A stretch of 64,000 nt of DNA, from assembly GCA_963833425.1 (NCBI GenBank), contig CAWHXP010000014.1, positions 50,454 through 114,453 of the forward strand, read 5' to 3'. Below the pieces are notes generated by a model. It was given only the letters and a program-made list of their open reading frames with translations. It was not told where the DNA came from and searched no databases. Shown piece by piece: positions 1-64,000 of the stretch. This stretch comes from an uncultured Methanosarcinaceae archaeon (GTDB lineage Archaea; Halobacteriota; Methanosarcinia; Methanosarcinales; Methanosarcinaceae). The position numbers and the translations under genes are program-made. Positions within the stretch are counted from its first letter, which is position 1. Every line of letters starts with the position of its first letter.

Positions 1-449
1 CCTTGAAAACGGTTGCTGATCTCAAGAATTATCTTTTTTACATCCGTTGTTATTTCTGCTTGCATTTCGTCATCTAGATCCAAAATATCAGAAATGGGCT
101 TGTATTCAGCATAGAACTGTCCATTTTCCTGGTGTAGGGAAATAGCTTCTACTCTTTGTACAGATTCTGCAGCAATTAGGTATCCGTTATCAGAGGGCTG
201 AACAGATGTAATTTTTAACAGATTTCCTATTTCATAGAAACTATCACTAGATAAGTCTGAAAATTTCATTCCACTTTTTACTGTCAGCCCGATGGCATAT
301 ACAGATTCGATATTTTTCATCTCACTTAATAACATTTCTCCGGTAATTTTGTCAACCAAAAATTTTGTCCGGCTTTTCGGATAAACAACTATTTCAAAGA
401 GCGGTATTACAATGTTTTCTCTGATGTTGTCGGTTTGTCTAGAATTCAT
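1..449 (-). CDS. lon: ATP-dependent Lon protease, N-terminal part (runs off window)
   Basis: Hand translation from ATG at 449: MNSRQTDNIRENIVIPLFEIVVYPKSRTKF..., resembling the Lon N-terminal substrate-binding domain; open to window edge; downstream of MarR gene. Confidence 0.75.
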   Translation of the reverse strand, partial: MNSRQTDNIRENIVIPLFEIVVYPKSRTKFLVDKITGEMLLSEMKNIESVYAIGLTVKSGMKFSDLSSDSFYEIGNLLKITSVQPSDNGYLIAAESVQRVEAISLHQENGQFYAEYKPISDILDLDDEMQAEITTDVKKIILEISNRFQ

Positions 450-517
450 TATCAATCATCCCAATTATAATTTTATTTATTTAGTTAGAATTAACCTAAT
501 TACTAGGTTAAAAAAAA

Positions 518-937
518 TTACCTTAATTTTTCCAGAATTTCGATGAGAGTGCCTATTTCTCTTTCATCCAGTATATCTACCATCTTTTCAATGACCTTCA
601 TCAAAGAATTTTCTTCAGAACGAGCTATCATCCGCCCTTTTTCAGTTAGACGAATATTAATTACTCTGCCATCATCTGGACATTTTTCTCTGTATACACA
701 CTCAAACTTAACAAATTTATTAATCATTTCTGTGATTGTGGGTTTTGAGTTTTTGGTTATTTTAGCAAGTCTGCTAAACGTCACTTCTTCATATCCATCA
801 ATGGCTCTTAGATATCCGATCTGCTTCACAGTAATGTCCGACAACCCACATTCAGATAGGATCTCACAAGAGCATTCGTCTTTGATTTTTATCAGATTAT
901 CAAAAACCGTAAACAAATGCTCTTTATTTGAAATCAT
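518..937 (-). CDS. MarR-family transcriptional regulator
   Basis: 139 aa wHTH with DGRVINIRLTEKG wing motif. Confidence 0.9.
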   Translation of the reverse strand: MISNKEHLFTVFDNLIKIKDECSCEILSECGLSDITVKQIGYLRAIDGYEEVTFSRLAKITKNSKPTITEMINKFVKFECVYREKCPDDGRVINIRLTEKGRMIARSEENSLMKVIEKMVDILDEREIGTLIEILEKLR

Positions 938-1126
938 ATTCCTACCGCCTTTTTAGTTAGGGTTTCCCTAATTATATACTTTGTGGTTATGCCATGTTTT
1001 ACTCCTTCATCTAATTCATTCATCTATTAAATGTAGTTCCCAAAAGCTTGAAAGTGGTTCAGTACATTTCATATACAATAAATTTTCGTTTCAATAAATT
1101 CAGTTAACTCAAAAGCCTGTATAATT

Positions 1127-2107
1127 TTACTTTAGGATAAGAGAAAGTTCTTTTTCAAGATAGGGGTGCATTGAAGATGTATATCCATGTACCACATCGC
1201 TAACATTATACATTACCTTCGGCTCTTTTGCAAGGGCAAAGGTCTTTAGTGCTGCCTCATGGGGAATTACGGTATCATTAAATGATTGAATCAAAACAAA
1301 TTTTGTAGGCGTTAGGATCGGAAGATAGGTATCTGGATCAATTGAGCGATAAAAACGGTAAGTCTTATTATCGGCTACAAAGGCAGGATCAGTATCTCCA
1401 GTGCCATATCCTGCAGTACTGATTCCGATGACTACTTTAAGGGAAGGATCAAGGGCAGCGGCAATCACTGCAAATCTTCCGCCATTACTCTCTCCTAAAA
1501 TTGCAAGCTTTTTTGAATTAATCTCCGGCTGGACCGCAAGAACATCTGCGGCTTTAAGTGCATCATAAACCATGGTATATTCGAGAGGTTCGAGACCGCT
1601 TCTAAAAAGTTCTAGATCCTTTCCCACACTTATGACACCGAGATTGCGCTGGTCAATAGCAAGAGTTGCATATCCCATTTTTGAGAGTTCCATAGCCAAT
1701 CCCTGTTCGGATTCCTTTCTAACTGTTGCTCCCGGGAGTAGGATTATCCCAGGGAAACCTAAAGAAGAGCTAAAGTTTGCAGGAATTCTTAGAAGAGCCT
1801 GGATTTTATCCCCTTCACTTTCAAAAGACAGAAGTTTCAAAATATCTGAGTTTCCAGGAAAATATACATCCTTTATTTCATGGGTTGTAAATACAGGCTC
1901 TTCTCTTTTAGTAAAAGATACGGTACCGGCTTCTGAAACACTCCATGTAGATGTGCGTTGGGAGTAATTGGCAGGATTGTACAGGACTCCGAAAATGCCT
2001 ACGGATATTAAAAGAAAACCCAAAATCAGAAATCTGGGTTTAAGAGCTTTAATTCTTGAAAAAGCGTTGTTTTTGCTTTCTTTTTTTCCAGAGTTATGCT
2101 TGCTCAA
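1127..2107 (-). CDS. Membrane-anchored alpha/beta hydrolase
   Basis: N-terminal TM helix, GESNGG nucleophile elbow, D and HGY catalytic positions. Confidence 0.85.
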   Translation of the reverse strand: MSKHNSGKKESKNNAFSRIKALKPRFLILGFLLISVGIFGVLYNPANYSQRTSTWSVSEAGTVSFTKREEPVFTTHEIKDVYFPGNSDILKLLSFESEGDKIQALLRIPANFSSSLGFPGIILLPGATVRKESEQGLAMELSKMGYATLAIDQRNLGVISVGKDLELFRSGLEPLEYTMVYDALKAADVLAVQPEINSKKLAILGESNGGRFAVIAAALDPSLKVVIGISTAGYGTGDTDPAFVADNKTYRFYRSIDPDTYLPILTPTKFVLIQSFNDTVIPHEAALKTFALAKEPKVMYNVSDVVHGYTSSMHPYLEKELSLILK

Positions 2108-2527
2108 AAAGAATCCTGCCCAAAAAATTGTGGCCAGAAACTGTTCGCAGGATTTAGTAATAATACCACTATGCTTGTAATAATGCAGATAATCAGCACT
2201 TTTTGCTGAATGTTAACTGCATTTTTATCTACTTAGTCCTGCAGAAGATTATTGTCCTGTATCTGACCTGTTTGCCTTCATTTAACATTTTACGAATTAA
2301 CTGTAATTGAAATATACATTTCATAACCATAATAAATTGCTGTAGCAAAAACCAAAGTGATTATCTGAAAATTAGGAAATGTAACATACTGTTAAATTTC
2401 CGGTTAAATTAGTTAGCAGATAGTGCAGTTCTTATATATAAATTCGGCAGAGAAATTTTTTAATAACTAAGATTCAGCAGGTTTGAATGTAAAATATATT
2501 TCTATACTTAAAAGAAAGGATAATTCT

Positions 2528-3556
2528 TTAAACAAGTACTTCATCCAGTAGGAAAGGTGGGTAAAACACTCCCTTTTCCGTAATTACCGCAGTTACATTT
2601 TCCATTGGAGTCGCATCAAAAGCAGGATTAAAGACTTCTACATCTATTGGGGCAATTTGTTCTGATCCAAAGAAACGTAGCTCTTCAGGACTACGCATTT
2701 CTATTTTTACACTGCCTTCCCAGCCATTGAAATCGAAAGTAGAGATAGGAGCTGCTACATAGAAGGGGATTTCATGCTCTTTTGCAAGGATGGAATGTGT
2801 ATAGGTTCCGATTTTGTTAAAAATAACATCCTGAGTGATCCTGTCAGCTCCTACGAGTACGCTATCTACAAGTCGCTGGCGCATTGCCCATCCAGCCATC
2901 GAGTCCGCAATCAAGGTCACTGGAATTTTGTCCTGCATAAGTTCCCATGTAGTGATCCTGCTGCCCTGATTAAGCGGCCTGGTCTCACAGGCAATAACAT
3001 TTATTTTTTTGCCTTCAGCAATAGCCGAACGTACAACTCCAAGGGCTGTGCCCCAATCCACACAGGAAAGCCTGCCTGCGTTACAGTGTGTGAGTATCGT
3101 ATCTCCTTCTTTTAGGAGTTTAGCTCCATATTTCCCTAGCATCTTGTTAGTTGCCACGTCTTCTTCCGCAATATTTGTGGCTTCTCGAAAGGCAATATCT
3201 TGGATCCCCTGAATATCAAAGGCATCAGAGACTGCTCTTAATACTCTGTCCACACCCCAACTAAGATTTATTGCTGTAGGACGAATAGACTTAAGAACTT
3301 TTCCTGCAACTTCGAGCTCTTTTACCATTGTTTCGAAGTCTCTAGCTTCACTATGTAAAGCTTCGAGGGCAATCCCGAAACCTCCCGCGGCCCCAAGAGC
3401 AGGCGCGCCCCTTATCCTGAGAGACTTTATAGCCTCGCATAGAGAACTCAAAGTCTTGCATTCAATTATTCTGTACTCTTTTGGGAGCAATGTTTGATCT
3501 ACCAGCACAACTGATCTTGACTCTTCCTTCCAGTCAATAGTTCTCATTAAAATCAC
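2528..3556 (-). CDS. mtnA: S-methyl-5-thioribose-1-phosphate isomerase (eIF-2B-like)
   Basis: IRGAPALG, RPTAINL, THCNAG, ETRP..QG, NKIGT, NPAFD motifs; true start probably ATG at 3547. Confidence 0.9.
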   Translation of the reverse strand: MILMRTIDWKEESRSVVLVDQTLLPKEYRIIECKTLSSLCEAIKSLRIRGAPALGAAGGFGIALEALHSEARDFETMVKELEVAGKVLKSIRPTAINLSWGVDRVLRAVSDAFDIQGIQDIAFREATNIAEEDVATNKMLGKYGAKLLKEGDTILTHCNAGRLSCVDWGTALGVVRSAIAEGKKINVIACETRPLNQGSRITTWELMQDKIPVTLIADSMAGWAMRQRLVDSVLVGADRITQDVIFNKIGTYTHSILAKEHEIPFYVAAPISTFDFNGWEGSVKIEMRSPEELRFFGSEQIAPIDVEVFNPAFDATPMENVTAVITEKGVFYPPFLLDEVLV

Positions 3557-3882
3557 TTTCCGATGTCAGCAACATGTTCTATTAGAAAAATCACCAGACT
3601 CTCTTTTAAAGCCTCACATCTAATAAAAAACTATTCAACTCAAAGCCCTGAGAGACTTGTTTGATCCTTTTCTTAAATTATCCTGATAATTTGAGTGATT
3701 ACTATGAAATCCTTTTGGAGCTCTCAATCTTTAATAGAAATATAATTGAAGAAAAAGTGAGAAACAAAGTATTATGGATACCTTATCTGATAGCAAGAAT
3801 TAAATCATGAATAAACATTTAGCTTTGGATATACAGATAATTACGATCTTTTTTCCCAGAAAGGCGAACTTAAATATAATAG

Positions 3883-3973
3883 AGAGGATTTCGATAAACC
3901 TCTGATTTTCATGAATCATTTATACGCCATTTATATGCATAATGCGAAATAAAAAGGTTTATTGAAATCCTCT
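3883..3973. mobile_element. ~90-bp MITE copy with IS5-like terminal inverted repeats
   Basis: AGAGGATTTCGATAAACC...GGTTTATTGAAATCCTCT; matches family copies elsewhere in window. Confidence 0.75.
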
Positions 3974-4349
3974 AGATTTATAGGGTAATAGCGCAAATAA
4001 GAGAAGATTTAAAACCCATAGCTTAGATACAGGAAAAGTCGTAGTTTAAAGAATATCAAGTCAAAAATTTCATGAACCCATTTTCCGCAGATGTACACAA
4101 GAATGCCATTTATTTTCTCAATATGGCATTAATTTAAAAATTAATCTGACTTTCAATGAAAAATAGTGGACGAATAGGCAACAAATTATACAATTGTGTG
4201 CCTTTGTGGAATGTCGGATAAATAAAATCATAAATTTCAGGGACCTTTAATCCGTAGATTTAGTCTGTAAATTTCAAAAATTATGAAAGATCTATTATTC
4301 CATTAATGCGGTTTATGAAATCAGGGTATTCGTCGGAGAGTAAGCGCTT

Positions 4350-5450
4350 ATGACAAAAATAAAAATAGCAATTGCAGGAATCGGGAACTGTGCAAGCTCT
4401 TTGATACAGGGCATTGAGTATTATAAAGCTGAACATAAAGAATCTATCGGGCTGATGCACTGGGATCTTGGCGGGTATAAACCCAAGGACATCAAAGTTG
4501 TCGCTGCTTTTGACGTTGATGCCAGGAAAGAAGGAAAAGATGTGGCTGAGGCTATCTTCGCTCCCCCTAACTGCACAACGATTTTTTGCCCGGACATTCC
4601 GGCCACAGGCGTGAAGGTTAAAATGGGTAGAGTTCTTGACGGCATCTCTGACCATATGAAAAATTATGAGGAAAGATATACTTTTGTTGTCAGCAAGGAA
4701 CAAGAAGCTACAAAAGCAGATATAGTAAACGAACTGAAGAATTCCGGCGCAGATATGCTTCTCAATTATCTACCTGTAGGCTCTGAAAAAGCAGTCCGTT
4801 TCTATGCAGAGTGTGCTCTTGACGCCAGAGTAGCTTTTATTAATAATATGCCTGTTTTTATCGCAAGCGATCCCGAATGGGCAAAAAAGTTTGAAGAAAA
4901 AAATATTCCGATAGTGGGAGATGATATTAAAGCTCAGTTAGGGGCTACAATTACCCACCGGATTCTTGCAGACCTTTTCGAAAAACGCGGCTTAAAACTT
5001 GACAGGACATATCAGCTGAATACTGGAGGAAACACTGATTTCCTCAATATGCTTAATAGGAGCAGACTTGCTTCCAAACGAGAATCAAAAACAGAAGCTG
5101 TTCAGTCCGTTCTCTCTCATAAACTTGAGAAAGAAAACATTCACATTGGACCTAGCGACTACGTAGCCTGGCAAAAAGACAATAAAGTATGTTTCTTGAG
5201 AATGGAAGGTCGGCTTTTTGGGGACGTGCCTATGAACCTTGAACTTCGGCTCTCTGTAGAAGACTCCCCGAACTCTGCAGGTGTTGTAATTGACGCTATT
5301 CGCTGCTGTAAGCTGGCTCTTGATCGTGGAATTGGTGGTGTGCTGTATTCTCCAGCATCCTACTTTATGAAACACCCTGCTATCCAATATCCTGACGATG
5401 AAGCCTACAGAAGGACTGAGGAGTTCATAGCCGGCACACGGAAACGTTAA
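4350..5450 (+). CDS. ino1: myo-inositol-1-phosphate synthase
   Basis: GIGNCASS, GDDIKAQLGAT, QLNTGGNTDFLNM, VEDSPNSAG motifs. Confidence 0.95.
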   Translation: MTKIKIAIAGIGNCASSLIQGIEYYKAEHKESIGLMHWDLGGYKPKDIKVVAAFDVDARKEGKDVAEAIFAPPNCTTIFCPDIPATGVKVKMGRVLDGISDHMKNYEERYTFVVSKEQEATKADIVNELKNSGADMLLNYLPVGSEKAVRFYAECALDARVAFINNMPVFIASDPEWAKKFEEKNIPIVGDDIKAQLGATITHRILADLFEKRGLKLDRTYQLNTGGNTDFLNMLNRSRLASKRESKTEAVQSVLSHKLEKENIHIGPSDYVAWQKDNKVCFLRMEGRLFGDVPMNLELRLSVEDSPNSAGVVIDAIRCCKLALDRGIGGVLYSPASYFMKHPAIQYPDDEAYRRTEEFIAGTRKR

Positions 5451-5571
5451 AACTGTATGAGAAAATTGTAAAAGTGTTTTTAGCTGAAAATCCTGGAAGG
5501 ATCTGGGGCTTTTAAATTTTTTCTGCCCCAAAATATTCTTCGCAAAATTTGTCCCAATGTTTCTTTACCGT

Positions 5572-6228
5572 TTAACGGATTCCTTCAGCTGTAATTCTAA
5601 AATCGGCACTTGAGCCTTCCGGAAGAGAGCGGTGTTTGTACAGAACAGCGCGTCTTGTTCCTTCACCTATTTTTTCCAGCTGGATAATTGCCTTTGATAT
5701 GTGTTCTAAGGAACTTCCACCTAATGGACGCACTCCCCCTAAGATGATATCGGAGTAGACTTGGTTGGTTATGACTGCAACAAAGCCGTGTTTGCGGGCC
5801 AATGCATGCAGAAATCCTATCTGGCTAGCAAGCTCTCTTCGGCTCTTCATACCTGTTTCTTCTTCTTCTAGCTCAAACCTATAGTATGAAGTTGCAGAGT
5901 CAAGGATCACGAGACCAATATTCTCACCCGCTATCTTCTCCACTTCTCTTACAGCCACATACTGTTCTTCAAAATTGAGGGGTTCAAAGATAATGATATT
6001 CCTCGCTATTTCCTTTGCCTTTTCTCCTGCAATTTGCTTAAAACGAACAGCAGAAAGTCCTTCGGTATCTATAAAAATGACTTTCTGCCCCTGCTTTACA
6101 CATTCCACTGCAAGCTGGATACAGATATTTGTTTTTCCGGTTCCTGCAGCTCCAAAGATTTGAGTTACAATTCCCTTCTCGAAACCTCCTCCCAGAAGTT
6201 CATCAAAGGATTTGCAGACGGAAGGCAA
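5572..6228 (-). CDS. radB: DNA repair and recombination protein RadB
   Basis: Short RecA-family ATPase lacking RadA N-domain; Walker A GAAGTGKT, C-terminal KHR motif; start may be 6240. Confidence 0.93.
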   Translation of the reverse strand: MPSVCKSFDELLGGGFEKGIVTQIFGAAGTGKTNICIQLAVECVKQGQKVIFIDTEGLSAVRFKQIAGEKAKEIARNIIIFEPLNFEEQYVAVREVEKIAGENIGLVILDSATSYYRFELEEEETGMKSRRELASQIGFLHALARKHGFVAVITNQVYSDIILGGVRPLGGSSLEHISKAIIQLEKIGEGTRRAVLYKHRSLPEGSSADFRITAEGIR

Positions 6229-7326
6229 TAGTTTCTCTATAGAATGACACCTCTTTTTATACTTAACAGATGTATAATAATGGCCAATGATATTAACACT
6301 TTTTTGTAATCTTAATCTTCAATGCTTTTTTGTAATCTTTAATCTTCTCGGTGAAATTTAAAATTACATCTATAGAGATCAAGTATTTGCTACTACTCTA
6401 CTCAAAATTATTGGAAACGCATTGGTATACCAGCTCAGTTCATCGAAACCAGAAATTGTTGATTTTTGTTTGACCATATTTCTTCAATCTAGATTATTTT
6501 AAATTCTCTTTCAGTTTACTTTAAAATTTCTAAATATAGTGCTAATATTGTGCAAGCGGTCACATTTTCAATTAGTCTATGATCTTAAAGTTTATAGTCC
6601 TAAAAATTTCTTATTATACATACGACTAAATATGCTGATGATGCTCATTGTATTGATGCTGGCTATTTAAGCACAAAACATAAATTTGAAGATGCAAACA
6701 TTTGGGACGAAAAAAAGTTTTGATTGAAAATAGTTTAATTGCTTTTCTACTGGAAGGAGCATCAAAAACAACAATCATATGGTACCTCTATGCACAACTA
6801 GATAGTCGAGCAATTTCAGGGAGTCGGATTCAATGAAATCTTGAACAAGTTGGGATCGAATACTTTTGATAGATCGCTTATTTTTTTGAGTACATTTTTG
6901 AGTTTATACAATTAATTGAGCTAGACGCTAAATTCTTTCTCTATTAAATTCATTAAATAATTAAGTAATTATTTTACAGACTATGTCTTTTTTTAGTATC
7001 TTAATAATAAAAAAACTGGAGCTTTTTTTTGCAATCTTATGCATACCAAATAAAAAAAAGTACATGAATTGATTATGGTCCGGATATCTAATCCGCACTA
7101 AAATCTGGATAGTTCTCCGAAATAAAAAGCATAACCATCGAAGAACCTATGGAACTTGGTTTTCGAATTGGGTTAAATATAACAAATGCAACTGTAGAAT
7201 AGTAAGTTTTTAGCATCTGCCTCTTCTCAGGAAAAGAAATTTTCATCATCCAGACAAAGGCAACAAAATAAAATAAACTTTAAAAGATGTACTTTAGCCA
7301 CGAAAATAATTTCTCATCTTGACTCA

Positions 7327-9033
7327 TTAAAGCCTTTTAAGCTGCTGATTATATGCCTTTTCAATTCTCTGGATTGTATCCGCTTCTACTGGATCTTTAT
7401 CATCTCTGATACGGATAAATCGGGGAAAACGAAGTGCAAAACCAGAGTTATAATTGGGGCTTTTTTGAATCTCTTCAAAGGCAATTTCCAGAACAATTTT
7501 AGGTCTTATAGCAAATACCCCACCCGCTTCTCCGCCGTCCATCAGTTCGGAAAGCATTTCTGTGAGCTCTTTTAGCTTTTCGTCATTCAAGCCTGTTCCA
7601 ACCTTGCCAACTTGCAAAAAAGTAGAAGTTTCAGGGTCATAACAGGCAACAGTGTAAGAACCTATGAGGCTTGCACGCCTACCAAAGCCCCACTCAGCTC
7701 CAACTACTACAAGATCAAGGGTTTCCATCAGGGGTTTTTTCTTAAGCCAATTCTTACCGCGTTTACCAGGGGAATAAACCGAATTAGGATTTTTGACCAT
7801 TACTCCCTCATGACCGGCTTTCAAGGCTTCCCTATAGATCTTTTCCACAACCTCAAGGTCTCCAGTTATCACCTGCTTATCAACAGAAATGGACTTCGAA
7901 TCTTCAGTTGAGCTTTCCACGCAGGACTCAAGCACCTTTCGTCGCTCACTAAGAAGAAGGTCAATCAGTGTTCTGCCGTTCAAGTACATGATATCAAAGA
8001 GATTGAGCTGTATAGGGATTCCAAGTATTTTTTCCCCTACGTCGTACTTACGACGGAAACGTTTAAGGATTTCCTGAAAAGCTCTTGGTTTTCCTTTTTC
8101 ATCCACTGCAACAGCTTCCCCATCAAGAATTGCGTATTCGGCTTTCACATGCTTTCGAATAATTTCGACAAGGTCTGGTAGGGAATTTGTGACATTTTCA
8201 AGTCTTCGTGAATAAATAGTAACCGAGTTTCCAGCTTTGTGGATCTGGACCCTTGCGCCGTCGAATTTCCATTCAATTGCAGCTTCTCTCATTTCCATTA
8301 TATCCGCATCTATATCAGGACTAATCTGTGAGAGCATCATCTTTATGGGCCGATTGATTTCGATCCCCAGGCCTTTGAGATCTTGTATACCTCCTTTCTT
8401 TGCAGCTGCAGCAACTATTCCGAGGTCATTTGTGACCATAAAAGCGTGCTCTACCAAATCTACAGGGACGGAAAAGGCTTTTGCGATGGCATCCCTTAAA
8501 ACTCCTTCCCCAACCCCTATACGGAGCTCTTCAAGTGCAAGCCTGGAGATATACTTTGCTTCCCTTGGGGTTGAGGAATTAAAAAGGAACTGAAGATTTT
8601 TGACCTTAACTTCCTGTGAACCTTTCCCTGAGGCTTCTGAAGCCGTCTTGAAGCGTTGGTAGACTTCCTCTATAGAGAGCTCGTGCTGCTCTTCGAGGAA
8701 AGAAGAAAAAGTGATCTGATTTTTTCGTTTTTCCTTCAGGATAAGAAGTGCAGTGTCTCCTATATCTCCTGTTGTACGGACAAGGGACTCTATACTTCTT
8801 ATAGACATTCCGGAAGCTTTGGAAAGGGAAGCATACAAAAGGCTTGTGCCAATTCCAAGCTGCTCTCCACTCCAGTCAGGAAAAACCTCACTCATAATAA
8901 AATGAGTTGCAAGGGGAAGCTCTTCTACGCTGACATTCATAAGAAGATCAGCGACCCTATTTGTAGTGTCTATAGTACTTGAAATTTTTTCAATTGCCTG
9001 GCAGGTTTCTGCAAATTCCCTGAAGCTCGTCAT
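7327..9033 (-). CDS. lig: ATP-dependent DNA ligase
   Basis: EWKFDGAR adenylation motif, EGVMVK, LRFPRF. Confidence 0.97.
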
Positions 9034-9101
9034 GGTCCACGCAGCTTTTCAATTTGATTGCTCACCTAATTTAGGGTTTCTAAAACCAAAATTATTATGC
9101 T

Positions 9102-10100
9102 CTACGAGTGCCCGTAAATTGCGATAAGATCGCTAAGAATCGCACTTGCTGTCTCAACAGGCCCGGCACCTTTACCAGTAACTGTAATTTCTCCTGCAAG
9201 TTCGGTGTATAAAGATGCAATATTTAGAGTACCTCCGACTGCAAGAGGGTGGTTGATAGGTACAAGCCTTGGGGCCACATCTATCCTTTCCCTGTTAACT
9301 TCGCCTATAAGTTTTATTGCATGCCCATTTTCATTAGCCATCTCCAGGGCTTCAGGAGTAATCTTTGTAATTCCTGTAACTTCAACATCCTTGTAAGTAG
9401 CATCGAGTTCGAAGATAGCATTTGCCAGAATTACTAGCTTACAGGCAGTATCAATCCCTTCAACATCGTATGTTGGATCGGTTTCTGCAATTCCGAGCTC
9501 AATTGACTCGGCAAGAATGTCAGTGTAACTTGCTCTTTCTTCCAACATTCTTGTCAGGATGTAATTACAGGTTCCGTTTAGGATACCTTTGATACTTATA
9601 ATCTTATTGCCTGCGAGAACTTCGTTTGCCAGATTAATGATTGGCATTGAACCTCCAACTGTGGCTTCAAATCTGAACTTCGAACCGGCTGCTTTTGCAG
9701 CCATCATGAGTTCTCTATACTTAAGTGTAAGTGGACCTTTATTCGAGGTAATAAGTGACTTCTTAGTTTGAAAAGCTGCAAACATATTCTGGAGACCTAT
9801 TCCGCCGGTTTTGATGTTTGTAGGAGTAGTCTCTATTACCAATTCATGGTCTACAGACCTAATAACTTCTATTCCGCTAATATTCTCAAGGGCTACAGTG
9901 CCACTAATTCTCTTACGTGAAAGGCACTCTGCGAGGTTCAAACCTTCAGGATTGATGGTTGCACCCTTTGAGTCCACAACAGCAACTACTTTCACTTCTA
10001 ACCCGATACTTTCAAGATACTCTTTCTTCATAAGAAGTACCTCGGCAACCCCCTGTCCAATTGCACCGAATCCGAGAATGGAACAGGCTATCTTCTTCAT
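9102..10100 (-). CDS. hom: Homoserine dehydrogenase
   Basis: GFGAIG, SNKGP, FEATVGG, GILNGT, DPTYDVEG motifs. Confidence 0.95.
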   Translation of the reverse strand: MKKIACSILGFGAIGQGVAEVLLMKKEYLESIGLEVKVVAVVDSKGATINPEGLNLAECLSRKRISGTVALENISGIEVIRSVDHELVIETTPTNIKTGGIGLQNMFAAFQTKKSLITSNKGPLTLKYRELMMAAKAAGSKFRFEATVGGSMPIINLANEVLAGNKIISIKGILNGTCNYILTRMLEERASYTDILAESIELGIAETDPTYDVEGIDTACKLVILANAIFELDATYKDVEVTGITKITPEALEMANENGHAIKLIGEVNRERIDVAPRLVPINHPLAVGGTLNIASLYTELAGEITVTGKGAGPVETASAILSDLIAIYGHS

Positions 10101-10122
10101 ATTTTCAATCTCCTAAATTTTT

Positions 10123-10638
10123 TCAGGCCTGTATGTTTATTGGGAGTATCATCAGCAGGTCTTTTTTTGCTGAAACTTCTTTTAGAATTTTGAGCGCCTT
10201 TTGCAAATCTTCTTTACTCACAGCATCGATTTTTATGAGGGCTGAAGAAAGTAGATTAATGCCAGGCATGGAGAGGGAAATGTCCACAACCTCAGCAAAA
10301 CCAGTTTTGTCAATTTCATCGATTGTATCCCGGATTCCAGTATGTACCACGTGCCCTATAAGGACCACATTTATGCTCTCCCTAAAACGATGTTCTCCAA
10401 CTCTTACAACCCTGACCCCGTTTTCTTCAAGTTTCGCTTTTATAATTTCGATACTTTCGGGTTTAGTTTCAAGTACAAGCTGCACTGGTACTGTTTTTCG
10501 TGGGGTTCTTTTCTGATGGTGATGTAATACGGTTATCAGATTAGCTTTGCAGTCTGAAAGAGGCTGGAGGGCTAAAAGCATCTGCCCGGGCACATCTTTT
10601 AGTTCAATGTCCATGGAAATTCTCATGTTGTCCCTCAT
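10123..10638 (-). CDS. ACT-domain protein (putative allosteric regulator of homoserine dehydrogenase)
   Basis: ELKDVPGQ ACT motif; immediately upstream of hom. Confidence 0.85.
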   Translation of the reverse strand: MRDNMRISMDIELKDVPGQMLLALQPLSDCKANLITVLHHHQKRTPRKTVPVQLVLETKPESIEIIKAKLEENGVRVVRVGEHRFRESINVVLIGHVVHTGIRDTIDEIDKTGFAEVVDISLSMPGINLLSSALIKIDAVSKEDLQKALKILKEVSAKKDLLMILPINIQA

Positions 10639-11136
10639 ACACTTTAATATAATTTAATTACTATTCATCCTGGAAAAAAAGTATCAATAGCCATCTTTAC
10701 TAATATCCGTTGAGTAAATTTCGGTTGGCTTATTTTGTTTATATGTTAGCTATTGATCATGTTTTTTATTTTTCCCTCGTTTAGTGGTCAGAAGAATCAT
10801 CGAGTCAAAATAGGTTCAGCCAGCTGATTTTTGATAGACTGAATAATTTAATAATTTCTTAAACTTAATCTCTTAGAGTAGAGTTCAATTACTTGGTATT
10901 TGCTACTAATATAGTTGAATCAAGTGACATTCTGTGAATGATCTTTATTTTATAAGAAAGCTTTTTTGGGAATTTTTGGAAGCAAAAAGGGGGATTATTA
11001 TGTACTTATCCCTATTTTTCAAATATTGTTTGACCTTTATTGCTGCTTAGTGGGTGAATTTGGATATATAGTTTGTGATTTACTTTTCATAAAAAAGATT
11101 GTATAAACTACCTCTTCCATCTTATTTTTGCCTACT

Positions 11137-12030
11137 TTAATCTTCTGTTTGTTTAGATACATGTTCATCAGGAATACGTATAATATTTCCTCTACCTCGT
11201 TTGAATTTTTCAATCAAGCCGCGTTCTTCCAGGTCTGACAGCATAAGGCTGACTTTGGATTCTGAGTATGGAGATTTTTTCCGAAGTTCTCTCTGGGTAA
11301 TTCGGTTTCCGTTAGTCCGAATTAAATTCATAAGTTCCTTGAGATCCTCAGGGAGATTGATCTCGCGGTCCTCCTGAAGATCATCGACGTCTAAAGAGTT
11401 AGTTTCAGGCAACCTTGAACTTATTTCAAAAGTTTCATCAAGACTTTCTTCTTCGTCTATAGGACTCTCAGGTTGCAACGTTTTTGGTTCCGTGTTTACG
11501 TCCGGAAAACTATTTTTTATCACAAGAGGTTTTAGATATCTTTTTTTTATGAAATAGCCCGCTACTAAGAGAACGATTATGGAGACAAGGGGAATAGAAA
11601 CGAAAAAATAATTCAGGGAGTTTGCTGTATCTACATTTTTTGTCTCATCAAAACTCAAATTTGGAACTTCAAATCCACTCTGGTTCAGAAGTTCTTCGTT
11701 ATATGTTGGAAATAGGAGAAGGTCATGCACATACTCTCCTTTATCTGAGATCACAACTTCCTCTTTAGCAGTATAAACGATGGTTTTTCCCTCAAAGTAA
11801 TTCGCAGTTATCAAGTAAGTTCCAGGAGTAAGATTGAAGGAATAATTTGCACCCGTAGCAACAAAATTCTGTTCAGGAGTGGAGTTAATTTCAACAACTG
11901 CATTATCAAGAGGTTTGAAATTCTCCCATTCATATACAGTTCCGTGAATTGTGGCTGCAAATGCATTTCCCTGAAAAGGCATGATGAAAAAGAAAATACA
12001 GGTGATCCTGTAAAGCTTTCTAAAATTCAC
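11137..12030 (-). CDS. Membrane-spanning protein with extracellular beta domain and C-terminal winged HTH
   Basis: Signal peptide, IHGTVY...PLDNAVV domain, TM helix, then ITQRELRKK...SKVSLMLSDLE wHTH. Confidence 0.8.
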   Translation of the reverse strand: MNFRKLYRITCIFFFIMPFQGNAFAATIHGTVYEWENFKPLDNAVVEINSTPEQNFVATGANYSFNLTPGTYLITANYFEGKTIVYTAKEEVVISDKGEYVHDLLLFPTYNEELLNQSGFEVPNLSFDETKNVDTANSLNYFFVSIPLVSIIVLLVAGYFIKKRYLKPLVIKNSFPDVNTEPKTLQPESPIDEEESLDETFEISSRLPETNSLDVDDLQEDREINLPEDLKELMNLIRTNGNRITQRELRKKSPYSESKVSLMLSDLEERGLIEKFKRGRGNIIRIPDEHVSKQTED

Positions 12031-12593
12031 GCATTGTTAAATGAGTTTTTAGCATAAATCTTTTGCTTTTCATTACAGAATTTTATAAAGCTAAAAGAAA
12101 TATTCAAGCTTTATAAAGTAAATAAAGGTTTTATCAAGCTTGAATGTATATATGCACATATATATTAAGATTATTCAAAAACGATTATTTTATCCAGGGA
12201 AGAATGCTAATATTTAGGAAAATATTAATATTTACCTCATCCTTGCATACAATAGCAATAATGACTTACAAAAGGACACGATCAGATGAAAAAATAAAAT
12301 TCATCCTATATTTTCTTACTTACGATCACATCAACATCATTTAGCATGCTGTCAGAAAGAAATTTTACTGCCAAAGTTTTTCATGATTGTATGGAAACCA
12401 GAATTAATATCTTCGTGAATGTATCAGAATTTCATAAGATAATTAGATTGATGATACCAATGGTACTCAGACTCTAAATTAGATCAAGAACGCTTCATAA
12501 TAACCTAAGCGTAAAATATTAGAAAAGGGAAGGAATATTTAGAAGTAAAAAATTAACTCAGGAATAAAATCAGGATCTTAGGAATTAATCTAA

Positions 12594-13725
12594 AGAGAAT
12601 TTCGATAACCTCCATGCTCTTGAGCATGGTTGACTTTAAATTTGTCAATATTTATGTATATTCATGAAAACTTTTACTGATTTTGCTCTTAAAGAAGAGT
12701 ATAAACGTTTTGAATCTGTTGGAGATAAGCTTGCTGAAATTGATTCCTTAATTGATTGGAAAACGTTTCGTATTATTCTTGAGTCTATGTATATTAACAA
12801 ATCCTTTTCAGTAGGGAGACCTGAAACTGATGTAATTGTGATGTTCAAAATGCTTGTTTTACAACAATGGCATGGTCTCTCTGATTTTGAACTTGAGAAA
12901 CAGTGTATAGATCGAATTTCTTTTAGGAAATTCCTTGGTTTTCCTGAATACATACCTTACAGTACTACTGTATGGCTATTTAGGGAGAGAATTAGCGAGA
13001 ATTTCAAAGAAAATATGGGGAAAGTTGCAAAGCCAACTTGATGCTCTGGGTTTACAGATAAAGCAGGGAATGATTCAGGATGTTACTTTTATCCATTCAG
13101 ATCCAGGACATGCAAAAGCAGAGAGATGAGACAAAAAAAGAAGAAGCAGAGACTGAACATGGACAAAGAAGGAGGTAAGTCTCACTTTGGATATAAGCGT
13201 CATAATATAATAGAAGAGATTATGAGCTGATCAGAAGATTCAAACAACAACTGCGTCAGTACATGATTCGTATGTAGATTTGACAGAGAAAAATGAAGTG
13301 GTTTATAGGGACAGAGGATACTTTGGAACAAAAACGGAAGGGTATAATGCATCAATGAAAAGAACAGTCAAAGGACATACGCTGGGAATAAAGGATATAT
13401 TAAGAAATAAGATCATTAGCTCAAAAAGATTCCAAGGGGAAAGAGTTTATTCAGTAACGAAAGAAATTTTCAAAGCAGGAAGAGTTTTTGTTACTACTGT
13501 TAAAAGAGTAAATCTAAAAATGTTGTGTACGGCTTTTTATTATAATCTCTATCAATTGAGGAAATTGAAAATAAAAAAAGTATATTGAAGATAGCGGAAG
13601 CTATCCTTAAAATCAAAGAATTGAGAATAAGTAAAGCCAAAAAGAGGAATTAAATAGAGAAATTGAGGGGGAGATATGAGAAATCACTGCTAAGAAATAA
13701 AATCTGAAGTTTATCGAAATCCTCT
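12594..13725 (+). mobile_element. IS5-family element with frameshifted transposase (copy 1)
   Basis: GRP..D, DRISFRKFLG, DRGY motifs split over ORFs 12664-13041, 12935-13129, 13280-13588; TIRs AGAGAATTTCGATAAC / GTTTATCGAAATCCTCT. Confidence 0.9.
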
Positions 13726-13975
13726 AAACTTTAATGATTATTACAATTCACTAAGTTTTACCTTAAATCAAGCATTATTTTCTATGATTGCTTCCCTTTC
13801 AAATTGTAAGGAGCGATGTGGAATAATCAAATGGCAATTAAACAAAAGAACGAATTGTTGCTATCGATGAAAAAATTAAACTGTCAAAGGCTTGAAAAAT
13901 TAAATTTGTTGTTTAGCACCTCGCTTTAAGCAACGGAGTATATGAAGTATCAAGTTCTGAGTATCAAGGAATTAT

Positions 13976-14410
13976 TCAAAATAAAATACTTTCATCTGCT
14001 CCTATGATTCATTTTCTTCTTTGTTTCCCTGGGAGCAATATAGTTTTATAATAATATCAGAAGTTGTAATAACATCAACAGTTTTAATGCATCTCCATCA
14101 CTTCAGAGTTAACAACCAAAAAGCTTTTTTAATCCCAGCGTGTTCTTTAAAGATTTTCTTTGCTTTTTTATAATCTAGATTATTATTAAATGAGACTATT
14201 TGTTTCAACACTAACTAAAAGATGTACACGATCACTATCTGTGTCTACAGTATCAAAATTAAAACAGTACTTTTTACCGATTTCAAAGCATATTTTGTAA
14301 ATAATTAAAAATGTCATCTTCTGAATGAAATTTTTTACGAGAATTCATACAAAAAAAACCAATGTTATATCCTATTTCATATACACAATTTTTGTATGCT
14401 GTAGTTTCAT
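13976..14410 (-). pseudogene. tnpA: IS200-type TnpA (Y1 HUH transposase) remnant
   Basis: Hand translation gives CFEIGKKYCFNFDTVDTDSDRVHLLV and KKIFKEHAGIKK, with stops and frameshifts; IS200-type end motif GCAAGCTGCGTGGTATTCGACTG near 14488-14510. Confidence 0.7.
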
Positions 14411-14773
14411 TTCATAACTCAAGGGTGGCTTAAAATATATCGCAATTTGTTAATATCGATTCCCGAGTAGGTTTCCATACTTGTGGCAAGCTGCGTGGTA
14501 TTCGACTGGAATCAAACTTAATACTCAAATTGCACTAAAAACAAATACTAAATCCTTAGAATAACATGCAATGAAACTATTTTTCGTCAAGAATTTTTTT
14601 GAACATTAACTCCATAGTTACTTTGGGCAGGAAATTTGTTCTAATTTTGGTTTTTCAAAACTCCTCGAAACTAATTCGTGAATTTCAATTGAAGGATCAA
14701 ATATGACTTAGATCACGGCTGTCAAGCCGCCTTTGAGGCAATTTTACTTCCCAAATAAGTTGAGTTATCTAAA

Positions 14774-15900
14774 TTGGAGAAACGGTAAACAATTTGTGTG
14801 GTTTAGAAGTCACAAATTTTTGTCTATTACTATTCTAGTATATCCGGTGAAAAATCACTCTTACGTTTCGCTAGACATGATGAAATTTTAGCTCTTAAAG
14901 GTTGAACATATCAGAAAAGTGTGATTTTTTGCATAAGAATCAACAAGTGACTTTTGGAATTCTATTTGTGATTTAATTGATAAGTCTTGTACTTATAGTC
15001 AAAGATGCACTAGATACGAAGGCCTCTATTTATAAAAAGACAGACAGTAAATTCAAAATTCTTTCTACAATTTGCACTTTAATGGCATGATATCAGGACT
15101 ACAAGTTTTTCCATAGGATCAAAAAGTTTCAATTATAAATTCAAATTTTACAGGCTTGTACAAAGAAGAACACCTATTTAAAAATGAAGCTATGTTATTC
15201 TAGAACCTGATGTGTTATAATATAAATAATGTGCTGACAGATATTTTTGGTAAAAAAGGTCTTTCAATTGCTACCATAAATCACGTATTTGTAATACTGT
15301 TGATCAAATTTTAGAAAATCTTTCTCCAAATATTCTTAAAAAAGGTGTTCAGATAAGAAAGGTTTCGGCAGCATAAATACCTCACGGAGCTGTAGGGTAA
15401 GAACATTAGAGAATAACTTTTTAATTATGTTTATTGGAAACATAACCTGAAATGAGTATTTTAATGTCAGTTTTGGATATTGGAAAAAATTGGCGCAGTA
15501 GTTCTAATTGCTGAAATAAATAGTTTCAAAGATTTTTTACCCAGAGGTAATCTTCATGGCTTTAGGATTTTCTGATTGTATATCAATTTGTAGATAAATT
15601 ATGCACATGGAGAATCACAAAGAGGTCACAAAAATGGCGATGTTGATTCTAAAGCAAATTGCTTAAGCAACAGCAAGAAAGAAAAATCACAAATTAAAAG
15701 AATTTTTTAACCGAAAGAAGGAATCAATTGGTCATGCAAAGAAAATAGTGCTCTAGTAAGGAAAATTGCCCCAATGATATGGCACCTGGTTATAAAGGAG
15801 GAGATATATGAAGATGAAAAATGACATGAAAATAGAGATTCAAGAAATGTGAATTGTTGAGAATGAAACCTTTTCGGTTGCTAAACGTATGAAAATGATA
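14774..15900 (+). pseudogene. IS110-family recombinase/transposase, heavily degraded
   Basis: Fragments ESTSDFW, KKTD, VLIAEI..FKDF, RITKR, FNRKKESIG, RKIAPMIWHLVIKEEIYEDE across shifting frames; end approximate. Confidence 0.75.
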
Positions 15901-16065
15901 GTAAAAATTGTAATTATTGGGGGAAGGGATAGAAAAGGTGTGAGGAATTAGTTTCTTCACGTACTTTTGTGTCAAATAAACTCTGAATCTATTTATATTG
16001 ATGAGAAGCTATGCAAGTATTAAATACTCTATAATCCGATTTCAATGTCACTATTTTAACTGGGG

Positions 16066-16132
16066 TTGAACGAGCGAGTTTGGGAGTGGGGGGGTTAGTA
16101 CATAAAAAAGTTTATATGGCTCGCCCGTTCAA
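16066..16132 (-). ncRNA. Candidate small hairpin RNA with C-rich loop
   Basis: 13-bp stem (one G-U pair, only on minus strand); TATA-like TATATAAA about 25 nt upstream on minus strand. Confidence 0.4.
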
Positions 16133-16324
16133 TTTTTTACAAGTATTTTGTTTTATATATACCTTTCTAAGTTTATCGAATTTATTTTTTTACAATTTCC
16201 AAATTTGTTCAATGGTTGTTCTGAAAGTTGACCCTTTTAAAAGATATCGTGTGCATAGAATTGCACGATTTTATAAAACTTTTTTATAACCACAAAGTTC
16301 TTAAATCCTGAAGCCATTAAACAA

Positions 16325-17327
16325 TAGGATTAAAAAGTGTGATGCGTAGGTATCTGTTTTGCCGAAATTCCTTTAAAGGTGGGCAGGAGCTGTGCTGTCA
16401 GGTCGTATCAATTAACAATTTCATTATTCATCATTGCTAAATTCGTAAAGACAACTTAATTTAATTAATTCGCATGCAAATCTACAAATTTTAGATTTAT
16501 ACCAAATCAGGCCAAATTTAAACCAGTAAAGTTAAAATTTATACTCATCACCCATGAAGTTAAAGTAAATGCGTGCTATCAATAAAAATGATGCATATTA
16601 TTTACTGCTTTATCACTTATCATTAGGGAGTTCCTTATTTGCGGGATTAGGCGTTTGGCACTCTTTTGATGCTCACGCACGGATTACCCGCTTTTCAGGG
16701 TCATTTATGGAAAATTTCAGTTATCGGGCATCGAAGATGAACACAAGTTTTAGCTTCTGGCTCTGAAGATTATTTTAGGGTCACGAATAAAACTTATGTT
16801 AGGGCGAGGGCTTTCGGGCATGTATAGAATACCTCAGGGATATCGTCGGTACTATTGGTGATTGGCTCAAAAGTCATCGTTTATCGACTCGAAAAGTTAG
16901 GATGTATACATTCAGGATAGCTGGGCTGGCACTTTACCTAGCTTTCATGAGGTAAGATCTCCATTATCTAGATCCATCCGGATATTTTTCGGGATCAGAT
17001 CCCCTGGAATAGGTAATGATGGTATTGAAGGCAGAGCTAGAGTTATCTTTCCGGTCGTAATTGTCATTAATTCTTAGATCTGCTTCTTCACGGGTGCACT
17101 ATCACTGATTCGGTATAAAATCTGATTTTTTACTATTTTTGCATTGTCTGAACCTTTACGAGTTTTCATGTATCGAAGATAGTTTTGTGTCTTAAGGCAA
17201 GTGGATTCAACGTCCAGAATATCAGTTGTATCGTAATTGTTCGGGGGCATTGAATAAATTTTCTTTGAGATTTTATTTGAAAAATTGTTCATGATGAATT
17301 ATTCACAATATTTCCAGGAGAATTTAT
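16325..17327 (+). ncRNA. Candidate large structured RNA / very long 5' leader of dnaG
   Basis: No credible ORF; visibly more GC-rich than flanking intergenic DNA; many nested helices with G-U pairs on + strand; TATA-like TTCTTAAAT near 16298; 5' end inferred. Confidence 0.6.
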
Positions 17328-18908
17328 ATGCAAAATACGGATACTACAAAGTATATTATCCATTCTAAAATTAATGCTGATGGTGTAATAGAACGCCCTG
17401 ATATCGTAGGCGCGATTTTTGGCCAGACTGAAGGATTACTTGGGGCTGATCTTGATTTGCGCGATTTGCAAAAAACTGGCAGAATTGGTAGGATAGAGGT
17501 AATGGTTACCGCTAAAGGTGGGAAGACCAAAGGGAATATCTTTGTCCCTTCAAGTCTTGATAAGGTTGAGACGTCTATTCTCGCCGCGTCTCTTGAAACT
17601 ATTGATAGGGTAGGTCCTTGCAGTGCCAAAATTGAGGTCTTTCAAGTAGAAGATGTCAGAGCTGTGAAGCGCAAAAAAATAATTGAAAGGGCAAAACTTA
17701 TCTTCACCAAAATGTTTGACGAGACTGTGCCTGAATCGCAGGAACTGGCTGATGAAGTTCGGCAGTCTGTAAGGGTTGATGAGCTTACTTATTATGGAAA
17801 ATCCAGAATTCCCTGTGGACCAAATGTTCTTAATTCTGATGCCATTATTATTGTGGAGGGGAGGGCTGACATCCTGAATCTCCTTCGCTATGGTATTAAG
17901 AATACTATTTGTGTGGGTGGAACAAATATTCCTCCTGAGGTTGCAGATCTTACTAAAAAGAAGACAGTAACTGCTTTTACGGATGGTGATCGTGGAGGCG
18001 AACTAATAGTTCGTGAGCTTTTGCAGGTAGCAGATATTGACTATGTTGCTCGTGCTCCAGATGGGAAATGTGTGGAGGACCTTGTCCAGAAGGAAATTAT
18101 CAGATCTCTTCGCCGAAAGGTTCCAGTGGAACAGATTATTGAAAAATATGGAATTCAGGAAAGGGAAATAGAAGAAGATGCCTGCAGGGTTGAAAGAATT
18201 CCAAAAAGGAAGGTTAGGGCACCTGAAATTGTTCCACGAATTGCGGAAAAGAAGCTGCACAAGCGTGTTAAAATACACAGGGTCTCCTCAAAGTCAGATT
18301 TATATGGAGAGAATCTTCCGAAAGAAGAAGAGATTGAAGGATTAGGTTATGGGAAAATATTTGAAGAAGTTCATGAAAAAATCCCGGAAAAGCTCCCAGG
18401 AAAAACTTTCGAAAAAGTATCTGGGAAAAATTTTCTCGTAACAGAACAAGTAGAAACAAGGCCTGTTGTCGCAAACTCAACGGTTTTGTCTAGGGCATCC
18501 CAGAAGGGCAAAGTTCCGAGAGGAAAACCTTCAAATGATCAGATTTCAGCCTTGAAGGTTCCTGGGGGTGAGGCTGTCAGAGTTTCTCCTGCCCCGGCAA
18601 GGATAGCATCTATTTCTCCCGAAGCCGTCAGGTTCAGGCCTCACGTTGAAGCTCTTAAAGGAACTCTTACGGCCAGAATTTTGGATCCTGATGACAGGGT
18701 GGTAGAAGAAATTGCAGTTCGGGATCTTGCCAGCAGATTGAAAGCCTATAAAGATGATGTTTTTAGTGTGGTTTTTGACGGTGTAATTACACAGAGACTT
18801 GTAGATATTGCCTCAAGCAATGCTATTAAGAGTCTTATAGGTATAAAAATTGGAAATCTTGCTAAAGTCCCGGTTGATCTGGAAATATTGACTTCTACAA
18901 CGCTATGA
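17328..18908 (+). CDS. dnaG: Archaeal DnaG (TOPRIM primase-like, exosome-associated)
   Basis: [31 protein letters not shown]-terminal [19 protein letters not shown] upstream. Confidence 0.97.
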
Positions 18909-19360
18909 GATGTTTTTCCCTTATCATTTAACTTTTTTACAATTTTTACTTTTGTTTATTTTTTGATTTTTAATAGTTTCTCTTTTTTATATGTATTATT
19001 TTATTTAGCATGTTACGATTGATTGTCCTTTTGTTTATTATAATTAATGTTCTTATTTCTTATTTGTTTTTTTGTTGTGTCTTTGAATCATGATCTTATC
19101 TGAAAAATGAGTATGTCTCTGATTTTTGGAAAAATCTAAAAAGAGTGTTATGTTTATAATTTATAAATAACCAATAGAAATCACCATTTTTTTTTCTAAA
19201 ATTAAAAGTCTCTAGATTTTATTTTTTATTTAACTTTAAGGCTGAAGACTCCTTTTTCAACACGCATCGATTGTAGGTATGGGATGATAGTAATCGATTT
19301 TCATTTTTTTTAAGATAGAAAATATGTAAATATTTGTAGTAGGTATTTAACATAATAACT

Positions 19361-19772
19361 ATTGGATATCATCTGGATCAATGGAGCTAGTTTGCTGTGC
19401 AATTAACTCTTATTTTGTTCAAGGGGTATGATAAATAGGAAAAATCATCATAGTCAAAGGATGATACATTTACTAATATATAGAATATATGATATAATTA
19501 ACACTTTGATGTAGAAGTTATAAGTGTTGATTATGATCTAAATCATTTCCACACGATTTTCACTTCAAAATCAACATCAGACATCCTTAAATATATCAAT
19601 ATTTTAAATACTATCTCTTCAAGAGAAATAAGAAAAGAATTTCCTGAAATTAAATTACTATTATGGGAAGATACCTCTTGGTCAAGATATATTTCATAGC
19701 AATAAATGGGCACGTGACATTAGATATTTTGATAAGGTACGTTGAACGTCAGAGCAAACGTGCAACTAACGA
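19361..19772 (+). pseudogene. tnpA: IS605-family TnpA remnant
   Basis: DLNHFHTIF (HUH), SREIRKEFPEIK, YVERQ; frameshifted. Confidence 0.75.
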
Positions 19773-20189
19773 AGAAAATACAAATTTATCAGACTGACTA
19801 ACAGATTGATGTTCTTTGGGAATTACTCGACAAATACAGGGTAGTTTGCGTCTTTGTTCTAGCAGATAAAAACGTGCTTATGAGGAGAAATGCTTATTGT
19901 AAAATGCGCTGAAAAGCAAAATAAACTTTCTGATTTCAAAAAACGTAATCCTGAATTCAGTGCAGATATTCAAAAAAACTCAAAGTATCTTGAAAATACT
20001 TGATAGTAGTTATCATTCTTTTTTTAGCAACATTAAAAATGGAGATTTGGAAGTACGACCATCTAACTTTAAATTTAGGAATTCTCTTATGACTTTGCCC
20101 TATAATTAAAGCAGTTCCAAGGTTGAAAATAATATATTTACATTTTCATATAAGGTAAATGATGTTCTTTTTCCTTTGGTAGTAATTTA
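19759..20189 (+). pseudogene. tnpB: IS605-family TnpB N-terminal remnant truncated by IS6
   Basis: MQLTKKIQIYQTD*QIDVLWEL..., overlapping the tnpA end; stops at IS6 IR; no RuvC region. Confidence 0.65.
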
Positions 20190-21043
20190 GGTTCCGTTGC
20201 AAAAAATTTTTTCTAATAATACAATAGAATAAAAAGAAAACCAAAGACAGTAATATGCTATCTAATTCCTTTAAATGGAAGCATTATGAAGGGGAAATTA
20301 TCCTATTAAATGTAAGATGGTACTTAAAATATCCATTAAGCTATAGAAATTTAAAGGAAATGATGGCAGAAAGGGGAGTAAAAGTCTACCATACAACAAT
20401 CATGAGATGGGTACATCAATATTCACCTGAAATAGAAAAGAAGATAAGAAGACATTTAAGGCTAACAAACTATTCGTGGAGAGTTGATGAAACCTATATC
20501 AAAGTAAAAGGTAAATGGGACTATTTTTATCGAGCAGTTGACTCAAATGGAGATACAATTGATTTCATGTTAAGTTCAAAACTAAATAGAAAAGCAGCGA
20601 AGAGATTCTTTAAGAAAGCTTTAAGTTTTAATCATAATCAAATTCCAAGATTAATAACCGTTGATAAGAATCCAGCTTATCCACCTGCTAGAGATTAACT
20701 GAAAAATGAAAAGAAATTGTCTAAAAATGTTGAAATTAGACAAATCAACTATTTGAATAATATTATAGAACAACATCACAGATCTATAAAGAGAATTGTT
20801 AATCCAATGTTAGGATTTCAGTCTTTTCAATCTGCTAATAAGACTTTAAAAGGAATTGAAGCTATGAATATGATCAAAAAAGGACAAGTAAATGATCTAA
20901 ATTACTCTGTTTTTAATGAAGTCAAATACATTAATCAATTGTTTGGTTTAATTTTATAATGTTAGTACATTTTCTTTGAATATTTTGATTTTTATTCATT
21001 ACTTATAAATTTACATATTTTTTGAATTTTTTGCAACGGAACC
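20190..21043 (+). mobile_element. IS6-family element, transposase split by internal stop
   Basis: IRs GGTTCCGTTGCAAAAAATT at both ends; WRVDETY, DKNPAY, NNIIEQ motifs in ORFs 20255-20698 and 20717-20959. Confidence 0.93.
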
Positions 21044-21586
21044 ATTCAAGCTACCAAAAATTAGTTGGTTAATATCAATTGCTATTACACCAACAAATTT
21101 TGATAAATTACAATACTTACTGAGCTTAATTAGTTATTTTAAATTAATTATAAAAAAATAGTTTTTGAATAAAAGTTACTTCTACATAAAATATTTCAAC
21201 ACTGGACAACAATTAGATATTAATGTTGTTTTATAATAGTTTCTGAATAAAACTTATTTCACCATGAAACATTTTAAAAATTAACTGCAAAAAAATAGGA
21301 TGTTGCGCCAATAGTTTTTACTGACAAAGTTAAGATAATTACTAACTCGAATTAGCGAAAAGCCTAAATGTATAAATATGAGCTAGTTCAAACTGGAAAA
21401 AATTAAATATATTGTACTAGGATCGGCCATATGCAGTGGATTCATCCATGATGTAGAATATCACAGAAAACAAAATATAATATTACAAATAGAGAAAAAA
21501 GCTATTTTTATTTAAGTTAACAAGTAATTGTATTTACGTTAATCGTTAAATATAGACACATCATCTTCAAAGAAGAAGAGTATCAA

Positions 21587-21823
21587 GTGAATAAAATTAA
21601 AATAAAGCTGGAGCGATTTGCAGCAAACAGTTTAAATCCTGTGATCAGTCTGGCAAATGATGGGACTGTTCTTTACTCAAATGTGGCTGGAGAGCCCTTA
21701 TTACATGAGTGGAACGTGAGAATCGGGGAAAAAATGCCTTCTTATATCGAAGATTTCGTGCAAAAGGTAATTCCCAAGAATAGCCCGGAAAAAATTAAAG
21801 TTAAACTGGGAAATAAATTGTAG
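21587..21823 (+). pseudogene. PAS-domain (sensor kinase) N-terminal fragment truncated by IS5 end
   Basis: NPVISLANDGTVLYSNVAG PAS motif; the TAG stop is supplied by the IS TIR. Confidence 0.7.
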
Positions 21824-22125
21824 AGGATTTCGATAAACTTCGGATTTTATTTCTTAGCAGTGATTTCTCATATCTTCCCCTCAATTTCTCTATTTAATTC
21901 CTCTTTTTGGCTTTACTTATTCTCAATTCTTTGATTTTAAGGATAGCTTCCGCTATCTTCAATATACTTTTTTTATTTTCAATGTCCTCAATTGATGGAG
22001 ATTATAACAAAAAGCCGTACACAACATTTTTAGATTTACTCTTTTAACAGTAGTAACAAAAACTCTTCCTGCTTTGAAAATTTCTTTCGTTACTGAATAA
22101 ACTCTTTCCCCTTGGAATCTTTTTG
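21822..22125 (-). mobile_element. Right-end fragment of the IS5 element
   Basis: Near-identical reverse complement of ~13420-13725. Confidence 0.9.
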
Positions 22126-22535
22126 ATCAGGTGTAATAAGACTTTCTGTTTTGCCTAAATCAGTATCAAAGACGATTTTATTTGGCTGAATAGTCACCAA
22201 AAAACAAGTTTATCATTTATTTTAATGCATATGTTTTATTTTAAAACCTATGGATTAACGTAGATATTCTAAAATACAAAGAAACGCGTAATCAAATGGC
22301 CTTTTTGAAATGTATACATCCTAAAATGTGGATGTATGATTTTGAATATAAGATATCCTAGCTCATTCTTGGTTTCGATATTTATAAACAAAATTTGCCT
22401 GAAAATGTTGTTTAAATGTTATTTTATAGTTAGGACCGTTTGATTGAACGACACTTTTCTCCTGCAAATTCAGTGTTTCAGTTCATAAATCCAAAAATCA
22501 CTAAATTTTGGGCTAGAGTCCATAAGGATGGATTT

Positions 22536-23203
22536 TTATTTTATCAATCCTTTATGGACATACAAATCATAATCATGAGCAAAGCGCTCCTTATTGAATT
22601 CTGCCAGCTGGCAAAAATATTCTGTGCGCTGACGATGTATTTCCTCCTGGTCGGGATATTTGATTTCTCCACGAATTGCCTTTACCAATTGCTTTCCAAG
22701 ATCTTGCGCAGGCCCTATATAATTTTCAAGTGGCGATTGTCTTTCCCGAGTATAACTTCCAATGCTTCCAACAACTGTAACGCCAAGATTTATGAGAACG
22801 CCATTCATGTATTTCAAGACTTCATCATCGCCACTTCCCCCTGCAGTACATACCGAGCACCCAAATATTCCAGTTAGCGTCTGGCCGTGAATAGCATCTG
22901 AAAGCCTATCGGAAAGAGCTTTCATTGGAGCCGGAACAGAGTTAATGTAGTTCGGAGCACCAAGAACAACTCCATCGGCGTTCATAATCTTACCAAATAT
23001 CTCCATAAAATCATCAAATAAAGAACATTCACCCGTAGCTTAACAGGCTCCACATCCAGTACAATATTCGATATTCAGTTTATAGAGATCCATAAGCTCA
23101 GTTTCTGCCCCTGCAGATTCAGCACCTTTGAGTACAGAATTTACCAGTTTTAAGGTGTTACTTGCATTGCCCTTTGGACTTGCATTGATTCCAATTATTT
23201 TCA
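22536..23203 (-). pseudogene. Iron-sulfur flavoprotein / flavodoxin family with one in-frame TAA
   Basis: MKIIGINASPKG...CTGCGAC*ATGEC...ADGVVLGAPNY; TAA at 23040-23042. Confidence 0.85.
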
Positions 23204-23375
23204 TTTAGCTTCCTCGACTAAATATTTCAAAATAAAGAGAATTCCTATTTACTTGTGATTTTCACGAGTTGTCTATATAGAATTTATAGCATATAACTAA
23301 ATTAAGGAGTTGATTGAAATTCTCTCTACACCAATTGATTTAAGGATTAAAAAAGGTACTTGAGTTGGTATATAT

Positions 23376-23510
23376 ATGCAAGCAATTGAAGTATCTCATC
23401 GCATCAAAAAATTCGGCTCTCTCACGCAGTCAATGATATTAATTTCTCAGTTGGCGAGGGGAAACCTTTGGTTTTTGGGTCCTAATTATACCGGTAAAAC
23501 TACTACACTA
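23376..23510 (+). pseudogene. ABC transporter ATPase N-terminal remnant
   Basis: MQAIEVSH..KKFG, AVNDINFSVGEG, GPNYTGKTTT across frameshifts. Confidence 0.65.
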
Positions 23511-23599
23511 GTATTGCTGTTACCAGAGTTTTCTTTGTGAAATCTATAGGAATGAAGTGAAATTTTGCTGGGGGTTTCCATCCCAACTCAGCAAGTCGA

Positions 23600-24011
23600 G
23601 AAGCTTAAATTCTTGTGCGGCTTGGCAATAATCTCAAATACTTCCAACTGCCCCATCATTTCAGGCCACCTAAATGCAAAGGTATCCATCCTGCCCCAGG
23701 ATTACATACTGCTTTACTCCCTGCTGGATAGATTTCTCGAGAATATCTTCCGCGTAGCGTGACGGCTAACAACACTATTAATTCCTTGTATCAAGAAATC
23801 TGAGATCATTTTCTGATCAAAACACGCTCGATGTCTCAGAATCATTTAACTGTTCATCCCAAGGAGTCAAATATTGTTCAATCAGTGATTTTCCCCCGGG
23901 CAAATGATGAGCCAGGGAATCACCAAATATTTTTGAAGTTTTATGCTTGGTCTGATAGGCACGTATGTAGACTACCATTATTGCAGTAAAACTTGCTTGA
24001 TTCTCTTTCAT
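23600..24011 (-). pseudogene. SAM-dependent methyltransferase (LCM-like) remnant
   Basis: ASFTAIMVVYIRAY, then in another frame EDILEKSIQQGVKQYVILGAGMDTFAFR. Confidence 0.7.
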
Positions 24012-24471
24012 ATAATAATCTCTTTTTTTACTTTATTCTCTTAGAAGTTGAAAGCTTAGTATTTTAATACATCAACTTAATGTCTGCCTCAGAAAACTAT
24101 TTTGTTAAAATATATGAACTCAAAAATAATACGAAAAAATTTCCAATCAATTAAGAAATCAATTTCAACAAGTTTGTCGCAAATTGACTGAAGACTTTTA
24201 TATTGTTTAAGAGCAAATTCAGTAAGAGTTTTCATGAGTGAAAATAATTGTTAAGAAATTTAAACTCTTTAATCCTCAGATATATAGGAGCTAATCGAAA
24301 TATTTTGCATAATAACATTATATACATTCATGAGTTTAGTCAAATTAACTTAAGCTAAAAATAGTATTGATTTTTTTTCATGAATTCGCGTATACTGTAA
24401 GGCTTAATATTTTTTGTGGTATTTTCTGGGTAAATATGAGAAATCTTTGAATCAGTAAAATATTAAAAAAT

Positions 24472-26127
24472 TCAATTTTTCAAAACTTTAGACATGTAAA
24501 AATTATCAAGAATGTATCCAAATTTCCGATAATATTCTCTGGCTCCTATTCCACTAACAACAATAAGTTTTCTGTATCCAGCTTCACCCACTATTTTTTC
24601 TGCATATTCCAGAAGTTCCTTTCCATATCCTCGATGCTGCCAATCCGTCTGCTTCGCTTCCCTTCCTATGGGTACAATGGAGCCATATACATGCAACTCT
24701 CTTATCAAAGCGGCTTCCTGTAACTCTGGACGGTGAGGAACTGACGGGAAACGAAGGCGAATAAACCCTATCAAAATGTCAGTAACAAGATCTTCAAATG
24801 CTATGAAATATTCTGTACCTTCACATGCTTTGTAGGTTTCCACAGTCAGTTCGATATCTTTCTCGTTCACTTTTTTCCCTTTCAGACTGCTATGCCCTAC
24901 TTCTCTGCAGCGGATGCAGTGGCATTTTCCTCCTTTTTCTATAAGCATTTTTTTTGCAAGCTGTCTGAGATTGCTCTTCCGGACTCCTGCAAAGATCTGG
25001 TTGGCGGGAATATCGCGCTGTACCCTCTGGAGTCTTACCCATTTAGGCAGGATTGCCTTTATGTCAGCAACAAGTTCTACAGCCTCTTCATCCGAGAGAG
25101 CTTCATATTCCCCTGCTTCCCAGAGCCTGTATAGAGGAGTACCTTCAGTCACAAGGGTGGGATAAATCTTTAGATAATCAGGCCTGAAGCGAGAATCTTC
25201 AAACAATTTTTTGAAACATCTTAGGTCTAAGCTAGAATTCGAACCAGGTAGATGAGGCATCATATGAAACCCAACCTTTAATGCGCTGTCTCTTAATACT
25301 CGGTTGGCCCTTACAATTTCAGCGACTCCATGACCTCTCTGCATACGTGTGAGCACAAAATCATAAATACTCTGAACTCCAAGCTCTACCTTTGTTCCCC
25401 CAAGCCTGAGAAATTCATCCACATGTTTTGCTTCTGTCCAGTCTGGACGAGTTTCAAATGTAATTCCTATGTTACGGATCCCAGTTATTTCGTTGGCTTT
25501 TTGTACTTCTTCAAGTGGTATATATGGTAAATATTTTCCAATTTTCCAAACATTTTCCCTCCATTTCTCAGAAGTGAAATCGTTCATAGCCTCGAGGCAC
25601 TTTTTGGTAAACCATTCCTGATAATCAAGACTGCGTGAGGAAAATGTGCCCCCCATAACTATTAATTCTACCTTCTCTATATCGTGACCTATCTCCCTGA
25701 GCTGGGAGAGCCTGGATCTGACCTGAGAGTATGGATCGAACTCATTCTGAATTGCTCTCATAGCTGCAGGTTCCCTGCCCATATAACTTTGAGGAGATCT
25801 AAATACTGAGTTCGGGCCTCCGGGGCAAGGCAGGCAAACCCCATGTGGACATGGAGCGGGGGATGTCATTACGGCAATTACCGCCACGCCGGAAATTGTT
25901 CTCACCGGCTTCCGTTTAAGGAATTCCTTAATCTTAGTCTGCTCTTCTGGGACACCCTGCACTATGATGTCTCCGTTTCTGGGCAGGGTAGTCAAATGAT
26001 AACTCTTACTGATTTTTTTTTTTGTTCTGTCCAACTGATTTTCGTCTTCTATTTCGCCTGCGAGTACTTTTTCACAAATGTCCCTGCAAGCCCTTATGTA
26101 ATTATCTTCTCTCATCTCAAGTTCCAT
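24472..26127 (-). CDS. elp3: Elp3 tRNA uridine(34) acetyltransferase (radical SAM + GNAT)
   Basis: CPHGVCLPCPGG, MGGTF, ETRPD, RELHVYG, QHRGYG. Confidence 0.96.
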   Translation of the reverse strand: MELEMREDNYIRACRDICEKVLAGEIEDENQLDRTKKKISKSYHLTTLPRNGDIIVQGVPEEQTKIKEFLKRKPVRTISGVAVIAVMTSPAPCPHGVCLPCPGGPNSVFRSPQSYMGREPAAMRAIQNEFDPYSQVRSRLSQLREIGHDIEKVELIVMGGTFSSRSLDYQEWFTKKCLEAMNDFTSEKWRENVWKIGKYLPYIPLEEVQKANEITGIRNIGITFETRPDWTEAKHVDEFLRLGGTKVELGVQSIYDFVLTRMQRGHGVAEIVRANRVLRDSALKVGFHMMPHLPGSNSSLDLRCFKKLFEDSRFRPDYLKIYPTLVTEGTPLYRLWEAGEYEALSDEEAVELVADIKAILPKWVRLQRVQRDIPANQIFAGVRKSNLRQLAKKMLIEKGGKCHCIRCREVGHSSLKGKKVNEKDIELTVETYKACEGTEYFIAFEDLVTDILIGFIRLRFPSVPHRPELQEAALIRELHVYGSIVPIGREAKQTDWQHRGYGKELLEYAEKIVGEAGYRKLIVVSGIGAREYYRKFGYILDNFYMSKVLKN

Positions 26128-26480
26128 CTTTTCAGCTTCTTAGTTTCCTTTTTTTTTCTTTTCGGCATTTCCTTAAATGAAATTCGATTTAAAAAATGCT
26201 TAAAACATTACTTCTTGCCTATTTTAAAAAGCAGTCTGTTTCGGTTCTGATTATAGTCAAATAAGCAATTAATTACACGTTTTATTTTTTATAAAATATT
26301 TTCATGCAGTCCTTTGAAAGTGATTCTAAGTTGGCTAACTCTGCATATTTCCCTCAAATCAACTCTTTGAATCTCGTAACTGATTCTATGAATTATTTTA
26401 AATTTCTTTCTTTATACTTTCTCAAATAAATTCAAATTAATTTTAGATCATGTTAATAGATGGCAGGGAAACAAATACCA

Positions 26481-26840
26481 TAGAGAATTTAGATTTACCT
26501 TTGATTTTTATTTCTTTGCGGGGATCCTGTCCAAATCTTTCTCGCTAATTTCTTTATATCCTATTATTTCTTTTTTGATTCGTTATTCTTCGATTTTAAA
26601 GATAGCTGACCCTTAACCAAAAAAATTCCTTTTATATTTCAATGTCATCAAAAATAGAGATTATAACACGGAGTTGTACCAGCATCTTTATATTTATTTT
26701 TTGAAATTGTGAAAAGAACTTTTCTGTTTGAATATCTTTTATAGTTATTGCATAAACTCGTTTCCCTCAAAATCTTTTTTAACTAATCTCTTGTTTCTTA
26801 ATATATCGCCCATTTTCAAAGAGTGTTCTTTCATTGCTTT
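26481..26840 (-). mobile_element. Old degraded IS5 right-end remnant
   Basis: Diverged similarity to reverse complement of 13370-13725. Confidence 0.55.
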
Positions 26841-27160
26841 TTTCAATGGTAATATTTTTTTCTCCAGAATTACCTACTTTATTACATTATATAATTTTTT
26901 GATATTTTTTAAATTTTATACAAATGGTTTTGAGGCTGAAGATATTCGAAACTACTTTACTCTTAAAAAAGATAATATATATTGAATTCATATTGATTAT
27001 AACAATGTTATATTACCAGGATACAACTGGCGAATTAATATGATATAATAAATGGAGATACGACAAATAATAAGCCTTCTCTGTAAACAAAGACCTGAGG
27101 ATATATTTATGGATATGAAACTTCAAAGACCTTTCAGAATAACGATAAAAAAATAGTAGG

Positions 27161-27955
27161 TTGATAAATGTGAAATCCAACGGACTTTTGAGCATTCTAA
27201 CCTTTTCTGAAAAAAGAAAAGATATTTTATTTCTGCTTGAGGAGAGTCCAAAAACTCTTTCAGAAATCAAAGATTATTTTGATGTAAGATCACCTGAAAT
27301 TCTACCTCGTCTAAAGGAGATGGAATCAGCAAATATGATTGTCAGACAGGATGGAATGTATCGTCTAACACCTCTTGGGAAAGTTTCAGCTGTATATTAC
27401 AAACCTTTTCTCGATACTCTCACAGCTATAGAATCTAATGAAGATTTCTGGAAAAACCATGACCTAACTGCAATTCCTGATACACTATTAAGCAGAATTC
27501 AGGACCTTAAAGAGTGCAGGATCGTAAAAAATGAACATGAATACATTTATGATTCCCATAAGTCATTTATGGACAACGTCATGACTTCTACTTATTTTAT
27601 GGGTTTTGCATCTATATTTCTCCCAAGCTTTCCTAAAATGTTTCTGGAGATCGCTCGTAAAAATATCCCAGTTTATATCATTGTTACCCCAAATGTTTTC
27701 TTCAAAGTAAAAAATGAGCATAGTCATGAAATTGAAGAATTTATTGGTTATAAACACACAAGTTTACATGTGTATGACAATGCGAAGATTTCCTTCGCCG
27801 TAACTGATCTATTCTTATCCCTGTCCCTTTTTTTCAAAAATGGAACCTTTGATCCCCGAAGTGACCTAGTGGGCTTTGATTCTTCCTCAATAAAATGGGG
27901 AGAAGATCTTTTTAAGCATTATAAAGAGAATTCAATAGAAATAAAAAGCATCTAA
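27161..27955 (+). CDS. Winged-helix transcriptional regulator (DUF1724-type)
   Basis: SEKRKDILFLL wHTH, FWKNHDLTAIP, WGEDLFKHY C-terminal motif typical of the Methanosarcina family. Confidence 0.85.
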   Translation: MINVKSNGLLSILTFSEKRKDILFLLEESPKTLSEIKDYFDVRSPEILPRLKEMESANMIVRQDGMYRLTPLGKVSAVYYKPFLDTLTAIESNEDFWKNHDLTAIPDTLLSRIQDLKECRIVKNEHEYIYDSHKSFMDNVMTSTYFMGFASIFLPSFPKMFLEIARKNIPVYIIVTPNVFFKVKNEHSHEIEEFIGYKHTSLHVYDNAKISFAVTDLFLSLSLFFKNGTFDPRSDLVGFDSSSIKWGEDLFKHYKENSIEIKSI

Positions 27956-27960
27956 TTTTG

Positions 27961-28965
27961 GGCTCTGTAGAAATGCTCTAAATTGAACTTTTACACTATA
28001 GTATTATAACTATTCCGTTCTAATATTTTCTTATTTTTTCGCTAAAAACGAAGGAATATTCGATATTGAAATTTAGTAAGTACATTCAATTTGTTGATAC
28101 CAGCCTTGAAACTGTTCAATCTTCGAGACTGAAACTTTCTTCCAGAAAGTATTCAAAACACTTTTAGACCCAGCATCAGCTTCTTGTACTAGGTTTTATT
28201 GAAAAGTATATTAGTACAGGCTATCGAGATTTTGTAGAACTCATTGACCTTATGAGCGATATAAAAGAAAAACTTGGTCTTGATAAGATTCCATATTTCA
28301 CTACCTTCAAAAGTTTGTAACCAGGATTCCCTATTCTCTGTTTAACTTTCTTCGGTCAAGGATTCTAAAGCTGTTTTACTCATATGTAGAAAATTTCTAT
28401 GTTGCAGCGATTGATGCAACAGGATTTACGAGTTCGTATGTAAGTTATTATTATTCCAGAAGAACAGAGAAGCTTCGAAGAAGCTTCCTGAGAATTTCAA
28501 TATCAGTAGATACAAGTAAAAAGGTAATATTGGATGGAAAATTAATCAAAAAACAGAAACAGACCATGAAATCAAACATGTAAGTGCTCTGATAAGGCAA
28601 TTAAACAAGATGAGAAAGTCTGATTGTTATGTAATGGATAAAGGATACGATTCTGAAAAAATACATTCTATAATTAGAAAATAAATCAAAGCAGATTCAA
28701 TTATACCTGTAAGAGAGAGAAAAAGGAAGAAAATAAGTGGAAAATACAGAAAACAATAGAACCTGATCTGTGACAAAATTAAATATAATCAAAGAAATAT
28801 TGTGGAGACGATATTTTCTGTAGTTAAAAGAAAATTAGGAGAAACACTTAGGGAAAGGAAATTCCGTTATCAAATAAAAGAGATTAAAATTAAATTAATA
28901 ATACACAACATAAACAAAAAAATTATAGAAATAATTTGCATCAAATAGAGGATTTCTACAGAGCC
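27961..28965 (+). mobile_element. IS5-family (ISH1-like) element with inactivated transposase (copy A)
   Basis: TIR GGCTCTGTAGAAAT/ATTTCTACAGAGCC; IDATGF, MDKGYDSE, YNQRNIVETIFSVVKR; TSD TAATTTTG/CAATTTTG. Confidence 0.88.
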
Positions 28966-29248
28966 CAATTTTGGAATTTTTTATTATTCCAGTTTTTTTA
29001 ATCGATTGCAACCAATAAATGATTTAATTAATATTAAATTTTGGTGATTCCGCAAAAAATTAAATCTCCTATAACCTCCGAGATCTTCTAAGAGAAATTT
29101 GAAAAGAAAACTGGCAAAATATTGATTAAGATTGTTGTTATTTTTTGTTCAACAATTTTACAGAGAGTTGAATTATTTTTTCCCTAAAGTATTCTACCTA
29201 ATGTAATATTTCTCAATCTCCCACCTTAAGCTTGTTCCGTAGACAACC

Positions 29249-30229
29249 TTATACAAGCATAGCACCTGCGATCATTCTCAGTCCAACAATTGAAGCCGCT
29301 TCTCCATACACAAGAAAATTTCTTTCTAGTCGCCGGGAAGGAAGTTCCTCTCCAAATGTTGTATGTTTTTGGATACAGATTAGCCCACATATCAAACTGT
29401 AGAGAATAATAAGAGGCTCAAAGGCAATAACTCTGTGGATCAGAGCGATACTAAGTATCACATGTGAGAGCAGGTACATTCCATTAAGAAGTTTACGGGT
29501 GTTCTGTTCTCCAATACTCACCGGAAGAGTTTTGATACCTGCAAAAGTGTCTCCTTTTATGTCCTTGAAATCAAAGATTGTAGAATTGACAAAGAGTTTG
29601 ACCGCAAAGAAAGTTAAAACTAGTACAATAGGAAAAACGCTCTCACAATTTCTGCCTGCAAGTCCTGCAATGAAAGCACCCCATGTAAAACCTACAACAA
29701 GGTTTTTAACTCCAAATCCGCTTTTGAGTTTAAAAGTAAATTTTCCGATTTTAACGCCTTTACTATACAGATAACAGGTTATGAAAGGTATGAATGCGAA
29801 TATAAGCATTCCCTCTTTCGCCAGTATATAGCTGCCTATTAAAAAAGTAATCATACAAGCAGCGAGCCCTATTTCCTTTCTTGAACCCTTTAGTTCCTTA
29901 CGATTTATAGCATCCTCTTCAGATACAACCGTTCTATCAAGTGTATAGACTGTGTAAACCACAAGCCCTCCTGCAAGACAGGTTAGCAAACTTGACTGAA
30001 TTTTAAGAAGGAGAAAAGCGAGATGTATCCTGAGTGACCCTGTAAATGCAACTAATACTGAACTTTTCAATAGTTCAAAAGTAGCGTTTTTTTCCCTATA
30101 TTCAAGGGATTTAATGTTTAGATGCCTGAATAAATAATTAAAACTTTCAATAAATGTATTTGAGCTCATAAAAATAATAGTAGAAAACTTTCTGATATTA
30201 TTAATTCTGTATAATGTTCTAAGACCCAT
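29249..30229 (-). CDS. UbiA-family prenyltransferase
   Basis: Multi-TM; YTLDR..EDAIN and DFKDIKGD..AGIKTLP aspartate motifs; start uncertain. Confidence 0.88.
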   Translation of the reverse strand: MGLRTLYRINNIRKFSTIIFMSSNTFIESFNYLFRHLNIKSLEYREKNATFELLKSSVLVAFTGSLRIHLAFLLLKIQSSLLTCLAGGLVVYTVYTLDRTVVSEEDAINRKELKGSRKEIGLAACMITFLIGSYILAKEGMLIFAFIPFITCYLYSKGVKIGKFTFKLKSGFGVKNLVVGFTWGAFIAGLAGRNCESVFPIVLVLTFFAVKLFVNSTIFDFKDIKGDTFAGIKTLPVSIGEQNTRKLLNGMYLLSHVILSIALIHRVIAFEPLIILYSLICGLICIQKHTTFGEELPSRRLERNFLVYGEAASIVGLRMIAGAMLV

Positions 30230-30913
30230 CTTTTTTATAGATAATTAGTAAAATATTATATGAGTAAACTAAATGATAAAGAGATAATTTCCAGTATATT
30301 CATGCAATAATTGTGCTTAGTAGTGAAGTAAATTTATTAAAGCTCAAACAGATGAAGATAGAAAATTTCACAAAAAGTAATTTAAGCTTTTTTATTCAAA
30401 AACCAGACTATTTCTAGGATGCGATTTTATTTTTATATTTCACAACAAAAAATTTTATTTACATTAATTAAATTTCAAAATTTCCACATATGAAATAATA
30501 TAGTTACAACATTTTTTTAATTGTGAAAATTCCAAAATAATAGAAATATTTACTACAGTTTGAAAAGCGTTTACAGCAACAATATTTGTATGAGGTTCAT
30601 AAGAACTAGAAGCTGAAGAGTTAACTCATTTTTGGAGGAAGAAATTTTTTTCTGCCTGTGATCTTTATATCTCCTCAGAAGCTGTTATTCTCATTTCTTA
30701 TAGAGAGCAAAATTCTGTTAAGAAGTAAACTTTAGAAGCTGTATGGGATACATGGAACACTGATGAATATCAGTTGATAGTCTGTTCTCAGGAGAAAAAG
30801 CACAAACGCAAAAAAAGCTCATGAAATCAGGGTTTTTAAGTTTTTCTGACCTTCGCAGTTTTGAAAGGACAATGTAGTTTCATCCAAATCCATTAAATTG
30901 CTGTAAAGATTTT

Positions 30914-32035
30914 AGATAATTTAGATAACCTACATGCTCTTGAGCATGGTTGACTTTAAATTTGTCAATATTTATGTATATTCATGAAAACTTTTACTGA
31001 TTTTGCTCTTAAAGAAGAGTATAAACGTCTTGAATCTGTTGGAGATAAGCTTGCTGAAATTGCTTCCTTAATTGATTGGAAAACGTTTCGTATTATTCTT
31101 GAGTCTATATGTATTAACAAAACCGTTTCAGGAGGGAGACCTGAAACTGATGTCATTGTGATGTTCAAAATGCTTGTTTTACAACAATGGTATGGGCTCT
31201 CTGATTTTGAACTTGAGAAACAGTGTATAGATCGAATTTCTTTTAGGAAATTCCTTGGATTTCCTGAATACATACCTGACAGTACTACTGTATGGCTATT
31301 TAGGGAGAGAATTATCGAGAATTTCAAAGAAAATATGGGGAAAGTTGCAAAGCCAACTTGATGCTCTGGGTTTACAGATAAAGCAGGGAATAATTCAGGA
31401 TGTTACTTTTATCCATTCAGATCCAGGACATGCAAAAGCAGAGAGATGAGACAAAAAAAGAAGAAGCAGAGACTGAACATGGACAAAGAAGGAGGTAAGT
31501 CTCACTTTGGATATAAGCGTCATAATATAATAGAAGAGATTATGAGCTGATCAGAAGATTCAAACAACAACTGCGTCAGTACATGATTCGTATGTAGATT
31601 TGACAGAGGAAAATGAAGTGGTTTATAGGGACAGAGGATACTTTGGAGCAAAATCACAACGTTAATGAAAAGAGCAGTCAAAGGACATACGCTGGGAATA
31701 AAGGATATATTCAGAAATAAGATCATTAGCTCAAAAAGATTCCAAGGGGAAAGAGTTTATTCAGTAACGAAAGAAATTTTCAAAGCAGGAAGAGTTTTTG
31801 TTACTACTGTTAAAAGAGTAAATCTAAAAATGTTGTGTACGGCTTTTTGTTATAATCTCCATCAATTGAGGAAATTGAAAATAAAAAAAGTATATTGAAG
31901 ATAGCGGTAGCTATCCTTAAAATCAAAGAATTGAGAATAAGTAAAGCCAAAAAGAGGAATTAAATAGAGAAATTGAGGGGAAGATATGAGAAATCACTGC
32001 TAAGAAATAAAATCCGAAGTTTATCGAAATCCTCT
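30914..32035 (+). mobile_element. IS5-family element with frameshifted transposase (copy 2)
   Basis: Near-identical to 12594-13725, including the same ORF breaks. Confidence 0.9.
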
Positions 32036-32309
32036 TTAGATAATACAAGATTTTTATACGTTTTTAGTTTGGAAAATCCTGAATCTTACTTCCTCTAATT
32101 CGGGAATGAGGTAAATTCTCATCTCTTTTCATTTTAGTTCAACCACATTAATCATTTTTTGTAATTGAGTTTATTATTGGCCCAATGGTCAAAGATAGCG
32201 CCCCAAAATCTGATACGGATTTAATATGCATTGGAATTAAACAGCTTTAGTTATAGGTATGGCCAGATTATTATTACATAGAGTTGGTGACTACGTATTG
32301 GTACTATAT

Positions 32310-32397
32310 AGATGATTTCGACAAACCTCTGTATTTTCACCAGTCATTATGTACAACTAGGAATATATAAAAATTTTAGAGATTTGCCTAAAACTCA
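32310..32397. mobile_element. MITE copy (degenerate)
   Basis: AGATGATTTCGACAAACCTCTG start; internal match to family. Confidence 0.55.
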
Positions 32398-32881
32398 TAA
32401 AATTTATAGTGACTTAAGCATAATAATTACGTTCGAAACATAATTATTTTTAAACAATTAAATTAATTAACAACCATTTAGCTTGGCCAAAAAAATATCA
32501 ATAACCATATTTACTGAGATTCCTGAGCAAATTAAGATAGGCTGATTTGATTTAACTGGCGGTGATATATCATGTTTTTAATATTTGTATCACTTAGTAA
32601 GCAGAAATATTTGTTCTATTTAAATCAGCCTCTAACAAATTATTTTAAATATATTGAGCATTATATTAATTCGTTACTTAACAATATTTACGCTTAAGTA
32701 ACTAGAAATTATATAACCATATAAATAAAAAATATGGAGAAACTCCTCCCTGATTTCTTTCTTTTATTTTTGTGCTTTCCGTGGTTTCAACTTCGAATTT
32801 AGGTTTAGTATAGAGACGTAATAATTGACTATATTTCATTTTTCGAAGCTTTGAAGTGTTAATTTATACTGTGAAGATTAT

Positions 32882-32971
32882 AGAGGATTTCGATGGATCT
32901 CTAGATTTTGCCATATGCTTAGAATATTATATAAGAGGTTAAAAAAAATCAGAGGTTTTCCGAAACCTGCT
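32882..32971. mobile_element. MITE copy (reverse orientation)
   Basis: AGAGGATTTCGAT...ATCAGAGGTTTTCCGAAACC. Confidence 0.65.
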
Positions 32972-33178
32972 ACATCCGAAAATACCATACATCAAAGTGA
33001 TTTTTCAATATCATACTCGAAACATTTAGATAGTTAAATACTTATTACAGTAGTATACAGTGAAAAAGTTGAAAATCGTAGAAATTTCAATTCTAGCATT
33101 TTCAAGTACATTATACATATTTGCTAGCCATATAAATGAGATAAAAAATGATTTGGGGATACGATAGGAGATAATTGT

Positions 33179-33319
33179 ATGCTTTTCTTAAAAAAATGTC
33201 CCGAGTGCCACTCCGAGCTTGAAAACAATCTCTTCAAGGAATTTCAGTACTGCCCTATATGCGGGTACTGGACGAGAAAAGAAACTGCAAGACTTGAGCC
33301 ACTAATTATTTTGGAGTGA
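33179..33319 (+). CDS. 46-aa zinc-ribbon microprotein
   Basis: MLFLKKCPECHSELENNLFKEFQYCPICGYWTRKETARLEPLIILE; CPxC...CPxCG; RBS AGGAG upstream; below ORF-track cutoff. Confidence 0.75.
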   Translation: MLFLKKCPECHSELENNLFKEFQYCPICGYWTRKETARLEPLIILE

Positions 33320-33957
33320 AAATTTGATAAATTTTTCGTTTCATGAGTCATTATACATCATTTATAGGAATATAACAAAATTTTGGGATTTATTTAAATC
33401 TTTTAAAATATACATGTTTGAATCCTCTATTGAATGCATCAGATACCGTATATTATCCTAAGAAATGATCATCTTAAGAGAATTAATATAACTCAAGATC
33501 TAAGTATGTAGAAAATTGATTCTATGAAGACACAAATCGTGCACTTAATGATATTTCGTTTCCGAAAAAAAAACAATACGTTAAATTTGATTTTAAACCA
33601 ATTAAACTTAAATGTAGAAAACTTTTATACTCACAAAAATTAGTATTATCCTGAATAATTTCGCTTTGAAATTCTTTTTAATTTTCCAATTCTCACAATC
33701 TAAATAACCGAAATCTTATTCTAAATTGCTCTTACACTGACAATATTTTCCAGAAAGCATTTTCTGTTGATCCCGTTTCTCCAGGTTTAAAAGCCTTATA
33801 ATAAGTATTTATAGAAAAAAAATGAATAAGCTTTAGGAAGTAAATGAAGGAAAAAAAGAACACTAAAAGATGAATAAGAAGTGAAAAAGCCCTAATATAA
33901 GCAAAGGTATTTATAGAATCCGATTACAAAATCAGGGTTAGAAGAAATTCATATTAA

Positions 33958-34047
33958 TGAGGATTTCGATAAAAATCATGTTTTTACTAGTCAAGTATCT
34001 ACTATTTATGTGCATAAAATGAAATTTAGGGTTTATCGAAATTCTAT
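33958..34047. mobile_element. MITE copy upstream of histone gene
   Basis: GAGGATTTCGATAAA...TTTATCGAAATTCT. Confidence 0.7.
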
Positions 34048-34074
34048 AATATAAAATGTATATTGGAGGATAAT

Positions 34075-34284
34075 ATGGCAAAAGTGATACCATTCGCACC
34101 AATAGAACGCTTAATAAGAACTGCAGGTGCTCCTAGGGTAAGTGAAGGTGCAGGAATTGCTCTTACTGAAATTCTGGAGGATTATGGGCTTGGAATTTCA
34201 AAAGAAGCAATAAAACTTGCAGAACATGCAGGCAGAAAAACCATAAAAGCTGAAGATATCAAATTAGCAAAAGAAATGTTGTGA
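34075..34284 (+). CDS. Archaeal histone
   Basis: PFAPIERLIR..GA.RVS, AEHAGRKTIKAEDIKLA histone fold; GGAGG RBS before ATG 34075. Confidence 0.95.
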   Translation: MAKVIPFAPIERLIRTAGAPRVSEGAGIALTEILEDYGLGISKEAIKLAEHAGRKTIKAEDIKLAKEML

Positions 34285-34624
34285 TTGAAATTAGATCCTT
34301 TTAGCGGGTTTAAGATAGCTATCTACTTGAAGGAACAAGATAGAAATAGAATGCTGAAAAACGGCATTTTACTATTTTTGTCAAATATTTACTTATTTAG
34401 TTACGGATTCCATATCCAAATTGCAAGATCAACAGTATAAGAGGATCAAAATATTTACTTTTCATTGACTTTGCATTTACGAGCAAATGGAATAACAAAG
34501 TCTGCACTAAACAAATTTATTGAATTGAATTTTTTTATTTTCCTTGCCCATTAAAAGTTGCCTCAGAAATGAACATGAAATTGCCAGAATAAAGTACATA
34601 AATAAAAATGCCATTTATACTATT

Positions 34625-34870
34625 CTTTTTCGAAAGTGACGGCATCGCTATTTTGGCCAACAAGTTTGCTCTGATTATGATTTTCAAACCCATTTGAAAA
34701 CTAATAAGTTAATTGACACCTAAGACCCAAATTCGACTTTTACCACGGACATTAAATTTGCCTTTGAGGCAAATTTACTACCTAATGAATTGGTGGTTTA
34801 AATTAGCAGAAACAGTAAATAAGTTTTGTAGTTAGACATCCTCAAACATTTTTGAGTACTGTTTATCCTG
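34625..34870 (+). mobile_element. IS110 left non-coding end plus first transposase codons, cut by a MITE
   Basis: Homologous to 14595-14830 (shared CACGG...GCCTTTGAGGCAA.TTTACT); codes LAETVNKFC/LDILKHF. Confidence 0.6.
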
Positions 34871-34960
34871 AAAGGATTCCGATAAACTTCAAGATTCGTC
34901 ATGTGGATAATAAGAATATATGAATTGCCAGTGAGAGTCAGAGATTTATCGAAACCCTCT
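34871..34960. mobile_element. MITE copy (reverse orientation)
   Basis: AAGGATTCCGATAAAC...TTTATCGAAACCCTCT. Confidence 0.7.
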
Positions 34961-35058
34961 AAAGAGTACTTTTTTGTTGAACTAGACAACAAATGCTTCT
35001 TGTGAATTAAATTATGACATGATGTTGTGTAAAACACTATTTATAAAGAAGAAATGTT

Positions 35059-36062
35059 GGCTCTGTAGAAATGCTCTAAATTGAACTTTTACTATAGTAT
35101 TATAACTATTCCGTTCTAATATTTTCTTATTTTTTCGCTAAAAACGAAGGAACATTCGATATTGAAATTTAGTAAGTACATTCAATTTGTTGATACCAGC
35201 CTTGAAACTGTTCAATCTTCGAGACTGAAACTTTCTTCCAGAAAGTATTCAAAACACTTTTAGACCCAGCATCAGCTTCTTGTACTAGGTTTTATTGAAA
35301 AGTATATTAGTACAGGCTATCGAGATTTTGTAGAACTCATTGACCTTATGAGCGATATAAAAGAAAAACTTGGTCTTGATAAGATTCCATATTTCACTAC
35401 CTTCAAAAGTTTGTAACCAGGATTCCCTATTCTCTGTTTAACTTTCTTCGGTCAAGGATTCTAAAGCTGTTTTACTCATATGTAGAAAATTTTTATGTTG
35501 CAGCGATTGATGCAACAGGATTTACGAGTTCGTATGTAAGTTATTATTATTCCAGAAGAACAGAGAAGCTTCGAAGAAGCTTCCTGAGAATTTCAATATC
35601 AGTAGATACAAGTAAAAAGGTAATATTGGATGGAAAATTAATCAAAAAACAGAAACAGACCATGAAATCAAACATGTAAGTGCTCTGATAAGGCAATTAA
35701 ACAAGATGAGAAAGTCTGATTGTTATGTAATGGATAAAGGATACGATTCTGAAAAAATACATTCTATAATTAGAAAATAAATCAAAGCAGATTCAATTAT
35801 ACCTGTAAGAGAGAGAAAAAGGAAGAAAATAAGTGGAAAATACAGAAAACAATAGAACCTGATCTGTGACAAAATTAAATATAATCAAAGAAATATTGTG
35901 GAGACGATATTTTCTGTAGTTAAAAGAAAATTAGGAGAAACACTTAGGGAAAGGAAATTCCGTTATCAAATAAAAGAGATTAAAATTAAATTAATAATAC
36001 ACAACATAAACAAAAAAAATTATAGAAATAATTTGCATCAAATAGAGGATTTCTACAGAACC
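35059..36062 (+). mobile_element. IS5-family (ISH1-like) element with inactivated transposase (copy B)
   Basis: Near-identical to 27961-28965; perfect 8-bp TSD GAAATGTT (35051-58, 36063-70). Confidence 0.9.
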
Positions 36063-36491
36063 GAAATGTTATCATTTACATATATTAGAAGTTTCTTATC
36101 ACAAAACGCCTTGTGGACAAGCTATTAGATTTATGATAATTTACTACAAAAGATTTACTAATGTTCATTTCCACCATAGATAGCTACTTGATTTTTCAAA
36201 GTCAGAGCAAATAAGAAATACAGCGCTATACCTCATCGGTAATAATTCACTAATTAATTTAATTTTTGAAATCTAATTATTATTCAAAGTAAATATTTAC
36301 CATCAAGCCACTCATATTCTACAATCACGAGAGTAAGGAGGACAGGGATAATAGCATCTTAAATTTTATAACCATGAAAAACACGAAAAAAAAATTTAAT
36401 TTCGAAAATTAATTCTTTCATTAGTCCTCCAGAGCATAGCGAGAATAACATACTCGCGAAGCGTAATTATGGAACCTTGTCAGAACAGAAT

Positions 36492-36890
36492 TTAAAACTC
36501 TAATTCTGTTACTTTTTCTCCTTTTGCACTAGTAATAATTAAATATATATTTTCAAACCTCGGAATTTCATTGACGCAAATTTCGTCTGAGACAAGCATA
36601 TTTGACCAAGGACTTTTAGGCATATATGCAATTCCTCTATGATGAGGTTCGTACCCTGATTCTTCAGCCCTGACTACAACTCTCCCAAAAGAATTTTTCA
36701 GGATGACAGTATCGCCTTGTTTTACACTTAATTGCTTGAGATCTGCAGAATCAAGTTTTATTACAGCAGACATATTTTTATACTCTTCTCCGAAAAGGTT
36801 TTCTATCATTGCTTTATCCTGAAAAATATCCCTGTAGGTTACAACTTTGACCTTTATTTCAGGAGCTGCAAGAAAAGATCCAAAATCCAT
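36492..36890 (-). CDS. fwdD: Formylmethanofuran dehydrogenase subunit D (molybdopterin dinucleotide-binding)
   Basis: TYRDIFQ, GRVVVRA, YMPKSPWSN; overlaps the end of subunit B. Confidence 0.8.
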   Translation of the reverse strand: MDFGSFLAAPEIKVKVVTYRDIFQDKAMIENLFGEEYKNMSAVIKLDSADLKQLSVKQGDTVILKNSFGRVVVRAEESGYEPHHRGIAYMPKSPWSNMLVSDEICVNEIPRFENIYLIITSAKGEKVTELEF

Positions 36891-38140
36891 CAGAGAGCCT
36901 CCATTATTTTCTTAAGAATATATTCTTCAGAGGGGTTTTCTGTTTCAACAATGGGTTTGAAGCTTACTAGAGTACCATCCATGCGAATTGCACTGCCTCC
37001 AGATTCCACCCCACTAGCTGCAGTGCTGATATGAACCTTTGCTTTCCTTGTTGTTAGTGTCTCAGAAGGACCCATTGAGATAATAGGAATTCCAAGAAGA
37101 TATTTTGCAATAGATCTTGGAAGACTTGAAAACGGGTCAGAACCGATAATTAGGGCTGAATCTATCGTTTTTGCTTTCAGGGATTCAACGAATGAATATT
37201 CTGGCCCGTGCTTCACAATCCCATTTTCGAACTTTATGCTATTAACATACCCTGTTTCTGCAAAGAGATTTTCGTTAAAGCCCCGCATATTACAATGACC
37301 TACCATAGGAACCAAATGGAAATTTGATTTTTCGTTCAGAACTTTCATAAGTCTAAAAAGAGGTTTAAGATTTTCAAGAGAGTGTATAAGACCAAGTCCT
37401 ACAAAAATGATCCCAAATTTTGCCCCTTTAATGATATTTGCCAGTTCAAGAATTTTCTTGGGAGGGTAATTGTAGGATGTCTTAGGAAGTTTTCCGGAAA
37501 GACCTGAAATCAAGGCATCTATAAGCTCCACGTCTCCACCTTGCGGAATCTGAATGAAATAGTTCCCGCAGATCTTTGCAGTATGGGACTTCCTGATATC
37601 TATTGCGATTGCCGTTCTATCCTCTTCCCAGCCCCTTTGCTTTTCGTTTCCTCTGGGAAAGTAGGAATGCTTTGAAAGATGACGGGGATGGGAGTCAGCA
37701 GGATTTGACCCCCAAAAAATGATAACATCTCCCTTATTCCTGGCATCTTCAAGGGTGCAAGTTTTTATCTTATTAGTAACAAGAGCCTCGATCACACTAC
37801 CAAAACAAAATGAAGAGTTGTCATCGATTGTCGCATTGATTTTTTTTCCAAGCTCGATTGCTTGTTTCTGGGCTTCATTAGTGGAAGTTTCAAGCCCAAA
37901 TATCATAGGGTTTTTTGCATTTTTCAGTATCTTCACAGTCTCACTTAATGCTCTCTCCTCACCCACTGGTTTGTTGTCCACGAAGAAAGTCACTTTTTCC
38001 ATGCTTGCTTTCATGTGGGCTACTCCCACTCTGCAGGCGGTATAAATTTTATTTATGATATCCTTTTCAGACTCGACCTCGATATCATCACACAGGAGAC
38101 TGCAACCTGTGCATACATGATAGTTTTTCTCCATATCCAC
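36890..38140 (-). CDS. fwdB: Formylmethanofuran dehydrogenase subunit B
   Basis: CTGCSLLCDD, TCTL, FWGSNPADSHPRH, GSAIRMDG. Confidence 0.92.
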   Translation of the reverse strand: MDMEKNYHVCTGCSLLCDDIEVESEKDIINKIYTACRVGVAHMKASMEKVTFFVDNKPVGEERALSETVKILKNAKNPMIFGLETSTNEAQKQAIELGKKINATIDDNSSFCFGSVIEALVTNKIKTCTLEDARNKGDVIIFWGSNPADSHPRHLSKHSYFPRGNEKQRGWEEDRTAIAIDIRKSHTAKICGNYFIQIPQGGDVELIDALISGLSGKLPKTSYNYPPKKILELANIIKGAKFGIIFVGLGLIHSLENLKPLFRLMKVLNEKSNFHLVPMVGHCNMRGFNENLFAETGYVNSIKFENGIVKHGPEYSFVESLKAKTIDSALIIGSDPFSSLPRSIAKYLLGIPIISMGPSETLTTRKAKVHISTAASGVESGGSAIRMDGTLVSFKPIVETENPSEEYILKKIMEAL

Positions 38141-38145
38141 TTACC

Positions 38146-38610
38146 TCACACGAACTCTATCGCCTCTACAGGGCAGGTTACTATACAGCCATTACAGAGA
38201 ATTTTGTTCTTTCCGAAACGGCGGCATTCATCTACATTTTGGGCTTTAACGATGCCTTCTTCGATGGCCAGAATCAATTTACTCGTGTTTTTGGGAGCAT
38301 TTCCCGAGCCTACCCCATAAGGATCGTTTGCAACATTTACTGGACATGCAACCACGCAATTTCCACATCCAAAACACAAGTCTTCGTGCACTATTAGTCC
38401 TGTTTCGGTTGCGCCTTCAGAAGGTTTGAAGAGACCACTTATCTTTTCATAGCTGTCTTTGTATTTCAGCTCTTCTTTCAAAGGCGTACAGGCCTCGGGC
38501 GTGAGCTCGCGGGTCATGAGAGCCACTGCAAAAGCCATACATGATGTTTTCCCACATATTTTGCAGTTAGTTTTTGGCAGCATCTGATAAATTTCCATTG
38601 CATTTGTCAT
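38146..38610 (-). CDS. fwdG: Fe-S protein, FwdG-like
   Basis: LPKTNCKICGKTSC Fe-S domain plus two 4Fe-4S ferredoxin motifs; first gene of the operon with B and D. Confidence 0.75.
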   Translation of the reverse strand: MTNAMEIYQMLPKTNCKICGKTSCMAFAVALMTRELTPEACTPLKEELKYKDSYEKISGLFKPSEGATETGLIVHEDLCFGCGNCVVACPVNVANDPYGVGSGNAPKNTSKLILAIEEGIVKAQNVDECRRFGKNKILCNGCIVTCPVEAIEFV

Positions 38611-38681
38611 TCTAGATCACCCCTGAGTCAAATTTCATGTTCGCTTCAGACTTCATTGAAGAGTCGATACTTGTTAGAACT

Positions 38682-38918
38682 TTTCGATAAGCTTCTGATT
38701 TTCACGAGTTAACGTGGAGATTTTAAAAATATGTGATGAAGTTTAGAGTTTATCGAAATGCTCTATATTTAATAGTGTGGACAAAAAGTGAAATCGAGAC
38801 TATCATGAAGAATCCGATTAAATAGCCTTTAACAAAGAAAATTTCGATAAACTCTAAACTTCATCACATATTTTTAAAATCTCCACGTTAACTCGTGAAA
38901 ATCAGAAGCTTATCGAAA
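38682..38918. repeat. Perfect 78-bp inverted repeat (two MITE copies) with 81-bp spacer
   Basis: 38682-38759 is the exact reverse complement of 38841-38918. Confidence 0.95.
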
Positions 38919-39279
38919 TCTTCTAAAAGAATATTTCTTAAATCCCTTAAATTCTCGCTTTTTAACTTTCAATGTGATTTTTCAGTTTGTGGAGTAAATA
39001 TTCTGCATATGCTATTTGAATTAATTCAAATCGTCAATTCAAATATGAAATGCAAACTTTTAATTTCCATTCTGTTGAGATAATGATAACAATTTATTGA
39101 GTTCCACTCTCAAATTCAGATACTTTTTAATGATACTTGAATCACAAAAATTCATCCTTATTTACAGAACTCTGCGATTTTAATGACTCAAAAATTCAGA
39201 AAATAATAAAAAGTCCCCAATTCCAAGTAAATAAATTCCAAGGTATCTCAAAGGCAAACTAAAAATAAGTTACCTCAAT

Positions 39280-39561
39280 TTAATTCGCCTTAAAGAAAAG
39301 TTCGCAGTGGCAATTTCCATACCTTTCAACTTCTTCCTTATGATAGGCACAGGGACATACTATTTTTTGATCCTCTTTTTCAATTCCAGTGACTATTCTG
39401 CATGGACAGTAACGCCTTCCGAACTTTTCAATCTTGATCGCAAGTCCATCAAGTACATAATCAAGAGCTTCTTTATCGGGGTTAAGCTTGTAGCCTGCTT
39501 TATTTGCGTATTTCTCAGTCCATTCATACATTTTTTGTTTTAATTCTTTATGCTCAGCCAT
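39280..39561 (-). CDS. Ferredoxin:thioredoxin reductase catalytic-subunit-like protein
   Basis: CPC...CPC...CHC motifs. Confidence 0.9.
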   Translation of the reverse strand: MAEHKELKQKMYEWTEKYANKAGYKLNPDKEALDYVLDGLAIKIEKFGRRYCPCRIVTGIEKEDQKIVCPCAYHKEEVERYGNCHCELFFKAN

Positions 39562-40083
39562 GAAAAAGCTCCTTCTGCTCTCAAAATTGAGACAACCCTG
39601 AGTAGCTATGAGAAGACTATACTAGAGTATTTATAAAAAGGATAGATTAAATAATTCAAATCATGATACTAATACCTTCAATCATAATCCACAAACAATT
39701 TTTCATTATATTTTGTTCAAAATCTCATTCCAAAACTGTCATATCGATTACGAATTAAGTTCTCAAACTATAAAATAATTGGTAAAACATTCATATATAG
39801 CTATTTCGAAAACATTAAATTTGATTTACAATTAAAAACTTATCTGTTAAAAAACAATCAAAGTTGACATTTCACAGATATACTTGAATGGAGAAGCTGT
39901 ATGCCTACTATTATTCATTGAAAGTTAGATTAATATTTAAGCATTGTAATATTGAGAAAATAGATAGCATTCTATTATCTATAGAAAATGGAATTCAGTA
40001 TTAAAAACATATAAAAGGAGGTATTTGAAAGGGGAGTTGCAATAAATGGATAAATCTCATCTCAAGCTGACAGCTACTCTACA

Positions 40084-40170
40084 AGGGATTTTGATAAACC
40101 TTTGTTTGCATAGGCATATAGATACAATTTATAAGCATATGAAAAATTTAGAGGTTTATCGAAATCCCTC
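40084..40170. mobile_element. MITE copy
   Basis: AGGGATTTTGATAAACC...GGTTTATCGAAATCCCT. Confidence 0.7.
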
Positions 40171-40210
40171 ACAATATAAGTACTTGGTTAATAATATGTA
40201 AATTTCATAT

Positions 40211-40624
40211 TTAGATAACGTTTACATTTAGTGTGAATATTTTCCCGACACTTGTTTCTTTCATCCAGGGTCTCCTATATATCCCGAGTAACTGCTGATT
40301 TCCACTGGCTATTGCCTTAATTGTCCATTCTTGAATTTGGTACCCACTGACCATGTGTGAAAATCCAGTTTGATAAATTTTCGTATTGATCAAAATTAGT
40401 CCGTTGCTGAAACGGATTTTCCATAAATAACCTGCCATCATATTTTCTTTCAGTTGCAGATTAAAAGAATCTCCTTTTTTGAGAGATATCGTCTCTCCAT
40501 TATCATTATCATTTAGAACTTTATTCTCAGACGGCAACGCACTAATAACTGTAGGAATTGCAGCCATAATTAAAACGATGATCATGAAAGTTGTTCTAAA
40601 CAGATTTTTAGACATTAATATCAC
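40211..40624 (-). CDS. Secreted chagasin-like (I42) protease inhibitor
   Basis: Signal peptide; LKEN..AGY.W, GIYRRPW, FTLNVNV. Confidence 0.85.
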   Translation of the reverse strand: MILMSKNLFRTTFMIIVLIMAAIPTVISALPSENKVLNDNDNGETISLKKGDSFNLQLKENMMAGYLWKIRFSNGLILINTKIYQTGFSHMVSGYQIQEWTIKAIASGNQQLLGIYRRPWMKETSVGKIFTLNVNVI

Positions 40625-41193
40625 TCATTTATTTATAATAATTGATACTCATATATACCAATTTCTATGAACTAATTAAAAAAAACAAACGATAGAGAAT
40701 TAATTTTTTAATATAAACTTTATATGCTTTTCAGGCATTGCATCGGAGAAATATATAAAACTGGGATAGCTAAACTGAAAAAATTAATATCATTAAATTT
40801 TAAATGATAACAGAACTCAAATTGCATAAAAATAGCTTAAATAAAAATATCTGCTGCACTTGATTTCTAATTTCAAGTGCTTAAACTCCAAAATCCTCTG
40901 TATTCGTGTTCTTAAATATTGTAATCAATGTTTGTCAGGGATTATAATTCAGATTCTATAGTACTTTTTGTTCAAAACATATGGAATCGATACACTAGAA
41001 TCCTATTTATCCAGAACTTTCAAAGAAATAATAAAACCATTTCCAAAAATTCATTAACTTAAAGATAACAAAAGCTCATTGAAAAAACTACCAAAAAGCC
41101 TAAAACTTAGAATAGGGGAAGAATTTGTCGTAAAAGAAATAAAAAATATTTAAAAAGGTGCCTCACACAATTTATAGATATCTATGCCAAATT

Positions 41194-41472
41194 TCAGGCA
41201 TTTACAGCCTTGTTAAATACGTCAATGAACTCGTTACATTGAACGATAATGATCGAAGCAGCATCTTTTAAAACCTCAATTGGATCTGTACCGTCCGTTT
41301 TGATGTAGAGAATCGGATCACTAATACTCACGTGTTTCATATCGTAAAAAGCGGCCTCAACCCTTGCATCTCTAATCAATAAGTCCTTAAACAAATTCAG
41401 AAGAGTGTGAGTTTCACCTTTGAGCTCAACTTCAAGCTCATAATCAGCTTTTGAAAGAATGTTCAATTCCAT
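41194..41472 (-). CDS. rpoL: RNA polymerase subunit L (Rpo11)
   Basis: GETHTLLNL motif, 92 aa, downstream of csl4. Confidence 0.95.
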   Translation of the reverse strand: MELNILSKADYELEVELKGETHTLLNLFKDLLIRDARVEAAFYDMKHVSISDPILYIKTDGTDPIEVLKDAASIIIVQCNEFIDVFNKAVNA

Positions 41473-41548
41473 TGATGATCCCCTAAATAATAGTTAATAA
41501 TACAGATTAATTTGTAAAAATTTATATTAACTCGTTGCGGGAAAAAAA

Positions 41549-42457
41549 TTACTTGATCCCTTTTCCGTATTTTGTTGAGATTTTGCGGATTTCAGTCATA
41601 TTGCAGTCAGGACATTTAAGCTTTTTCCCTTCGAGCACAACTTCCCCTCTACAATTGGAGCAGTATGCTTTCACAACTCCAAGGGAATCCTCAGATGTGG
41701 TTAGGCGCATTCTCTCAGCATCTAGAACTTTAGCCCTGATAATATCTGATGGCCTGAACTCGTCTGAAAGTCTCTTGACGTAAGAGCCTCTTACATTTGA
41801 CACATGAATATCTCCAAGTCTTGAATTAACAATTTCCCGATCTTCTTTACCTTCAATACCTGCAATTTCCACAGCCGCCCCGGATTCTCGGACGTCAATT
41901 ATCTTTCCATACACAATATCTCCCACTTTAAGGATATTCGGAGTGAGAGTATTCGGCTTTACAGAAACTATCCTTGCTTTTCGATCAATAATTACATTGC
42001 CAATAGCAGTGGAGTAAACATTTCCAGCATATACTGCTGTTCCATTTCCTGGTTTAAACTCCTCTGTGCTCCCAACAAGTTCTCCTGGGAGAACAAAACA
42101 TCCCTTTTCAAAATTGTTTCCCAATGTCTCTTCTACACGGGGGGCCCTAAAGTCAAGCACATTCGTCATCTCCCAAGAAGACTTTGGATAAGGCAATCTC
42201 CTTTTTTTACCCTGGTCTCCCTTGAACTGACCTTTGGATTGGTCCCTTGACTGGCTTTTAAACTGATATCTAGCCTGGTCCCTTGACTGACCCTTTAGCT
42301 GATTCCTAGTATGATTTCTAAATTGGTCCCTTGGTTGAACCTTAAATTGATCCTTATTTTCTGAAACCATTTGAACCCCTATTTCAATAACTGGCTTTCC
42401 CTCACTTGGACCTGTCAATTTCTTCCTCGTAGTTTTATTTTTTCTAATCCTAATCAT
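41549..42457 (-). CDS. csl4: Exosome RNA-binding protein Csl4 with long N-terminal extension
   Basis: VLPGE..G..EEF, S1 domain (IHVSNV), C-terminal Zn ribbon CSNC/CPDC, RKIS. Confidence 0.92.
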   Translation of the reverse strand: MIRIRKNKTTRKKLTGPSEGKPVIEIGVQMVSENKDQFKVQPRDQFRNHTRNQLKGQSRDQARYQFKSQSRDQSKGQFKGDQGKKRRLPYPKSSWEMTNVLDFRAPRVEETLGNNFEKGCFVLPGELVGSTEEFKPGNGTAVYAGNVYSTAIGNVIIDRKARIVSVKPNTLTPNILKVGDIVYGKIIDVRESGAAVEIAGIEGKEDREIVNSRLGDIHVSNVRGSYVKRLSDEFRPSDIIRAKVLDAERMRLTTSEDSLGVVKAYCSNCRGEVVLEGKKLKCPDCNMTEIRKISTKYGKGIK

Positions 42458-42722
42458 GATCCCTCATTTAATTGTCATAATTGGCGAATAGATATCTTAA
42501 TCATAATGATTTGGTCAATTGAACAGATATATCCAATGCTGTTGGATCGATTGAAAATAAACCCCAGGATAAAGAAAAGGTCATATTTTCATATTTTCTG
42601 ACAGATTTCTTCTTTGAAGTCATAGAATTCAGCTCTATGTATACAGAGTTACATTATTTATAGAGCATGCATTTAATATTTGCATCATTTGGAACAGAAT
42701 CTTGAGAAATTAAACTACAGAT

Positions 42723-43346
42723 TCAATACACGAATTGTACTGAATTTTGAATATATCCAGGAACAGTGATCCTGTAAATCTCTACTTCAATAACCTTTCT
42801 TTCCTTTTTATGAAAGTTGAAAATTCGTTTCATAGGAAATTTCGCAACATAAGAATGTGTAATGACCGCAGGCTTAATGAACTTTTGGATAAAAGCAAAG
42901 CTTCCTCGATTGTGGATTGAATATATCACGTCACTTGTTCTTAATGCTGACGAAATAAAAGATCTATCCTTACCCTTTATCCTTGCTCCGAAAGGAGGAT
43001 TCATAAGTGTAGTTTTTACATGACCCTCGATGCCTGCAACGTCCGAGAATATAAACTTTGCTTCTACTCCAAGCTTTTTGGCATTAATTTTTGCAATCTC
43101 AAGTGCTCCTGGATCCGCATCATACCCCACAACATTTTTGACTCCAAGGAGCTTGGCACCTATTGCAAGGATTCCTGTACCGCAGCCAAGATCCTGGACT
43201 GAATCATCAAGATCTCCCTGCATGAAAGCAAAGTGCAGAATTTCCGCAGCTAAAGGAGAAGGAGTTTGGTACTGCTCCAGCCCAATATCAGGATTTGAAA
43301 AACCTTCTATTGTTTCAAGCAATATTTCAAGTTTTCTTTGGTTCAT
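42723..43346 (-). CDS. METTL5-family N6-adenine methyltransferase
   Basis: LEQYQTP, DLGCGTG, MNPPFG. Confidence 0.92.
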   Translation of the reverse strand: MNQRKLEILLETIEGFSNPDIGLEQYQTPSPLAAEILHFAFMQGDLDDSVQDLGCGTGILAIGAKLLGVKNVVGYDADPGALEIAKINAKKLGVEAKFIFSDVAGIEGHVKTTLMNPPFGARIKGKDRSFISSALRTSDVIYSIHNRGSFAFIQKFIKPAVITHSYVAKFPMKRIFNFHKKERKVIEVEIYRITVPGYIQNSVQFVY

Positions 43347-43459
43347 TTCATCGACTTTAGTTTTTTAAAGATATCTGGTTCATAATTTTTATATTATTGC
43401 TTTCATATAACTTATTTGCACTCTAGATCTTTATTTTTGATAAACCTGAAATAAAAAGA

Positions 43460-44467
43460 TCATATCGACTCTGCGGTAATTTCATCCAGCACGAGTCTTT
43501 CCCAGTCTCTTTCTCCAAGTACGATCTCAAACTCTTGAGGTGTCAGCATGGGAGATTGAAAACGTCCTATTTCATCAATAGCAAGCCTCGGACAAGCTGT
43601 ATTTACAAAAGCATCGACCTTGAAAGAGAGCAGCTGTTCAGGAGTTACAAGATCCATAAGAATCAGATATGCAGCTTTTCCATGCCTTTTTGCACATTCT
43701 TTCAAAAAAAAAGCAAGTTCAAGCCTTTTCTGCCCGCTTTTGGTTGAGACAATTATACCAAAAACCTCAGCATCCAGAGATTTTGCAATTACAGCACTAC
43801 GCTGACGAAGAATTCTTGAGGGATCTACTTCGCGAACTTCTCCGGAAAAAGGGTCAGCTGCAAGAACACGTTTTTGTGTAGAAAGGGCAACGCCTAAGGG
43901 ATGGAAATCTCCACTTCCGATATATAGGTACTCATCACATTTTTCAGCCCTGGCAGCCGAAAAATTACATCCGAGTACTTGCCCCGGATAAGCTATCCTG
44001 GAATCACCGCGTCCGATCACGCAAGTCTTCCCGCTAGCCTCAAAAATGGCGTGAGCTTCCTTAAGTTTATGGGCATGCTGAACAGTAGTAATTAACCCTA
44101 TTATCTGCCCTTTAAGTTCAGGCACAGCTTTTTCAACAACATGTCCAATATCAATTACAGAGCGCGCTTCTATAAAATAAACCTTATCTGAAAACTTCAT
44201 ATCCCCAAGACCTGCATGCCCAAAATGAAAGAGAATATCGACGTGTTCTATCAAGGTCCTATTCAAGTCACATGCCCCAAAACAGGGATCTCCGTATATA
44301 AAAACCTCAGCTCCAGTGGCTTTTTCAACTTTTTTTAGAATTTCGGTTCCCTTCTTTTTGAGTCCCTCAGGAAGCTGGAAACCTACAATTTTTGCTCCTG
44401 ACTTGTGTATTATATGAATAATATAATCAGTCCTTAAATCAAATGCTTCACCGATCCCCAAATACAT
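43460..44467 (-). CDS. dph2: Diphthamide biosynthesis enzyme Dph2
   Basis: QLPEGLK, CFGACD, GQVLGC, TACPR. Confidence 0.95.
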
Positions 44468-44830
44468 TTCTGATCTCCAATCCTTTCTCGCTCACATCAA
44501 TTATAACAGAATATGGGGCCCAACCCCAAGCTCCTTTAATTTGGAATAACCGTCTCCATATGAGATAACAAAAATCACATAATACCTTGAGACCCATAAT
44601 TTTTAGCTTTTTCACGATTGCAAGTAGAATTTCTTCAATTATTATCACACATCCAATATAATTATTATGTAATATTTTTTGAGCCCGTTTGTATGGATTA
44701 GACCTTTAGAATATTCTGTGCTTTGAGAAAGTTAAACTTTCTCTTCGAGGAAATAAGAATATTTACGGAAAATATTCAAAAGAATTCCTGACTTCAGGTA
44801 AAGGACATGTTCCACCCATCATCTCATAGT
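44448..44830 (-). pseudogene. hpt: Hypoxanthine/guanine phosphoribosyltransferase, degraded
   Basis: Hand translation: LKSGILLNIFRKYSYFLEEKV*LSQSTEYSKGLIHTNGLKK...GDGYSKLKELGV...[17 protein letters not shown]; stop, frameshifts, PRPP motif eroded; N-terminus not recognisable. Confidence 0.8.
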
Positions 44831-46248
44831 TATTGAGGCAACCTTGGAAAGAAGGATAACTCACGTATGCCTTCCTTGTGTATAGAAAATATACTATTGA
44901 TTAGCAGTTATACCTACCTCAAAAATATTTTTTTATTTGATTAGTCTATTCATCTGCCAGAGGAATTAATTATTTTTAACGTACAAATAAATAAAGTGAT
45001 TTATTAAACAAAAACCCAAAGATGATTAAATTTATAATTGACTCAAAAGCTAAAATCAATATTGTAGGATTTGATAATGAAAAAAATAGCTTTAGGGGTA
45101 TAAATAGGAATTCGATGGGATATAAATCCTTATCTAAAAATCATTACTTATTTTGAGAAAAGATATATGTGCAAAAACATTTCCTCTATCTGATAGAGCT
45201 ACATGATATAAATCAAAATAAGAGAAAAAATTTATCAGACAATAAGCAATTATTGTAAAGACTATATTTTTAGCTCAGCTACTCTAAATATAAACCGAAC
45301 TAGATATTATCGGAAAACCACAAAAAAGTTAGGACGCATAAAAAAAATTATTAAATAACTGCTGAAAAAATTTACCTTTATACATAATTTGTAAAATTAC
45401 TTAAAATTGTTACTACATCTATATAACAGACACAAATGCATGCAGAAATCAAAAAGCAAAGAGATTTTCTAAACATAATAATTGAGTGCAAATATGTATT
45501 TTATTTCAGCTGCTATATATAATAATAAAAAAATTATATAAAGAAGGACAAAAACATTAATTTGACAAATCAATTTAATAAAAAGTAAGTATTCTAGAAT
45601 GCCTATCGAAATTCAAAAAAATTACAATTTTTAAATAAAAAGTAATATATTCTAATGATTAATGAGCTCGGTGATTTATGTCACATTACTTGCAAACGTG
45701 ACTACAGAAAAACAGAACATAACAGTACAAGTTAATTATATCCACCTCATCCTTTCATGTCAAAGAAAGGGAACAAAAAAATAAGGAAAAAGGAAAACAG
45801 AAAGAAATAAATATCTTAAACTTTTTCTGAAAAGTCCACTCTGAAACAGAGAATATCGACTTATTTTATGACCTTGTTGGCAGGGCGCCCAGCTTTCTGT
45901 AAAAACTATGAATTTCAATAAATTATTGAATAGAAAACTCCACATCAGAAGAATTAAATTACAAGTAAAAAAATTTGACATTAAATTTGCAGCAAATTAG
46001 ATACACTACCAAATTGCTTATTTTTGATTCATTCACAGCATTGTAGATAGGAAATTTCAGAAAACTAAATGGAAAAGGAATACTCTTCGTTCTGTCACAA
46101 AAAAAATCGTCTCAAGAAAAATAGAGGCTGAAAAAGTATGATAAAAGGAAAATCAAATTAAAACTTCGAAAAAGCCAAACATGTCGGAGATCAAAAAGTG
46201 AAGAGAGCCTTGAAGACGACTGAAAAAAATACAAGTTGAGGACCCAAC

Positions 46249-46497
46249 ATGTCAAAGAACGATAAAAAAGAACCATACCCTTTAATCAACACCCTTGAGT
46301 GCAAAGCATGTGGACGCTGCCTTCTTGCCTGCCCCAAAGGAGCACTTTTAATGAGTGAAAATCTAAATTCTCGAGGCTATAACTATATAGAGTATATAGG
46401 AGAACAGTGTTCAGGTTGTGCGAGCTGTTATTATACTTGCCCAGAACCTCTTGCAATCGAGATCCACATTCCCCTGAAACACGAGGGAGCAAAGTAA
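46249..46497 (+). CDS. vorC: 2-ketoisovalerate oxidoreductase ferredoxin subunit
   Basis: Two CxxCxxCxxxCP motifs; first in operon. Confidence 0.85.
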
Positions 46498-46516
46498 GGC
46501 GAAAAGGAGGATAATT

Positions 46517-47572
46517 ATGGCAACAAAACTCGTAAAAGGCAACTCTGCTGTAATCGTAGGCGCACTTTATGCCGGATGTGACTGTTTCTTCGGATATCCA
46601 ATAACTCCGGCGAGTGAGATTCTGCATGATGCATCTAAATACTTTCCGCTTATAGGAAGAAAATTCGTTCAGGCTGAATCCGAAGAAGCAGCAATTAACA
46701 TGGTCTATGGGGGAGCAGCTACAGGACACAGAGTTATGACATCGTCTTCAGGACCTGGGATGAGCCTTATGCAAGAAGGACTCTCCTACCTTGCTGGAGC
46801 AGAACTTCCTTGCGTGATTGTAAATATTATGAGGGCAGGCCCTGGCCTTGGAAATATAGGGCCGGACCAGGCAGATTATAACCAAATCGTAAAAGGTGGG
46901 GGGCATGGGAACTACAAAAATATCGTGCTTGCTCCGAATTCGGTACAGGAAATGTGTGACTTTATCCAGAAGGCCTTTGAGCTTGCTTTCAAGTACAGAA
47001 ACCCTGCTGTAATTCTCGCAGACGGTGTTCTCGGACAGATGATCGAGTCTCTAGAGTTTCCGAATGAGGCTATGATCCCTAAGACCAACAACATCTGGGC
47101 AGTAAACGGCACATTAGAAACAAGACTTAATCTGATAACTTCAATCTATCTGGACTTCGATGAACTCGAGAAGTTTAATGAAAAACTGCAGACAAAGTAC
47201 GACCTTATCAAGCAGAAAGAGGTGGATTACGATGAATACCTAACAGGTGATGCCTCAATTGTCATAGTGTCCTATGGCATTAGCAGCAGAATCTGCAGGT
47301 CAGCCACAGATCTTGCCAGGCAGAAAGGCTTCAAAGTAGGTCTCTTCAGATTGAAAACTCTTTTTCCATTTCCTGAAACGCAGCTGAAAAGCCTTGCAGA
47401 TAAAGGGTGTTCTTTCGTGTCAGTGGAAATGAGTAATGGGCAGATGAAAGATGATATAAGGCTTGCAATTGGTTGTTCACGGCCTGTAGAACTGGTAAAC
47501 CGGATGGGAGGAAACCTGATCACCCTTGACCAGATAATGGATAAAATCAGGAAAATTGCTGATGAGGTATAA
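46517..47572 (+). CDS. vorB: 2-ketoisovalerate:ferredoxin oxidoreductase alpha-type subunit
   Basis: [32 protein letters not shown]. Confidence 0.9.
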
Positions 47573-47574
47573 AA

Positions 47575-49020
47575 ATGACAGCAAAAATCATTAAAGGAGA
47601 AAAGGTAATTAGGAAGCCAGAAGTCCTGTACGCAGAATATCCTCGTAAAGGAGGGACAGCTCTCACGGCTACTCACTACTGCCCTGGTTGTGGACATGGA
47701 ATTCTTCACAAGCTTATTGCTGAAGCAGTTGAAGACCTGGGAATTCAGGACAGAACGATCATGATCAGCCCAGTGGGATGTGCTGTTTTTGCCTATTATT
47801 ACTTTGATGTAGGCAATATCCAGGTTGCTCACGGCCGCGCCCCTGCAGTAGGTACAGGCGTTTCAAGAGCTGAAGAAAATGCTGTAGTGATCTGCTATCA
47901 AGGCGATGGTGATCTTGCATCCATCGGCCTGAACGAGACTCTTCAGGCAGCAAATAGAGGTGAGAAGCTTGCGGTCTTTTTCGTAAACAATACAGTTTAT
48001 GGGATGACCGGTGGACAGATGGCTCCGACAACACTCATTGGTGAAAAGACTATTACATCTCCAGAAGGGCGTGATCCAAATTTTGCAGGCTATCCTCTCC
48101 ATATATGCGAAATTTTGAACAACTTGAAGGCTCCAGTCTTTATTGAAAGAGTCTCCGTTTCTGATATATCCCATATCCGAAATGCCAGAAAAACCGTTCG
48201 TAAAGCTCTTGAAATCCAGAGTGAAGGCAAAGGATACGCTTTTGTAGAAGTCCTTGCCGCCTGCCCAACTAATCTAAAAATGAATGCAAAGCAGGCTATT
48301 AGCTTCATTAATGAGGAAATGGAAAAGGAATTCCCTATCAAGAACTTCAGGGATAATTCTGAAGAAGTAGAAATTCTTCATCGTGGAGTCAGTGACTTTA
48401 CAACGGCAGCCCTCGAGAACCTTTACGGCATTGAAACGAATATTAAAGAAAAACCCACCAGAAAAAAGTTTACCCCTATTCAAACCAAGATTGCTGGATT
48501 CGGAGGGCAGGGGGTTCTAAGCATGGGAATTATTTTGGCTCTGGCCGGGATGAAGGAAAACCTTAATGCCTCCTGGTTCCCTTCCTATGGTCCGGAACAG
48601 CGCGGGGGAACATCCAATTGTTCAGTTGTGATCTCTGGCCAGTCCATAGATTGTCCTATTGTCTATAATCCAGATATCCTGGTGGTCATGAACCGTCCCT
48701 CACTTGAAAAATTCGAAGGAGACGTCAGAAAAGGAGGCTATATCCTCTATGACTCATCCATTGGAGAAGCAGAAGTATCTGCAGATGTCAAAGCTATTGC
48801 CGTCCCTGCAGCTGAAAAAGCCAAAAATAAGGGCTCTGATAAAGCCGCCAACTCCTTTATGCTCGGAGTTCTTATGGGCCTTAACGCTACAGGCCTGGCA
48901 GAAGAATCCTTCAAGAAAGCTTTTGCCGAAAATTTTGCGGACAAATTCAAAGTCATGGAATTCAATCAGCAGGTTTTTGAAGCAGGCATTAAATGGACAA
49001 AAGAAAACGTTAAGATTTGA
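47575..49020 (+). CDS. vorA: 2-ketoisovalerate:ferredoxin oxidoreductase fused beta/gamma subunit
   Basis: [15 protein letters not shown] motif, YGMTGGQ, then AGFGGQG and SYGPEQRGG. Confidence 0.9.
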
Positions 49021-50323
49021 GAAAGGAACTGGAATTCAAAGAAAAAGACCTAATCTTTATAACTGATAGGCTGAGGGAATATTTTTCCTCCCACCTGTCC
49101 TAGTTCAGTATTTCACTAAATGGACCGAGAATCAGGAAAATTTCACCAATTTTTCACAAGTTTTACAGAAAAATAATGTTGAATCCTAACTTTGATAGGT
49201 GAGTAGAAATAAATCTTTTTTGTGTAATTCTAGCCAATAAATACAGACATAAAGCAGAGAAAATTCCTACAGCTCCTAAGAGAAGATTCCAATAAATCTA
49301 TGATTCAAACTAACCAATTTATACAAGTTTATGCATATGAAAAAACTTGGGAGCCTATAAATTTTCAAGAATATATGCGTTAATATAGGATCTATTCTTA
49401 CTGTTCAATCCTTCTATGAGAAACTTAATTTTTGTGAGATTTTTAGTGAGCATGAATGGAAAGGAGCTGATATCAATAACTCATTGATGCTTAGTGAAAT
49501 ATAAGTTATTGGATAATTTTAGTAGCACAGAAACCGGCAAATGGTTAAATAAGATAAAAAAATTCTCGTCATCTAAAAACTTGAAAAATTTTATTGCCGA
49601 GTCATTGCAGAACTCTTGAAATATTAGGGAATAAAAAAAGAGGAGCCTCTCGAATATTCTAGCAGTTTGTTTTCTGTTTATTACCTTAGTTCGACAGTAC
49701 AAATTCCATTTGGAAGGATACGTAATCTTTTCACCAAAAATAGTTTGACAGCTTTCAAAAATTTAATCAAACGGATCTCGGATTTTTCAGTTTACAAACA
49801 TACAATTTAAAAATGAGCGATTTTTGAAGATTTTGTTCTATTTTAATATTTTCGCTATTTAATTTTGTTCACAGTATTACATTTTTTTTCGTAATCTCCT
49901 AATCCACCGAAGTGAACTACTCCTCCGAAGAACTCCTTCGCCTGTTATCAAATTTTGGATCCATCTGGAATTCTGAATTGTCGACGATTATCTACAAATT
50001 GTTGATAGCACGTCCACAATGCATTTTGTGATAGGAGAGGTAACATAATATTTATATATTTGCTGACATTTAAATCTTTGAAATAAATCAATCATCAATA
50101 GATTCTTCAATCTTTTGATGAGGTCGATAAAATATGAAGAGCATTCAACTTTTATTTTGTTCTTTCCTGCGGGGACAACAGCTACAGTAAACCTTTTGTT
50201 TTTGTCATTATTTACATGGGATGTACGAGTAAAAAGAGTTTGTCCACTTTTTAGCGTGTCGATATATTATTTATTTTTCACAAAATTAATCTCTTGTTCA
50301 GCAATGAGAATAATTGTGTGACC

Positions 50324-50412
50324 AGAGGATTTCGATAAACCTCTGATTTTCACGAGTTATATATATATTATTTATAAGCATAGGACGAATAATGGGTTTA
50401 TCGAAATTCTCT
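50324..50412. mobile_element. MITE copy abutting lipoprotein stop codon
   Basis: AGAGGATTTCGATAAACC...GGTTTATCGAAATTCTCT. Confidence 0.75.
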
Positions 50413-50988
50413 TCAGTATCCTGCTGCTTCTGCCAGCTGCCTGACTAGAGAGCAGTCGACAGTATTTCCGGAAACCACTGATACATAGTTCTCGTTGTTC
50501 CATATATAGGAGTACCTAGGGACAGATTTTCCTTCGTCTGTGAAATAATCTATGATTCTCACAGCAGGATGCCCATTAAGGGGATCTTCCACAAAACGGG
50601 AACCTTCCTTTAATGGAGTGAATGAAGACTTATACATCAGGATGAAATCATTTGCATCATCAGGATTTTCAAACTGGATTACATCTAAATAAAAATCAGA
50701 GTTATTAGAGCCTTTGTAGAGTTTTTCCGATCCTCTAAGAATTCCTGAAACATTTTCAGCTTTGTAATTATTTTTTATATCACCTGTAGAAAGCGAAAGA
50801 TTGCCGACGTATTTAAAGCCTGTAGGCAGATTTTTAATTGTATTCGTTCCATCTTCACCAAGAATCACTTTCGCTTTCGGATTATCCGAATTTGTCCTGT
50901 TAGCTGCCGGGGTATTACTACCTATACAACCTGATAATGTGATCATCAAAACTGTAAATACAGATATTAACGCTAAATTTTTCTTCAT
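50413..50988 (-). CDS. Putative lipoprotein
   Basis: Signal peptide with lipobox LSGC; downstream of S-layer gene. Confidence 0.8.
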   Translation of the reverse strand: MKKNLALISVFTVLMITLSGCIGSNTPAANRTNSDNPKAKVILGEDGTNTIKNLPTGFKYVGNLSLSTGDIKNNYKAENVSGILRGSEKLYKGSNNSDFYLDVIQFENPDDANDFILMYKSSFTPLKEGSRFVEDPLNGHPAVRIIDYFTDEGKSVPRYSYIWNNENYVSVVSGNTVDCSLVRQLAEAAGY

Positions 50989-51163
50989 AAAATATCACCT
51001 GATCTTGAAAATCCTAAAGAAACCAAACAGTATGATGAATCAGGATTTTAAAATTAAAAGAATCCATTGACTGAAGAAATCAGTAAATAAAAAGTTATAC
51101 GCAATAGTAAATAAAAAAAGATTAAAAAAGAGAAGGATTAAGAAAATCCTTCACTCAGAAAAC

Positions 51164-53155
51164 TTATTTGTTCCTCCTGACGAAGTAGACTACTGCAAGA
51201 AGTCCAGTAATTCCTAAGATAACTCCGAAACCAGGAGTCTTTTTCTCCTTCTCAGGTTGAGTAGTGTTGTTTGCAGCTGTTTCATTTGCAACAGGGGCGT
51301 TCTCTGTTGTTACTGTGGTCACGTTGGTTTGGTTAACAGAAGCATTGACACCAGGACCAGTGACTGTAGTGGTAACATTAGTAGTTGTAACAGTAGTTTT
51401 GTTACCTACGTTACCTAGGGTCTGCTCAACGAATGGGTAATACCTGAGCATATCGGAGTCAGCGATCCTAAAGGACATTCCCTGGCCGATTTCCTTCTTG
51501 GAATCTCTCGCTAGAGTGAAAGTATCCTTGTTTTGAATATTAAGGGTGGGGCCGTTGACAGAAACTACATTGAGTTTGCCGAATTCATCGCTAGTTGAGA
51601 TTTTCTTGGCGTTTGCATAGTCAATGAACCATAAACCTTCCATCTGGACAATAGTTTCAGTTGTTCCCTGGAATACCTGGTTTATATGGACTTTCAGGAC
51701 AGGAACATCATCTTGTCCTAAGACGGAAAGTTTGCACGTCCAAGTCCTGTCGCCATTATCGAGTGGCACTATCTGATCAGCTACATGTTGCCCATCTTTG
51801 TCTAGTTCGATCCAGACTTTACTACCTTCAACATTTACCTGCTTTACTTGGAGACTGTAATTCATCCCGAGGTCTTTACTTTCACCGATCTTAACAGTGA
51901 ACCTATCTCTTGTGTCCACTACGAGCTTAGCAAGCTTGCTAGAGTCGTTTGGATTAAGCGCGATGTATTTTTCTCCAAAGAAGCCGAGAACAGGATATGT
52001 CCCCCAGTTATTGTACTGATAGGCTACATTCTTGACGGTAGTGCTGTATGTTAGACCTTTTTCAGGAATAACTCTCCCGCTAATGCCAGAAACGCTAAGG
52101 GATTCTGTTGCGATATTCTCATTTAGGTCGTAATAGAAAAAGCCTGCAAAGTTGGATGCATTCCAAGAGAAGTCCTGAGGGCCAGAAACAACCTGTCCTC
52201 TAATCTCATAGGTTCCAGGATCCGTAATCTGCTTAAAGGCGTAGAACCTGAGCACATTGGATGGTGTGTCAGCAATCCTAAAGTACAATCCCTCACCAAT
52301 TTCCTGCTTGGAGTCCCTGGTCATAACAAAAGGATCTTTGTTGGATATGAAGATAGTGGGACCGTTGATGGAAACATCATTTAATTTGCCGAATTCGTCT
52401 GTAGTTGAGATCTTCTTGGCGTTTGCATAGTCAATGAGCCATAATCCTTCCATCTGGACAATAGTATCAGTTGTCCCCTGGAATACCTGATTGATGTGGA
52501 CTCTCATGACAGGAACATCATCTTGTCCTAAGACGGAAAGTTTGCACGTCCAAGTCTTGTCGCCAACATTGAGTGGGACTATCTGATCAGCTACATGTTG
52601 CCCATCTTTATCTAATTCGAGCCAGACTTTACTACCTTCAATATTTACCTGCTTTGCTTGGAGACTGTAATTCATCCCGAGGTCTTTACTTTCGCCGATC
52701 TTAACAGTGAACTTATCTTTTGTGTCCACAACGAGCTTGGAAAGCCTGCTTGCATCTGTAGATTTCAGCGGGACGAACTTCTCTGCGAAGAAACCAAGGA
52801 CACTGTAATTGCCCCAGTCAGCATAAGCAAAGTTAGTCGGCTGGATTGTTGTCTGATAAACTAAACCGTGCTCTCCGATGACGTTGCCAGAATTACCTGG
52901 AACATTTTTGATGGAAAGAGATTCAGTTGTCACGTTGTTAGTAAGGTCATAGTAGAATGCTGCAAATGTACTAGCATCCATTGTAATGGCACCGGCATCA
53001 TCTTGCGCGGAGATAATGTCGTTGATACTAGAACCGTTATATACTGGACCGCGAATCTCAATGCTATCGTTTGCTGCTGGAACTGCACTCGCGGCGGATG
53101 CAAATACAGTTAGAAGCATGAGAACAGCCAGTGTTAATGCTGCAAATCTCTTCAT
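51164..53155 (-). CDS. Major S-layer protein (two DUF1608-type repeats, PGF-CTERM anchor)
   Basis: MKRFAALTL signal after GGAGG RBS; two EIRG..FAxF(F)YYDL repeats; Thr-rich linker; TPGFG + TM + RR. Confidence 0.93.
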   Translation of the reverse strand: MKRFAALTLAVLMLLTVFASAASAVPAANDSIEIRGPVYNGSSINDIISAQDDAGAITMDASTFAAFYYDLTNNVTTESLSIKNVPGNSGNVIGEHGLVYQTTIQPTNFAYADWGNYSVLGFFAEKFVPLKSTDASRLSKLVVDTKDKFTVKIGESKDLGMNYSLQAKQVNIEGSKVWLELDKDGQHVADQIVPLNVGDKTWTCKLSVLGQDDVPVMRVHINQVFQGTTDTIVQMEGLWLIDYANAKKISTTDEFGKLNDVSINGPTIFISNKDPFVMTRDSKQEIGEGLYFRIADTPSNVLRFYAFKQITDPGTYEIRGQVVSGPQDFSWNASNFAGFFYYDLNENIATESLSVSGISGRVIPEKGLTYSTTVKNVAYQYNNWGTYPVLGFFGEKYIALNPNDSSKLAKLVVDTRDRFTVKIGESKDLGMNYSLQVKQVNVEGSKVWIELDKDGQHVADQIVPLDNGDRTWTCKLSVLGQDDVPVLKVHINQVFQGTTETIVQMEGLWFIDYANAKKISTSDEFGKLNVVSVNGPTLNIQNKDTFTLARDSKKEIGQGMSFRIADSDMLRYYPFVEQTLGNVGNKTTVTTTNVTTTVTGPGVNASVNQTNVTTVTTENAPVANETAANNTTQPEKEKKTPGFGVILGITGLLAVVYFVRRNK

Positions 53156-53649
53156 TTTATTGTTTCCTCCATGTTTGCTAAGATATTTTGTATGCAAGAA
53201 AAAGTGTCGGGATCAACACTTTTGGGGTTTCACCATTCTTCATCAAATAAGACTCATAAATTTCGTCTATTGTCGAAAAGAATTTCATTCCCTCTTTTAT
53301 CCTTCTGAATTGGATTACAAGTGTAATAAAATAATTGCCTTATTAAATCTTTTGTGGTCTATTTCAGGGAATTTGAACAGGAAAAGCGCAAAACAACGAT
53401 ACAAATAACGGTAAATGTCGAAAGAACTCAAGCAGAATATTTTTTAGAAGTTAACATCAACGATAAAAGTCTAAATACATATCGAATACTATGGAAAAAA
53501 GAAGCTATATTTAAAAGAGTTTAAACTAAATAATTTAAGACACTACTAATTTAAGAAATATAAAAAGTAAGGCTGCTAATTACTGCATTTCAAAAATTTG
53601 GTAAGCCCAAAACTACCACATTCTTAGCAAAATTTCAGTTGATTTCTAT

Positions 53650-53739
53650 AGAGGATTTTAAAAACTTCTAAATTTCGTCATGTGCTTATAAATTTTATAA
53701 ATATTATTCTTGAAAACTAGATGTTTATCGAAATCAACT
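53650..53739. mobile_element. MITE copy (reverse orientation)
   Basis: AGAGGATTTTAAAAAC...GTTTATCGAAATC. Confidence 0.65.
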
Positions 53740-55199
53740 ATAGATTATTCTTCTAACTTTCATTTGAATCCTATCTGATAGTAACACTGAAAAGTATGCT
53801 TTTTGGGTGTTAAAGAGAGAAAATATGTTCGCGGGATATCTTGGCAGTGTCGCAAATATGATGGAAATATAAGTCAAGCATTTATTATACTGCGTGTAAT
53901 TTTGTTCTCCATATTTAAATTTTTCACCAATAACTTATTGAGAGTTATGATTTTACAGAAAAATATGCATTCTGCTAACACTACCCTAAATCAATGGTTT
54001 TTCAATAGAAAATTTGCACTGATCTTGAACAATTAAGTAGTTAACATTTTTTACAATTAAGTTTCCATTGTAATGATTGTTTACGTTTTAATGCATTTAA
54101 GCAGGTCTGCTCTAGCTAAACTTGCTTGAGCACGAAAGAAAAAAATCGAAAACAGTACTAGGTAACTTTTGAAAAATAGCATTAAGAATAAAGCTTAAAG
54201 AGCGAAAAATAATCTGGTCTTAAATTGTTAAAAATAATGAACACAAGACTCTTTCTACATTTCTCCAAAATTGGAGTATACGCGTTTTTCAGATTTAATC
54301 ACTGATAAGTCCTAATTTTTAAAAAACAGGAAAAAATTGCGTTGTATTCGGTAAACAATTTAGAAATTTATTGCGAGTACTTCTATCATTTTTATAATAT
54401 AAGTCCAAAATGATGTGTTCTTCTTTTTTGTATAAAATATCTATGAAATATTAGAAATTGACGATATAAAATATTAAATATAATAGGCATACTATGAAAA
54501 TGTGTAGTACAAATCATAAAGTAGTATTGATAGATTAGCAACAACAAAAAATCCAAACCAATATGAATCTGATACTAGAAAATAAACTACTCACTCTTGT
54601 TGCTTCATAGCTAAGAAGTTACTTTTTAGATTTTCTTTTCTTGGAAGATGTCTTAAACTCGTTCCCGCATTTCATAAGTGTTAAGTTTTTAGTAACCTGT
54701 GATATTTAAGCGAAAACGTCTCAATTCTTATAACGCATTTATGCCCTTATAATGTCTCTTCTTACAGCCAGTAGAGAAAAAAAATCTAGATACTTCAGCA
54801 TTAGAAAAATTATGTATTCTTCGAATGTTACACGCTCTATAGGAAGATGTCTCTAACTGCCATCCCAATAAGTTTGTATCTAAAAGTCCTGCTTTACACT
54901 TTAAGTTTGTTACAAAATTTTTCTATACGAAATTTTTGATGGCTTGAGCCAAATAATGTTCTTTCTGGCTATCTTTAACTTTTAGATTTTCCCGATCTAC
55001 ATCTTGATCAGCTAATGTTTCGACAATTAAATTATTTTCATAATAATTTCAAACCTCGAACCCATAGGATCATCACAAGAAGTTTTTTAATACATAATCC
55101 ACCCTTCCACAGATCTCGCTGCAAAAATGGTATTTTTCAAAATTTATTCTCATAATATTTATTTTTTTAATTAAATTCAAGTTTGCAATTCCAATTACC

Positions 55200-55810
55200 A
55201 CCCTTGAGTCAACATCCATTTTTACTTATGTAAACCCCTTAATCAGAATTAAAACCCATTTAAATACTGGTTTTTGAGTTTGTTTCTTAATTTTGCCTAG
55301 TATTGTTTTCCTATTTTTTTCAGCCCTTTTCAGCTTTCTTTCTGCAACAAATCAAAGATCTGGAAGATTTTGTCCTTTATTAAATTTGAACTACTTTTAC
55401 ACATTACTCTGGTTTTTGTAGCGCTCTATCATCGTTTACAGCTCCAAGATTAAGGTCATTGCCTGAGAGTAGAAAAACTTCAATCATGCTTTTTTAATTC
55501 AATGCAATTTTTTAATTCCTGACTGCTTTTGAGTTTACAACATGTAAAAGAGAAGGTTTTCAGATTTCTTTGGCCCTCTTATTTTTTTTCGACTTTTGAT
55601 ATTTTTAAAATATCCAAGCTTTCCAACAAACCGTAATCTTGTCATTTCCTCGGCTTTTTGCTACTTTTTTGGCGTCCTCTTCATAAGCAAACTTCTTCTT
55701 CATCAGTTTTTGAGATCTTTCAGGGATTGAGTAATTATTCTCTGGAGCTTCTTTCCAAAATTAATGCCCTTTTTTCTATATCGCAGTAAAGCGAACGACT
55801 AGGCACCATG
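55200..55810 (-). pseudogene. IS1634-family transposase C-terminal remnant
   Basis: KLMKKKFAYEEDAKK, ERYKNQSNV, AERKLKR, KKQTQKPVFKWV fragments. Confidence 0.6.
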
Positions 55811-56229
55811 AATCTTGTCAAGGGTTCGCCCTAATACATCACTATTAAGGTAAAATATACTGATTAAGACAAAAAAATTATTTCAATTAAAATGCTTCCA
55901 AATTACTGAAAGTATATATAAAGGCAACTGTCGAGTAGACAAGGTGATTGAGATACATTACTTTTATTAAATAGAATGAGTTAACTTGTGCTGCCCAAGT
56001 TTTGGAATACCTCATCAATCATTTTTCCAATTTCAAGTTCGCAATAAATGCCAGAACAATTCTTTGATGATCACGGAAAGCGTTACAACAAAATAAGAAA
56101 ATCTGAATAAAGGTTTCATATTTTAGATATTTACTTATTTATAGGAAGTGAATAAAATTGATAGGTACCTGTGGAAGATAGATACCGTAATATGTGAGAA
56201 TTAAACAGATATAGTAAAAATTCACAGTT

Positions 56230-56320
56230 AGAGAATTTCATTAAACATCTAATTTCCAAGAATAATTTATGTACCTTTCATGAGCATACGACAAAATTTA
56301 GATGTTTATCAAAATGTTCC
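56230..56320. mobile_element. MITE copy (degenerate)
   Basis: AGAGAATTTCATTAAAC...GTTTATCAAAAT; internal GAGCATACGACAAAATTTAGA. Confidence 0.6.
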
Positions 56321-56560
56321 TTATTTAGATAGACAAACTGATTTTGTATGGCACAGTCCAGTATTGATATATGAAGTAATTTGAAATATAAATTAGTTAG
56401 TTAACAATGATTTTTGGGGAAATTTACATCCTACAGGAGCTGGGGTATTCGACTGAAATAAAATCAACCAATCAAAATTTACTCATTTAATCTTATTCAA
56501 ATGTAGTTATTGAGATTGATATTTGTATTATTTTGTCCAAGCTGAATGGTTTTATATTTT

Positions 56561-57088
56561 TCAGTTTTCTTCACCTTTTTCTTTCAGGTAATAAACCCAG
56601 TCACCATGCTCTATTATTCCTGTTTCAGGTTTTTTATCACAAACGTAAATGATGCCTCTGATCTTTTTCTCCCCTATTTCAAGATCTAAGTATTCCCTGT
56701 GGTACCCCCCGAAAAGTTCCATATAATCGATGGATTTTGCTACTTCAAGCTGCTTTTTTCCAGAAAACCTACGCACTTCGGCGATCACAGAAAACCCTTC
56801 TAAAGGGTATATTCCTGGGTATGGACCCAGAGAGTAAAGGGCATATCCTCTTACTTTTGTCGTACCAATAAATTCAGACATGTTTTGCAAGGAGAAACGC
56901 CTGCTATTGTAGAGATCGACCCTGAGGCTACCATAGAATACCATGATTATATCCTCGTCTCCCATCCTATGGTAAGATCGCTTCCAACAGATATTCCTGT
57001 GAAAAACACCCCCATAAAGAGTACTGCCCTTTATTTCGCTGTTTAGTGCTTCATACTTGCTTAGGATATTCTCGAAATTTTTTCCCAT
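56561..57088 (-). CDS. Gamma-glutamylcyclotransferase (AIG2-like) family protein
   Basis: FYGSLR, LYSLGPYPG, IEHGDW. Confidence 0.85.
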   Translation of the reverse strand: MGKNFENILSKYEALNSEIKGSTLYGGVFHRNICWKRSYHRMGDEDIIMVFYGSLRVDLYNSRRFSLQNMSEFIGTTKVRGYALYSLGPYPGIYPLEGFSVIAEVRRFSGKKQLEVAKSIDYMELFGGYHREYLDLEIGEKKIRGIIYVCDKKPETGIIEHGDWVYYLKEKGEEN

Positions 57089-57233
57089 GAATATTCTCTT
57101 GAAATAATTTATCTCTTGAAAGCCATACTTCTTAAAAATAATTTTTTATGCTATTTCTTCAAAATTGTAATCCTTCTAGCTAAATGCAACTTGTAAGATA
57201 TATAAAAAAAACCTATAGTACCCACAGTAAAAG

Positions 57234-58307
57234 TTAGCACTTCGAAAAACCACGAGCGACTAAGCGCTGAGTAAGATCAAGATTTGCTAGCAGGAAGAGA
57301 TCCTCTTTGCTATACGCTACTTTTTTATTGCCTAAGAGCTCAAGTACACTTGTAACGCCTGGTTTTACTTCTTGTACCTCTTGTCCGTCAACTAATATTT
57401 TTTTTACGCGTACAGGTTCGGATTGAAGACCAACAAAGAGATGAAGAACACTTGAAATTTCAACTTTTCTGGTAAATTTTGAGAGTGTGCATTCAAGGAC
57501 GTAATCAGTACTTACAATTTCTTTGTCTGATATAATAAATCCTCTTTCGATGTCTTTGGCCTGCACGTTCTTAAGGCGCATCCCAACCCTGGTACCTGTC
57601 GGAGCACTCTCAATATCTACATCGTGGCTTTGAATGGAACGGATTTCAATGTCTCTGTTCAGAGGGAAAATCTTAGTTTTGTCTTTATCTTTTGAAATTC
57701 CCTGTTTGACAATGCCGAGGACAACGCAGCCTTTTCCCGTAACATTGAAAGCATGATCTATAAATATCCTTGTGGGTAGTTTGTTCAACTTAGCCTGTTC
57801 AGCTTCTATTTTTTCTGCAATCAAGTTGATTCTGGATCTGAGATCTTCAACACCTTCAAAAGGTTTTTTTGCACTTTTATTAGTATTTATGGAAATGCAT
57901 TTCCAATCCTGGAGAATAGTTCCTTCAGTCATTACTTTTATTTTTTTATTAAGCTCATCAATTGCATGCATATGTGTACTGTCAGACTTTGTTAGGACAA
58001 TTATCCCATGCTTAAAGCCAAGCAGATCCAAGGCAACAATACATTCTCCAGTGTGAACACTCACAGGATTATCTCGTTCCAAGCCATCAGGAGGGATGCA
58101 GAGAATCGTGATTTCGGAAATATTCAGTGCCGCAACAAGTGATTTCAAGGATTTAGGATAGCCTTGGGGTTCCACAAAAACCATTTTTCGGCTCTCTTCA
58201 TCATTATTGTACATCGTTATATCGGAAGATGTCCCTTTTTTCCCAAGGTTTGCAGCAAGGGATGTTCTTCCGCTTTTTTCTGCCCCGATGATTGCAAGAT
58301 TTGTCAT
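57234..58307 (-). CDS. SelB/EF-Tu-like translation factor (aSelBL type)
   Basis: GAEKSGRTS P-loop, TKSD, IDHAFNVTGKGCVVLG, IRSIQSHD, GTRVG; no SECIS-binding domain IV. Confidence 0.88.
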   Translation of the reverse strand: MTNLAIIGAEKSGRTSLAANLGKKGTSSDITMYNNDEESRKMVFVEPQGYPKSLKSLVAALNISEITILCIPPDGLERDNPVSVHTGECIVALDLLGFKHGIIVLTKSDSTHMHAIDELNKKIKVMTEGTILQDWKCISINTNKSAKKPFEGVEDLRSRINLIAEKIEAEQAKLNKLPTRIFIDHAFNVTGKGCVVLGIVKQGISKDKDKTKIFPLNRDIEIRSIQSHDVDIESAPTGTRVGMRLKNVQAKDIERGFIISDKEIVSTDYVLECTLSKFTRKVEISSVLHLFVGLQSEPVRVKKILVDGQEVQEVKPGVTSVLELLGNKKVAYSKEDLFLLANLDLTQRLVARGFSKC

Positions 58308-59100
58308 AGTGGTCCCTTATATATATAGTATTTATCTTGATATTGTCGAATTAACTCATTTTTGCATGTGTCAAAACCCATTTTCACTCAAATTGAAGAC
58401 CATTTTGTGAATTTTTACCTTTCCATTTTAGTTCTTATATTTTCGTCTTAATTATAAACTATCATTGATCCAAACGTAGTATTTTTTTTGCTAGAAAATA
58501 GAACACATGCCAGTAACCATAGCACAAATTTAGGTTTCTAATCAGAAAATAATTATGAATAGCTCAATCTGCTTACTCTTTCCTCTATTCCGAACTCATC
58601 ATTTTGATTTAAAATTTTAGCAATTCCCCAAGCATAAACACTCTTCAAAGGATCATTGATACTTGAGTATCCATACGAGAACAAGAAGTGAAATCTTATA
58701 AATCTTGTCGAATTTTATATTGTACTACAGTAAAACAAGATCAAAAGCATTACAAATACCACATGATAGTGTCGTGAAATTTAATTTCTCACCATGTAGT
58801 ATGCCATTCTCAAGTTTCCTCTTACATCCGGAATGATCTCTAAATCCATATCTTGAGCTCTGTATTTTTGCAAGTTTACTGATGAAGTATCCTCAAAAAC
58901 ATTGCATGTTGAGTATTTAATTATTTCATTTGATTCCTAGTCTTTGCTGATGAGAAACCATAATGGCTTCTCAAAAAGCAAGTCATGCTGAAATCTCCAA
59001 AGTTTTATAGCTTTAAAATCGACTTTTTGTACTATTAATTTCAAGAAAATTCAATACTTAAAACTTTTCCTATTTGGGATTATGTGTAGTTCTCGAGGGT

Positions 59101-59935
59101 CAGAAACTGTCTGAAAACTTCGTGTAAATTTGGAGTGAAGGCAAAGCTAGAAAGAAAAAAGAACTCTTACTACTGCTACAAAAACAAAAAAATATGGAAG
59201 AACTGGAAAAGATGATAGGAAAACAATTAGTAGTATTTATTATGGCCTTCGTACTGGTTGCCAATGGGAAGTATTGCCAGGATTCTATGGAATATCACAA
59301 GAAACGCACATGGTCGATTCTACAAATAGTAAATAGCAGAACTATTTGTAAATAGCAGAACTATTTTAAAAATATAAAACTGGGCTGCTGGAGTATGATA
59401 CAAAAGAGTAGTAAGAATTGAGACTGAAAGCAATTGAGGGAGCTATGATGAAGTATTATTTATAGTGCTAGAACAGGAGTTGATCTTAGAGACTGTGGTG
59501 GGAAAAGTAGAAAGAGCGTTTGTTAACTGACGATAAAACATACTAATTTATATTTTCATAGATAGAGCCAATAGTCACGATTAAAAACTTGTAAAAGGGA
59601 CTCTGTGGGCATAATTATTAAAAGGTCTCTTATAGATCGCATAGCTCAGAATATGTGCAGGTATCAAGGAATATGATTTTCCTGATATCAGAAAACTAAT
59701 TGAAGAATATGATTATACTAGCCATATATGGAGTCGGGAGAAGAAATAATACTAAATAAATGGATATTGTTGTAGGGCAAAAAAGGTGGTTTGCAGAATG
59801 GATAAATCTTTGCTTTAATAGATTCGCAAGACTGCTTATTAGATTGAAAAAGGAAAGTGAGAAATACTATGCTATGCTTTATTTGGGATGTCCATGGATA
59901 ACCTTCATAGCAGCAGGACTTTTCAAACAGGCACT
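59101..59935 (+). mobile_element. Degraded IS5-family (IS427/IS1031-like) element
   Basis: DDRKTISSIYYGLRTGCQWEVLP and KRWFAE...FNRFARLLIR fragments; imperfect IR CTGTCTGAAAA/TTTTCAAACAG. Confidence 0.65.
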
Positions 59936-60099
59936 AAGTTAAATTACTTTACACAAACCTTCTTTTTGATAAAAATGTATAACATATTAATAAAAGAAAA
60001 GCAAATAGAAAGCCATTTCGTGCAAGCAGTACAGCTGATAATCTAAAAGATAAAAAATAGCTTTAAATTCTCTGGCAGAATTATTATTAGTAGGTATAT

Positions 60100-60345
60100 A
60101 TGGTAAATGAGAAAAAGTTAGATAGGAAGGAGGAGACCCCTATAAGACAATCTTTTGACTCTTTTGGTACGAATAGGGGATCAATTCTGTGTGATACCAG
60201 AACTCCTCTTAAGACAAAGGAATATATGTGTCCCAATTGTGGAAAAATAGCGGCTGCGGACGTCCTCTGGAAGCTGAAAAATGATGCTCAAAAACCCTTT
60301 TGTGGAGTATGCAAGAAACCGGTAGTTCTTAGTTCAACTGAATAA
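60100..60345 (+). CDS. Small zinc-ribbon protein
   Basis: YMCPNCG...PFCGVC; 81 aa. Confidence 0.7.
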   Translation: MVNEKKLDRKEETPIRQSFDSFGTNRGSILCDTRTPLKTKEYMCPNCGKIAAADVLWKLKNDAQKPFCGVCKKPVVLSSTE

Positions 60346-60391
60346 ATTTTATAGCCGGGGTAACTCTAGTTATCTTAACCTATCAAGATGT

Positions 60392-61253
60392 GGTTCCGTT
60401 TCAAAAACTTCAGATAAGCATGTAAACCTATAAATAACAAATAAAAGTCAAAAGATCCTAGAGTCAATCCGATTTTACAGGACTTTTGGTGCATTGCTGC
60501 AGATATATCTTTTTAATATGGTAATTCCATTCTAGTTAGTTGATACAGAACTAAATTCTCGTGATAAAGGAAAGAGATCATGTCTTCACTTTAGAAAGCT
60601 GGTCAAATGTTAAATAGTGAGCTTCTCTAAATTCAACTCCTTCAAGATCAACTCCTTCGAAGCAGGATTTTTGGATTTTCTCAATTAAATCGTCTTTAAA
60701 CCTAGGTGGGTAATAATTTCCGACTTAGTGAGACAGCAGATATTTATTACGGGTGGATAAGCTGGATTCTTATCAACGGTTATTACTTAGGGAATTTAGT
60801 TATGATTAGAACTCAAAGCTTTCTTAAAAAATCTCTTTGCTGCTTTTAGATCTCGTTTTGAACTTAACATGAATCAATTGTGTCTCCATCTGAGTCAACT
60901 GCTCGGTAAAGATATTTCCATTCACCTTTTACTTTGATATAGGTTTCATCAACTCTCCATGAATCATTTGTTATCTTAAATGCATTCTTATCCTCTTTTC
61001 TATCTCAGGTGAATATTGATGTACCCATCTCATTATAGTACTGTGATCAACTTGAATTCCTCTTTCTATCATCATTCCCTTTAAATTTCTATAGCTCAAT
61101 GGGTATTTTAAGTACCATCTTACATTCAATAGGATAATTTCTCCTTCATAATGCTTCCATTTAAAGGAATTAGATAGCATATTACTATCGTTGGTTTTCT
61201 TTTTATGGTTCCATTGCAAAAAATCCTTTCTAATGATACAATAGAATAAAAAG
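60392..61253 (-). mobile_element. Rearranged IS6 remnant
   Basis: Right IR at 60392; transposase N-half 60752-61180 (MLSNSFKWKH...DKNPAY); left end present in flipped orientation at 61207-61253. Confidence 0.8.
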
Positions 61254-61345
61254 TGAATAACTACGATGAAGCTGTTTTTTTCTTGTCTAAAAATGCACAG
61301 TTTTTGTGGCAAAAACTGTGCATAAAAGTATACTTGAAAAAGTCA

Positions 61346-61957
61346 TTAATCACTCAATGTATAGTGTTCCCAGTGATGCTTATTATGATGGCTCTCATGG
61401 TCATGTTCATTATGGTGGTTCTCATGACCATGTTCATTATGGTGGTTCTCATGACCATGTTCATTATGATGGTTCTCATGACCATGTTCATTATGGTGGC
61501 TTCTATGATGATGTTTCTCTTGATGTACATCTCTATGATTCTTATGGTGGAAATCTCTGCATAAAACTTGCAATGCGTATTTTTCTAGACATATTTCTTG
61601 TCTCGTGCGGATGCCAAATCTTCTCAGTAAAGCTACAGAAGGGCACCAGCCCTGTATAGCATATTGAAGCAGTAAGGTTAAAGTTAGTATGGACAAAATA
61701 AGCCACTTTTTGCTCTTTTTTAAACCAAGTATTACTCCAATAAAAGAAACTATAGCTGCACGACCTTCAATACAACGTTCGATATCCCACTCGTTATCAA
61801 GCTTCTCAATCCTTTTGCTGATTTCGTAGTCAGTTTTGCTCGCATAAAACTTGATCATTGCAGCTATTTCTATGTCAATTGCCTGATTAATCTCAGGAGG
61901 AGTTTTAGCTCTGACCTTATCTCCCTGGAGAAGTTCACTATAATTATTTATTATCAT
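61346..61957 (-). CDS. DUF2892/YgaP-like membrane protein with His-rich C-terminal tail
   Basis: EWDIER, two TM helices, QGWCP motif; 27-bp tandem repeats coding HHNEHGHEN; ATG 61957 preferred over 62008. Confidence 0.8.
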   Translation of the reverse strand: MIINNYSELLQGDKVRAKTPPEINQAIDIEIAAMIKFYASKTDYEISKRIEKLDNEWDIERCIEGRAAIVSFIGVILGLKKSKKWLILSILTLTLLLQYAIQGWCPSVALLRRFGIRTRQEICLEKYALQVLCRDFHHKNHRDVHQEKHHHRSHHNEHGHENHHNEHGHENHHNEHGHENHHNEHDHESHHNKHHWEHYTLSD

Positions 61958-62471
61958 AAAGTTCCCCTTGGATTGATTATTTGTAAGATATATGATAAAC
62001 CTAAACACACTCTTCTTAAAATAAGGTAAACATATTCATATAAATAATTATCACAATATAAGACATATATAGTTGAACTGAAAAATCAATGACATTAAAC
62101 CTAAAATAAGCTATTTACAAAATTTTCTTACATATAATCTGGATGCTATTCATAGCGTTTAGCTCGAATAACTTTCCAGCACGATGTTTTGACAGCTTTG
62201 AGTAGAATTGCAGGATCAATAACTGCGGTAGCATTTTATTCCTTCTCATGCATGAGAGTTTTTAAGGTAAAAACTATGCATCTCCTATTCGTACATGTTC
62301 ACTGTTTAGAGTAGCTAATAATTATTGTTCAATGGTGAAATCTTTCTTGGTGAATGATTTTTTGTTTAGAAACTATTTTTCTGATGAATTATTTTAAGTA
62401 ATATATTTAATTGATGTATAATCGAATTCATTAAAGTTGATAAAAAGGAAAATCAAAAGGAGTTTAGACAA

Positions 62472-62870
62472 ATGAAAAAGACACTTAGTATTTTGCTATT
62501 AATTTGTTTTTTAATGTCCGTGACCGCTGCAATAGTAAGTGCAGAAAACGGAAATAATAAAGAAATAGCTATGAAAAAAGTAGTGGCTATAAAGACTGAC
62601 GACGGTAAAGATATAGCGATTGGAAAAGTAATGGCTATGACTACCGACGATGGTAAAGAAATAGCTATGGGAAAAGTAGCAGCTATGGAAACAGAGGGGG
62701 GTAACGTTATAGTTAAGGGAAAAGTAGTGGCTATAAAGACCGATGACGGTACAATTATAGATATGAAAAAACTAGTTACTATGAAGACCGAAGATGGTAA
62801 ACTAATAGATATTAAAAAGGTAGTAGCTGTAAAGACTGACGAAGATAAAGAAGTAGCTGTGAAAAAATAA
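62472..62870 (+). CDS. Secreted protein with six 16-aa repeats
   Basis: AGGAG RBS; signal peptide ending AIVSA; repeats like KEIAMKKVVAIKTDDG. Confidence 0.8.
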   Translation: MKKTLSILLLICFLMSVTAAIVSAENGNNKEIAMKKVVAIKTDDGKDIAIGKVMAMTTDDGKEIAMGKVAAMETEGGNVIVKGKVVAIKTDDGTIIDMKKLVTMKTEDGKLIDIKKVVAVKTDEDKEVAVKK

Positions 62871-63462
62871 GGGCTATGAAGACCTAAAATGGTAAATAAA
62901 GGCACAGGATATTAGTGTATTGTTTACAGTTCTTTATGTAGTATCGTTGATAGCAGTAGCATCTGAAGCTCACATGGACAGCGGCATGCAGCTGCCATCA
63001 ATTTTTTGTCAATAGTACGTTTTTCAATTTAATTGCGTACCGTCCTAACCAGATTGCTGTGAGTTAGTGGAATACAACATGGGTAACACATATATTGCGC
63101 AGATCAAAGAAAAAGATTTATTTTCGAAAGACTTGGGATGCTGATAGTTTTTATTGTTGTCATTGATGCACAGATTTTAAAGTAAAAACTATGTATGTGC
63201 TTAAAGTAAACCCTATATTAAACTTAATAAAATATCTCTACACTTTTCCCGAAAATATATTTAATATTAAATTGTTGCCTGATCTTAAAACATTTTATGT
63301 TGAAGTAATTTTTATTTATGAATGATTTTTCTTATAATTAATTTTAAGAATTATCAAAGTAATTTTTATTCAGTGCATGTAAATGCCTACAAGATAGCAT
63401 TAAGCTCTAATGAATATGAGATTGATAGAGATTACTAAATTATACTAAGGAGAGTTTTCCAT

Positions 63463-63753
63463 ATGGGTACCACATTTAACCACAATAAAAGGACAATTAT
63501 ACTTTTGATGGTAGTAAGTTTCTTATTATCAGTGACAGCTGTTGTAGCAAGCGCACAAGGCTCAAGCATGATGAATGGATCAAGCATGATGAATGGATCA
63601 AGCATGATGAATAGCTCAAGCATGATGAATGAATCAAGCATGAGTAGCTCAAGCATGATAAATGGATCGAGCATTAATGGCTCAACCATGATGAATGAAT
63701 CAAGCATGAGTAGCTCAAGTATGATCAATAAATCGAGCATGAGCGAACCATAA
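63463..63753 (+). CDS. Secreted Met/Ser/Asn-rich low-complexity protein
   Basis: AGGAG RBS; signal peptide ending VVASA; 18-bp repeats coding SSMMNG. Confidence 0.78.
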   Translation: MGTTFNHNKRTIILLMVVSFLLSVTAVVASAQGSSMMNGSSMMNGSSMMNSSSMMNESSMSSSSMINGSSINGSTMMNESSMSSSSMINKSSMSEP

Positions 63754-64000
63754 TCATTTGTTAATATATCTTATTTTGCCTATTTTTGGTAATTTGATAT
63801 TCTATAGCATATAGGAATTTACAAGTTTCTACAGATTACAGCAAGTAAATGCGAAAAAGTATTAAAAAGAATAGCAAAATCAATATATTCCTTTGCTATA
63901 GATTTTAATTAAATAATAATGTATTGAAAGTTCTTTAAAAATGACTGTTCTTTTTCTTTTATTGTAAAACAGAATTTCCCGGTTTTATTGATGCATAGGT

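Follow-up and report, generated by a model that had tools for sequence, protein, structure and literature searches.

A kilobase of conserved non-coding sequence upstream of dnaG in Methanosarcina as a candidate structured leader RNA

What occupies the roughly 1,000 bases that precede dnaG in Methanosarcina? Archaeal DnaG is a primase-like protein and also an RNA-binding subunit of the exosome. In the DNA analyzed here (64,000 nucleotides of contig CAWHXP010000014.1 from an uncultured Methanosarcinaceae archaeon; herein the window), dnaG spans 17328 through 18908 on the + strand and encodes 526 residues with a Toprim domain (Pfam Toprim_4, E 1.3e-9). This confirms the gene directly upstream of which an earlier note, written from the letters alone, had placed a candidate large structured RNA. 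As that note had observed, the region is GC-richer than its neighbors (0.40 to 0.44 at 16700 through 17099 vs 0.26 at 16100 through 16299 and 0.31 at 17100 through 17299).

Conservation in relatives was assessed with a comparison set of 77 related DnaG loci. The sequence at 16062 through 17327 is alignable upstream of dnaG in 50 of the 77, and in 48/48 Methanosarcina loci compared, the leader is more similar to the window than are the four-fold sites of dnaG codons 1 to 300, which served as the neutral yardstick (leader, 0.57 to 0.89; four-fold sites, 0.34 to 0.80; typically 0.72 vs 0.52); positions 17160 through 17290 provided a neutral-like control within the leader. The ~1,000 bases 5′ of dnaG are thus non-coding DNA that Methanosarcina retains genus-wide; comparison with relatives was a check that the earlier note had itself named. 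The 5′ half is the most sequence-conserved part (identity to the window ~0.80 at 16280 through 16500). Alignment of the loci shows linkage to dnaG that is constant across species, as expected of a cis-acting 5′ leader; an ancestral upstream gene has been lost at ~16062 in the clade of the window and the leader still adjoins dnaG, while the 3′ flank of dnaG is alignable in just the five closest loci. Outside Methanosarcina and two related loci from metagenome-assembled genomes, no homologue of the leader body was found, either with covariance models (R1, R2) or with an nhmmer profile.

The TATA-like box proposed near 16298 coincides with the promoter-like block at the 5′ edge of this stretch (Table 1), whose BRE and TATA parts we take from the archaeal promoter consensus. 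With up to two mismatches, the block recurs in 7 of the 27 non-Methanosarcina loci examined (five from Methanococcoides, plus L041 and L045); in Methanococcoides it lies 607 to 646 nt upstream of dnaG, and the leader is otherwise not alignable. A small open reading frame of M. mazei, sORF_140, is described as leaderless and starts at NC_003901.1:1539936 on the dnaG strand, 1044 nt upstream of dnaG (MM_1295) (PMC11456600). As this label implies a transcript start at the same place, M. mazei transcription would begin at the equivalent of 16325. The same data set places sORF_139, in the same orientation, 632 to 715 nt upstream of dnaG, and the RNA baseMean of the antisense MM_RS06730 is ~1 vs 780 for dnaG (PMC11456600).

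Folding supports the assignment of the RNA to the + strand, also made in the earlier note. The fold of 820 nt of the + strand reaches −210.3 kcal/mol (z −2.86), and 0/20 shuffled controls were as good; the − strand fold, at −167.9 kcal/mol (z −1.39), is not better than its shuffles. Among relatives, the + strand has the lower minimum free energy in 7/8, with z from −0.7 to −5.0. Alignment cells with G·U far outnumber those with A·C in each of the five proposed domains (181/25, 153/36, 61/22, 65/27, and 92/26), an excess that favors the + strand as the RNA. The covariance models of Rfam 15 (RNase P, SRP, group I/II introns, riboswitches, OLE/GOLLD/ROOL, C/D sRNAs, and others) matched nothing in the 64-kb window or in 10 related loci; with permissive filters, just three matches arose at 15900 through 17500 (E 1.1 to 4.7), far below gathering scores, in line with the remark that the region lacks the hallmarks of RNase P, SRP, and group I/II introns.

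The 11 helices that the earlier note had drawn were checked pair by pair in 49 aligned sequences. Ten of them pair fully in the window, so the complementary segments are present, but just two hold in relatives, and the nested architecture with its long-range closing helices is not supported. The first of these (16775-87/17184-95) has three mismatches in the window and is broken in relatives. Three pairs of 16820-26/16905-11 are kept in just 4 to 9 of the 49 sequences, and three pairs of 16578-82/16666-70 in 7 to 10; 8 to 10 sequences retain the outer half of 16570-75/16674-79, and 2 to 35 retain the pairs of 16962-70/17010-18. Helices 16845-51/16882-88 and 16857-63/16872-78 depend on a 20-nt insertion (16880 through 16899) absent from ~44 of the 49, and 16813-19/17146-52 and 16914-22/17041-49 are weak. 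A conserved continuation of hairpins up to the ribosome-binding site is not supported either: 17160 through 17290 evolves about as fast as four-fold sites. The two survivors are 16934-39/16950-55, with five pairs kept in 38 to 45 of the 49, and the long-range 16789-95/17160-66, kept in 29 to 49; neither shows convincing covariation. The former is 90.2% paired in 17 sequences, with covariation not above shuffles, and, being in competition with two D3b helices (below), may be an alternative pairing. The latter is 83.7% paired, and still 65% paired when slid by one position because a run of A faces a run of T.

The multi-domain character claimed for the region stands on other grounds, namely a different set of local stem-loop domains that the relatives share (Table 1). 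Covariation is clear in D3b, weaker in D2, D3a, and D4, and absent in D1. Two-sided change affects 18 of 31 D3b pairs, whereas shuffles gave 8.7 ± 2.0 (0/500) and slid controls 5 to 9, and 89.8% of cells are paired (slid, ≤56.9%); on the plain MAFFT alignment the count is 9 vs 5.2 ± 1.6 (14/500). D4, also on the plain MAFFT alignment, has 9 of 17 pairs with two-sided change, more than the 4.0 ± 1.6 of shuffles (1/500), and is 86.2% paired (slid, ≤56.5%). By pair count, compensatory change thus exceeds shuffles in D3b and D4, and does not in the other three: D3a (6 pairs vs 6.0 expected, 318/500 shuffles; 91.4% paired, slid ≤45.9%), D2 (8 vs 6.7, 126/500), and D1 (4 vs 3.0, 177/500; 90.3% paired, slid ≤45.5%). 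Counted by cells, D2 has 30 that changed on both sides vs 16.6 ± 3.0 in shuffles (0/500); pair 24/39 of hairpin Ha is C-G in 23 of 36 sequences and U-A in 7 of 36. The D3a architecture recurs in single-sequence folds of 36 sequences, and model R1, built on it, matches 39 of 52 sources, each time on the + strand and in the syntenic position, including the window (46.5 bits, E 1.6e-8). Model R2, for D3b, has 28 matches, all on the + strand at the syntenic site, and does not match the window itself.

These figures are read with the way in which the helices were obtained. The helices were taken from single-sequence folds of the very sequences tested, which inflates percent paired relative to slid controls, and two of the alignments (A5 and A7) had been fitted to the models. 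On plain alignments of 36 non-redundant sequences, RNAalifold gave no consensus in 11 of the 16 windows on the + strand, where the energy was zero, and none for the D3a, D4, and D2 alignments of 36 sequences; a consensus was recovered just in a 17-sequence subset (−28.7 with RIBOSUM vs −8.4 with default scoring). Clade-wise RNAalifold over-predicts in small clades. Stem-voting and hairpin-conservation scans did not discriminate, the null reaching 33 to 36 of 36 in A/T-rich DNA. A conserved TCTCCTGG near 17001 through 17010 was considered by eye as an anti-Shine-Dalgarno element and set aside, the clade C sequence there being different and non-complementary. Most relatives have an inner hairpin in D3b that the window and the four loci closest to it have lost by deletion, although the fold of the window retains the outer helices. 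Given this deletion, the weakened D4 hairpins, and the lack of an upstream start codon, the window copy may be partly degenerate.

Table 1. Features of the region upstream of dnaG, in window coordinates
Feature	Position	Strand	Description
Promoter-like block ACCACAAAGTTCTTAAA	16289-16305	+	Near-invariant in the 49-sequence alignment; unique in the window
Presumed parts of the block: purine-rich BRE-like and TATA-like TTCTTAAA	~20-27 nt before 16325	+	Resemble archaeal consensus
Equivalent of the implied M. mazei transcript start	16325-16327	+	sORF_140 start codon mapped via the alignment; TAG, not ATG, in the window
5′ half	16328-16640	+	A/U-rich; little demonstrable structure; RNAalifold weak or zero
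Candidate hairpin D1	16337-16343/16402-16408, 16346-16348/16395-16398, 16360-16363/16378-16381	+	Within the 5′ half
Hairpin Ha	16686-16701	+	ACCCG/AGGGT in the window; counted with Hb, plain MAFFT alignment
Hairpin Hb	16759-16782	+	GGCTCTGAA/TTTAGGGTC; 86.6% of cells paired; 5/9 pairs changed on both sides
Domain D3a	16804-16876	+	One long, irregular hairpin made up of three stacked helices
Domain D3b	16899-16963	+	Long hairpin of stacked helices
Domain D4	16964-17125	+	Hairpin near 16975-16993; further helices at 17029-17106
D4 long helix	17029-17035/17079-17085	+	Encloses hairpin 17037-17042/17049-17054
D4 hairpin	17091-17094/17103-17106	+	Weakened in the window
Two U-tracts	T6 17126-17131, T5 17136-17140	+	Within the most conserved 3′ block (AATCTGATTTTTTACTATTTTTGCAT)
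Variable, indel-rich spacer	17145-17280	+	17160-17290 identity 0.44-0.83, near four-fold sites
Short conserved CTTTACGAGTT block	Near 17153-17165	+	3′ of the U-tracts, inside the variable spacer
Conserved block upstream of dnaG	17281-17327	+	TTCAYRAT-type repeats; Shine-Dalgarno GGAG 17317-17320

The domains are followed by a pair of U-tracts, and identity at 17120 through 17139 is 0.93. Oligo-U is used in archaeal termination, where U-tracts act together with aCPSF1, and on this general background we infer that 17126 through 17140 is a candidate terminator or attenuator. Archaeal termination is described as relying on U-tracts and aCPSF1, not on a hairpin terminator (PMC8716108). The spacer beyond carries large insertions in several relatives, and the GGAGAA before dnaG is invariant in the displayed alignment.

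We favor, with about an even chance of its being correct, the reading that 16325 through ~17145 (possibly 17327) is a + strand structured leader tied to dnaG and acting in cis. Transcription on the + strand from the conserved archaeal promoter at 16289 through 16305 would yield a long non-coding leader RNA (~0.8 to 1.0 kb) physically tied to dnaG, with an A/U-rich 5′ third conserved mainly as primary sequence and a 3′ two-thirds (~16686 through 17125) predicted to form a string of local stem-loop domains. Transcripts might end at the double U-tract or read through into dnaG, and the folded domains, or factors bound to them, could set the ratio of stop to read-through, govern how stable the dnaG mRNA is and how well it is translated, or both; we put forward read-through, attenuation, and an influence on dnaG as proposals. 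Against a leader of this kind, a 1-kb 5′ untranslated region is twice the longest in Methanolobus psychrophilus, where differential RNA-seq put the median leader at 55 nt and the longest at 497 nt (PMC5378194). The U-tracts, neutral spacer, and block proximal to the ribosome-binding site could equally be a full terminator followed by a proximal dnaG promoter.

That arrangement belongs to the strongest competitor, which we regard as possible and clearly less probable: an independent, trans-acting or scaffold-type structured RNA of ~0.8 kb (16325 to ~17140) with its own promoter and U-tract terminator, dnaG being expressed from a proximal promoter at 17281 through 17310. The fixed site beside dnaG would then reflect history or shared regulation alone. 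A conserved promoter with an implied transcript start and multi-domain folding with covariation suit such an RNA, as do the double U-tract, which is the best-conserved 3′ block and gives way to a near-neutral stretch, and a second conserved A/T-rich block ~20 to 45 nt before the start codon. The supplement to the M. mazei Ribo-seq study classes sORF_139, sORF_140, and sORF_141 as “intergenic” and not “5′UTR”, a label that fits a separate transcript equally well (PMC11456600). Between genera, however, conservation extends to the promoter block and its site before dnaG, whereas the transcribed sequence can no longer be aligned and differs in length (~1000 vs ~620 nt); retention of the promoter alone argues against a trans-acting RNA, which is expected to keep its own sequence. 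The short conserved block at 17153 through 17165, beyond the U-tracts, likewise speaks against this reading.

Two more specific proposals concern what the RNA might do. One, which we consider unlikely, is that it represents a large multi-domain “ornate” RNA class, the first specific to archaea, ~0.8 kb long, which would sense a signal or bind DnaG or the exosome and gate dnaG by termination at the U-tracts, with a counterpart in Methanococcoides under the same promoter. The other makes the RNA a ligand of DnaG or the exosome through which dnaG regulates itself, a special case of either the cis-acting leader or the independent RNA, and seems to us improbable. The leader is linked exclusively to dnaG, and its A-rich 5′ half (positive A/T skew at 16400 through 16599) could be a fitting target for a protein with a reported preference for poly(A) (PMC4227792); an exosome operon is present in the same family (PMC5378194). 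No known DnaG-binding motif was identified in it, however, and the structured domains are not A-rich.

Much less probable still is that the conservation reflects small proteins, the region being an mRNA for M. mazei sORF_140 (66 residues) and sORF_139 (27 residues). Both passed manual Ribo-seq curation, and sORF_140 has a proteomics identification (PMC11456600). Its ATG is found in 40 of 49 sequences, and many of them share a version of 17 codons (MNLKHVTHRVPHLPxFL-like). The frame itself, though, varies from 5 to 62 codons (most often 17), shifts in several lineages, and opens with TAG in the window, so start, frame, and length are not kept together; sORF_139 has no counterpart in the 49 sequences. 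The BlastP column of the authors reads “no” for all three sORFs, which have 0 occurrences in the main text as available (PMC11456600). What is conserved is at most a short leaderless upstream ORF, ~50 of ~1000 nt, with which the leader opens in most relatives. The wider region bears out the earlier statement that it holds no credible ORF: the longest stop-free frames in 16325 through 17327 are 50 to 74 residues and lack conservation, on neither strand of 16200 through 17327 does a frame of ≥30 codons stay open in ≥33 of the 49 aligned sequences, and the period-3 power ratio is ≤1.4 in 20/20 sliding windows. A decayed protein gene, which the note had raised against itself, left no trace in a Pfam search of 10 six-frame fragments (a single chance match, E 0.12). 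Reading TAG as pyrrolysine, or reading through TGA, gave no consistent long frame. Conserved frame, codon periodicity, and family similarity, the marks of a protein gene or pseudogene, are all missing from this region.

A DNA-level element (regulatory or origin-like), a decayed gene, or chance, for which broken transposase genes nearby in the window (decay being common here) and divergent promoters within the same intergenic region could be cited, is largely refuted by conservation above neutral in 48/48 loci, the strand-asymmetric G·U excess, compensatory changes, the absence of a Pfam signal, and transcript evidence from M. mazei (PMC11456600).

As a candidate RNA, the dnaG leader resembles the bacterial OLE, GOLLD, ROOL, and raiA RNAs, which, going by partial accounts of them, extend over several hundred nucleotides, have many helices among highly conserved nucleotides, and are of unknown function. 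Unlike them, it is archaeal, has no covariance-model match, and lies always directly upstream of one gene; its covariation is much thinner, and its helices look like a chain of local hairpins and not a demonstrated global fold. In bacterial attenuating leaders (ribosomal-protein leaders, T-box, and riboswitch-terminator units), a structured leader precedes a U-rich stop before the gene. The dnaG leader shares the order of structured RNA, U-rich tract, and gene, whereas it is far longer and has no known ligand or protein partner. Closer to home, long 5′ untranslated regions, non-coding leaders with an upstream archaeal promoter on the strand of the gene, are common in the Methanosarcinales according to the available text of PMC5378194; the dnaG leader differs from those of M. 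psychrophilus in its length of ~1000 nt (~1044 in M. mazei), its genus-wide distribution, and its several shared stem-loop domains. For M. mazei sRNA154, a dual-function RNA, the authors propose that a leaderless sORF opens a transcript that is non-coding in the rest of its length (PMC11456600), and the dnaG locus of this sister species would share that layout, with a leaderless short ORF at its 5′ end. In contrast to the listing of three isolated ORFs in the parts of that source available, our comparison indicates that the ORFs are not conserved and the RNA sequence and folding are.

The literature search found no earlier description of the dnaG upstream region as an RNA element, which seems to be previously undescribed as such. 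To our knowledge, archaea have so far yielded few structured regulatory RNAs of great length. The dnaG leader is unusually long for archaea, and leaders of such length are unreported in the Methanosarcinales as far as the available text of PMC5378194 extends, 497 nt being the maximum in M. psychrophilus. For M. mazei, the comparison suggests that the three “small ORFs” in the dnaG gap may be footprints on a non-coding RNA and not genes. The leader is directly testable, as Methanosarcina species are genetically tractable and both Ribo-seq and RNA-seq data exist for M. mazei. A kilobase of selected non-coding sequence before dnaG points to an unrecognized layer of control for this gene.

Loci of the 77 DnaG relatives in Methanosarcinaceae genomes (top identity 94%, which makes the window that of a Methanosarcina species distinct from those compared) were searched by blastn with 13500-17327 as query, and 50 of them matched. 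The matches start abruptly at ~16054-16067 in all but the four closest relatives, and many reach the dnaG start. An alignment of the window with 48 Methanosarcina loci has an occupancy of 0.9-1.0 nearly everywhere. Across 16062-17327 these loci are 0.57-0.89 identical to the window, and in every one of the 48 this exceeds the identity at four-fold degenerate positions of the dnaG next to it (0.34-0.80). Identity declines from 5' to 3' (~0.88 at 16062-16200, 0.80 at 16280-16500, 0.72 at 16540-16860, 0.66 at 16900-17160), is near-neutral at 17160-17290, and climbs again beside the RBS. Since DNA 3' of dnaG (18909-20254) is alignable in the five closest loci only, non-coding DNA is not generally conserved at such depth.

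Synteny between the window and most Methanosarcina loci breaks at ~16062. Most loci carry a divergent pyridine-nucleotide-disulfide oxidoreductase and an RNA 3'-phosphate cyclase on the upstream side (L010, L028); the window has instead ~2.3 kb (13723-16061) devoid of ORFs of at least 100 aa, common only to L002, L003, L004, and L049, with near-neutral identity and, in L002, an IS200-like transposase ORF. Transposase gene fragments lie either side of the dnaG region, at 12664-13588 (DUF772 plus DDE_Tnp_1, two frames) and 20255-20698 (IS240-type DDE). Further long gaps without such ORFs occur at 31361-36492, 53408-56561, and 58307-60971.

The earlier note had seen no credible ORF in 16325-17327, and only short stop-free frames are indeed present there; the leader is the putative transcript from 16325 to ~17145 (possibly to 17327). 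No ORF of at least 100 aa lies between 13588 and 17328, and on neither strand of 16200-17327 do 33 or more of the 49 sequences share an open frame of 30 codons or longer. A period-3 signal in substitution entropy is absent (ratio ≤1.4 in 20 windows), TAG or TGA readthrough gives no consistent frame in the leader, and ten six-frame fragments of it have no Pfam match. An antisense 72-aa ORF (17074-17292, - strand) occupies roughly the position, the only property compared, of the annotated M. mazei hypothetical MM_RS06730 (RNA baseMean ~1 versus 780 for dnaG, and translation efficiency 0, in the M. mazei Ribo-seq source data); the ORF lacks conservation and, as an annotation, is probably spurious.

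The dnaG gene of M. mazei Gö1 is MM_1295 (1537324-1538892, minus strand), and the divergent MM_1296 begins at 1540365. The sORF table of PMC11456600 places three "intergenic" small ORFs in this gap on the dnaG strand: sORF_139 (1539524-1539607), sORF_140 (1539736-1539936, labelled "leaderless"), and sORF_141 (1540150-1540188); the main text mentions none of them. The sORF_140 start aligns with window position 16325, the start coordinate of the earlier note, and TTCTTAAA within ACCACAAAGTTCTTAAA sits ~20-27 nt upstream of it; judged from sequence, this block (16289-16305) would be a BRE plus TATA. The aligned start codon is ATG in 40 of 49 sequences and TAG in the window, and the frame that follows runs for 5 to 62 codons (commonest 17), with frame shifts. 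Nor does sORF_139 have a counterpart among the aligned sequences, and the ORFs as such are not conserved. A short, leaderless upstream ORF could be relevant in many species but cannot account for a kilobase of conservation.

Features of the dnaG upstream region (percent paired values are optimistic because the helices were derived from the same sequences; "slid", pairing partners displaced)
Feature	Position	Strand	Description
Upstream hairpin	arms 16066-16078 and 16120-16132		41-nt G-rich loop, then T6
Promoter-like block ACCACAAAGTTCTTAAA	16289-16305	+	nearly invariant in alignment
D1	16337-16408		unfitted alignment: 90.3% paired, covariation absent
D2	hairpins 16686-16701 and 16759-16782		unfitted alignment: 80.2% paired, ≤60.4% slid
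D3a (model R1)	16804-16876	+	model: 39/52 sources matched, all + strand and syntenic; fitted alignment: 91.4% paired, ≤45.9% slid
D3b (model R2)	16899-16963	+	model: 28/78 sources matched, all + strand and syntenic, window itself not matched; fitted alignment: 89.8% paired, ≤56.9% slid
D4	three helices in 17029-17106		unfitted 36-sequence alignment: 86.2% paired, ≤56.5% slid
dnaG ORF	17328-18908	+	526 aa, Toprim domain

The leader is GC-richer than its surroundings, as the earlier note had it (0.40-0.44 at 16700-17099 versus 0.26-0.31 on the flanks), and its + strand (16326-17145) folds better than dinucleotide shuffles, at -210.3 kcal/mol (z -2.86, 0/20 shuffles as good), which the - strand does not, at -167.9 kcal/mol (z -1.39, 1/20). 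Of eight species whose 3' halves were folded, seven have their lower energy on the + strand (z -0.7 to -5.0), and in each domain G·U cells are 2.4 to 7 times as numerous as A·C cells, in agreement with the proposal that the + strand is the RNA. The proposed helices fared less uniformly: 10 of 11 pair fully in the window, and most are broken in the majority of the 49 sequences. Two are maintained, neither with convincing covariation; 16934-39/16950-55 covaries no more than shuffles, and 16789-95/17160-66 opposes an A-run to a T-run and is still 65% paired when slid by one. Two others were rejected, resting on a 20-nt insertion (16880-16899) that is common to the window's closest relatives and missing from ~44 of 49 sequences.

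From all 36 non-redundant sequences, plain RNAalifold gives a nearly empty consensus, a real weakness of the case for shared structure. Single-sequence folds mapped onto the alignment nevertheless agree in local architecture across the three clades; the candidate stem-loop domains tested are D1 to D4. The firm part of the case is how many pairs change on both sides in D3b and D4 relative to shuffles. In the fitted D3b alignment, both sides changed in 18 of 31 pairs (8.7±2.0 in shuffles) and in 36 cells (13.4±3.4; 0/500 for both), and an unfitted 17-sequence MAFFT seed gives nine pairs against 5.2±1.6 (14/500); for D4, the unfitted count is 9 of 17 pairs against 4.0±1.6 (1/500). D2 has 30 both-sided cells against 16.6±3.0 (0/500), its pair count not being significant, and D3a has no more both-sided pairs than shuffles (6 versus 6.0). 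With R1 searched at E≤1, three more true sites turned up, all weak, along with two spurious - strand matches. The D3b inner hairpin (~16922-16926) is lost in the window and its closest relatives and kept by most others.

T6 and T5 tracts (17126-17140) lie in the best-conserved 3' block. Downstream of it the sequence is first briefly conserved, then gives way to an indel-rich spacer of near-neutral identity, and before the ATG becomes conserved and A/T-rich, with TTCAYRAT repeats and an invariant GGAGAA. This layout fits either of two readings, attenuation in a long leader or a terminator with a proximal promoter downstream. TTCAYRAT(A)AAT-like motifs recur directly upstream of the RBS (window 17281-17312; L023, L028, L036, L040, L043) in variable number (~2 in the window, at least 4 in L023) and could be a protein-binding site or proximal promoter; a similar TTCATC..ATTCATCA pair occurs in the conserved 5' half (~16420-16435). 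At the homologue of ~17167, L007 has a ~70-nt insertion of repeated units (~4793-4855) directly after the conserved CTTTACGAGTT block, and clade B loci have a different 10-nt insertion.

Some 190 nt before the leader promoter lies a separate, very conserved hairpin (16066-16138), the only part that nhmmer finds outside Methanosarcina (L056, L059, L060, L067); its motif matches L063, L064, and L067, and Methanococcoides retains the stem with different bases. Its single A·C mismatch on the + strand, whose position moves in L040, would become G·U on the - strand. RNAalifold also gives the - strand the better score (-16.6, z -13, versus -7.4), and a BRE/TATA-like TATATATAAAAC has the same orientation, facing the ancestral divergent gene. 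Against a - strand reading, the sORF_141 footprints listed in the PMC11456600 table are on the dnaG strand.

The leader is outside every Rfam family: the whole 64-kb window and ten related loci have no match at gathering thresholds, and a permissive scan of the leader region gave three matches only, at chance level. No description of it was found in the literature, the sole trace being the three M. mazei rows in the PMC11456600 table. By type it is closest to long structured leaders, with a looser likeness to large bacterial ncRNAs; among mapped 5'UTRs of the related Methanolobus psychrophilus (PMC5378194), the longest has 497 nt and the median is 55. Other Methanosarcinaceae have 0.6-1.4 kb without ORFs of at least 100 aa before dnaG, usually beside the same divergent oxidoreductase gene, and there, two related MAG loci excepted, the leader body is undetectable with R1, R2, or nhmmer. 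The 17-nt promoter block is present in 7 of the 27 non-Methanosarcina loci examined: two MAG loci, and five Methanococcoides loci where it sits 607-646 nt upstream of dnaG and the leaders have their own conserved hairpins. An independent ncRNA encoded beside dnaG is a serious rival, and DnaG/exosome autoregulation via the leader is pure conjecture. Because promoter and position outlast the turnover of the transcribed sequence, the balance tips towards a cis role for dnaG.
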